64,000 bases of DNA from Octopus vulgaris (lineage: Eukaryota), in NCBI GenBank assembly GCA_951406725.2, contig OX597823.1:100998001-101062000 (forward strand), read 5' to 3'. The position numbers and the translations under genes are program-made. Of the stretch, positions 1 through 64,000 are shown in pieces. A model generated the notes under the pieces. The model saw nothing but the letters and a program-made list of their open reading frames with translations. It did no database searches and was not told where the DNA came from. How positions within the stretch are numbered: position 1 is the stretch's first letter; every line of letters begins with the position of its first letter.

Positions 1-929
1 ATAAGTCTTATTATATAATTTTGTATTCTGTATAAATACTGATTGTTATGTAATGATTTAGTTATCGAAGTTATGTATATAATTATTAGATTTTAACTCT
101 ACTTAGATCGTTAATAGTAATACGATTTTTTAAAGTAAGGTTTCATGTCTATACATTTATTGATAGCATAAATTTTAGTCTTTAATCACTATATTTGTTG
201 ATAGTTATTTAGTTATTATTTTTAAATATTTTATAATTATTGGATGTGTACTTAAATCTAATATATGAATAACGATTTTTTAGTTAAATAATTTGGTAAT
301 TAAATTTTTGGACTATAACTGAGTTAAGGATATTTGTGAGTTTATTATGTTTTTAAGCTATTTTATATATTCATAAATATCTCTAATAGTTGACTTTGTT
401 CTATTATAGCTTATATATAGCTATTTTCAATTGATAATTTGTAGCAGTATTTTTCATTGATAAATATATTCGTAGTATTTATTGGATACTATATAACTAC
501 GGATTGATAATTTCATTGTATAAGTATTTAGTTGTTGAAGATATGTATTTCATTATTTCATTATTAGTTCTTAACTATACGGTTTTTGTACGTTATTAAT
601 TAGCCAACGAGATATATGGATCGTTAAATAGTTATAGAGTTCTTTTAAGATAGTTTATTTGTTTACAATTTGCTTTTTCATCTTTAATCTTTTAATTTTT
701 AATATATTTCATAAGTAATAATGAATAATTAATTTATTTAGTTTTTTATTATCATCATCATCATCATCATCATCATCATTTAGCATCCGCTTTCCATGCT
801 AGCATGGGTTGGACGGGTCAACTGGGGTCTGTGAAGCTGGAAGGCTTCGTCAGGCCCAGTCAGATCTGGCAGTGTTTCTACAGCTGGATGCCCTTCCTAA
901 CGCCAACCACTCCGCGAGTGTAGTGGGTG

Positions 930-1660
930 TTTTTTACGTGCCACCTGCACAGGTGCCAGACAGAGCTGGCAAACGGCCACGAACGGATGGTGCTTTTACG
1001 TGTCACCGGCACGGGGCCAGGCGATGCGATGCTGGCAACGGACACGAACGGATGGTGCTTTTACGTGCCACCGACACGGGGCCAGACAGAGCTGGCAAAC
1101 GGCCACGAACGGACAGTGCTTTTACGTGTCACCGGCACGGGGGCCAGCCGAGGCTGGCAACGAACACGAACGGATGGTGCTTTTACGTGCCACCGACACG
1201 GGGCCAGACAGAGCTGGCAAACGGCCACGAACGGACGGTGCTTTTGTCACCGGCACGGGGGCCAGGCGAGGCTGACAACGGACACGAACGGATGGTGCTT
1301 TTACGTGCCACCGACACGGTTGCCAGACAGAGCTGGCAAACGGCCACGAACGGGCGGTGCTTTTACGTGTCACCGGCACGGGGGCCAGCCGAGGCTGGCA
1401 ACGGACACGAACGGATGGTACTTTTACGTGCCACCGACACGGGGCCAGACAGAGCTGGCAAACGGTCACGAACGGACGGTACTTTTACGTGTCACCGGCA
1501 CGGGGCCAGGCAAGGCTGGCAACGAACACGAACGGATGGTGCTTTTACGTGCCACCGACACGGGGGACAGACAGAGCTGGCAAACGGCCACGAGCGAATG
1601 GTGCTTTTACGTATCACCGACACGGGTGCCAGACGAGGCTGACAGCGGACACGAACGGAT
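930..1660. repeat. GC-rich ~59-60 bp minisatellite (alternating ~119 bp dimer) in the RTE 3' UTR
   Basis: About 12 recurrences of ctggcaa(a)cgg(c/a)cacgaacggatggtgcttttacgtg. Confidence 0.92.
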
Positions 1661-1709
1661 GGGTCACTTAACCCCTGCATTCTGATATATGATTTGATTC
1701 TGATTGTTC

Positions 1710-4700
1710 TCACTGGTCTTGCCGGGTCTTCTGACGCACAGCATACTTCCATAGGTCTCGGTCTCTGGTCATTTCCTTGGTGAGACCTAGAGTTCGAAGG
1801 TCGTGCTTCACCACCTCGACCCAGGTTCTCCTGGGTCTACCTCTTCCACAGGTCCCCTCAACTGCCAGAGTGTGGCACTTTTTCACACACCTATCTTCAT
1901 CCATTCTCGCCACATGACCATACCAGCGCAATCGTCTCTCTTGCACACAACATCTGATGCCTCTTAGGTCCAACTTTTCTCTCAAGGTACTTACACTCTG
2001 TCGACTATGAACACTGACATTACACATCCAACGGAGCATACTAGCTTCATTTCTCGCGAGCTTACGCATGTCCTCAGCAGTCACGGCCCATGTTTCACTG
2101 CCATGTAGCATGGCTGTTCGTACACATGCATCATACAGTCTGCCTTTTACTCTGAGCGAGAGGCCTTTAGTCACCAACAGGGGTAAGAGCTCCCTAAACT
2201 TTGCCCAGGCTATTCTTACTCTAGCCGTTACACTTTCAGCACACCCACCCCCACAACTGACTTGGTCACCAAGATAACGGAAGCTATCAACTACTTCTAG
2301 CTTTTCCCCCTGGAAAGTGACGGAAGTTGTTTTCTGCAGATTTTCAGAGGTTAATGCTCCCGAGCATCTGCCACATACAAAAACCATCTTCCTAGTTAGC
2401 CTTCCTATGACATTGCTGCACCTCTTATGTGTCCATAGCTTACACTTGGTGCATCTTATAGAGTTTCTACCTACACCTTTTCACCAGATCGAGCAGGGCC
2501 ATCTACCTGAAGGCGTTTGTGATTTGTCTACCTTCCTACTTATTACGACTTTGGTTTTAGCTAGGTTGACTCTAAGGCCCTTCGATTCTAAACCATGCTT
2601 CCACACCTGAAACTACTTCTCCAGTTCTGATAATGACTCAGCAATTAGAGCAAGGTCATCAGCATAGAGGAGCTCCCAGGGGCAGCCTGTCTTGAATTCC
2701 TCCGTTATTGACTGGAGGACTATGAAAAATAGGAGGGGGCTGAGGACTGAGCCTTGGTGGACCCCTACCTCTACCCGGAATTTTTCACTGTACTCGTTGC
2801 CAACCCTCACCTTACTAGCAGCGTCCCTGTACATGGCTTGCACAGCTCTCACTAACCATTCATCTATTCCTAGTTTCCTCATTGACCACCAGATGAGGGA
2901 TCGGGGGACCCTGTCGAAGGCTTTCTCCATGTCAACAAAAGCCAGGTACAGGGGCTTATCTTTGGCTAGGTATTTCTCCTGCAGCTGCCTTACCAGGAAT
3001 ATAGCATCAGTGGTACTTTTCCCTGGCACGAACCCAAACTGCATCTCATCTAAACTAACTCTCTCTCTAATTAGTTGGCTTATGACCCTCTCTGTAACCT
3101 TCATCACCTGATCCAACAGCTTGATACCTCTGTAATTATTTGTATCTAGGGCATCACCTTTACCTTTGTAGCAGTTGACTATTATGCTGCTACACCAGTC
3201 ATTGGGTATGACTCCTTCATGTATCACCTGATCAACTATACAGGTGACTAGGCTATAGCCGACACTACCAGATATTTTGAGCATCTCTGCAGTGATACCT
3301 GATGGGCCTGGGGCTTTCCCTGTCTTCATGCTTCTAATTGCCTTAGCTACCAAGGAACTATCAACCCTGATAGCTGTTCCCTCTGTTGGGTCAACGTTCG
3401 GCAGACTCTCTTTATCCCATTCATTTTCTTTATTCAGCAACCTTTCATAGTGGCGTCTCCAAGCCTCTCTCTTTGCATCCTCGTTTAGCGCAAGTGAACC
3501 ATCTTCCATGCGAACACACTTCTCTCCTACCACATCACAATTCTCTCTCACACACTGTCTTGCAACGCGAAACACCTCCAGTCTTTGGTCCTCACGGCGC
3601 AGAACATTGGCAAATTTTTTCTTATCTGCTTCCCCTCTGGCTAGATAGACCTGTCTCCTAGCTTCCCTTTTAGCAGTCTGATACAATTCCTTGCTACCAC
3701 CATTCTTCCAGTGCCTCCAAGTCTGTCTCTTTTCTCTAATAACCCTGTCTACAACACTGTCCCACCACCACGTTACCTTGGGACGAGAGGGGACTTTGCA
3801 CCAGCCACAGATCTGGTCAGTGGCTCTCAGCAGGTTGTCCCTTAGAAACGTCCAGTTGCCCTCTACCCCATGTGATACTCTATCCCCTTCTACTTCGTCA
3901 AAGGCTTCAAGTAACATGTCTCTAAATCTCTGTCCATTCGCAGGATCTTTAAGCTTCTAGATCCTTCTTCTCCATGTTGGTCGTCTTCTGGTTGTCCTCC
4001 TACTCCTGATCCTAAAGTCACTAACTACCAGTCTATGTTGTGGGGTACATTCTTCGCCTTGGAAGGTTTTGGCATTTATAAGTAGCCATCTCTCCCTTTG
4101 CCTGGCAAGGATGTAGTCAATTTGGCTGGTATGTTGGCCCGATCGGTAGGTGACTAGGTGGCTGGTAGGTTTCCTGAAGTTAGTGTTGCAAATCATAAGA
4201 TTATTTGCATCGCAGAACTCCAGCAGCCTGGTTCCCTCCTCGTTGCGGGAACCAGAGCCATAGCCTCCATGTACGCCATGGAAGCCCCCAGCATGTCGTC
4301 CAACGTGACCATTGAAGTCACCAGCCACAAAAAGAAGGTCTCTGTCGTTCGTCAACGAGGTAGTCTGCAGTAGAGTGTCATAGAATCGGTCTTTCTGTCC
4401 ATCAGGTAGCCCCGACTGAGGAGCATAGGCTGATATAATGGTTGCTAAACTATGATGAAGCGCTAATCTAATCTTAAGTATTCTGTCGCATACTCTGATT
4501 ACCTCAATTACTTTATCTACCCATTTCTCAGCGATAAGTATACCCACGCCTCCAACCCCGTCAGTGTTCCCTGCCCAGAAAATCTTGTACCTGTGTTCCT
4601 TGCCTGTGAGGAACCTAGCAGAACCTCCTCTCCACCTTACTTCTTGCATGCAACATATATCCACACATCTCCGTTCAAGCATCTCAACTATCTCGCCAGA

Positions 4701-4714
4701 CCTACCTTTCAGTG
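1710..4714 (-). pseudogene. RTE ORF (endonuclease-reverse transcriptase) broken by three in-frame stops near 3957, 2613 and 2481
   Basis: ORFs 3957-4682, 2613-3917 and 1710-2387 share a frame; hand translation runs through the gaps without a frameshift. Confidence 0.93.
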
Positions 4715-5520
4715 TGTGGTTATACGTATATATATTTATTGATAGAGATAATTTTAGATCTTAATTCTTATATTTATATATATTTATTGATAATTTAGTT
4801 ATTATTCAAATATTTTATAATTATTTGATTTGAACTTAAATTTAATAATATGAATAGTGATTATTTTTTTGTTAAATAATTAGGTAATTAGATATTGACT
4901 ATAACTGAGATAGGGTTATTCGTGAGTTTATTATGTTTTTTTAAAGCCATATTATATCTGAATAGATAAATACATTTTTTATCTATTCTTACCTTAAAAA
5001 TTAATATTTAACATTATAATTGGATTGTATGACATAATCATAATCGTTAAAGTTTCTAGTTTGATAATAGAGTTTTTATAAGAAAAATTATTATTTTATT
5101 TATTTCTTTAAAAATATTGTTTAAATATATTTGCTTATTTATTTAACTATTATCTTTAACCTGAAGATTGACTATAACCATAATTCGAATTATTAATTGA
5201 ATTTAAATTATTGTAATTTGAATTAGGTTATGGGCATGAAATGTACGTAGTGGTTTTACTTTTTATCTTATATTAAACTTTTTTATACTTTTTGATAGTT
5301 ATATATATATTTAATAAAAAATATATAAAAAAAAATTTATAAATATAAATTAATAATTTTAATTTTAAATTTAAATAATTTAGATTTTTAAATTTTATAT
5401 TTTATATTTTTTGTATATTATATTAATTATTTTTTATTTTTATGTTTTGGTTTACGTTTTTCACTGTTTGATTTGCCTAATAGTGGTTTTATCTCGAATT
5501 TAATTTATATTATGTGAATA
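4715..5520 (+). mobile_element. Degenerate AT-rich Penelope-like pLTR region ending in (TA)n; related to sequence 1-750
   Basis: Carries a hammerhead motif at 5159-5251; 4735-4955 is a diverged copy of ~158-368. Confidence 0.55.
5159..5251 (+). ncRNA. Type I hammerhead ribozyme (partly decayed) with 70-nt stem II
   Basis: ac CTGAAGA [ttgactataacc...ggttatgggcat] GAAA tgtacg TA gt: core boxes, hairpin stem II, near-palindromic stem III, GUA site. Confidence 0.65.
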
Positions 5521-5593
5521 TATATATATATATATGATTGATTGATTGATTCTAGTTTCAGCTCACGAGCTGTGGCCATGCTGGGGCACCGCC

Positions 5594-5654
<61 letters not shown>

Positions 5655-5756
5655 GGAGTAAACACATAAATGTGAAACAAGGTGGAAAAAAGAGTACTCA
5701 AATACCAATGGTAGAGTAATATGCTTTATTTAAAGCAGCAGAAAATTCAACAAAAC

Positions 5757-5794
5757 CTGTTACTCTGAGTTTCGCGTTGCCGTTCATCGGACAG
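5757..5794 (-). ncRNA. Minimal type I hammerhead, CCGAUGA core variant
   Basis: ctgt CCGATGA acggcaacgc GAAA ctcagag TA acag. Confidence 0.6.
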
Positions 5795-5820
5795 TTTTTG
5801 CTAGAATATTCTAGCAAAAA

Positions 5821-5858
5821 CTGTCCGATGAATGGCAACGCGAAACTCAGAGTAACAG
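5821..5858 (+). ncRNA. Minimal type I hammerhead, CCGAUGA core variant (mirror copy)
   Basis: ctgt CCGATGA atggcaacgc GAAA ctcagag TA acag; stem I ctgt/acag. Confidence 0.58.
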
Positions 5859-5890
5859 GTTTTGTTGAATTTTCTGCTGCTTTAAATAAA

Positions 5891-5978
<88 letters not shown>

Positions 5979-6304
5979 ATATATATATGCCTTCATATAT
6001 TACCAAACAATACTCTGAACTAATACCACTTTCATTGCTAATAATGAATATGTGTGTGTGGAGAGAGAGAGGGTTATAATCCAATGCGTTCTTTTAAAGC
6101 ACATCTGCATATCCCAGCTCTGCAATGTATATCCATAGATATTATGATCTATATGAGAGTTGGAAACACTGGAGAATGTTAAATACTGGAAAATATTTAT
6201 TACATTGTAATAACATATCAAAACAGAAAACTAGAAAATTTTGGTATTACTTATTCCATATTCCATGTGTTTCTTATCCAAAAGGGGATACATAGGTATG
6301 CATG

Positions 6305-6676
6305 TAGAAAGTTTAGGCTTTCTTCCAGAGTTTTGTTTCGACGAGGAGGTTTCTCCCTCTTTCTCAAAGACTGTCATTACTTTCAAGACAGTACTTCTTG
6401 ATACACAAAACATTTCGGATGTTTTCGTTACGCCAGCACCTGCCATATGAGCACCAACAATTTGACCTCTTTGAAAGTCCGACAGATCTGTCACTTTATT
6501 GAATTTTGATTACTTTTTTCTGTTGATATCTGAAAAGAAAAAGCAATTTTAGTAAAACATATTAAGCAACACTAATAATAAATCAAAAAACATAAAAAAT
6601 AAATGAGCTTTTGACAGTTTTATAGATATTTCAAAATTATGATGCTAGTTGTTTCCATTATTTTGTTCAACCCCTG
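6305..6676 (-). mobile_element. Tc1-like transposon 5' fragment (TIR plus paired-like HTH)
   Basis: TA-caggggttgaacaaaataatggaaac end at 6676; peptide DLSDFQRGQIVGAHMAG...VSRSTV...SGRKPKLS. Confidence 0.85.
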
Positions 6677-6734
6677 TATATATCAGGTTGTCCAAAAAGT
6701 TCTTAGTGCTTTTTAAGTGCAATAAAGAAGAAAT

Positions 6735-7330
6735 CTCCAAAAGTAAGCCTCGCAGGTTACTCCTTCTTCAGGGTCATATTTGAGTTTGCTTATGGTGTTT
6801 GCTACATGGTCAGATAAAAATCAACTTCATTAATTTTAACATTTGCTGCTGCACTCTGCATTGTTATTCTCATTGCTCCTTGAATTGTTGTTGCTGTTTT
6901 TGCAACTCAACCACCCCAGCTAACAAGTCTTCCATATTTTACAGTTTGCACAAGATTTTTGGTTCTCTTTTGTCGAGTTATTTAATTTTCCACATGTGAA
7001 TCTCTTTTTATCACTCCACGTCAATTTGTTTTTCCTCGTCACCACTGTTATAAAGTGGGTTCCTCCCACTCATGTGATGTGTGACTGTCGTTGTACTGAA
7101 GTAGCCACAATAGTTCCTAGTCATCAGATGCCATTGTATCTCTTCATACTAGAATAGTAATACACCACTAACTTCTCCTGTCTTAATATCATTGATACCT
7201 CCACAAGACCCCCGACTAGAACTGTTGACTCCCAACCCTCTCTTGATGACTGGTTTCTTTATAATGACTCTTTCCTCCTACTTTTTACCAGATGGAATAT
7301 ACAGTTTCACTATACTACAAAATCATAATC
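6735..7330 (-). mobile_element. Gypsy LTR retrotransposon remnant (LTR end, PBS-like site, decayed gag start)
   Basis: ...ataaca followed by gtggtgacgag (7035-7045); decayed peptide MEDLLAGVVELQKQQQQ...VANTISKLKYDPEEGVTCEAYFWRF; the far LTR boundary is a guess. Confidence 0.55.
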
Positions 7331-7654
7331 ACATTCTCCAATTTTATCTGTTTCTAGTAAAAATACTGAATATCTAATTTTTTTCTGTCAATTTCTAATT
7401 TTGAACAGTTCTATATGAAGCATACTTGGAATATTTTAGTTTTGCTTTTCTTTTTCTCGTGTTTCCTTTTTTTTACTTTTTTTCTCCATATTGTATTAGA
7501 TATTTGTTCTTAAGAAGCATTTCTGTTTTCAAGGAGATAGTGTTAATAAGTGCATGAAACTAATCAATATCTATGCCAAATTGTTTTATATTGCACTTGA
7601 AATGTTCCTTCATCTGTTTAACATATCTTTCTATACCTTTTTTCTTTTTACTTT

Positions 7655-7870
7655 CTAGGCCTCAGCTTGGTATCGATGTTTTCAAATGGGATGCTTGTCA
7701 TTTGCCACTTGCCAGCCACAGTGTAGATGTTTTCATCACTGATTGAGGACTTACATTCAGTCCCCTCTTTTCCTCGAACAGACTCGGCAACTCCAGCGAA
7801 CACCACAGATTCTGCACAACCCCGACACACCAAATCAGGAAGAACAGTTCGATGGCCAGCAAGGTTTGTG
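7655..7870 (+). mobile_element. Gypsy integrase remnant (internally deleted)
   Basis: LGIDVFKW motif and C-terminal PRHTKSGRTVRWPARF typical of Gypsy pol ends. Confidence 0.45.
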
Positions 7871-9303
7871 CAAGTTTTTCGGGTAAGTTCTGAACTCCTA
7901 ACGTATCCATCTTCCTAATGAACACATAACTGCATCACCCACCCAGAGAAATCAAAGAACATTTGTGCACATAAAAAAAAAAAGTGAAAACAAAAAACTG
8001 TCTGTATGAACTTTTACGGAACATTTCAAAATCGAACTTTGCCGATGAACATTTCTTTCATTTTTGCATGTACATATTTTTTGATTTCTCTTCAAAATGT
8101 TTTGCTTTCTTATATATATATTTTTGCTAACTGTATATCCACACACATTTACAAATCTTGTTCTCATGCGTGCTATCACTCGATCTTTTTCGCCACTGAA
8201 AGACACCTTGCCTCTATTAGACCTCTAGTAGGTCGAGTAATCAATAGACGCACATCTCTTTCAACGCGCTAACATAATTCTGCCTGGGCACATATACATA
8301 TTGCCCACCATATAGCACATACAAACTGTAAACCTTTCATTCATATTTTTATCGTTCAATGTGTAAAATTTTTTTTCTGCATACACACAAAAAAAAAAAA
8401 AAATTACATTTCCAATATCGTTCGATCTCTGTGGCTTTCTCACTAGAAGGGGGGTAGTGTAAGAGTTAGCACTTCCTTCTCTAAGCTTGGATTCGAAATC
8501 AAACCCATGAATCATTGGTCGTCAAATACCAATGCATGAAAAGGCGCCAAATCAGAATTCCTTTGTTCTGACAAAAAGTGATGGATCGTCTCCCTTCGAC
8601 CTCTGACCTGAGCAGGTCAGGCGAAGTTTAACTGAACGACCAGTGACCTACTTTAACGATAACTCTCTTGCGATATATCTATTTTTCTGGCTATTTGAGA
8701 TTTTATAAATAGAACGGAAAAATCGGTATCTGGGGAGAACCAGAGCTGACGCCTAAATGAACGCTACGCATTTCTGGAGACGACGAGAGAATATGCATAA
8801 AGGTGACTGTCCTGCATGATTTACTCTCACACACACACACACACCATCAAACATATTCTTCTTTAATATGTATCATGTATTATGCATTTCTTTAATATGT
8901 ATTCTTTGCAAGCATTATTTAATATGCATTTTTGTACAAGCAATGTGTAGCATTGCTTACAAATTGATGTAGTGAAAATAAATCTCTAATTTATTACAAA
9001 ACAACTTATGTATTTATTAATACATCCACGCATCCACTACAATACTATCAAGAAACTATAAATAAATAAAAATATTACATCAAACAATAATAATATCAAC
9101 AATAATAATAATTTCAAACACACAACGGTTCAATATTCAAATAAAATAGAGAAACGATAAAAATCAGACTTAGCTTTAACGAAGAATGAAGAGTAACTGA
9201 ATTTTAAAAGAAATAAATAGTTAAGGCGTTTATAAAATTATCGCGTGGATACATAGTGCAAAGAAATAGAATAAATCCTCAATGAACGTAGCAAAACTTA
9301 TAT

Positions 9304-10200
<897 letters not shown>

Positions 10201-10387
10201 CAAAATTAGAGAATGGAGAAACATGCTTAAATCAATAAAACATCAACTATCCGATGATACCCAATCAATACTTTAATACACCATTACATATGAGTAAAGG
10301 CATTCAAAATATACAGTAATAGTAAAAGTAAAAAGACAAAGAGATATAAGTAAAAAATTTCAAATATAATATGTAATTAAATCAAAA

Positions 10388-10495
10388 CTGACAGCTGTTT
10401 CGGCAGTGAGGGCAGTCATACCTCATTTAACCTATAAGCCATAAAGGCAGGTATAAATGAGGCATTAACAAGGATGCCCCACGGCCTCTTCAGAG
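10388..10495 (-). ncRNA. Type I hammerhead ribozyme with 85-nt stem II
   Basis: Reverse complement of 13011-13118. Confidence 0.82.
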
Positions 10496-13010
10496 AATTA
10501 AATTAAATTTGTTATAATTGTGAAAAATATTATATAACCATATACATATAAATATAAAAATATAAAAATGTAAAATATAAAAACTTATACATCATAATGC
10601 TACACTTATATAATATAATACTCATTGGTACAATAATGGAAGGTAAACAGAACAAAATAAAACAAAATATATATCAGTGTATATATTAATATTAATAAGC
10701 ACCGATATTATACATATTTGGCTAATAGTTTTTTTAAAAAAACTAACACATAGGGAGATGAAAAATAATAATTAAAACCATGGTTCAGTTCATAAAATTC
10801 TAAAGCTATAAAAGTTAATAAAAATTACTATTAATATTAATAATAATAATAATAATAATAATAGATACAGTTATGTTTGCACCAAGTCCATCCTTTCAAG
10901 ATCGAAATAACTATGAGTTTAGAAATGCTGACCACTAGGTAATGATAATTTAGATTAATTCGATTGGCTATTGGTTTGAAATTTAAATCACAAAAGAAAA
11001 TTATACGGTTGGTTAGTCAAGGAACGCCAATATTCACACGCGCATCTACAGATCAATCGCACATACACACATAGTTATATGTATATACATACACTTATAC
11101 ACATACATAATCACAAGCAACAACTAGCACATAGATAAACAAAAAGGGAAGTAACTATGCTACCATTTAGTCCTTCAAAATTATAACTATGCCTCAAAAA
11201 ACGAAAAAGAACCACACATGCATTTCATAAAATATTTAATTTAGATATAAATATATTTTTAAATATCAGTATGTTACTAAGTCAGATAATTATTTCATTG
11301 GGTAACTTAAAATTTATAACACCAGTTTGTTGCAAAGTAAACATACGGTTGTTAGATTTATCGTAAGTTTGTTATGATTCCAAGTACGCTAAATTATAAA
11401 ATATAAAATATATATTAATTTATATATTATAAATAAATCTCTTATTTACTTAATAAATTTAATGCCATAATATACCAGTTTAGGCATTAAAAAATAGAAG
11501 GGGAAGTACTAATGCAAACGCATATGAGAACATCACAGAAATTTAAAAAATTTTTTTTTTTTTTTTTTTTTATATTATAAATACTTAAGATAAAATGTGA
11601 TAAAATAAATAAGAAGGAATAAATGCGAAGGAATAAATACGGTTATACACATATTATAAGTACAAACCAGTATATATGTATTCATATATTATTAAAATTA
11701 AATAAAAATAAATGATAGATATGTATGTATAAAACTACCCTAGTATAAGTAAATAAGTAAAAAATAAATAGATAACAAATTAGATGACTTGATATGTATG
11801 TAAAAATCTACACTTAAATAGGCAAATAAATAAATAATTAGAAGACTAAATGCAGAGATTGATAACATTACAATAAAATAAAAAAATAAATAAAGTGAAT
11901 ATATATGTTATATTGATGAAAGTAAATATGTATGGAAGGATAATTTAAAGTACAGATCCAGAGGACTATAGATATAAACTAAATATATAAGGCTGGTAAT
12001 ATTTATAAAGCCAAATGTATGTAAATGAAAAAATGAAAAAATGAAAAAGGTTTATTAGTAAATAGCATAAGATACAAATTAAGGTGAGTACAAAGAAAGA
12101 CCAAATATACAATAAAAACCTGCCAAATAAACACATACAAAAAACCTATATTCTCAACCTAAACACACCAAACTCATAAAAGGCTCTCATATATTACATA
12201 TTATACAATATCATTACATTATCTAGAGCTAGGTATCTAACCAGGATATACATATATACTATGCAATATTAGAAAACTTCAAAAATCACATATTACAAGG
12301 CAAATACCAAAATGAATATGTTATTTCATGTCATATTGCATTTCCCTTAAAAAACAAACAAAAACCCACATATAAAAACAAGAAACAAATAATACTAGAC
12401 ACATCTATTATTATTATACAAATGTAGCTATAAAAATTATAAAATTATAAATTTATAAGTTGTTTACTTTAGAATTATAGAAGACCACAGGTATAGTTAG
12501 TTAAAGAAGGGAGTTAAAAAATTAATAATAGTGGAAGTGCTAAGTTCTATTTGAATCTAGAAAAGGTGAACGGTAGCCTATGAATGCAAAAGAAGTTATT
12601 TCGATCTTGAAAGGATGGACTTGGTGCAAACATAACTGTATCTATTATTATTATTATTATTATTATTAATATTAATAGTAATTTTTATTAACTTTTATAG
12701 CTTTAGAATTTTATGAACTGAACCATGGTTTTAATTATTATTTTTCATCTCCCTATGTGTTAGTTTTTTTTTAAAAACTATTAGCCAAATATGTATAATA
12801 TCGGTGCTTATTAATATTAATATATACACTGATATATATTTTGTTTTATTTTGTTCTGTTTACCTTCCATTATTGTACCAATGAGTATTATATTATATAA
12901 GTGTAGCATTATGATGTATAAGTTTTTATATTTTACATTTTTATATTTTTATATTTATATGTATATGGTTATATAATATTTTTCACAATTATAACAAATT
13001 TAATTTAATT

Positions 13011-13118
13011 CTCTGAAGAGGCCGTGGGGCATCCTTGTTAATGCCTCATTTATACCTGCCTTTATGGCTTATAGGTTAAATGAGGTATGACTGCCCTCAC
13101 TGCCGAAACAGCTGTCAG
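13011..13118 (+). ncRNA. Type I hammerhead ribozyme with 85-nt stem II
   Basis: ct CTGAAGA ggccgtggggca...tgccctcactgcc GAAA cagctg TC ag; inner helix atgcctcattta/taaatgaggtat; GUC site. Confidence 0.82.
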
Positions 13119-13483
13119 TTTTGATTTAATTACATATTATATTTGAAATTTTTTACTTATATCTCTTTGTCTTTTTACTTTTACTATTACTGTATATTTT
13201 GAATGCCTTTACTCATATGTAATGGTGTATTAAAGTATTGATTGGGTATCATCGGATAGTTGATGTTTCATTGATTTAAGCATGTTTCTCCATTCTCTAA
13301 TTTTGTAGTATTAATTTACGGTAATATTATTACCTTTACCCATATAATACAATAGATGAACTGATTGTTTGACAATTTTTAACATCTATGTATTAGTCTT
13401 GTTGGGTACCTATCTGGCAGTATATTGGATATATATTATCCCATGGTGGGTTGAATTCTCAACCCCTATCTCATTTTATAACC

Positions 13484-13484
<1 letters not shown>

Positions 13485-13521
<37 letters not shown>

Positions 13522-13652
13522 CATATATATATATATACATACATACATATATACATATATATATATACATACATATATACATATATATATATACATACAT
13601 ATATACATATATATATATACATACATATATACATATACATACATATATATAC

Positions 13653-13745
<93 letters not shown>

Positions 13746-13838
13746 CATACAATATATGTATATATATATATATATACATACATATATGCATACATATATA
13801 TACATACATATATGCATACATATATATACATACATATA

Positions 13839-13902
<64 letters not shown>

Positions 13903-13934
13903 TATATGTATGTATATATATGTATGCATATATG

Positions 13935-13966
<32 letters not shown>
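13485..13966. repeat. Compound (TA)n/(TACA)n microsatellite
   Basis: Direct reading. Confidence 0.95.
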
Positions 13967-13970
<4 letters not shown>

Positions 13971-14567
13971 AAATTAGAAAATGGAGAAACATACTTAAAT
14001 CAATCAAACATCAACCATCAGATGATACCCTATCAATACTTTATTACACCATTACATAACAGCAAAGGCATTATACAAAATATATTGTAAATATAATTAG
14101 ACAAGGAAATAGAAATATAAAATATAATATATAATTATATCATATCTGACAGCTGTTTCGGCCGTAAGGACAAGTATGCCTCATTTAACCTATAAGCCAT
14201 ATAAGGCAGGTATAAATGAGACATTAACAAGGAAGTCCCACGGCCTCTTCAGAGAATTTAATTTATTATAAGTGTGAAAAAAATTTTTTTACATATAAAT
14301 ATAAAAATATAAAATATAAAAACGTGTGCATAGACACTCCTAATACTACACATATATATATACTCATTAATACAATAATACAAAATAAACAAAATATATC
14401 AATATACATTAACAAACACAGTTATTCTACATATTGGGCTTCTAGTTCCAAAACTAACCTACACTCACATTTAAATTTAAATCAAACATATACATAAAAA
14501 ATAATTAAAAAAAACACACAGTTCAGTTCATAAAATTATAAACCTACAAAAGTCCATAAAAATTACT

Positions 14568-14608
<41 letters not shown>

Positions 14609-15333
14609 CAACCATGTCTGTACCAAGTACATCAATCGGACATCTACATATCTATAAGTCTGATTCTTCTGTCCGCTTGATATTGATTATTCTAGATTGA
14701 TTCGATTGGCTTATAGTTTTAAATTTGAATCACAAAAGAAATTTTACGGTTAGTTAGTCAAGAAACGCACATACGCACACGCACATCTACAGATCAATCG
14801 CACATACATACATAATTATATGTATACACACACACATACACTCAAACACATACATATCCACAAACACAGTCAAACACATAAATAAATAAATAATAAAAGA
14901 GGTATAATCGTAACTATGCAGCCATCAAGCCTCTCCAAAACGACAACAATGCCGCTATATTAACTAAGAAGATCCACTCACATATTTCCATAAAATATTT
15001 GTTATAAAGATAGATATATTTATATATCAAGACATAGAATGTAATTTTTCATAAGGTACACAATTTTTATGCCACCGTATTTTTTTAATCATAGTATTAC
15101 ATAACATAACGTTTACTGATTTCACCGTAATTTGCTATAAACAAATGTACGCTAAGTTATAAAGTATAGATTAAACATTTTTGTTTGACTATCAATAGAC
15201 ATAGAAACATACATATACTAAATTGACATCGGTTTATAGCAATTATATTATAAGAGATTAATTGTAAGAAGTCAAAATACGGAAATATTCTGGGATATGT
15301 AAACAAACCAGACAAGACAAAAATTCTTTATAG

Positions 15334-15335
<2 letters not shown>
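13967..15335 (-). mobile_element. Second, diverged Penelope-like pLTR copy (paralog of ~10199-11430)
   Basis: Same terminus (tacaaaattaga..atggagaaacat), collinear blocks, hammerhead, (TA)n flanks. Confidence 0.75.
14146..14254 (-). ncRNA. Type I hammerhead ribozyme with 86-nt stem II
   Basis: ct CTGAAGA ggccgtgggac...gtccttacggcc GAAA cagctg TC ag; compensatory changes relative to the 13011 copy. Confidence 0.83.
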
Positions 15336-15387
<52 letters not shown>

Positions 15388-15577
15388 AAAGTAAATAAAT
15401 GGCACAACGATGTACCGATATTTACTGGAAAATAGCGAACGTAATAAATACGACGCTAATGTATAGCTTCACTGCGTATGTACTAGCAAAAATGCGTGTG
15501 TGCAACAAACATGAAAAAAATTTGTCTTACCTCTAGGGAGAACATCTGAAAAATGAAATACCTAGAAATGGATAATG

Positions 15578-15643
15578 CGGTACCGGTTTCAGATTTTTCA
15601 AAATATGTCTGCCCACATATATTTGATTTATCCTCATCAGCCA
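15578..15643 (-). ncRNA. Type I hammerhead ribozyme with 43-nt stem II, inside a separate pLTR-like unit (~15381-15720)
   Basis: tgg CTGATGA ggat aaa tcaaa t atatgt gggcag acatat tttga aaa atct GAAA ccgg TA ccg. Confidence 0.8.
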
Positions 15644-15795
15644 TATTTCACATGTTGCCACATCTATGCCAGTACACTCGACTGAACGCCAAAACGTTGA
15701 CAGAACGAAAACAGTGAAGAAGTTTCAATGAAAATAGTAATGCAATACGAGAGTATTGCTTTCCAGTAAAGGATAGCCCGTGAGGGTAAAATTAT

Positions 15796-16320
15796 AGGAT
15801 TTTAGTCTAACAAATTGACCCCCAATTCTTTATTTTTTTCTAAGCCTGGTACTTATTCTATCAGTGTCTTTTGGCAAATTGCTAAGTTAGAGGGATGTAA
15901 ACTCGCCAACACTAGTTCTCACACAGTGGTGGGGAACAAACACAGATACAAACACACACACACAATTGGCTTGTTTGCTTTCAAGCCAATGTTCCGGGTT
16001 CAGGCCCACTGTATGGCACCTCAGGGATGTGTCTTCTACTATAGCTTCAGGCTGACCAAAGTCTTGCAAGTGGATTTGGTAGGTGGAAACTGAAAGAAGC
16101 CCATTGTGTGTGTGTGTGTGTTTGTATCTGTGTTTGTTCCCCACCACTGTGTGAGAACTAGTGTTGGCGAGTTTACATCCCTCTAACTTAGCAATTTGCC
16201 AAAAGACACTGATAGAATAAGTACCAGGCTTAGAAAAAAATAAAGAATTGGGGTCAATTTGTTAGACTAAAATCCTTCAAAGCATAGATGCAATCTAATG
16301 ACTGAAACAAGTAAAAGAAA
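15796..16320. mobile_element. tRNA-derived SINE (+, ~15967-16320) preceded by an inverted duplicate of its own 3' part
   Basis: 15796-15966 is the reverse complement of 16103-16276; SINE motifs gggttcaggcccactg and gtggatttggtag..ggaaactgaaagaagccc. Confidence 0.8.
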
Positions 16321-17153
16321 GATAATATATATATATATATACACATGCATACATAGAGAGAGACAAAGAGAGGGTTAGATATATACATATGTAGTACATT
16401 GTATACATTACTCTGTTCTAGCTTTATAATTTTTCCTATCTTTGTATGAGTCCTTTGCAAATCTGTTTCATGTAGCAAACTTTCTGAGTCCATTACAGAG
16501 TTGATGTCCAATACAGTTGTTGTTGTTGTTGTTGCTGTTGGTGGTGATGGCAGTGTTGGTGTTGTTGTTTAGCCCAAGGTAGGGCCTGATTGAGCAAATC
16601 TGTGGTGAAAGGCATTCCAGCCATAATCTTCCAACCAGTTTCTCCTTTTGTATCTCAGATTGCATTATTTGATGTATTCTTCCATTTTCAAAATAGAAGG
16701 CTGAGATTTGAAAGAGATTTAATTGCTATATCAAGCAGATCAAAACCCTGTTGAAACTCCTTCATTATTATATAGTTGTTGTTATCGTTTAAACCCAGAT
16801 TAGCCTTAAGTAGACCTATGATTAAAGGCATTCCAGCAATTGTTATCCCAAGGTATACCTAAAACTAGATTATTTATTGTCCTCTTATTGGAGCTAAATC
16901 TTCAAATTACTTTCTGTGTGATTTGAGGGAGATTTTGTTTCTACTAGCCTGAATTTTCACCTGGAACTTCCCTCATAGCTGACTGTAATATATTGATATT
17001 ACATGAGGTTATGAGGTATAATTGAAATGTAGGGCGTTTTGGAGGTTTCAGGCCAGGTATTGTAGAGGTATTAGGGATAGACAGACACAGTGTAGTATTT
17101 GCAATAAGAACATTTGAATATGTTTGGCTGGATGCAGCTAGGGGCTAAGGAAT

Positions 17154-17685
<532 letters not shown>

Positions 17686-17869
17686 TTGCGGCCAAAATGT
17701 TCAGAATGGCATTGTTTTCATCAGAAAAGTAGGTATAATTTTTTATCAAATTTGTTTTATATTCTATAATTTTCACAGACAATAAATACGATATTATTTA
17801 TTATTGTCTGTGATTTTGGTGTAATTTGAGAGGATAATTGAGAGGATATATCAAACATTGGCAAACTTC

Positions 17870-18230
17870 TTTTCTGCTTCTCCCTTGGCTATACATACTC
17901 ATTTCCTAGCTTCCCTTCTGGCTATCTGATACAGTTCCTTGCTATGCCCACTCTTCTAGGCCAATTTCTTTGCTCCAATGGCCCTCTCTACAGTATTGTT
18001 CTACCATTACATTACCATAGGTCTTGAAGGGACTTTGCACCAGCCACAGGTTTGGTCTGTGGTGTTCAGCTGTCTTGCAGGAATTCCCAGTTGCCCTCTG
18101 TGTCACAAGTCTGTAGCTCCTTCTCTCTCTCATCAAATTTCTCAATGAGGATGTCCCTAATGCTCTGACCATGTAAAGGGTTCTTAATCTTCTAAGTCCT
18201 TCTTTTCAAGATTGATCTGCATCTTGGCAG
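17870..18230 (-). mobile_element. Old RTE internal fragment
   Basis: gggactttgcaccagccacagg..tggtc matches RTE 3790-3825; collinear with ~3615-4000. Confidence 0.65.
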
Positions 18231-18913
18231 AAAAAGAGAGAATGAGTGAGAGAGGTGATGATGATGATGTCTAAACATCAGTTCTGAAAATGAAAATGGT
18301 TGAATGTCTATGATTAAAAGCTTTGACAAATATGAAAATAAAATAATTTTTTTGTTATAAAGTTGTTTGAAAAGTTTCCTTACAATTACCATTTATTCTT
18401 AGCACGTTATGCACCTTTCTAACAAGACTTAAGAAATTTGCTATATCACAGAAGAGAGCAATATGAAGCTGATATTCACACAAAAAATATTCTGGAAGGC
18501 ATTGGGCTTGACCAGATTTTCCTCCCCAGAACTGGAAACTTAAAGGTCAACTTGTTGCTCACATGCAAGAACACAAGTCAGTTGTCAATATTTAAGTTGT
18601 AAAGCTAATATACAGAGAATGTTAGCTTTACAACTCGATCCAAATGTTGCAGATAGAATAAGTTCTATTTCAGTATTATATAATGGAAATTAGTAAGGTT
18701 CAATGTTTGCAAATGGATATGATTGTGTGTGTATTATCAGTATAATTTTATATGTTTTCCATGAATGAATCATCATGATTCAAGTCAGTTATTAACCAGA
18801 ATTCCTGCCTTGCAAGACATGCCAGAGGACCAAGTGTTGCTTGAGACATCTTGAAGGGCAGTATATTCTGTGTGGAATACAACAGGATTTGGAAAGATGA
18901 GAATGAAGTTTAA

Positions 18914-19115
18914 CCCTTAGCATCTAAACTGGCCAAATATTCAACCTGTTTTATCTTCAAAATAGCAAGAGCTGGCCTCTTACACCTGACCTACAATATC
19001 ATTATAAAAATAAACAATTATGTCATTGAAATCTCAAAGCGTTGAGATAATTTAACTAAAAACAATGTGAATAAATAAGTATTACAGTTGACAGAGAAAT
19101 CTGAATACTAAAGGA
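18914..19115. mobile_element. piggyBac-like MITE (decayed)
   Basis: TTAA-cccttagcat...atactaaagga-ttag ends; related to 63109-63566. Confidence 0.5.
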
Positions 19116-20954
19116 TTAGAATTTTACACTACACATTAATAACAGCAATTTGTATGCCAAAAAATATAATACCCAAACACCCATATACCACACACTTACA
19201 CGTCCATTATTATACAAACAACTCATCAAAAATTAATTAACTAAGAATTATATTTCCTCTGTTTTTATTTTAATTTATTTTTTAAAAACTTATTATGTCT
19301 CAGTCAAAAGAGAAACTTCAGAAGTACCCATGTCAGGATCTTTTCCTATGACCTTTCAGGTCTTGGAGTAGTGAGAAGTGAGTAGGTCTGAAAGAGTCAC
19401 AATTCATAGAAACCTGCACACACAAGGAAGCAGAGCATTTAGATATTATTGATTGAAATTTAACTGAATGTTTGCAGTTGAGAAACCTCTTTTAAAGGCA
19501 CCAAGGAAAGTTTAATGCCATGCAATGATTTAAATCCATATCTCAAGAAATAGCAAAGTTAATTTGACATTCTATACATTGTCACTGATAACATTTGGAT
19601 CGACTAGTGCCATGGCATAATGCATTTCCCCAAGCTGTCACATTGTGGATAAACTCTTAATAATTATGTGATTACAAAATAAGCATCTTTTTCCGTGCAG
19701 ATATGTATGCACTGTTTACTAATGTTTTCTTTCCTGCAACTAAAATATGCAGTTGAATCCATTTGTGCATAATTCTGTTGTAAGATAGAATAAAGTGAAA
19801 CTACCACTACTACCCTGTTCATTTCTGTATTCATTTCTCTCTAAATTCATTTCCTTTTAAATGATACATGAAAACTTAAAATAGGAAATTTTTACTAACC
19901 AGGAATTGGGAATTGCAAACAAAGTTACCTGTTTTATTCAGATTTGTTTATGTGGGCAATATGTAATGACATTCACACACAAACACAATGGGCTTCTCAC
20001 AAGGCATTAGTCAAATTAAAAAGATACTTGCCCAGAACTTAGAGGGGAATTAACAGATGTTATTTTCAGGAATGTAGAACAAGGGAATTCAAAGCCACAG
20101 TCTTCAAATGTCATAGTCATTATACTCCTTGCCTATCAAGTTGTTCTTTTATTATATCTTTTCTTTACAGATGTTTGGATGCACTGTTTGATCTGTTCCA
20201 CAGCAGCAGTTTTGGGTCCTCTCTGCAGTTCAGGGTAACAATGAAGTGTCAATGTGAGAGGTGGAGATTGAAGCCAGACAGAAGGCCCTCTCGGCTAATA
20301 ATTCTCCTGCTCTGTCTCACAGAGACGTACATAACACCAACAGCATGACATTATAAATGTTTCTTCTACCGCTAGTCTTGTAAATGATCTTCAGATGTTG
20401 AGTGTCAGGGAGGCAATGACAAGTGCTGGAGACCTTTGGCAATTTGCTGTGCTTGAGAAGATGCACCTAACCAAGTGAAATCATAGCTGTGGTCAGTGCT
20501 GGTAACATGTAGAAGGCATTTGTGCCAGTGACACATAAAAAGCACCCATGCTGAAGTTTATTCTTTCATGGAATTTAACTTTATGAAAACGAAACAATAA
20601 TAAAGAAAGAATGAACAAAATAATTTTTACATAGGGGTTCCCTGAAACATAGAAATTATTTTTAAGTGTTTATATAAGAGTGAAAAAGTTAAGAAATGCT
20701 GAATTTTGAATATGCATTTTTAATGCCTAAAATGTACAATAATCACTGTATATATGGCTGGACACTGCCACAGAGGCAGGTTGAGATGGATGAAAAAAAC
20801 ACTAGAATACTTTCCTCCAATGCTCAGCTGACTGTAAGATAAATGAAGCTATATTTCTTGCTATGTGTAATATCACAGAGCTGAAAGTGCTCACTGTTGT
20901 TACACAGTTTTACATCTCCTGCTTTGTTACATAATCAGTGATGAACACTCCTAA

Positions 20955-21870
20955 CTCCTACCTCTTGGTAACAAAGGGCCTCTCCTTCAAATCGAAAGGC
21001 AGATTGTATGATGCCTGTGTTTGGACAGCTATGCTACATGAAACATGGGCTGTGGCTGCCAAGGACATACATAGGCTTGAAAGAACTGAAGCTAGTACAT
21101 GTCGTTGGATGTGCAATGTCAGAGTGCATGTATGACAAAGTGTAAGCATCTTGAGAGAAAAGTTGGGCATCAGATATGGTGTGCAATAGAGACAACTGCA
21201 TTGGTATGGTCATGTGATACATATGGACGAAGACAACAGTGTAAAGAAGTGCCAATATGGAGGGGAACTTATGGAAGAGATAGACCCAGGAAGACAGGGG
21301 CTGAGGTGGTGAATGTTGGGCCTCACAGAGACAATGACAAGTGATCTAAAACTTTGGTGATATACTGTGTATGAGAAGACCCATTAAGGCAGGTGAGATC
21401 GTAGTGTTAACTAATGCCAGTGTTGCTTAACTGACATGTAAAAAGCAGCCTTCAATCGTTGGGTGATATACTGTGCTTGAGAAGACCTGTCAAGACAAGT
21501 GGAAATCATAATTGTGGCCAATGCCAGTGTTGTTGTGACTGGCACCTGTGCCAGTGGTATGTAAAAGCCCTATTTGGGTACTGAGCCTCACAAAGGCGGT
21601 GACAGGTAATTGAAACCTTTTGCAATATACTGTGCTTGAGAAGACCTATCAGGCCAAGTAAGATCATAGTCATGGCTGATGCCAGTGTCACATAACGAGC
21701 ACCAGTGCTGGTGGCATGTAAAAAGCACCCAGATGTGGTTGGCATCCAACTGTAGAAGCCAAGCCAAATCAGAGTGGAACTTGGTGCATCTCTCTGGTTT
21801 ACCAGTTCTCTCAAACTGTGCGATGTATCCCAGCATGGAAAACAATCATCAAATGACGATGATGATGATC
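20955..21870 (+). mobile_element. Decayed RTE 3' fragment in a pseudogene intron
   Basis: Peptide LLVTKGLSFKSKGRLYDACV matches the RTE at 1710-2387; (gat)n tail at 21854-21869. Confidence 0.88.
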
Positions 21871-23494
21871 TCTGCCTCTTCTCAAACCAATTGCAACTAT
21901 ATGTAAGGATAATTTTTTGTTACCAAACATTATCTTCAAGAAGCTGATATCAGTGAAACCAAAAAGTAAACAGTCATTGTTATTAATGATAAATATTATT
22001 GTGCCAGAGGTAATGACAACAATTATTTTAACATTTGAATCCTTTGCTTAGTTTCTGAAAATAAGTACAGAAACCTATCACACAAAAAATTATGTGTGTG
22101 AATGTGTTACTACGATAGGCATGATAAGTCTCACTACAAAGTGCTTAACAGTTATTTGCCTCACTGACAAGTTACTCCTTTGCTCAATGAAAGATAAGTT
22201 AACAGTAGGGGATCATTAAGACAAGAAGTGACATATGTATGCCATCACTCTACTAGTCCGTTACCATTAACACATGCTTTCTCGTTAGGAACTTCATTGC
22301 TTTTGTATTTCACATATAAATTTACTTAATTATAAATACTTTGCTATCAATAGAATGTCCAGAGTTTTATTATGAGAATATTCCTTAAGATGTACTTTTA
22401 GTAATTTTGATCATACTGCTTCTCTTGAAATTTGTCTTTTTATTTCATTTTTAGAAATTTTTCAACAAGTGATGAATCAGTTTATGGAATGTACATCACT
22501 GCCACTCACAACAGTGTGTTCATGATAACTTGAGGGTCAGACACACGCTTTCGATTTGGGGATTTGAACTCTCCTAACAATTTTTCATTATGGTGGGTGC
22601 AGCAACTGATGTGCCACAACAAATGACTACAAATTACGTGTATGTATTAAAAAAAAAAAACATTCTTCATTTTGGAAATTACTATTTGTAAATCTCACAA
22701 TGAGAGATATTCAGCAACAGTACTTTGGAGTAAAGATTGCTTGCCAGCATAACATGGCATTACTGGTTTAGGACAAATGTTGCTGTAATTTAACCCCAGG
22801 AAACATCATCTCCAGCTGGCTATATGACACGATCTGTGTCCTTATATTTTTGAACACCCACTCTAGCACAACCACTCAGCTCAAAACAATATCTGTGTAT
22901 CACAATTTCCAGGTTATTTCCCTCAGGTGGTGCTGTCAAATTCTTGTTCAAAATATATAGTTTTCAAAGTTAATGATCCAGAGAGGAAAGCGGTAGTTTA
23001 AGGAGTAATATAGGATCCTGGGGTGAAGACACATTATGAAGAAGAGTATGAGATGATGATGAGGGGAGAGTTGTGTCAGTGGTGGCCTGCAATTATGTAT
23101 TTTGTGAGGAGCAGAGGCAGCTGTTGTAGTAGGATGATGTGACGTGTTATTTGAGGTAAATTTGGCTCTGTTTCTAGCGACTTGTGTGATCATAAACAGT
23201 TGTAGTTAACTAAAAGAAAAGTTGGTGGTGGTGATAGTTGTTGTTCTTTACCTCCAGATAAGATCAGCCCTGATCAAACTGTTCTATAATCAAAGTGACA
23301 ACCATCTCATGCATGAGCAACTGCATTGTGCAGTATATTTTCTGTTGATGATGATGTAGGGTGGGATTTGAAGGAAATTTGATTGCTATTTGTAGCTGGT
23401 GATTAAGCTTTACGAAGCTCTTTGTTGAACACAAAAACTAGCTGACATATACTGAATTCATCTTCCTTAGCACAACAACACATAGACCATTATC

Positions 23495-23652
23495 TCTGTC
23501 TCTCTCTCTCTCTCTCTCTTACTCACTCAGTCTCTCACACATTCACTCACTCACTCACTTATTCACTCACTCACTCACTCATTCACTCACTCACTCACTT
23601 ACTCACTCACTCATTCACTCACTCACTTACTCACTCACTCACTCACTCACTA
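23495..23652. repeat. (TC)n plus (TCAC)n microsatellite
   Basis: Direct reading. Confidence 0.95.
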
Positions 23653-24352
23653 GAAATTGTTATAAGAAGAGAAATTAGAAGAGGTATGAATTACTTCTAT
23701 TTCATTACTTCAGAACAGTAATATGATTTAATTAGCTTCATATTCTTGTCTGATGGGGCTAGGGTCATCCCAGGTTAGTGGTTCCAGGTCTACCAGTGTT
23801 CTCCATCACTGACAGTCCTCTGTCAGCCCCTCTGCATCCCCCAAGGTGATGTTGATCATCTAGAGATCTTTCCCAATCACGTTCAGCTATTTGGTGCAAA
23901 GCCTGCCACCAGGCATCTTTCAGCTCACAGCTGCTATGTTGAATGAGAGTAAAGCCCTGATATGATAATCTAGCAGGAGACAGTGGCCTTGTTCATACCA
24001 GTGCATGCGATAAATAGTTGTGAGGCTGGAGGCTGCAAGCTGATGTGAGTGTGTGCATGTTCTTTGTTGGAAACGATTTACTTAAGGAAGGTTACAGTCG
24101 ATGGTGAGAAAGAGTTGAAAGTGTTTCAGTTACATATATAGATATTCTATCATAAGCTTAGTTACAGCAGGGATCAATATTCTTTGCATCATTATTAAAC
24201 CAAATAAACATTTTTATTCCTCTTATTTATTTATCCTAACCATTTATTACCTATCCATAGATCTTTACTTGTTGGAAGTTATAGAATCCTTGGTCCCACT
24301 GATGACATGCCTGGCAGATACCCTAAAACACCTTCACTTGGCCACATGTAAA

Positions 24353-24651
24353 TCCGTGCCGGTGGCACGTAAAAAGTACCATCTGAATGTGGCCAATGCC
24401 AGCGCCGCCTTGACTGGCTTCCATGCTGGATGCACGTAAAAAGCACCAATCCGATCGTGGCCATTGCCAGCCTCGCCTGGCACCTAAAAAGCACCCACTA
24501 CACTCACGGAGTGGTTCGCGTTAGGAAGGGCATCCAGCTGTAGAAACACTGCTAGATCAGACTGGAGCCTGGTGCAGCCTTCTACCTTCCCAGATCCCGG
24601 TCAAACCATCCAACCCATGCTAGCATGAAGGACGGACGTTAAATGATGATG
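24353..24651 (+). mobile_element. RTE 3'-end insertion in the last PIK3R4 pseudo-exon
   Basis: RTE 3' UTR with (gat)n tail; TSD atgtaaa at 24346-24352 and 24652-24658. Confidence 0.88.
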
Positions 24652-24939
24652 ATGTAAACATGCTGCACATTGGAATATGTAGTTGTTGCTGCTTCGTATG
24701 ATGGTGTTGTTAAAGTATGCGAGTTTAATAATGGAAGGTAAGGTTTATGATATTGGAAGAATATTGTCTTCCATCATTCTTTTTGTTGAAAGCAGGCGAA
24801 GAGAAAATGCTATTTACAACTGGTTTATTTAGATCACAAAAAGTGCAAAAAATTGAATAAACATTATATAAGTAAAAAGACTACAATAGTGGTTTTTCTC
24901 TAATTTGAATTTTTTCCCTGTAAGTTTGGAGTTATACTC

Positions 24940-24983
<44 letters not shown>

Positions 24984-24998
24984 CTATATATTGTATAC

Positions 24999-25954
24999 CA
25001 GGGGTGGGCAAACTACGGCCCGCGGGCTGCATGCGGCCCGCCATAGGTTTTCATGCAGCCCGCCGAGAGCTTTTATGAATCCCAACTTCTATGCAGATAC
25101 TTCGTAACTGTTTCAGTTGTACGGTAATTCACAATAGTTTGCATTTTATTTCAGTTCACTGTTTCGCGCCTTCACAAAATTGTCCGCTGTTTGTTTCAGC
25201 TACTGTGAAACGATGAAAAATTTCGAGAAATATTCCCATGACATCATAATAAAACACATTGTGCAAGAAAGATGTTTATGTTGTTTGCATCAACTTACAT
25301 ATGTGAGCAGACTTTCTCCATCATGAAAATTAACAAGGGGAAGAATCGATCACTTCTCACAGACTCAAATCTTCAGTCAGTGTTAAGAATCAGCACAAGC
25401 AACTTGACACCTAATTTTGACAAACTTGTAAATGACAGTAGACAGCTGCATCATTCTCATTGACATTGTTATTTACAGAGCCGCTTTGTTTTTCAAATAA
25501 ATGCTTCAGGTGACGTTTCTAATTTCAGATATCAATTCATATTAATAAACTGTTATTTCTCTTTAAAATCTTTTATTTTGGGTATCCTAGAATTTAAGTA
25601 TAATATTCATCATGGTTGTCCATAATATTAAGAGGTGGTTGTCCACAATTAGTGCAGATTTTACTTGGAAAATTCCGTTCCTGGCAATTTGTAAGCAATA
25701 ACAGGCTGTCCAAAATAACCGAGGTTCCTGTAATAATTTCAACTAACCGAAAAACATGAATCCGATACTCTAAAAAATAAATTAAATCACTTAAACCAGG
25801 AATATTTCACAAAATTTCCTTTCAATCAATTGTGTGTTTATAGGTATATAACCGCCTTTAAAAATATTTTCACTTGATTTTTATAAATGAGGCCCGCCAA
25901 GGTTCCAAAGACGCACTGTGCGGCCCGCGATCAAAAAAAGTTCGCCCACCCCTG
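24999..25954 (+). mobile_element. Non-autonomous hAT (Charlie/Buster-like) deletion derivative
   Basis: TIRs caggggtgggcaaact / agttcgcccacccctg; perfect 8-bp TSD ttgtatac; dimerization-domain remnant FASTYICEQTFSIMK..RSLLTD..L.SVLRI (25272-25463). Confidence 0.95.
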
Positions 25955-25962
25955 TTGTATAC

Positions 25963-26191
25963 TCTTTTACTCTTTTACATGTTTCAGTCATTTGACTCTG
26001 CCTATGCTGGATCACCGCCTTTTGTTGAGGAAATCGACTCCAGGACTTATTCTTTGTAAGCCTAGTACTTATTCTATCGGACCCCTTTGCCGAACCGCTG
26101 ATTTACAAGGAGGTAAACACACCAGCATCGGTTGTGAAGTGATGTTGGTGGGACAAACACAGACACAGAAGCATACACACACACAAACACT

Positions 26192-26245
<54 letters not shown>
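25963..26245 (-). mobile_element. SINE 3' portion
   Basis: tgtttcagtcatttgact..tcgactccaggacttattcttt motifs shared with other copies in the window. Confidence 0.8.
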
Positions 26246-26278
<33 letters not shown>

Positions 26279-26280
<2 letters not shown>

Positions 26281-26706
26281 TAAGCAATTAAGGGTTTAGC
26301 AACGAATTGCCTCACCACACACCGAATTTAGAAATAGCAGTCAAAGAGTTATAGCTATTCTTTCTACTAAAAGGGAGATCTCAGTAACAACACAGCACTT
26401 GAAAGGCAAACACAGACAGGCAAGAGAGAATGAAATGACGGCAATCTATCATACAATTTTAAGTCACCTACGGACGTACGTTTCGAAATCAAGTTTTAGG
26501 AAAGCATAAGAATTAGATAATTCTACCTTACCCAACTTCTTTTCTCATCAGCGTAGGATACTACAATTATGAATAGTTGTATATTAAATTTTGAGATACT
26601 AGAAGGCATCATCTCAACTCAGTGTCAGAGCGAGCTAAAGCATTACCAGTACCACGAAATTCAAAGTGTGAATGAAAGTTTGTGTCACCAGCCCCTTTCC
26701 ACCCGC

Positions 26707-26708
<2 letters not shown>
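26279..26708 (-). mobile_element. Penelope-like pLTR fragment in (TA)n
   Basis: (TA)n on both sides; canonical hammerhead inside. Confidence 0.7.
26467..26557 (-). ncRNA. Canonical type I hammerhead ribozyme with 60-nt stem II
   Basis: cctacg CTGATGA gaaa...tttc GAAA cgtacg TC cgtagg: 6-bp stem I, perfect core, palindromic stem III, GUC site. Confidence 0.9.
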
Positions 26709-26795
<87 letters not shown>

Positions 26796-26829
26796 CATTT
26801 AAATATAAATATATATATATATATATATT

Positions 26830-27056
26830 CCATGTGGCAGCAGCACCTTTATTTGAGCAAATCGACCCCAGGACTTATACTTTGTAGGCCTACTATTTAA
26901 TCTATCAGTCTCTTTTGCCTACCACATTCACTCACAGGGCTTTGGTCTGCTCAAGGCTATAGAAGACACTTGCCCAAGACACCACACAGTCAGACCGAAC
27001 TCAGAACACTGCGGTTCGTAGGCAAGCTACTTATCACACAGTCACTCCTACGCCTA
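26830..27056 (-). mobile_element. tRNA-derived SINE, internally deleted
   Basis: Reverse of aggagtgactgtgtgataagtagcttgcct.. head and cttgggcaagtgtcttct. Confidence 0.75.
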
Positions 27057-27080
27057 TCAATATATATATATATATATACA

Positions 27081-28344
27081 CAGGGTCAGGCAAAATGATC
27101 TGACACATTTGTAGGTTAAATAAAAGGCATTGTTTTTCGTTTCTTTTTCAGTTGCTGCCATGAATTGGACTGGTGAGCATCGCGCTTTCATTGTGGAAAT
27201 GTTTATCAAAACAAACGATTCTGTAACTGCAACACAAAGAGCGTTCCGTTTGCACTTCAATCTTGGTAGACATAATCCCGTACCAGCTCGAAACACGATC
27301 TTTTTATGGGTTACCAACTTCAGAGCTACTGGATCTGCATTGAAACGAAAATCAACTGGCCGGCCTCGCACCGCCAGATCTCCAGAAAATGTGGCAGCGG
27401 TAAGAGCTTCAGTTCAACAGTCTTCACGCCGTTCCACATTTAAACACGCCCAGGCTCTTAGACTTTCCGAAAGAAGTTTGCGAAGAATTCTTCACAATGA
27501 TCTTCAAATGCATCCATACAAAATGATGTTGGCACAAGAACTCAGCGAAAGGGACACTGAAACTCGCAGAGCATTGTGTTTGGAAATTCAACAACGTCCC
27601 CCATGCAGCAGTTGTGTTGTTCAGTGACGAGGCACATTTTCACCTGTGTGGCACAGTGAATAAGCAAAACGTCAGATACTGGGCCGAGAACAACCCTCGT
27701 GAGTTGCATGAATGCCCTTTGCATTATCTTCGGGTGACTGTATGGTGTGCTGTGGCAGAATTCGGTATATGGGGTCCGTACTTCTTCGAAGAAGACAACG
27801 TTACAGTGACTGTGAACTCTGATTGATATTGTGAGATGCTGGAGACTTTTCTCAGACCAAAATTGAATATGCTCCACGATATGGACAATGTTTGGTTTCA
27901 ACAGGATGGGGCAACATTTCACACTTCTCGACGTGCGATGGGGATTTTGAGGAATATGTTCTTTGGTCATTTGATCTCATTGCGTGGTGACATCGGTTGG
28001 CCCGCCCGTTCACCTGATTTAAATCCGTGCGATTTTTTTCTCTGGGGATACCTCAAGGTATACATTAATCGCCCTCGATCTATTGAACAACTTAAAGATG
28101 CAATTCGTCAAGAAATTACTGCCATTCCACATGAAATGACCCGCCGAGTTATTGACAACTTTCGTGAACGCTTTCGACAGTGTGTGGACAATAATGGATC
28201 CCAGTTGATTGATTTAATTTTTAAAACAATGAAACAAAATGGCATTATATGTACTTTTCAAAAATAAAAACACTTCTTTGTTTCTGTACTTCATTTGCCT
28301 TTTATTTAACCTACAAATGTGTCAGATCATTTTGCCTGACCCTG
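27081..28344 (+). mobile_element. Tc1/mariner superfamily DD41D (rosa/Visitor-type) transposon, near full length
   Basis: 49-bp TIRs cagggtcaggcaaaatgatctgacacatttgtaggttaaataaaaggca; TA-rich flanks. Confidence 0.95.
27160..28267 (+). pseudogene. DD41D transposase, disrupted (frameshift/deletion near 27600, stop at 27824)
   Basis: FSDEAHF, WFQQDGA and WPARSPDLNPCD motifs; 41 residues counted between the 2nd and 3rd catalytic Asp. Confidence 0.9.
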
Positions 28345-28354
28345 TATATTAATA

Positions 28355-28697
<343 letters not shown>

Positions 28698-28722
28698 CGC
28701 AGGAGTGGCTGTGTGGTAAGTA

Positions 28723-30235
28723 ACTCCCCAACCTCTGACTTGGTCGGACGTGTTTTTTGGCAGCTGCTTGAATGTCACGTGTTGCCACGTGAAATATTGA
28801 ACTTTTTGATGACAACAGGTAGGATGTTTTATATTTTTAGGGGCCTAATGAGGCTTATTGCTTGCTTTTAACGTTATTTAGTGTTAAAAATTTTTTTAGC
28901 GGGTAATAAACTTCACTTTGCTCCAGATATATTTTTCTGCCTGTTGTCGAAGTTAAAGTCTCACTTTTTAGTGAGTATTGTGTTTTTTGAGGAGGCGTAG
29001 CCCCTCCTCAAAAATATTTTTATTCATTTTGGATTCACTTTTGGATTACCTACTGATTCACTGTTGGATTTACCAGGAGGCACCAGAGACTTCGTGGACT
29101 GTTTCTGTACGTACCAGAATAACCAAGGATTGCCGTGACGCTTGGCCGAGACTACCTTTTCGGCCAAAAAAAAAATAATTCTTTGCCATATTTGAACTCT
29201 CTTTCTTCTAGCTATCCTTTATTTGAACTTTCAACTGTATTTTCACCGTAATTCTTCATTTCCATTTTGTTTTCTCTTCCTACTTTCTGTCACTTTTGTT
29301 TGCTCCTATTTGAACTGTGTTTGCATTTTGTTTTTAAAAGTGGCAAAAGAACTTACTGTGTGGGAGCTGGAAGCTCCCAAAAAATATGTAAAACAGCTGG
29401 AGGATAAGACCGTGGTACTGAGGACTTATTCAAAGTCGTTCAACACCATCACGATCTTTCCGAAGGAAAAAATAATTGAAGAACTGCCCCAGGGACCAGA
29501 GTAGGATCCTGGAGCGGCTGATATTGGAGCCTCTCCCTGCCTCCTCAATGGAAGGAGAGAAACAAAATGAGGAGGGGGAAAAAGAGGAAGGTGGGGAGCA
29601 ATGGTGATCCACCAAAGCTGCAGGAGAGGAGAACCCAGTGCGTGCAGCTCCGGAACCTCAACCTCCCGTGGCCCAAGGCCAAGAAAAAAAGGAGAAACGG
29701 AGCACCGCCGGCGTATTGTGATACGCAGACGGCGTTTCCCGAGACTCCCGGGTCCTCTCAGGCGGGTGTGCCGCCTGAGGGACAATTTGTAGAAGACTTT
29801 GTGCTCTTCTTTTTTAGGGGAGAAACGGTGGAGAACACCGTACACAAAATGAGAAAAAGAGGACTTCGCAGTTGACTGCGGAGGTCGTGGAAAGGGGTAG
29901 TCTAGGCAGGATCGTGGGTTCCTTCCCGGTGGACTCATACGGGATCATACCTATGGACCCCGACCTGACCAGCGATTATTGCCTCGATGAGGCAAGAGCG
30001 ATGGTCGGCCAGGTTACATAGGCTTTTTGAACATTTTTTGTAACATGTTGAAGAGGAGGTTCATTGCTTCCTCCAAAAAATTGTAAACTGTTGTACTGAA
30101 TGTTAATTTTGAACAATGTTTTAGAGAAGCGAAAGTCGGCGGGCGCTTTTGTCTTCTTCCATCATTCATTAATGTCCTTGTCCAGCCCGTAGCTACTCTG
30201 TGTGCTGCCCTAGTGGCAAAAATTTTTGAAATAAA
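28723..30235 (+). mobile_element. ORF1-only non-LTR element, copy 1 (internally deleted)
   Basis: Collinear with 30240-32228; lacks ~450 bp of ORF1 including most of the zinc knuckle; ends gaaataaa. Confidence 0.8.
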
Positions 30236-30239
30236 GTAG

Positions 30240-32228
30240 TTCCCCAACCTCTGACTTGGTCGGACGTGTTTTTTGGCAGCAGCCAGTTGTCACGTGTTGC
30301 CACGTGAAATATTGAACTTTTTGACGATGACAGGTAGGACGTTTTGTATATTTTTAGGGGCTTAGTGAGGTTTATTGCTTGCTTTTAATGTTATTTAACA
30401 TTAATATTTTTTTGCGGGTAATAAACTTCACTTTGCTCCAGATATATTTTTTTTGCCTGTTGTCGAATTTAAAGTCTCACTTTTTAGTGAGTATTGTGTT
30501 TTTTGAGGAGGTGTAGCCCCTCCTCAAAAATATTTTGATTCACTTTTGGATTACCTACTGATTCACTTTTGGATTACCAGGAGGCACCAGGGACATTCGT
30601 GGACTGTTTTTGCAAGTACCAAGAATAACCAGGGATTGCCGTTGACGCTTGGCCTGGACTGGCAAAAAAAAAAAAAAATTATTCTTTGCCATATTTGAAC
30701 TCTCTTTCTTCTAGCTATCCATTATTTGAACTCTCAACTGTGTTTTACTGTAATTCTTCGTTTCCATTTTGTTTTCACTTCTTACTTGCTGTCGCATTTG
30801 TGTTTTCTCCTATTTGAACTGTTATTACATTTTGTTTTAAAAATAGCAAAAGAGTTAATTGTGTGGGAGCTGGAAGCTCCCAAAAAGTATCTAAAACAGC
30901 TGGAGGATAAGACCGTGGTACTGAGGACTTATTCAAAGTCACTCAACACCATCACGGTCTTTCCGAAGGAAAAAATAATTGACGAGCTGGCAGATTACAT
31001 GCCAGCCGTGAAATACATTACACGGGGAGCCAAATACGCAACGGTTTGGTTGCTGTTTGACTCCTCAAAAGCTGCTTGCGATTTCGCAAGCAAGCCCATT
31101 GAGGGCAAAGAGATCTTGTTTCTCCCTAGTTACAAGGGAGAAAAACTAACAAGATTATGGGTCTGCGGCCTGCCACCCGGCATTGAACCCGAGTGGATAG
31201 AAGACTCTATCCGCCGGGGTCTGGGTGGTAGTAACGCAAAAATCCTAAATGTTAGGATACAACCTGCGGCTGATTGGGAGGGGTCAAAGGCTACCTTGAC
31301 CCTATGGACCCAGTCAGCCAAGAGTCTAGTTTTGCCGGACTTTTTGAGGATGGCCGGGTCCAAGTATCCGGTGATGCTTGAGGGACGTCCCCCCCCAAGT
31401 GTCGCCTGTGTTTGGAGACCAGCCACATCAAGAAGAACTGCCCCAGGGACCAGAGTAGGATCCTGGAGCGGCTGATATCGGAGCCTCTCCCTGCCTCCTC
31501 AATGGAGGGAGAGAGGCGGAATGAGGAGGAAAAAGAAACTTCCTCCAAAAGAAAGAGAAAGGTGGGGAGCAATGGCGACCCACCAAAGGACCTGAAAGCT
31601 GCGGGAGAGGAGAACCTGGTGCGTGCAGCTCCGGAACCTCAACCTCCCGTGGCCCAAGGCCAAAAAAAAAAAAGAAACAAAGGAGAAACGGAGCGCCGCC
31701 AGCGTATTGTGATACGCAGACGGCGTTTCCCGAGACTCCCGGATCCTCTCAGGCGGGTGTGCCGCCCGAGGGACAATTTGTAGAAGACTTTGTGCTCCTC
31801 TTTTTAGGGGAGAAACGGTGGAGAACACCGTACACAAAATGAGAAAAAGAGGACAAGTGGCCTTCGCAGTTGACTGCGGAGGTCGTGGGTTCCTTCCCGG
31901 TGGACTCATACAGGATCATACCTATGGACCCCGACCTGACCAGCGATTATTGCCTCGATGAGGCAAGAGCGATGGTCGGCCGGGTTACATAGGCTTTTTG
32001 AACATTTTTTGTAACATGTTGAAGAGGAGGTTCATTGCTTCCTCCAAAAAATTGTAAATTGTTGTACTGAATGTTAATTTTGAACAATGTTTTAGAGAAG
32101 CGAAAGTCGGAGGGCGCTTTTGTCTTCTCCCATCACCATCTTCATCCATCACCATCATTCATTAATGTCCTTGTCCAGCCCGTAGCTACTCTGTGTGCTG
32201 CCCTAGTGGCAAAAATTTTTGAAATAAA
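30240..32228 (+). mobile_element. ORF1-only non-LTR element, copy 2 (L1/Tx1-like ORF1, no ORF2)
   Basis: ~600 bp leader, gag-like ORF1 with CCHC knuckle, AATAAA end, aagta(g) repeats at the junctions. Confidence 0.8.
30843..31783 (+). pseudogene. ORF1p/gag-like protein (RRM-like region, CX2CX4HX4C knuckle, charged tail), frameshifted
   Basis: ..TRLWVCGLPPGI..YPVMLEGRPP, frameshift in the C-run near 31390, then KCRLCLETSHIKKNCP; start codon reads ATA here and GTG in copy 1, so consensus ATG. Confidence 0.8.
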
Positions 32229-32359
32229 GTAGCTTGCTAACCAACCACATGGTTCCGGGTTCAGTCTCACTGCGTGGCATCTTGGGCAAGTGTCTTCTGC
32301 TATAGCCCCGGGCTGACCAATGCCTTGTGAGTGGATTTGGTAGACGGAAATTGAAAAAA

Positions 32360-33186
32360 GCGACGTGGTCCGACCCGTAAGTCGTAAGAATCAGACCCGT
32401 AAACTTACAGGTCGGCCCACGCTGGATAGTCATGCTCTAGGTGACCGCCGCACCCCAAGGGGGTCCAGACTACTATGTAGGGTTGTAGTTGATCGGCATA
32501 GGTGACCGTCTGGAAGGGATGTCCTCGTAGCTCCTTTTCTGCCAACGGTTAGCTCCCCGTCTGCCGGTGCAAGATCGACTCTACACGGCTGGCGTGTCCC
32601 CGAATTTCCGCCGCCACACCGCCCGCCTTTTCAGACGCTGCGTTTGCTCACCCGTTGACGCCCGCGTTTGCCCGCCTTCGTCTGCCTTCGCCCGTCTCCG
32701 GACGTCCGCCTTTGCCCGCCTTTCAGACGCTGCGTTCTCCCACCCCTTTCGACGCACGCGTTCGCCCGCGTTCGCCCGCCTTCTCCCGCAGCTCCGCCGC
32801 GCTACCGTGCCCGATCTAGTGAGGCTGAAGCGAACCTAGCGGTGTCGCCCGCGTACACGTGGACGTAGGCGCGATCGATGCCGTCAGTCGCCGGGAGTGC
32901 GTGGCGATATGCACCGGGTAAAAACAGCGACGTTGTCCGACCCGTGAGTCGGAAGAATCCGACCCGTAAGCTTACGGGTCGGCCCACGCTGGATAGTCAC
33001 GCTCTAGGTGACCGTCACACCCCAAGGGGGTCCAGACTACTATGTAGGGTTGTGGTTGATCGGCATAGGTGACCGTCTGGAAGGGATGTCCTCGTACCCC
33101 CTTTTCTGCCAACGGTTAGCTCCCCGTCTGCCGGTGCAAGATCGACTCTACACGGCTGGCGCGTCCTCGAATTTCCGCCACCACCA
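32360..33186 (+). repeat. GC-rich ~567-bp tandem unit (1.5 copies), same family as 49340-50350; putative rDNA spacer subrepeat
   Basis: Unit restarts at cgacgt(g/t)gtccgacccgt (32361, 32928); motif actactatgtaggg at 32469 and 33036. Confidence 0.8.
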
Positions 33187-33245
33187 TGACCGCAGTCAAA
33201 TGACTAAAACAAGTAAATATGTATGTATATATATATATATATGTA

Positions 33246-33341
33246 TCTATATATATAAAAAGCAAGTTGTCTGTCTGTGTGTCTGTCAGGTTGTACCCTC
33301 ACCCTGACCACGGCTTTCAACCGATTCTGATGAAACTTGAC
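33246..33341 (+). mobile_element. Helitron 5' fragment
   Basis: a-TCtatatatataaa...gtctgtctgt start resembling the element at 56911-57276. Confidence 0.55.
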
Positions 33342-33731
33342 CAAAGCCTTGTGAGTGGATATGGTAGTCAGAAACTGAAAGAAGCCCAGGCGTAGGGTGG
33401 CTGGCGGTAAGTAACTTACATGGTTTCTGTTTCAGTCCCACTACATGGCACCACGGGCAAGTGAATTCTGCAATATCCTCGGACAGACTAAAGCTTTGTG
33501 ACATTGTCTTCGATTGTTGATTTTTTTTCATAGTAGGTATTGTCTTGGAGGAGGGTTATGTGTTTATGCAGTTTTCTGATGGTAGAGGGGACAAACAAAG
33601 GCACACAATCGTATACATATACATATATACACTTGTATACGACGGGATTTTTTCAGCTTCCGCTTTGTGAGTGGATTTGGTACACGGAAACAGAAAGAAG
33701 CCCGTCGTATATGTGAATATGTATACACACG

Positions 33732-33780
<49 letters not shown>

Positions 33781-33851
33781 TATATATATGTATGTGTGTG
33801 TGAGTTTCTGTGTTTCTGCCTCCAACATCGCTCGACAACCGATGCTGGTGT

Positions 33852-35110
33852 CCCTCTCCGTAACCTAGCGGTTCGGTAAGATAGAATAAATACTACGCTT
33901 ACAAAGAATAAGTACTGATGTCGATTTGCTCGACAAATGGCGGTGCTCCAGCATAGGCACAGTAAAAGATAAAAAAGTCACGTCGGTATTATAAATTGCA
34001 AGGGAAGTAACTCTACAAGATATTTATTAGTTATCTCCCTTAAATATGTAGTTAACAGAATATACAATTTTTTTGCAATTTACTCTTGTTCTCTGACTAT
34101 TTTCAGTTATTTCACTGCGGCCATGCTTGGAGCGCCGCCTTAGTCTTTTGTGTGTGTTTAGTGTGATTTGTTTTTTGTGTTTTTTTTGCGGGTGTCTTGC
34201 GTGCTTTTTGGGTGTATTTTGTTTTTGGATGTCTTTTTTTGTGTTTTGCGTATATTTTGTGTGTATTTCCCTCTCCGTAACCTAGCGGTTCGGCAAAGGA
34301 GACCGATAGAATAAATACTACGCTTACAAAGAATAAGTACTGATGTCGATTTGCTCGACAAATGGCGGTGCTCCAGCATAGGCACAGTCAAATAAGTAAA
34401 AGATAAAAAAGTCACGTCGGTATTATAAATTGCAAGGGAAGTAACTCTACAAGATATTTATCAGTTATCTCCCTTAAATATGTAGTTAACAGAATATACA
34501 ATTTTTTTGCAATTTACTCTTGTTTTCTGACTATTTTCAGTTATTTCACTACGGCCATGCTTGGAGCGCCGCCTTTAGTCTTTTGTGTGTGTTTAGTGTG
34601 ATTTGTTATTTGTGTTTTTTTGCGGGTGTCGTGTGCTTTTTGGGTGTATTTTGTTTTTGGATGTCTGTTTTTGTGTTTTGCGTATATTTTGTGTGTATTT
34701 CCCTCTCCGTAATCTAGCGGTTCGGCAAAGGAGACCGATAGAATAAATACTACGCTTACAAAGAATAAGTACTGGTGTCGATTTGATCGACAAATGGCGG
34801 TGCTCCAGCATAGGCACAGTCAAATAAGTAAAAGATAAAAGTCACGTCGGTATTATAAATTGCAAGGGAAGTAACTCTAAAAGATATTTATCAGTTATCT
34901 CCCTTAAATATGTAGTTAACAGAATATACAATTTTTTTGCAATTTACTCTTGTTCTCTGACTATTTTCAGTTATTTCACTGCGGCCATGCTTGTCTTTTG
35001 TGTGTGTTTAGTGTGATTTGTTTTTTGTGTTATTTTGCGGGTGTCTTGCGTGCTTTTTGGGTGTATTTTGTTTTTGGATGTCTTTTTTGTGTTTTGCGTA
35101 TATTTTGTGT
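33852..35110 (+). repeat. ~420-430 bp tandem repeat (3 units) built from a SINE 3' piece, a short inverted-repeat module and a TG-rich tract
   Basis: ccctctccgtaa at 33852, 34269 and 34701; two inverted units at 46440-47246. Confidence 0.9.
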
Positions 35111-36310
35111 GTACTTTATGTGATTTTGTGTTTTCAGTGGCTTTTTGTGTTTTCTGTGTGTATTGTGTTTGTTATTTGTGTTTTGACACGTATTTTGACA
35201 CGTATTTAGTGTGTGAATTGTGTTTGTTTTGTCTGTTTTTTCTGTGTCGCGTTTGTTTTGTATGTGTGTTGTGTGTTTCGTGTATTTTGAGTTTCTTTTG
35301 TGTATAGCTGTCATGTTTTGTTTTTTGTGTTTGTTCCGTGTTTTCTGTGTCTTTTGTGTTTGTTATATGTCTGTTTTAGGTGTGTTTTAACTGTTTCAGT
35401 TTTTTTTTGCCTGTCTGGTGTATTGTGTGTTTCGTGTGTGTTTTGTATTTGATTTGTGTGTTTGTGCGTTTTGTGTGATTTGTGATTGTTTTGTTATGTG
35501 TTTTTTAATTAGGTACTTTTTTGTGCTATTTGTGTATTTTGTGTTTTGTCTGGTTTTTTGTTATTTGTCATTTTTCGTTTAGTGCTTGTGTCTGGTTTGC
35601 ATGTGTTTTGCGTGTCTTGTGTGTTATTTGTATGTGTTTGTAGTTTGTGTGTTTTGTGCATATTTTTGCTTATATTTTGTGTTGGTTGCAAAAAACAAAA
35701 AACAATACAAAAAAACACACAAAAAGCACACGTGCTTTGTATGCTTTTTGTGTGTCTTTTCGTGTGTATTGAGTATTTTGCGATTTTGTGTTTCGCATGT
35801 ATTTTGTGTGGTCTTGTGTGTCTAGTGTCTCCTTTGTGTGTGTTTTGTGTGTTTGGTGTTTTGTGTGTTTGTGTGTAAAAGTGTCTTTTATGTGTATTTT
35901 ATGGGTTTTGTCATTTTTTGGTTTTTGCGTGTCTTGTACGTTTTGTGAGTTTTGTATGTTTTGTGTGTATTGTGTGATTTCTGTTTTTTGTGTAGTTTGT
36001 GCGTGTCGTCTGTTTTTTTTTTTTTTAAATATTTGCGGCTTTTAATGTTGTGTCATGTGTTTTATGTGGATTGAACGTTTTGGGTCTGTTTTTTATGTAT
36101 TGTGTATGTTTTCTCTGTTTTCAGTGATTTATTTGTCTTTTGTGTATGTCTTTGGTGTATGTTTTGTGTTTTCTCTGTTGTGTTTATTATGTTTTTACCT
36201 TAGCGTATCTTGTGAGTTTCGTGTGTTTTGTAGTTTTTGTGAGTGCGTTTAGTTAAGTGTATCTTTTGTGTAATGTTTGTGCTTTCTATGTGTTTTTCTC
36301 TTTTGGATTT
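34990..36310 (+). repeat. Strongly strand-biased T/G-rich cryptic low-complexity tract
   Basis: Nearly all T and G on +; mirror A/C tracts at 42940-43110, 46050-46540 and 51460-51570. Confidence 0.9.
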
Positions 36311-39300
36311 TTTTAAATTCATCAAAGTGATCACAAAAATTTTCAGAATATAAAGTCAAAATATTGCAAATAAGTACTAAAAAGCAACAAATTAAAGTTA
36401 GCAATTTTGTTCACTGTTAGGCTTATTTTTCTAAAAACATGTGACTTGGGTAAACATAAGTTAGGATTATAGTTAGGATCACAAACATAAGAAAGAAGCT
36501 TAGGATAGAAAATGTGTCAAAATTTTGCAAATAAGTACGAAAAATCAACAAAATTGAGTCAGCAATTTTGAGTCAATCTTACTTTTAATATTTTGACAGA
36601 TTTTGTGTTCTGATAACATGTTACTTCAGTGATCTCTTGGGTAAATAAAAATTAACTGATTGATAATAAACTATATTCATCAGAGTTCACTCAAGTGTTA
36701 AAAATTTTCAGGAGACAAGCGTTGAAATTGCAAACAATTGTGTTCACATTTTGTTTTCTGAAAACTTCTGACGTGTAAATATAAGTTAACTGATTGATAA
36801 TGAGATTATATTTATCATAGAATTCACAAAAATAAGAATATTGTTATGGATACAAAATGTGTCAAAATATCATGACTTTAGAAACTTATTGATAAGATTA
36901 TTTCTGTCAAAGAGATCTGAAGAATGTCAAAACGATACAAAACGTATGAAAATATTGCAAAGAAGTACTAAAAAGCAACAAATTTAAATTAGCAATTTCC
37001 TTCATTTTTTTATGTTTATTTTACAATATTTTGACACACGTACTGCTTTCTAAAAACATGTGTGAGTGATCTCATGAGTAAACATGAGTAGAATGATTGT
37101 ATCAAAATAATAATACTAAAAAAAAAAGAAATTCGAATTAGACATATTAAGTTTACTTTCAAGACTTGGTAAACATAATCTTATTATCAATCAGACATAT
37201 CTGAAAACATCGCGAATAAGCATAAGTGAACAACATTGCTAACTCAAATTAATTTTTCAGTACTTATCTGCTATAATTTGACATTTTGTATCCTGAATAC
37301 TTTTTACATTTTTGTGTTAAATTTGTGCATTTGTGCAAAATCTCATTATCAATTTGTGCTAAATCTTTTTATCGATAAACTAGCTAACTAGGCACAAAAG
37401 TTTTCAGAAAATAAAATGTCAACATATTGCATATAAACATAGAAGAGTTAACAAAATTGCTAATCTAAATTTGTTGTTTTTTACAATTTTAGAATTTAGT
37501 TCCAAGTTGCCTCCTGAAAATTTTTATACACATGATTTTAGGAAACAGTACGTGCCTAAATATTGCCAATTTGGTGTATCCTAAAAACTTTTGAGATCTC
37601 TTAAATAAATATTTTCGTGATCTCTTTGATAAATATCTTACTTTCAGTTAAATGTGTTTTTTATGAGTTACAAGAGTTTTTAAGAAGCAAAATGTGTCTA
37701 AATATTGCTAATACGAATTGGTTGTCTTTTAGTACTTCTTTCTATTATTTTGAAAACTTTTGATTTTGTGATCTCTTTGATAAATATAATTTTATCATCA
37801 TTTTACTTATGTTTTTCCATGTTTCTGGAAAGTAGTACGAATCAGAATTTTGCATAAAAATTTTCTGTATCCGGAAAACTTCCGGATACAAAAAACTTTG
37901 ACATTTTTGTCATCTCTGACGTTACTATATTTATTCATGAGATCAAAGTCACAAAAGTTTTCTGCACGTGTTACAATATTGCAAATAAGCATGAAAGAGT
38001 AAACAAAATTGTTAGTTCCACAAATATTATTTAAGTTTACTTTCAAGACTTGATAAACATAATCTTATTATCAATCAGACATATCTGAAAACATCGCGAA
38101 TAGGCATTAGTGAACAACATTGCTAACTCTAATTTTTATACACTGTTTTCAGAAAACAGTACGTGTCAAAATATTGCAAATTTGTTGTACCCAAAAAACT
38201 TATGAGATCTCTTTGATAAATATTTTTGTGATTTTGATAAATACAATCTTATTATCAGTTACTAAATGTATTTTCAGAGAGTTACATGAGTTTTTAGAAA
38301 GCAAAATGTATCTAAATATTGCTAATCCAAATTGGTTGTCTTTTAGTACGTCTTTCTATTATTTTGAAAACTTTTGATATTGTTATCTCTATGATAAATA
38401 TAATTTTATTATCATTTTACTTACGTTTTTCCATGTTTCTAGAAAGCAGTATGAGTCAGAATTTTGCATAAAAATCATAACGAAGCGATCAAAATTGCTA
38501 ACTAATATTTTTTGTATCCGGAAAACTTCCTGATACAAAAAACTTTGACATTTTTGTCATCTCTGATATTATCAGGAAGTTAACATATTTATTCATGAGA
38601 TCAAAGTCACAAAAGTTTTCTGCACGTGTTACAATATTGCAAATAAGCATGAAAGAGTAAACAAAATTGTTAGTTCCACAAATATTAAGTTTACTTTCAA
38701 GACTTGATAAACATAATCTTATTATCAATCAGACATATCTGAAAACATTGCGAATAAGCATAAGTGAACAACATTGCTAACTCAAATTAATTTTTCAGTA
38801 CTTTTCTGCTATAATTTGACATTTTGTATCCTGAATACCTTTTATATTTTTGTGTTAAATATTATTATCGTACGATAACAATATTTGTGCAAAATCTCAT
38901 TATGAATTGATAATTTTGTATTTACCCAACATTATCATTCAATAATAATATTTGTGCTAAATCTTTTTATCGCTATATTAGCTAACTAGGCACAAAAGTT
39001 TTCAGAAAATAAAATGTCAATATATTGCAAATAAATGTAGAAGAGTTAACAAAATTGCTAATTTAAATTTGTTGTTTTTCACAATTTTAGAATTAAGTTC
39101 CAATTTAAATAATTTACCTCCTGAAAATTTTTATACACATGTTTTTAGGAAACTACGTGCCTAAATATTGCCAATTTGGTGTATCCTAAAAACTTTTGAG
39201 ATCTCTTAAATAAATATTTTCGTGATCTCTTTGATAAATATCTTACTTTCAGTTAAATGTGTTTTTTGGGAGTTACAAGAGTTTTTAGAAAGCAAAATGT

Positions 39301-42300
39301 GTCTAAATATTGCTACTTCGGATTTGTTGTTTTTCTCGTACTTTGTATTATTTTTGATACAATTTGCATCCTAAAAACTTTTGAGATCTCTTTGATAAAT
39401 ATTTTTTTGATATAACAAATTCAAATTAGCAATTTTCTTCATTTTTTTTGTTTATTTTATAATATTTTGACACACGTACTGCTTTCTAAAAACGTGTAAG
39501 TGATCTCATAGGTAAACATGAGTAGAATGATTGTATCAAAATAATAATATTAAAAAACGAGAAATTCGAATTAGCAATATTTCGACACATTTTGCTTTCT
39601 AAAAACTCTTAGTAATAAGATTATATTTATCAAAGCGATAATCAAAAGTTTTAAGGATACAACAAATTTGCAATATTTTGACACGTACTGTTTTCTAAAA
39701 ACGTGTATAAAAATTTTCAGGATACAAATTGTATTGCAAATAAGCATAAGTTAACAACATTGCTAACTCAGTAATTTTTCAGTACTTATCTGCTATATTT
39801 CAACATTTTGTATCGTAAATACTTTTTACATTTTTGTGTTAAATATTATTATCGTACGATAATAATATTTGTGCAAAATCTCATTATCTCATTGTTAAAC
39901 TTGTATTTACCCAACAGCTGACTTGGTACAAAAGTTTAAGAAAACAAAATGTTAATATATTGCAAATAAGCATAGAAAAGTTTTTAGAAATTGCTAATTT
40001 AAATTTGTTGTTTTTTAGTATTTTAGAATTTAGTTCCAATTAAAATACAATTTGAATCCTGAAAATTTTTATACACATGTTTTCAGAAAACAGTACGTGT
40101 CAAAATATTGCAAATTTGTTGTACCCAAAAAACTTATCTCTTTGATAAATATTTTTGTGATTTTGATAAATACAATCTTATTATCAGTTACTAAATGTAT
40201 TTTCAGAGAGTTACATGAGTTTTTAGAAAGGAAAATGTATCTAAATATTGCTAATCCGAATTGGTTGTCTTTTAGTACGTCTTTCTATTATTTTGAAAAC
40301 TTTTGATATTGTGATCTCTATGATCTTTATTATCATTTTACTTACGTTTTTCCATGTTTCTAGAAAGCAGTATGAGTCAGAATTTTGCATAAAAATCATA
40401 ACGAAGCGATCAGAATTGCTAACTAATATTTTTTGTATCCGGAAAACTTCCTGATACAAAAAACTGACATTTTTGTCATCTCTGATATTATCAGGAAGTT
40501 AACATATTTATTCATGAGATCAAAGTCACAAAAGTTTTCTGCACGTGTTACAATATTGCAAATAAGCATGAAAGAGTAAACAAAATTGTTAGTTCCACAA
40601 ATATTAAGTTTACTTTTAAGACTTGATAAACATAATCTTATTATCAATCACACATATCTGAAAACATTGCGAATAAGCATAAGTGAACAACATTGCTAAC
40701 TCAAATTAATTTTTCAGTACTTATCTGCTTTAATTTGACATTTTGCATCCTGAATACTTTTTATATTTTTGTGTTAAATATTATTATCATTCAATAATAA
40801 TATTTGTGCTAAATCTTTTTATCGATAAACTAGCTAACTAGGCAGAAAAGTTTTCGGAAAATAAAATGTCAATATATTGCAAATAAACATATAAGAGTTA
40901 ACAAAATTGCTAATTTAAATTTGTTTTTTACAATTCTAGAATTTAGTAACAATTTAAGTAATTTGCCTCCAGAAAATTTTTATACACATGTTTTTAGGAA
41001 ACAGTACCTGCCAATTTGGTGTATCGTAAAAAGTTTTCTTTGATAAATATCTTATTTTCAGTTAAATGTGTTTCTTGGGAGTTACAATTGTTTTAAGAAA
41101 GCAAAATATTGCTAATTCGGATTTATTTTTTTTTTATTACTTCTTTGTATTCTTTTGATACAATTTTTGCATCCTGAAAACTTTTGAGATCGCCTTGATA
41201 AATATTTTTTAGATATGTCTGATGAATATAATCTTATTATCTTATTAAACAGAATGTTTTAATGATTTTTTTTAGTGATGGAAAAAACATTGAAAAAACA
41301 GGAGAAAACAGGAAAAAACATTGAAAAATGCCTCAATGATAAAAATCATTTTGGCATTTCTTTGGGTGGTATAAAAGACATTAACACTTAGTTTAACTAG
41401 ATTGATACTAGATTACCAGAATCTAGTATTATTTTTGCCTTCTGCTGCAAAATGCAGGCATATTTATTGTAAATAATTAAATGAATAAATTTTAAAGTAT
41501 AAAATTTTCAAATTAAATTTATTACTGATTGAAAGTTCAAATTTAAATTGGCTAACCAGAAAAAATTACTTTAATGCTGGGGTATTTAAAGAGGGTGTGG
41601 TTGAACATTGTCATTGAAGCCTGTTTCGTTCAAAGATGCTAACATTAGCCTATCTAGATTAACTGTTCTTTTTTTTAAATGAACGTGCAAAACAACTGAT
41701 TTGGGTTGGAAATTAGCCTCAATGGTTTTCTACACAGCAAAGTTCTTTTAAGATCTGTTAAGAAGAAAAAAAGGGGATGAAGTACTGAATGACATTCAGA
41801 AAATGTTCATAATTAATTGTTAAAACTCTTAAAGAAGAGGCATAAAAGTTGAAGAAATCAAAATTCAATTTCATCAAGCTAATCTGTTTAATCCTTCTTA
41901 AATCCCAATTTAAAGGATTGTAACTGGTAAACCTATCAATTCTTGAATGTGTTTGTACTCCTTTATTCTCTAACTTCTCTACCGAAGTAATATCTTTGTC
42001 TGATATTAACTGTTCTTTTAAACTATTTCCATATTAAATCAGTTGTTTTGCATGTTCATTTAAAAGAATTTTTAATCTTGATAGACTTTTTGAACGAAAC
42101 TGGCTTCAATGAATATATCTAAGCTTGCCTTCTGTTCAATGATACCCTCTTCAGATAAACTTATAACAAAGTAATTTTTTGTGGACAAATACAAATGTAA
42201 ACTTTCAATCAGTAATAAATTTAATTATAAAATTTAATACTCTCATTTATTCATTTCATTATTTTCCGAAGATTTAAAATAAATATGCCTGCATTTTCCA

Positions 42301-45300
42301 ACAGAAGGCAAAAATAATACAAATTTTACCATTACTGTTAATCTCTTCTATATTTTACCCAAAGAAATGCCAAAACGAAAACTCAATATGATTTTCAATA
42401 TTGAGGCATCTTTGAATGTTTTTTCCTGTACATCACTAAAAAAAAATCATTAAAACATTTTGTAACTTTAAGACTTTTTTTTTTTAGCAAGATTTGAATT
42501 CATAAAATAAAAACAATAACTAGCATAAGTCTTTCATTTCCACTTTCCTTAATTAATTTTGGACGTTATACATTCGAACTTTGAACAAAAGTAAAATAAT
42601 GAGTTTTCCAGCAGGATTTGAATTAGATCTGTTCAGAAAAGAGATGGCTGCCGGTACACCCAGAAGATTTGGTACACAATATGACACAAAAATTAGAAAT
42701 ACAATTGTCTTTGAGAGTTTCTTGGGCCAATGTATTGTTCTGCCTGATCTTAATAGCGAAGGTAGTGTTGTGGAAGCCTGTGCAGGTCCACAGATGGGTG
42801 TCGCCACGGTGTAATTGAGTGATAAAGACTCCCTAAAATATGCTTTTTTCTGTCCTTCCACGGAAACGGTCTCTGTATGACCATTCACCTAAGGTGAAAC
42901 CTTGAGGTGTGTAAGAAAACATGGAAAGTTTTTTCGCTACAACACATAAAACACTGAAATTAGAAACAAAAAAAACAGCAGAAAATAGACAAAACGCAAC
43001 GCACAGAAAAAACGACAAAACACATAAACAGACATTAAATAGTAAAAACGCATAAAACACAAAAAGTCACAGCGAAAATACACAACACGTGCAACAAACA
43101 CACACACTTTATGTCTAAAAATGTCTAAAAATTGTTAATTCAAATTTGTCGTTTTTTAGTACTTTGTATTTTTTTGGTAAAATTTGTATCCTGAAAATTT
43201 TTGATATTGTGATCAATCATGTGATCAATCATTTTACTTATATTTACCCATGAGATCCCTCATATTGCCAAAAAAGCACGACGAAGCGATCAAAATTGCT
43301 GACATTTTGGTTATCTCTTTGATATTATCAAGAAGTTAACATTTATTCAGGAGCTCAGTAAAGTCACAAAAGTTTTCAGTATGTGTCAAAATAAGCATTA
43401 AAGGGTGAACAAAATTGCTAATTCCATAAATGCTACATTCAAAACTTTGACACATTTAAGACTTGATAAATATAATATTATTAACGTTTTGTTTTCTAAA
43501 AACTATTGTACCTAGTGATCTGTTGGATAAAAAAATAAGAAATATAAGAGATCACTCGTCCCGTAAGTGAACAGCATTGCTAACTCAATTTAAACTCTGC
43601 TATATTTTGACATTTTGTATCCTGAATACTTTTGACATTTTTGTATTATCAATCGATAATAATATTTGTGTTAAATCTCATTATCAATCGACAAACTTAT
43701 ATTTCCCCAACAGATTATTAGGTACAATACTTTGTAGAAAACAAAATGTCAATATATTGCAAATAAGCATAGAAAAGTTAACAAAATTTAAATTTGTTGT
43801 TTTTTAGAATTTAGTTCCAACTTCCTTGATAATCACATGTTTTTAGAAAACAGTAAGTGTCAAAATATTGCAAATTTGTTGTACCCAAAAAACTTTTGAG
43901 ATCTCTTTGATAAATATTTTTGTGATTTTGATAAATATAATCTTATCAGTTTATCTTGAGAGAGTTACATGAGTTTTTAGAAATCAAAATGTATCTAAAT
44001 ATTGCTAATCCGAATTGGTTGTATTTTAGTAGTTCTTTCTATTATTTTGAAAACTTTTGAAATCTCTTTGATAAATATAATTTCATTTTCATTTTACTTA
44101 TGTTTACCCATGTTTTTAGAAAGCAGTACGAGTCAGAATTTTGCATAAAAACCATAACGAAGCGATCAGAATTGCTAAAATTTTTGTATCCGGAAAACTT
44201 TGACATTCTTGTCATCTCTGATATTATCAGGAATTTAACATATTTATTCATATTTATTCAGTTAACATATTTATACTAAGATCAAAGTCACAAAAGTTTT
44301 CTGTACATGTTACAATATTGCAAAGAAGCATGAAAGAATAAAGAAAATTGCTAGTTCCATAAATATTATTAAAATATCTGAAAACATTGCGAATAAGCAT
44401 AAGTGAACAACATTGCTAACTCAAATTAATTTTTCAGTACTTTTCTGCTATAATTTGACATTTTGTATCCTGAATACTTTTTACATTTTTGTGTTAAATA
44501 TTATTATCATTCGATAATAATATTTGTGCTAAACTTTTTATCGATAAACTTGTAATTACCCAACAGCTAACTAGGCACAGAGGTTTTTAGAAAACAAAAT
44601 GTCAATATATTGCAAATAAGCATAGAAGAGTTAAAATTGTTAATTTAAATTTGTTGTTTTTTTTTCAATTTTAGAATTTCGTTCCAATTTAAATTTAAAA
44701 CACATGTTTTTAGGAAACAGTACGTGTCAAAATATTGCCAATTTGGTGTATCCTAATAACTTCTGAGATCTCATCTTATTTTCAGTTAGTAAACTAAATG
44801 TGTTTTTGGGAGTTACAAGAGTATTTAGAAAGCAAAATGTGTCTAAATATTGCTAATTCGAATTTGTTGTTTTTTAGTACTTCTTTGTATTATTTTGATA
44901 CTATTTGCATCCTGAAAACTTTTGAGATCTCTTTGATAAATATTTTTTTGTTCTGTCTGATAAATATAATATTATCAGTTAGTAAGTCTCTAAAAAACAA
45001 TGTTTTAATGAATTTTTTTAGTGCAGTTTGTGCATATAGGAAAAAACATTGAAAAATGCCTCAATAATGAAAATCATTTAGTTTTCGTTTGTGATGATAA
45101 ATCTAGTATTATTTTCGCCTTCTGCTGCAAAATGCAGGCATATTTATTTTAAGTCTTAAAAACTTTAGTGAACTCCTTGATAATCACCCGTTACATGTTT
45201 TTAGAAAACAGTACGTGTCAAAATAATGCAAACAAGCAAAATGAACAAAATTGCTAACAAATTTGTATCCTAAAAACTTTTGAGATATTCGGTTATAAAT

Positions 45301-46030
45301 AAGATCATATTCATCAAAGAGATCACAAAAGTATTTTGAAAAAATATTTTTGTTATCTCTTTGATGAATATGATCTTATTTATAAAATATTTTGAAAAAA
45401 TATTTTTGTGATCTCTTTGATAAATATAGTCTTATTATTAGTTAACTTATATTTACCATATTGCAAATAAGCATAAAAAATTTGTACCCCGAAAATATTG
45501 AGACTGTTGTGATATCTTTTATAAATATGATATTAATAACGTTAAATTATATTTACCCAAGAGATCACTCAAGTCACAAATGTTTTAAGAAAACAAAATT
45601 AGTCAAAATAAGTAAAATAAGCATAAAATAATGAAAATTGCTAATTTTAATTTGTTGCTTTTTAGTTCTTATTTGCAATATTTTCATAGATTTTGTATCC
45701 TAAAAACTTTTGAAATAATCTTATCAATAATTTAATAAGGTCACATGATTATAATGTCACATAATTGTTAAGTTTGTTTTCTTTTAGTATTTATTTGCGA
45801 TATTTTGGCACATTTTGTATCCTAAATAATTTTCACATTTTTGTGATCTCTATGATAAATATAATCTCATTATCAATCAGTTAACTTATATTTACACGTC
45901 AGAAGTTTTCTAGAAATTGTTTGCAATTTCAACGCTTGTATCCTGAAAATTTTTAACACTTTAGTGATCACTGAAGCAACATAAGTTATCAGAAAACAAA
46001 ATCTGTCAAAATATTAAAAATAAGCATAAC
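36310..46030. repeat. Complex AT-rich satellite with higher-order units, interrupted by a distinct core at ~41240-43110
   Basis: Recurring aaatattgcaaataagcat, gatctctttgataaatat and ttgtatcctgaa; marker taagtttactt..aagacttg near 37147, 38032, 38686 and 40604. Confidence 0.85.
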
Positions 46031-47255
46031 TTAATCGTTTTAATAATTATAATCCTAAAATATATTTACCCAAAAAGCACGCAAATACTAAAAAAAACCA
46101 AAAGCAGACGACACGCACAAAATACACATACACAAAGAAAACCCAAGGAACAAAACACACTGAACTCGCACAAAAACAAAAAATTACAAAACCCATAAAA
46201 TACACATAAAAGACACTCAAAATCACACAAAACACAAAAAACACACAAAAAACACACAAAACAGACACAAAGGACACACTTGGCACATACATACACGAAA
46301 CACACAATACACCAGACAGGCAAAAAAAACTGAAATAGTTAAAACACACCTAAAACAGACTAATAACAAACACAAAAGACACAGAAAACACGGAACAAAC
46401 ACAAAAAACAAAAAATGACAAAAGCACATAAAATACACACAAAATATACGCAAAACACAAAAAAAGACATCCAAAAACACGCAAGACACCCGCAAAAAAA
46501 CACAAAAAACAAATCACACTAAACACACACAAAAGACTAAGGCGGCGCTCCAAGCATGGCCGCAGTGAAATAACTGAAAATAGTCAGAAAACAAGAGTAA
46601 ATTGCAAAAAAATTGTATATTCTGTTAACTACATATTTAAGGGAGATAACTGATAAATATCTTGTAGAGTTACTTCCCTTGCAATTTATAATACCGACGT
46701 GACTTTTTTATCTTTTACTGTGCCTATGCTGGAGCACCGCCATTTGTCGAGCAAATCGACATCAGTACTTATTCTTTGTAAGCGTAGTATTTATTCTATC
46801 GGTCTCCTTTGCCGAACCGCTAGGTTACGGAGTGGGAAATACACACAAAATATACGTAAAACACAAAAAAGACATCCAAAAACAAAATACACCCAAAAAG
46901 CACACAAGACACCCGCAAAAAAACACAAATAACAAATCACACTAAACACACACAAAAGAATAAAGGCGGCGCTCCAAGCATGGCCGCAGTGAAATAACTG
47001 AAAATAGTCAGAGAACAAGAGTAAATTGCAAAAAAATTGTATATTCTGTTAACTACATATTTAAGGGAGATAACTGATAAATATCTTTTAGAGTTACTTC
47101 CCTTGCAATTTATAATACCGACGTGACTTTTTTATCTTTTACTTATTTGACTGTGCCTATGCTGGAGCACCGCATTTGTCGAGCAAATCGACACCAGTAC
47201 TTATTCTTTGTAAGCGTAGTATTTATTCTATCGGTCTCCTTTGCCGATAGAATTG

Positions 47256-47754
47256 GCTTGCAGTCGGCAGGTGGATGTCTTCGGGATCGTTCGGCATGAT
47301 GCCCGAGACGTCAGCCTAAGACGCCGTCAGCCCGGCGGGTGGCCGCCGCCTTCACGCCACCCTTCATTCTCCGTTCGTCCACGCGCCGCGGGTCCGCCAG
47401 CGGCAGGCCTGCGCCGGTCGCCCGTTCCTCCGCCGCGCTACCGTGCCCGAAATCGAAAGAACGAACCTAAGCGCGCGGTATCGCCCACGTACGCGTGGAC
47501 GTAGCCGCGACCGATGTCGCGAGATGCACGCGCTCGATACGCCGACGTGGTCCGTCCCGTAAAATCCCGAAAGATGACAACTGCTGCCAGTATAAGTAGG
47601 GGCTGCCTTCGCTAGCAGCTCCGCCACGCTACCGTGCCCGAAATAGAAAGTACGAACCTAAGCTAGATTACGGAGAGGGAAACACACCAGCATCGGTTGT
47701 CGAGCGATGTTGGAGGCAGAAACACAGAAACTCACACACACATACATATATATA

Positions 47755-47797
<43 letters not shown>

Positions 47798-50660
47798 CGT
47801 GCGTGTGTATACATATTCACATATACGACGGGCTTCTTTCTGTTTCCGTGTACCAAATCCACTCACAAAGCGGAAGCTGAAAAAATCGTCCCGTAAAATC
47901 CCGAAAGATGACAACTGCGGCTAGCACGAGACAGAGGCAGGCCTGCACCGCCGCGCTACCGTGCCCGAAATCGAAAGACCGAATCTAAGCACGCGGCATC
48001 GCCCACGTACGCGTGGACGTAGCCGTGACCGATGTCGCGAGATGCACGCGGCCAGTGTAAGCAGGGGCTGCCTACGCCAGGCCTGCTCCCGCCTTCGCCC
48101 GCAGTCCCGCCGCGCTACCGTGCCCGAAATCGAAAGAACGAACCTAAGCTCGCGGTTTGGCCCACGTACGCGTGGACGTAGGCGTGATCGATGCCGTCAG
48201 TCTCCGGGTAGATAGAGCGACGTGGTCCGACCCGTAAGTCGAAAGAATCCGACCCGTAAGCTCACGGGTCGGCCCCGGCTGGATAGTCACGCTCTAGGTG
48301 ACGGTCGCACCCTAAGGGGGTCAAGACTATATTGAGGGCTTGCAGTCGGCAGGTGGATGTCTTTGGGATCGTTCGGCATGATGCCCGAGACGTCAGCCTA
48401 AGACGCCGTCAGCCCGGCGGGTGGCACCGCCTTCACGCCACCCTTCATTCTCCGTTCGTCCACGCGCCGCGGGTCCGCCAGCGGCAGGCCTGCGCCGGTC
48501 GCCCGTTCCTCCGCCGCGCTACCGTGCCCGAAATCGAAAGAACGAACCTAAGCGCGCGGTATCGCCCACGTACGCGTGGACGTAGCCGCGACCGATGTCG
48601 CGAGATGCACGCGCTCGATACGCCGACGTGGTCCGTCCCGTAAAATCCCGAAAGATGACAACTGCTGCCAGTATAAGTAGGGGCTGCCTTCGCCAGCAGC
48701 TCCGCCACGCTACCGTGCCCGAAATAGAAAGTACGAACCTAAGCTCGCGGTATGGCCCGCGTACGCGTGGACGTACCCGCGACCGATGCCGGAAGGCGTT
48801 CACGAGATACACGCGGTTTATACGACGACGTGGTCCGTCCCGTAAAACCCGAAAGATGACAACTGCGGCCAGCACGAGGTAGCGGCAGGCCTGCACCGGT
48901 CTCCCGCGTCTCCGCCGCCCTACCGTGCGTGAAATCGAAAGAACCAACCTAAGCTCGCGGTGTGGCCCACGTACGCGTGGACGTAGCCGCGACCGATGCC
49001 GGAAGGCGTTCACGAGATACACGCGGTCGATACGGCGACGTGGTCCGTCCCGTAAAACCCGAAAGATGACAACTGCGGCCAGCACGAGGTAGCGGCAGGC
49101 CTGCGCCGGTCGCCCGTTGCTCCGCCGTCCTACCGTGCCCGAAATCGAAAGAACGAACCTAAGCGCGCGGTGTTGCCCACGTGCTCGTGGACGTAGCCTC
49201 GACCGATGTCGCGAGGTACAGGCGTTCGATACGGCGACGTGGTCCGTCCCGTAAATTCCCGAAAGATGACAACTGCGGCCAGTGCTGGTAAAGGCCGATA
49301 GCGGCGGGCATGCGCCCGCCTTCGCCCGCAGCTCCGCCGCGCTACCGTGAGGCTGAAGCGAACCTCGCGGTGTCGCCCACGTACACGTGGACGTAAGCGC
49401 GATCGATACCGTCAGTCGCCGAGTGTGTGGGGATATGCACCGGGTAAAAACAGCGACATGGCCCGACCCGTGAGTCAAAAGAATCAGACCCGTAAGCTTA
49501 CGGGTCGGCCCACGCTGGATAGTCACGCTCTAGGTGACCGTCGCACCTCAAGGGGGTCCTAGGGTTGTGGTTGATCGGCATAGGTGACCGTCTGCAAGGG
49601 ATGTCCTCGTAGCTCCTTTTCTGCCAACGGTCAGCTCCCCGTTTGCCGGTGCAAGATCGACTCTACACGGCTGGCGCGTCCTCGAATTTCCACCGTCACA
49701 CCGCCCGCTTTCAGACGCTGCGTTTGCCCGCCCGTTGACGCCCGCCTTTTGAAGCCCGCCTTCGTCCGCGTCCGGACGTCCGCCTTTGCCCGCCTATCAG
49801 ACGCTGCGTTCTCCCGCCCCTTTTGACGCACGCGTTCGCCCGCAGCTCCGCCGCGCTACCGTGCCCGATCTAGTGAGGCTGAAGGGAACCTAGCGGTGTC
49901 GCCCGCGTACACGTGGATGTAGGCGCGATCGATGCCGTCAGTCGCCGGGAGTGCGTGGCGATATGCACCGGGTACAAACAGCGACGTGGTCCAACCCGTG
50001 AGTCGGAGGAATCCGACCCGTAAGCTTACAGGTCGGCCCACGCTGGATAGTCACGCTCTAGGGGGTCCAGACTACTATGTAGGGTTGTGGTTGATCGGCA
50101 TAGGTGACCGTCTGGAAGGGATGTCCTCGTAGCTCCTTTTCTGCCAACGGTTAGCTCCCCGTTTGCCGGTGCAAGATCGACTCTACACGGCTGGCGCGTC
50201 CTCGAATTTCCACCGTCACACCGCCCGCCTTTCAGACGCTGCGTTCGCTCGCCCGTTGACGCCCGCGTTTGCCCGCCTCTTCACGCCCGCCTATAAGACG
50301 CTGCGTTCTACCCGCCCCTTTTGACGCACCCCTTCGCCCGCCTTTGCCCGCCTTTCAGACGCCGCTGCGTTCTCCCGCCCCTTTTGACGCACGCGTTTGC
50401 CCGCCTTCGCTCGCTCGCCCGCCGGCATCCGCCGCACAACCGCTCTTTATGTAGGGTCGTGGCCGAACGGCATAGGTGACCGCCTGGAAGGGATGTTGTC
50501 GTCGCTCCTTTCTGCCAACGGTTAGCTCCCCTATTGCCGGTGTAAGGTCGACTCTACACGGCGGGCGAGTCCTCGAATCTCTGCCGCCGCCGCCACACCG
50601 CCCGCCATTCAGACGCGTTCCCTCGACGCCCGCGTCTGCCCGCCTTTCAACGCTCGTAGG
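47256..50660 (+). repeat. GC-rich array of ~190-212 bp and ~530 bp subrepeats; putative rDNA intergenic spacer with duplicated promoters
   Basis: ctaccgtg(c/a) markers at 47438, 47629, 47956, 48115, 48519, 48710, 48920, 49130 and 49342; directly upstream of an 18S fragment on the same strand. Confidence 0.7.
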
Positions 50661-51225
50661 TTCGTCCTCTCGCAATCGAACCCCTTTTCGTTATCACATT
50701 TTCTCGCCTCCTCCGACCCCCGGCCTCGTCTTCGCAGCCGAGGACCCGGTCAGGTTACGCCGCTGACCTCGTAGCGTTTCTACCTCTTCTGCTGCTGCTG
50801 CAGCTTCCCCCGGCATCACCGCCTTGGTGCGCGTCGTTTTCGTGGCGACCACCGTCATAGCACTCGCTCGTTGACCGCATTCCGGACGCAGTTCGTCGCA
50901 GCCGTTTCGAAAGGAGGAGGAGGAAGCGACCACCGACGCATAGGGCGCTGGGCGAGTCTAAAAGCTGCAGCGGGCCCGCCCATCGCCGCTGCCCCTCTCG
51001 TCTGCCGCCTTAGTCGCTGGCCTTCGCCTCTTCCGCCCGAAACCGGCCCCACTTCCAATCGACCCGCACCGGAGCCCGTCCGCAGCGGCCCCGGTGTGCG
51101 GCAGTCCTATCGCAAACCGTTTTTGCTCCGCGAACGCTTCTTCTCGTTTGTTTTCGCCTCCTCCCCAGCGTTGGAGGAGGAGGCGCGCGCGTATACGAAC
51201 GGCGGCCGAATTCGTGAGCGCTCGC

Positions 51226-51460
51226 GATCGGAATGAGTACACTTCAAATCCGTTAACGAGGATCGACCGGAGGGCAAGTCTGGTGCCAGCAGCCGCGGTA
51301 ATTCCAGCTCCGGTAGCGTATATTAAAATTGTTGCGTTTGAAAAGCTCGTAGTCGGAATTCGGGTCTCGAAAACGTGCCCCAGCACGTTCGGGGCGACGG
51401 CGCCGTCGCAGGCGCGCTTCTGGCGCGTCCGCTTCGGTCGTCCGTTCGCACTCCCGACCC
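51226..51460 (+). rRNA. 18S rRNA gene fragment (conserved 530-loop region into V4); pseudogenic orphon
   Basis: ggagggcaagtctgGTGCCAGCAGCCGCGGTAAttccagctcc..gcgtatattaaaattgttgcg..aaaagctcgtagt; rest of the gene absent. Confidence 0.95.
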
Positions 51461-51596
51461 TAAGTAAAGAAAACACAAAATAAATAAATTTTGTTAAACA
51501 AAGCAAATAAAACACAAAAACACAAAGTAAATAATTTTTTAAACAAATAACACACAAAAACACAAAGTAAGGATTGTCTAATCGTGGACTAGCTAG

Positions 51597-52080
51597 CGAG
51601 GGCCAGTCAGGCGGTACTGGCAACGGCCATGCTCAAATGGTGCTTTTTATGTGCCATCTGCACAGGAGCCAGTCCAGCGGCACTGACAACGACCTTGCTC
51701 GAATGTTTTTTCACGTGCCACCAGCACAAGTGCTAGTAGGCAACCCAGGTAATAATCACGCTCGGAATGATGTTCCGCACCGGAGCCCGTCCGCAGCGGC
51801 CCCGGTGTGCGGCAGTCGGATCGCAAACCGTTTTTGCTCCGCGAATGCTTCTTCTCGTTTGTTTTCGCTTCCTCCCCAGCGTTGGAGGAGGAGGCGCGCG
51901 CGTATACGAACGGCGGCCGAATTCGTGAGCGCTCGCGCCTCTGTTTTCAGCCCGCCGATTCCTTTTCTTCTCGTTTTTCTTCTCGGAATGATGTTTTTGG
52001 CTCGAAGGTCAGCTCGTTGTTCTGGCCCCGATCTCACTCGTATGGTTCTCTTAGCACTCCACTAGCACGGATGCCAGTCA
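51597..52080 (-). mobile_element. RTE 3' UTR fragment carrying a 207-bp GC-rich insert
   Basis: ggtactggcaacggccatgctc..atggtgcttttt motifs; insert 51775-51981 between ctcggaatgatgtt repeats. Confidence 0.7.
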
Positions 52081-54693
52081 TCGATTGTTAATATTTAATT
52101 GTCTTTGAATGTTTTTGCTGCAACCCACAACACATTTCCGTGGGTGAAAGCAAGGCTAAATGCTAGCATAGACAGGCACCTTCGTTTTATTATTAAAGAA
52201 AGTTTTTATCCTTTCAGAGACGATAAATTAAGCACCAGTTGCGTACTGGGGTCGATCTAATCAATTGGCCCACTCCCCCAAAATTTCGGGCCTAGAGTAG
52301 AAAGGATTAGAGAGAGTTCTAGTTTTCCTTATTTCTCTAATTATTAATATTAGTCTTTCATTGGTGCAAGGCTTAGTGGTTAGAGCAACATGAGGCAGCG
52401 AGTTCGATTCCCTGACATGCTGCTCCAGTTCACTCAACCATAGAAATGAGTTGCGACATCATCGGTACCTAGCTGTATCAGCCTTTGCCTATTCCTTGGA
52501 TGATATTGGTGGCATGGAGAGGAGGCTGGTATGCATGCTTTTCCACAAACTTGCCTGGACTTGTTTCCCTTGGAGGGAAACTTTCTAAGTGTAATCTACG
52601 GTCATTCATGACCAAAGGAGATCTTTACCCTTTCGTTAGCACATAGTCTCATATTTCTAATAGATGGGAACTGAAATTATATAGAAGAGACAGTTTGCTC
52701 AAGGACATTGATTCCAATATGATTGAATGGTTTTCAATCCAGTTATGAATAGTACTTCGTTTAGCAGAAGCTAACATCAGATTTAGATAGTGAGTTGACA
52801 GTATTCATTTGGCTTGCTATACTTGTGTTCAAACCTCACTGAGATCAACTTTCATTATTTCTGGGTCGATAAGTAGTGGTATATTACTAAGGTTGATTTC
52901 TTCTTCTTGTCCCTAAAGAAATCAGTTGTGTCCAGACCTGGAGAAGAATGGGTTTTGCCAGGTTTACATACCTGAGATACTCTGACTGTCACTGCAGTGA
53001 CCTTACAAATCCATCTAGAATGAACCTCATAGTTGTACAGTGATCACCAATTTTGATAATAATCTAAACTACAGTACTGCTTTGTGTATGGTTCAAATCA
53101 TACAGGCAGCCTTTAACATTTTGTATCCGAAGAGTTTTTAATCAAATATTTACATACTACTATTTATTTTTTTGAAAAAAAAGACAAAAAAAAAAAGAAA
53201 AAAAAAACTTAGTTCAATTCTCTTGCAGTTTACAAAATTCTTAGGACATTAACGACATTATTCCTACTGGTAAGAATAAAATTTCTAAAATGATAGAACA
53301 TCAGATTATCATGTTTACAGATGTTGGTTTGAGTCCCGCAGGAAGCCTTCAACTTTTTCTGTCCAAAAGGGGTTTTGATCCAACATTTACCTGCCTTATA
53401 GCTTTGTCATCCATTATTCCATAAAAGAATTATTTGATTTGCATGTTTTTTTATAGGCTAAATGCAATTATAAGGTACAATAGCACCTTATAATTATAAG
53501 GTGCAATTCCATTGTGTGGCATCATGAGCAAGTGTCTTTTATATCATAACTTTCGGATGAGCCAAGTCTTGCGAATGAAATTAAGGTGGCCAGAATCTGT
53601 GTGGAAGCTCTTCAAATAGACCAATAATTCAAAGGTTCAGTCTTGGTCACACTCATTTTACTAGAAAATGACATGTGTAAATGTGTCTGTGAGATACTCA
53701 GCCACTTATCAGGTAGCTCAGACGACTGAGCCATCACTGAAACCAACAGTGATTCATTTACTGTCGGAATAATATTAATTATTAACAAAGACACAAAGTC
53801 TCAAATATTAGGGAAGATTATAGTATGTGACTGGTACTTATTTTACCAAAGCCATGGGAATGAAAGGCAGAGTTACCTTTAAAGGAATGCTAAATCAAAA
53901 TTGGACATAATTGAATACAACTGTCATTTTGTCTGATTTTCTACCAATTCTGCAAATCCACTATCTTCACATAGGATCAGAGTTAGATAACAGCTTCAGG
54001 TCAGACTGTCCAGTTTTTGAGTCTCCTGCTGGGGACACTAATTTATCTTCCATTTTGGCATCTGACAAAAAAAAAAAAGAAAAGAAACAGATATACTTAA
54101 ATCAGTGAAAAGCTTTTAAATGTGCAGATATTAGAATTTTGTGGCCCTATGATAAAACCAAAATAAGATAAATATATGTTTATAAAAATTTAATTAAAAC
54201 ATGATAGTATGTTTTATGATGTGTAAAAAAATTAAAACAAACTGGTCACTTGCTGTCTGCTTGCAGTGTACAAATCACAGAGTTGAGATACATCCGAAAG
54301 AAGATTGTACACATTGCTTTGATTTGTTTTTGTTCTTGTTTGAAGCTCCTAAAGAAAAGCCGTAAAGAAAGACAACACAACCATAAACAGGCAAGAGAAT
54401 TTGGCCCCCAACTCAAATAAAAGCTGAAAAGATAACTTAAAATCATTTTTTTGCACTCTGCCATTGTATTGTAAAAATTAACAGTAAAGAAAAAAGTGAA
54501 ACTGAATGGCATACTATTGCTGATAAGAATAAATTTAAAACTTGTTACTCACATCCCGTTTGTCATCATTTTTCTCTTTAACTCAATCAAGTCAAAATGA
54601 TAAAATCTTGGCTACTGTACAAATCAATGGTTCTCAGTCATTTTTGACTGCATAGTACATATTGAAGACCAAACAAAAATTTACTGGTGCACT

Positions 54694-54935
54694 TCATCAT
54701 CATAGTTTAACATCCACTTTCCATGCTAGCATGGGTTGGATGATTTTGACTGAGGGCTGGCGAGCCAGATGGCTGAGTTTCTATAGCTGGATGCTCTTCC
54801 TAACGCCAACCACTCTGAGAGTGTAGTGGGTGCTTTTTATGTGCCATCGGCACGAGGTTCAGTCAGGCGGTACTGGCAATGACCTCGCTCGAATCTTTTT
54901 ACACATGCCACCGGCACAGGTGCCAGTAAGGCGAC
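54694..54935 (-). mobile_element. RTE 3' end
   Basis: (cat)n tail, tttccatgctagcatgggttgga as at 790-815. Confidence 0.85.
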
Positions 54936-55282
54936 GTGGAAAGTTAAACATATTTTCAAATTTAAAATTTGGAGAAAAATACAGACAACTATCACTTGCT
55001 TTGTTCCTTTAATCATGCGTGTGTGTTAAAAGAAAAATCACTGTGCTCAAGTATTAGTATTTCTAAAGCTTTGAATTTCAACTTTAAAAAAATGTTTGTT
55101 ATGGCAAACTATTTCAGGTCCGATAGAATAAGGTATATCATCATGTGGGGGAAGCATCGTCAGTCATACAAGTGTTGGTTGTCAAGTAAAAGTTATAAAG
55201 AAATAAACTGTACTTTGTTGATAGTGCAGAGTGTAAGATGGGGGGAAAATACAGTAAAAGCTTTATGGGATAATATTCTAGC

Positions 55283-55550
55283 TCTGTTGTGTCTGGGGAT
55301 AGTCATTTTCTTTTTGTGCCTTATAATGTAACACTGGTAAAATTTCCACTTATTTCTTATTTTTATTTTCCTAAGATTTTCGTTGCATCTTACAACGTTT
55401 TCAATAACTGTTATTTACAGTCAAGACTATTGAAAAGGTTGCAAGACGCAATGAAAATTTTAGGAAAATAAAAATAAGTGGAAATTTTACCGGTGAGTGT
55501 GTTACATAATAAGGCACAAAAAGAAAATGACTCTCCCCAGACACAACAGA
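55283..55550. mobile_element. MITE (nearly fully palindromic)
   Basis: tctgttgtgtctgggga...tccccagacacaacaga with long internal complementarity. Confidence 0.8.
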
Positions 55551-56910
55551 ATATGCTTCAACACATGAGCGCATATAAAGAATCTTGCAAACCAAATCTC
55601 AAAACGAAATTCTAGCTCTGTACTTTGCTAAAAAGCTTGTAGAGTACATAGTATGTTCTTCTCAGTAGCAACTGATATTTCAAACAAAGATGTAACAATG
55701 TGTTTCCTAATACTTTTGAGATATTTCCATTTACTTTGAGACTAGCTTAAAAGCTGTACTCGGAGCAAACTTTTGCACTAGTTCCTGTGGAGGGCTAATT
55801 GGGCCTGTGGCCCAAAATTAAAGAGAGCTAAATAGTATGACTATAATAGGTCTACAATGATTATATGCTCCAGTGGTGTTTGATTAGAGGTTAAGGACAG
55901 ATGAGAATTAATTCTGTAATGCAATCATTGAATTCCAAATATTAGCCAATTTGTCCCAAAGTTATCTCAATGTAAAATTAACGAATAGAATGTCATTTAT
56001 CTCCCCCTTGATTTCTGATGTCATCTAACACAAGATGGCATGAATCAGCCAAGCTCTACCTGCTAGAAATAGCAACCCAAATGCTTTTAAGTCACATCCC
56101 AATGCTGGATGTTCAAGAACCAATTGAAGGGCAGATTTTTAATCTTAGGATCATCCTGATTCCAGAAGGATATAATATGTTTATGTGGAGCAAATGTAGA
56201 CTGAGATACTGAGAATTTCGTGTTTGTAAATAGGAGATGCAACATATATTACATGACATTTACTGTGATATCATGAGAATAAATCATTAGAAGAACTAGC
56301 AAGTCAGTCTATTTAGTGAGAGATATCAGGCTTGGATTTGAATATACAAGTGCAATGAAAGTACACACTATGGAAGTATAAACTATGGAATGTTAATGGA
56401 AATGCACCACAGCAGTTATAAAAAAACATAAAATACAAAAATAAAAAAAAAAGAGAGAAAATGGCTAAAAAAATCCATATTATTCCTGTAAATTGTCTTC
56501 CCATATTTTGCACAATGTAATGATATTTGCAACAGGAAAACTGGAATCTGAAGCTGGAAATATTGTACTTTAAGTGTAAAAACCATTTCTGCATGTCAAG
56601 TTTTAGGAATTTTGTGGAATAATGGCTCTCTCTTTTCTAACTGTTAACAGAATATTTATGTGTGAGAAAGTTTAAAAAAGTTATTTTTAGAGTATAAGAA
56701 AGAGTGCCTTAGCATGGTGGAAGTGATTTGGAGAGAAAGAAAAAGTGTGTGAATCAAGAGAGATCTGTTTCTTCTTCAGTTACATATTTAATTTGTTCTT
56801 AGAATACTTCAGCACTAGAAATTAAGTCATTCGGGATAATTTCACTATTTACACCAAAAGCTGAACCAAAAAGCAAACATAAGAGAAAAGTGAAAACCAG
56901 TTATTTATTA

Positions 56911-57276
56911 CTAGCACTATGACCCGGCATTGCCAGGTCATAGTGCTAGTGCATGCATATACAGCCCTGTGCGTGCACACATACACGCGAATACTGTCCA
57001 AATCTCCAACTAATTACATACAGCTAGTTGGCATTCAATTGGCGTATCAAGTTTCGGGCATTTTGATTGGGTTTTGGATAGAAAATTCACAAAAAAGTCA
57101 CTTCTATTGATTTTTTAATGGCTTTGCGGGGAGACTGGGGAAATGTAAAGATGTGCACGACCACCCTTGGACGGTTTTGAATGACCATAGAAAGTGTGAG
57201 CCCTTTAACTGAAAAATTGTGGATTTGTATAAAGCACACACACACAGACAGACATTTTGCCGTTTATATATATAGA
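56911..57276 (-). mobile_element. Non-autonomous Helitron
   Basis: Minus strand starts TCtatatatataaa..gtctgtctgtgtg and ends with hairpin gcactatgacctggc/gccgggtcatagtg, then CTAG followed by T. Confidence 0.75.
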
Positions 57277-57632
57277 AATATTTTGGTTTTGAAGTAGCAA
57301 CTTCACTGGCTTACCCATGATGTCTCCATAAAATCTGAAGCGGACTTCAGTTTTCTATGAAAGAGTCATGAAGTACTTAAGGCCTTGACTTTTCTGCAAA
57401 CAGCTTTCATAAGAGAAACATAGCTAAACAACTGCCGTTCCTGTTGAAGAACCCTGTGATGCAAGTAAGAGTCAGCAACCATAGTAGAAAAGAGATGATA
57501 TGAAATGCAAACAGTTTTATAAACTCATTACTAAAATGAAAGTAATTAAAAAAGTTTTACGGGTTGGTGTGCTGGTAATTGTCCGTTTGAGGACCATTGC
57601 GTTTGGCATTAAATGTTGCAATGTAGAATTTG

Positions 57633-58093
57633 ACTGAACTGTTCAAATAAGATAAGTACCCATCAAATACTGAGATTGATCCAGTTAACAGCTTTCCAGG
57701 TTTGAAGTGCAGAGTTTCATTTGGTTACATGAAAGCTATAGTATCCTAATATGGCCAATAATTCTTTCTACGATAAACTTAAGGCCTGAAATTTGCAGAG
57801 AGGCACTAATCAATTACATCAACCCCTGTGCTCAGTTGGTACTTATTTTACTGACCTCCAAAAGGACGAAAGGCAAAGTTGGCCTAGGCGGAATTTGATC
57901 TCAGAACATAAAACTGGAAGAAATGCCACTAAACATTTTGCCTGGCATGCTAATGCCAGTTTGACAGCTAAATAATAACAATAATAATTTCTACTGTAGA
58001 TACAAGGACAAAATTTTGGTGGGTGGGAGGAAAAGTGTTAACTGGATCAATCTCAGTATTTGATGGGTACTTATCTTATTTGAACAGTTCAGT
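57633..58093. repeat. Perfect 58-bp inverted repeat (57633-57690 / 58036-58093)
   Basis: Direct base comparison. Confidence 0.9.
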
Positions 58094-58553
58094 AAATGGA
58101 TTACAATGTTGAAGATTTCATAGGTATGTAGTGAAAACGAAATGTGGAAATATGATGCTTTAACTGTTTAGCATTCAGATTTTTATTCATTCACATTGTT
58201 TTAAATTAATTATGCATTCAAGATTTTGATGATGTGATTGTTTATTTTCAGAATGACATTGTAGGATAGGTATGAGAAGATAAATAAAGAGATAGACCTT
58301 TTAAAAATCAAACCAACTTGTACACAAAAAGGATGTCATGGTTGACTTGTTATCTGTGGTTGAAATATATAAAACATATTGAATACAAGTGAGATCCATA
58401 ATGCACTTCATTGATGCAGTTGTGTCTGTCTTGTTAAGGTGCAACATAAATGCATTAATTTTCTAGGTAGATTGGAGATTAACTGGTTTTAAAACTGTCC
58501 TGCATGAGAAAAAACTGCAGTCATTTGCATTTTCTCAAAGTTGGAAAATAATA

Positions 58554-58586
<33 letters not shown>

Positions 58587-58784
58587 GTTTTTGATTTGAG
58601 CACAAGGCCACCAATTTTGAGGGGAGGAGTTTTAGTCTATACTGTTGGCCCCAGTGTGTGTTTATTAGTTAGCAGATGGATTTTAATGGCTGTCTACTTC
58701 TCTAAACCTAGTAGTAATGAAATCATAGCAACATCATAAATTTGACATACCCGACAAATGAAGTGAGTTCATGGCTCACAGGAC

Positions 58785-59224
58785 GGCCTGCTGTGCTTAC
58801 CTTGGATCGTAGAGTGACCCGCTGTTCTTGAGGAGACCTATTGAGTCAAGTACATCAACATCAAAATAAGAATTCAAATGGAAATTGTAGTTGACACCTG
58901 TGCCTGTGACACGTAAAATACCCCGTCCGAACTTGGTAGATGCCAGCGCCGCCTGACTGGCATCCATGTCAGTGGCGCGTAAAAAGCACCAACCAATCGT
59001 GGCCGTTTGCCAGCCTGCTCTGGCCCCTGTGCCGGTGGCACATAAAAAATACCCACAACACTCATGGAGTGGTTGGTGTTAGGAAGGGCACCCAGCTGTA
59101 GAAACACTGCCAAACCAGACTGGAGCCTGGTGCAGCCTCCATGGCTTACCAGACCCCGGTCGAACCGTCCAACCCATGCTAGCATGGAAAATGGATGTTA
59201 AATGATGATGATGATGATGATGAT
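58785..59224 (+). mobile_element. RTE 3' end
   Basis: 3' UTR motifs and (gat)n tail. Confidence 0.85.
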
Positions 59225-60622
59225 CCACGAGGGAATTTGGCAGACAAAAACTGCAGGAAGCTTTGTGTGTGTGTGTATGTATGTGTGCACATACACACAT
59301 ACATATATATATTTATCATACATGAATGAGTGTGTGTACTTATATTCCATATGGATATTGATATTCTTTGACCAATACTCTGTGAGTGAATTTGGTAGAT
59401 GGAAACTGAGTAGAAAGTCTGTTTGTAAGCGTGTGTGTCTTTGTCCTCTGCACTGCTTGGTCTGTGTTGGTCTGTTTGCATCTCCATAACTTAGCAGTTT
59501 AACAAACAAGACAGATAAAATATATACCAGACTTTAAAAAACAGTACTGGGGTAATCTTCAACTAAAACCACTTCAAGTTGGTACTCCACATGGTCACAC
59601 TCCAAAGAGTAAAACAAGTAAAAAAATAAGCTTTGAGCATTTAAAGACCTGTTGAATAAAGAAATCTTGTACTTGAAAAACAGGTAACGGTTGACAACTA
59701 GAAGAGCATCTGGCTGTAAAATCCCGTTTCAAACAATTATTATCCAAACCCATGTTGGTATGAGGAACAGACATGAAGCAAATGAATGAAGTTGTAGGTT
59801 CTAATATAGGAAATTCGATGGAAATAGCAGGTCTTTTGTCTTTTCATACTGGGACCGATGTTACAAAGCAAACACAGATTCATCTAAACTTCATTATAAT
59901 CTTATTTACATCATCATCACTTTAATGTCCACTTTTTCATGCTTGCATGGGTCAGACAGAATTAGTTGAGGCAGAATTTCTATAGCGGAATGCCCTTCTT
60001 GTCACTAACCCTTACCTGTTTCCAAGAAGTATTTTCCCATGACTGGAAATCTTTCCACAGGAGATTGGAAATGACCGACACAAATTATAATACAGTGATA
60101 CTAATTTACAACTATCATGTGTTGTCAAAAACACACGCCTCTGTGATGTATGTGTATACTGTGGGTATACACACACACACACCCTCATCAGAGTTTAATT
60201 TCCATTTTTTATGCTCTTGTGGGTTGGATGGTTCAACAAGAACAGATGAGTCACAGGATTGCACCAAACTCCAATGCCTGTTCTGGCACTGTTTCTACTG
60301 CTGGATCTCCTTCCTAATGCCAACCACTTCACAGAGTGTACTGGGTGCTTTTCTTTTTTTGTGGCACCAGCACTAATGAAGTTACCAAGTAACTCACAAG
60401 ACAAAACCCTTCAACTGTGTAGGTGTTTTATTAAATCTATCTCTTTCAATATACCAAACCTGAATCCACTCACAAGGCCCAAAGTCATAGAAAGAGATAG
60501 CTGCCCAAGTTGCTGTGCAGTGGGATTGAACCTGAAACCACATGGTTGAAAAGCAAACTTCTCAATCACATGGCTATCCCATTTGTTGACTGACTGTTGA
60601 TTTTTGGTTGTTGATTTAAAAG

Positions 60623-60900
60623 TCATCATCATCATCATCGTTTAACATCCGCTTTCCATGCTAGCATGAGTGGGACGATTTTGACTGAGGTCTGGCAAAC
60701 CAGATGGTTGCACCAGGCTCCAATCTTGATCTGGCAGAGTTTCTACACTCCGAGTGTAGCGGCTGCTTTTACATGCCACCAGCATGAGAGCCAGTCAGGC
60801 AATGACCACGCCCAAATGGTGTTTTTTTACGTGCCACCTGCACCAGTGCCAGTAAGGCGACGCTGGTAACAATCATGCTGGAATGGTGCTTTTTATGTGC
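60623..60900 (-). mobile_element. RTE 3' end
   Basis: (cat)n tail and gctttccatgctagcatg. Confidence 0.85.
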
Positions 60901-61157
60901 TCTACCTAATCTTTGCATTAGCTTATAAATGACTGAGTATCTCACACACATGTCGACTCTTAATGTAATCCTTAAGTAGAACCAGTCTCTGATAAAGTTG
61001 GCTTTTTGAATTACAGGTACTCTCCATCTGATGAGCTTCAGTACAGTTTCTGTTTAACCAATTTCACTCACAGTACTTTTGTTACATTGAGGATATGGCT
61101 AAAAGACCTATGTTCATGATGCAATGCAATGAGACCAAACCTACAGTCTCGTGATTG

Positions 61158-61530
61158 TCGTGGCTGTGTGGTGAGAAGCTTGGTTTCCAACCAGATGGTT
61201 CCAGGTTCAGTCCCACTGTGTGACACATTGTGCAAGTGTCTTCTGCTATAGCTTTGAGACAACCAAAGCCTTGTGAGTGGATTTGGGAGATGGAAACTGA
61301 AAGAAGCCCATTCTATATGTGTGTGTGTGTCTTTGTGGCTGTGCTTGTCCCCCCCCACACTTGACAACTGGTATTAGTGTGTGTACATTCTTGTAACTTA
61401 GCAGTTCAGCAAAAAAGACTGATAGAATAAAAAAGACAAGTAGTAAGGTTGATTCATTCAACTGAAAATTCTTAAAAGTGGTGCCCCAGCATGGCCACAG
61501 TTTAATGACTGAAACAAATAAAAGACAAAA
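61158..61530 (+). mobile_element. Near-complete tRNA-derived SINE with central (TG)n
   Basis: A-box-like tggctgtgtggtg, B-box-like ggttcagtccc, 3' gactgaaacaaataaaaga. Confidence 0.8.
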
Positions 61531-62143
61531 GCAAAATAGAAGATGTATTCAGAAAACAGTATTGACTTCTGTGTTTCATTACAGATAAAATTCAGTGATT
61601 TTAGGAAAGACAATCAGCTTTCTATGGAATGGTGTGCATCCTCTCCTCTATGTACCAACAGCATGAGTGAGATGGAATTTGTTGAAGCAAATTTTCTCTG
61701 GCCAGATGTCATCCTTCCTGCCACCAACACTTACCTGTTTTCAAGCAAGGTAATATTTCTCATGGTAAGATGGTAAGTAAATAAGTTGGCTACTAGAAGG
61801 GCAGTCAGTCATGAAACACTGCCATGGAAAATCTGTCCAACTTACTTCAGCATGAAAGAGAGGATGGAAAATAATGATGAAGATGTTGAAGAGAAAGTAT
61901 TATTATCAAGGGTCACAAGTTCAACAGACTTAAAAAAAAAATCATGTTGTGCAGCTTATTGACTGAAGCCAAGGGTTCTCGTGTCTTCTCTCTTAGTGTA
62001 ATCATCATAGGTTGCTGTTTATATTGTTGCTGCAACAATCTATAATCATTAGGTTTTTTTAATACTCATCAAGTTCGGTTCAATTTTAGACTTCAGACTA
62101 ATTATGTTTCTCTAAGGTTGGCTTTCTTCTTCATAGATATACC

Positions 62144-62360
62144 TATTTCTTTACTACCCACAAGGGGTTAAACACAGAGAGGACAAACAAAGACAGACAG
62201 ATGGATTAAGTCAATTATATCGACCCCAGTGCATAACTGGTACTTATTTAATCGACCCCGTCAACCTCGGCAGAATTTGAACTCAGAACGTAGCGGCAGA
62301 TGAAATGCCGCTAAGCATTTTGCCTGGCATGCTAACGATTCAGCCAGCTTGCCACCTTCA
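62144..62360 (-). mobile_element. SINE of a second family
   Basis: atcgaccccagtgcataactggtacttatttaatcgacccc core also seen at 52235 and 57820. Confidence 0.7.
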
Positions 62361-63108
62361 TAGATATTCCTGTTTTTGTCACCAAGATTTTACTGTAATT
62401 CCTTGTCTTATTTACCATGTGCACCTCACCAAAACCAAAGCCTGATTGCAATGTGTCATAGGCTTCATCTAAGCCCTTAAGTTAATGTAACTTGAACGCA
62501 GATCCTTATTATTTCCATCATTTATAAAAAGAGAAAAATTAGTTTTATATATCAACCAAAAGCAAAGCTCCCCATGAGCTTGAAAACTGAAACTGTCACA
62601 ATAAACATAGATCAAGGTAAACAATGGCATTTTGTATTCTACCATTATTTTCTCAAGTGGTTCCTTCAACTTGTTAGTTAATGTGTCCAAACATTAGTGA
62701 AGTAGCAATTTATTATTTCCTAATTTCTATTATTAAATATAATTACATGGATTAGTGGATTTAGTGCATAAATTTGGTCCGTTGCTCTTCTGAGTTCAGT
62801 TTGATTTCTGTTTCCCCAGGGGTTTGACTCCAGTTAAAATATCAAGTACAAAATAGTGTGGCTTATACACAAATAAATGCAGTCATTTTTAATTAGTAAA
62901 TATTCCTTTAAATTAATAAGTACAATAGCCTTTTAATTATTAGGTTAATAAAATAATAATACTTCTTAATTAATATGTACAATGGGTTTTTTTATTACTA
63001 GATAAATGTTTCAAACTTACATTTTTATAAAAAAAAAAAGACATAGAAAACTCCTTTCAATTAATAAATACAGCAACTCTTTAACCACAAGGTTAATAAC
63101 TTCTTTAA

Positions 63109-63566
63109 CCCTTTATCATTCAGATTATTCATCAAATGTTATGCTAATTTATTCATTGTTTTGAATTAATCATGCATAACCTCTGGCTGCCATGCAGGTA
63201 ATATGTAAAAAGCACCTTTTGAGCGGAGTCGTTGCCAGAACCACCAGTCTGGCGCTTGTGCCAGTGGCACGTAAAAGCACCCACTACACTCTCGGAGTGG
63301 TTGGCATTAGGAAGGGCATCCAGCTGTAGAAATTTTGCCTGATCAGACTGAGCCTGGTGCAGCCTTCTGGCTTGCCAGTCCTCAGTCAAACCGTCCAACT
63401 CATGCCAGCATGGAAAGTGGACGTTAAACGACAACGATGATGATGAATCTCATAGCTTCAAGATTTTGATGATCATTATCAGTTTTAGAATGATATTGTA
63501 GAGTAGGTGTGAGAGGCCAGATCTGGCTGGTCTGAGCAGAAAATAGGTAGAATAAATGCTAATGGG
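63109..63566. mobile_element. piggyBac-like MITE with nested RTE 3' end (63186-63446, +)
   Basis: TTAA-ccctttatcattc...aatgctaatggg-TTAA; RTE UTR with (gat)n tail inside. Confidence 0.75.
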
Positions 63567-63695
63567 TTAATTTTTAATTTACAAATACCCCCTACTTTCC
63601 CTCTCGTGTGTGACCCTTCTGTCTGAAGTCAGTCGCCATGATAGATCGTTAGCCACTACACATATCTTTTTTCTCTCCTTGTTTTTTCTGTATCC

Positions 63696-63731
63696 CTTTC
63701 TGTAGAAGAGCGTAGGCTCAAAACGTAAAAG
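63696..63731 (+). ncRNA. Degenerate minimal hammerhead-like motif
   Basis: cttt ctgtagaa gagc gtag gctc aaaa cg ta aaag: stems present, but both core boxes deviate. Confidence 0.3.
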
Positions 63732-64000
63732 ACTTTCTATTCCTGAGCGTTATACTAATACATCTGTTTGTCTTGGTCTTTTGTTTTTTTCGTAAGCTCT
63801 CCCTATAAATACAATATCCTTTTCAAGTAATAACTACAATGGCTGTTTAATTACTTATTAATAAAAGTAAATTATCTTAAATTTTTAATTAATAAATACA
63901 AGATTGTTTTCATTAACCAGTAAAATACCCTTTTAATTACAGACATTTATTTCTTAAACCCTTAGGGAAGATGGGCTGTGTTGATGTTGGTGAACTCAGA

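Follow-up and report, generated by a model that had tools for sequence, protein, structure and literature searches.

The window analysed here is a 64,000-nt stretch of Octopus vulgaris DNA, AT-rich and full of microsatellites and transposon remains; positions are counted from its first base. Two related elements, A and B, carry the hammerhead motifs described below. The body of element A (10197-12593, minus strand) is 2.4 kb long, with 46% T on its sense strand, and its 3' end abuts (TA)n 192 nt past the predicted cleavage site. An inverted, 5'-truncated copy of A's 3' end (12594-13484, plus strand) is joined to A's 5' end; 10188-10912 and 12594-13318 are 99% identical over 725 nt. This inverted copy extends about 170 nt past the common 3' end (13312-13484) and then meets (TA)n. 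The extension continues in contigs from sequencing runs; one contig instead departs from the reference at 13311 into (TA)n. An expanded (TA)n/(TACA)n microsatellite (13485-13967) separates A from B and is presumably the insertion target. Element B (13968-15335, minus strand) is a paralog of A, approximately 74-75% identical, with its 3' end 179 nt past its cleavage site. Its homology to A can be traced to about 15175, and the next (TA)n lies near 15340. Element B and the minus-strand copy of A end at the same motif before (TA)n.

Both elements share a conserved 3'-terminal block (13203-13311, plus strand, in the inverted copy of A), with differences between A and B at 10 of its 105 columns. 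By analogy with the system described in PMC11167929, this block is a candidate reverse transcriptase (RT) binding or start region. By eye, 13294-13312 (plus strand), the common 3' end as it appears in the extended copy, resembles an AG acceptor preceded by a branch point and pyrimidine tract. An ATG frame of 12 codons begins at about 13204; its only differences between A and B, also judged by eye, are two silent changes and two Ile/Leu exchanges. These could represent a short intron or a uORF.

No Pfam match was found in six frames of 10195-16494, and RVT and GIY-YIG models had no match in the 226 of 242 ORFs of at least 55 aa in the window that passed a complexity filter. Differences between A and B show no codon periodicity (76 vs 79.2 expected; P=0.88). 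Coding remnants in either direction are thus not supported by the domain searches or by periodicity; the absence of ORFs is consistent with truncated or non-autonomous copies. The layout has the traits of a Penelope-like element: an inverted 5'-truncated copy, a hammerhead in the 3' repeat, a fixed 3' end, an optional tail and a microsatellite target. The term Penelope-like terminal repeat (pLTR) used in the earlier note therefore suits this arrangement, though without confirmation from a Penelope ORF, none having been found; the element reads as a Penelope-like 3' region by layout, not by an ORF with RT and GIY-YIG domains.

All or part of the stretch is present in 20 of 24 listed sequencing runs (10 studies, 4 organisms), and none of the runs containing it is listed as RNA. 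Contigs from four runs identify the element as a high-copy repeat: one contig has a depth of 13,640, compared with about 5-60 for the rarest DNA contigs listed, although summed contig depths are not copy numbers.

Several other features were observed in the window. Mariner/Tc1-like remains lie at 27078-28342 and 6234-6509 (DUF4817 and HTH_32, with HTH_SB below cut-off), the former seemingly with short terminal inverted repeats. A divergent fragment of eukaryotic SSU rRNA (51207-51313, plus strand) lies beside spacer-like repeats; GC-rich repeats at 46000-52000 match 32354-34658, and together these may be an rDNA orphon with a partial inverted duplicate. Short, near-perfect inverted-repeat elements with arms of 92-99% identity are found at 9629-9906, 5719-5896 and 15796-16276 and may be MITE-like or paired SINE copies. 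There is also an AT-rich complex repeat array at 37000-45000 (units of about 0.6-1.9 kb) and a 61-nt tandem array at about 900-1730.

Three copies of a type I hammerhead are found in elements A and B. Copy A+ (13011-13118, plus strand) consists of the 5' side of stem I (13011-13012), the core CUGAAGA (13013-13019), stem II (13020-13104), GAA (13105-13107), a palindromic stem III (13108-13115) and the 3' side of stem I (13117-13118), with cleavage predicted after C13116. Copy A- (10388-10495, minus strand) is identical to A+ over its 108 nt, with cleavage predicted after C10390. Copy B (14146-14254, minus strand) has its stem II at 14245-14160 and cleavage predicted after C14148. The earlier note had placed two paralogous hammerheads at the coordinates of A+ and B; both are there, but the second is on the minus strand, which was left unsaid. 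A plus/plus alignment of A and B is meaningless, whereas 98 of 109 columns are identical in the plus/minus alignment.

The type I core is intact in all three copies (CUGAAGA, GAAA and GUC in 3/3). Stem II is closed by G10.1-C11.1, with basal pair probabilities of 0.87-1.0 in context. Stem III of A and B is an 8-nt palindrome with a duplex energy of -11.1 kcal/mol. Stem I beside the core has only 2 bp in A and 3 bp in B, or 4 bp in B's predicted dimer. When two copies are cofolded, 8/8 palindrome bases pair in trans in both A and B, and the dimer is predicted to be lower in energy than two monomers (-8.5 kcal/mol in A, -9.7 kcal/mol in B). A- and A+ are unable to dimerise within one transcript because they are on opposite strands. 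B and A-, 3,758 nt apart, could do so.

Rfam hammerhead models gave no match at gathering scores in the whole window and none at E<=10 in 10200-14700; the long insertion in stem II is the likely reason. Judged from sequence and predicted fold, A+, A- and B belong with the known Penelope-type dimeric hammerheads, as a variant in which stem II is long.

Stem II of A comprises 85 nt with 33 predicted pairs: an 11-bp proximal helix, a 5-nt bulge (13032-13036), a distal helix at about 13037-13091, then a 4-nt bulge, and a small apical loop. The length of 85 nt given for both copies in the earlier note is right for A; in B it is 86 nt. Stem II has a folding energy of -40.7 (A) and -38.7 (B) kcal/mol with 32-33 pairs and z-scores of -4.96 (A) and -6.61 (B); none of 200 shuffles was equally stable. 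Mean pair probability with 100 nt of context on each side is 0.96 in A and 0.95 in B. The apical loop lies about 30 bp from the core, and the 5-nt bulge, 11 bp out, is the sole candidate for a loop 1 - loop 2 contact.

Long arms also occur in three other families in the window. Hammerhead C (26467-26557, minus strand; scan position 26551) has a 60-nt stem II (z -2.06; 7/200 shuffles as stable), a 6-bp stem I and an 8-nt palindromic stem III. It lies 193 nt from (TA)n in an element at about 26710-26279 that has (TA)n on both sides. Hammerhead D (15578-15643, minus strand; scan position 15640) has a 43-nt stem II (z -3.51) and a 6-nt palindromic stem III, 199 nt from (TA)n. It is the weakest case: its basal pairs have P of about 0.16 in context, and the z-score of the whole motif is -0.59. 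Hammerhead E (5158-5252, plus strand; scan position 5161) has a near-perfect 70-nt stem II (z -6.48) flanked on both sides by an extra U, within an AT-rich element at about 4727-5517. Element E adjoins the upstream end of a LINE remnant (2613-4760, minus strand) with frames for an APE endonuclease (PF03372/PF14529) and an RT (PF00078).

A strict descriptor found five motifs in the window (A-, A+, B, C and D), compared with a mean of 0.045 in 200 block-wise shuffles. These shuffles cover the strict descriptor; E was found only by a relaxed scan. A relaxed-scan match at 55430, with a 16-nt spacer and an altered core, was set aside as chance. C and D are without sequence likeness to A/B, and the 3' trailers of families A, C and D show none among themselves. 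Across the families, stem II ranges from 43 to 86 nt and from 15 to 33 pairs and has no sequence in common; a specific ligand is therefore less likely. Cofolding through the palindromes pairs 8/8 bases in A, B, C and E and 4/6 in D. All six hammerheads of the four families in the window fall below Rfam cut-offs. Since the long stem II recurs in C, D and E, it is no quirk of one family.

A pattern scan of metagenomes, covering at least 118 loci, gave no hammerhead homolog by BLAST and one chance flank match of 29 nt; viral contigs gave no pattern matches. Six metagenome loci from one assembly were rejected as relatives, as a canonical short-stem hammerhead with a repeated 3' half explains the match. 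These loci (L020, L035, L067, L073, L084 and L106) are a repeat family of about 300 nt in which a second GAAAC-palindrome-GUC half follows the short-stem-II hammerhead by about 65 nt; L077 is similarly duplicated. The repeated half could allow a dimer-like fold within one unit.

A and B differ in the hammerhead by 10 substitutions and a 1-nt insertion in the apical loop, and all of these are within stem II. The core, stem I and stem III show no differences at 23 positions, where 2.6 and 4.1 would be expected. The covariation claimed in the earlier note can be traced in the corrected alignment. The double change of ggggc/gccct to gggac/gtcct is G13029-C13094 to A-U, the wobble shifts are C13044-G13085 to U.G and G13043.U13086 to G-C, and the repaired mismatch is C13023.U13101 to C-G. 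Pairing is also kept despite G13089 to A, C13091 to U and C13098 to U. The list was accurate as far as it went but left out two changes that break pairs beside the 5-nt bulge: A13031 to U, which loses an A-U pair, and A13090 to C, which loses a U-A pair. In total, two of the 10 substitutions form one compensatory pair, five are one-sided with pairing kept, one is a gain and two are breaks. All five one-sided changes that keep pairing are transitions via G.U; none passes through A.C.

This pattern is weaker evidence than it seems. A covariation score on two sequences is uninformative, being reached by 247/500 shuffles. When the same substitutions were placed at random same-letter sites (20,000 trials), one double change arose by chance in 36% of placements going from A to B and in 25% going from B to A. 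The two broken pairs compare with 3.7-3.9 expected, and two or fewer occurred in 10% or 13% of placements (P 0.10-0.13). An energy null starting from an extant copy gave 2/3000 in each direction (P 0.0007) but was rejected as too lenient, as it ignores reversions and a better ancestral hairpin; an ancestor-aware null was used instead. Among the 1024 possible ancestors, the two most stable give 49/600 and 82/600 (P 0.08 and 0.14), the 11th gives 21/600, the 103rd 24/600 and the median 0/600; the mean P over 40 random ancestors is 0.0025. Because the placement nulls and the worst-case ancestors are non-significant, the A/B covariation is only suggestive. By itself it is a modest finding, and similar ones have been published for these ribozymes.

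Conservation gives stronger support to selection on the hairpin than covariation does. Stem II differs between A and B at 10/85 positions (11.8%), compared with 256/1040 columns (24.6%) in all flanks (Fisher p=0.007) and 58/233 in the nearest flanks (p=0.013). With base-specific flank rates, 24.2 differences are expected in stem II (P 1e-4). The distal helix has 5 differences vs 14.6 expected (P 9e-4); the deficit in the two proximal arms alone is non-significant. The spacer just downstream of the ribozyme is at background (18 differences vs 16.6 expected over 71 aligned columns). The more diverged flanks that the earlier note described are thus real on average but not everywhere. The 3'-terminal block matches stem II in conservation (p=0.64), and 67 of 780 overlapping upstream 85-column windows (8.6%) have 10 or fewer differences, which brings the empirical P nearer to 0.09.

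Variants in the sequencing runs were also compared. Contigs from four runs were aligned to the stretch, giving 31 variant rows at 30 positions at a 3% threshold. Nine positions that reach 3% only in run X3, guessed to be RNA, were left out; 21 remain, from three DNA-like runs. Contigs across the cleavage site in X3 were not counted as evidence on expression or cleavage. At this threshold, stem II has 1 variant in 85 positions and the downstream region 20 in 193 (Fisher p=0.006); the upstream 51 nt have no substitution rows. Against both flanks the difference gives p=0.02, and against the terminal block (1/85 vs 7/109) p=0.08. The sole stem II variant is 13098 C>T, at 4-13% of depth, which turns G-C into G.U. 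The compensatory change at 13029/13094 is below 3% in all four runs. The run contigs are short and carry no linkage between variants. Some have gaps of 9-11 nt in stem II, as expected of decaying copies.

Taken together, selection on the stem II hairpin is likely. The earlier note's claim that the extended hairpin and not only the catalytic core is selected is plausible and favoured by the conservation data, by the strand asymmetry of the wobble pairs given below and by the recurrence of long arms in C, D and E; two copies do not prove it, and the covariation was overstated. The reading that we prefer, with a probability of about 0.55, is that the arms of A and B are pre-folded scaffolds that fix helix II, possibly bound by the RT, in hammerheads of Penelope-like 3' repeats (pLTRs).

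The host family would consist of Penelope-like retroelements, non-coding or truncated, that are present in high copy and target (TA)n. As modelled by cofolding, two copies would pair through the 8-nt palindrome into a dimeric active form, in which stems III and I are intermolecular and stem II is intramolecular. By analogy with known elements, transcripts of tandem source elements would form dimers that cleave after GUC, probably slowly and with the help of the element protein. Reverse transcription, on the same analogy, would start in the conserved block about 190 nt downstream, with insertion into (TA)n. The long stem II would fold first, lock the base of helix II and present the two core strands; it would make up for a stem I of 2-3 bp and a stem III that is unable to close in one molecule, and it may double as a docking site for the RT protein. 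With purifying selection acting on source elements, the pairing of the hairpin and not the core alone would be kept. Dispersed copies such as A+, A- and B are probably inert passengers.

A second explanation is that the core is functional and the long arm is a tolerated by-product, in which fold-back or template switching lengthens the palindrome of loop II and makes it perfect again. According to 10.1101/2021.04.15.439925, template switching can generate stems as well as compensatory changes that span several bases. The present elements produce inverted duplications, short near-perfect inverted repeats lie nearby (9629-9906 and 5719-5896), arm length and sequence differ between families, and the null with the worst-case ancestor is not rejected. 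Such a process predicts Watson-Crick pairs without strand preference. In the five hairpins, however, there are 11 G.U pairs on the ribozyme strand, none on the opposite strand and no A.C oppositions, and the ribozyme strand folds more stably than the opposite strand in 5/5; in a neutrally decaying DNA palindrome, G.T and A.C oppositions should be equally expected. Flank C/T differences exceed A/G differences, 64 to 41. Allowing for this strand bias, the asymmetry has a P of 0.004-0.01 for the five hairpins, somewhat favoured by the fact that families C-E come from scans requiring folding on the ribozyme strand, and of 0.08-0.13 for the five A/B wobble changes alone. A by-product also leaves unexplained the low substitution count and the 5-nt and 4-nt bulges that are kept in both A and B. 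It is a serious possibility, but on balance we doubt it.

Alternatively, subfamilies A and B may have recombined or undergone conversion recently, or rates may simply vary, and the low divergence of stem II would then not reflect structural constraint. The comparison involves two distinct sequences from a high-copy family, and the 8.6% of upstream windows that are equally conserved would be expected on this account. Identity falls at both edges of the ribozyme, however, and the 71-column spacer between the conserved blocks is at background. GC-rich sequence is, moreover, the more mutable in the flanks (C 0.47 vs T 0.19). This explanation is improbable.

A stem of about 33 bp with single-stranded flanks is approximately the size of a pri-miRNA. 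Selection apart from catalysis might act on a Drosha/Dicer or A-to-I editing substrate, or on an element in the next tandem unit's 5' UTR that serves translation or is promoter-proximal. That size speaks for it, the stem here standing between single-stranded core strands, and so would the one-strand G.U that should result if edited A-U pairs were reverse-transcribed. It nevertheless has little to recommend it: the hairpin has no Rfam miRNA match at E<=10 (all 39 matches are microsatellite-like stretches), pair counts of 15 to 33 across families show no fixed ruler, and 4/5 wobble-type differences are C/U, not A/G.

The scaffold reading has a wider form. The recurrence of the long arm in four families within 64 kb, missed by library models, is a more interesting result than the A/B comparison. 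On the basis of these four families and six motifs, we tentatively suggest, at somewhat short of even odds, that many unrelated (TA)n-targeting Penelope-like families in the lineage carry structurally selected hammerheads with a 40-90 nt hairpin as stem II, in which the arm is a scaffold or an RT-binding domain. Rfam and standard descriptors would be blind to these motifs, thousands would be uncounted, and the Naiad clades described as having a 'half-core' would have them. If this is true, ribozyme censuses that use short stem II descriptors undercount such motifs, and the reported absence of hammerheads in some Penelope-like clades needs rechecking. Penelope hammerheads cleave poorly, and insertion does not depend on them in the one system studied in vitro (PMC11167929). 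A long helix II that recurs in unrelated families offers a clean handle on the role of the hammerhead in Penelope-like elements (PLEs), because it can be shortened or re-paired with the core left intact.

Palindromic stems III and action as dimers are known for Penelope hammerheads (PMC4209133, in the text available). The same source gives a length of 6-8 bp for helix II in metazoan Penelope hammerheads and calls this 'larger than usual' (Cervera and de la Pena 2014). Here, by comparison, stem II has 85-86 nt and 32-33 pairs, or 43-70 nt in the three neighbouring families. In the literature consulted, no stem II of 40-90 nt was found for animal Penelope hammerheads; PMC5785218 (Lunse et al.), the 2017 Terminon paper and the supplements of PMC4209133 could hold such examples. 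The available main text of PMC13282606 makes no mention of hammerheads.

Penelope-like elements are described in the accessible parts of PMC8557442 (Craig et al. 2021) as having inverted 5'-truncated copies, optional 3' extensions and (TA)n targets. The same parts list eight Naiad families, two of them from cephalopods, with an 'HHR_half_core' whose halves are 35-50 nt apart and which were not accepted as hammerheads, and an atypical PLE-X1_sMoe with a 9-bp stem II and a 34-nt loop. Like Naiad and PLE-X, the present elements target (TA)n, form inverted copies truncated at the 5' end and have 3' regions that are long and AT-rich; they differ in that the spacer between the core halves is longer and folds as one hairpin. 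By eye, the two core halves at the 3' end of Naiad_Esco in that source are separated by about 45 nt, and a plausible stem III comes after them. Short motifs of families A-E are absent from the consensus files of PMC8557442 that were available, in which line breaks could hide a match.

Hammerheads of the Hydra-clade PLEs have a stem II of 3-7 bp and loops of 3-10 nt, according to the portion of File S2 of PMC8557442 at hand. They share (TA)n insertion and a hammerhead near the 3' end with the present elements, and family E has the same extra unpaired U's. Their stem III usually has 3-4 bp with a loop, in contrast to the pure palindrome found here.

In the anole Poseidon element PAc, whose ORF begins at stem II, the hammerhead is cut at +26 and the RT initiates at +111-118, some 90 nt further on; its 3' ends are set by internal RT start sites, and insertion in vitro does not require hammerhead cleavage (PMC11167929). 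The elements described here are alike in having a hammerhead upstream of a fixed 3' terminus, alternative 3' ends (a 'tail') and AT-rich targets. They differ in the 179-199 nt that separate cut and terminus, in an extension of about 170 nt instead of 30-40, and in having no visible ORF.

Metazoan non-LTR retrozymes are, in the available parts of PMC7229834 and bioRxiv 10.64898/2026.07.22.740005, head-to-tail repeats of about 150-400 nt with canonical hammerheads, and they are proposed to derive from the pLTRs of PLEs. Like them, the present elements are non-coding and carry a type I hammerhead. Unlike them, these elements are 1.4-2.4 kb long with an inverted partner, and their copies are not head-to-tail but inverted or 3.76 kb apart with (TA)n between. 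The discontinuous hammerhead of Clec2, as given in the accessible text of PMC6155905, is a type III ribozyme in a single-copy mammalian 3' UTR with an insertion of 150-1500 nt in helix I; it resembles the hammerheads of this window as a natural ribozyme with a very long insertion in one helix.
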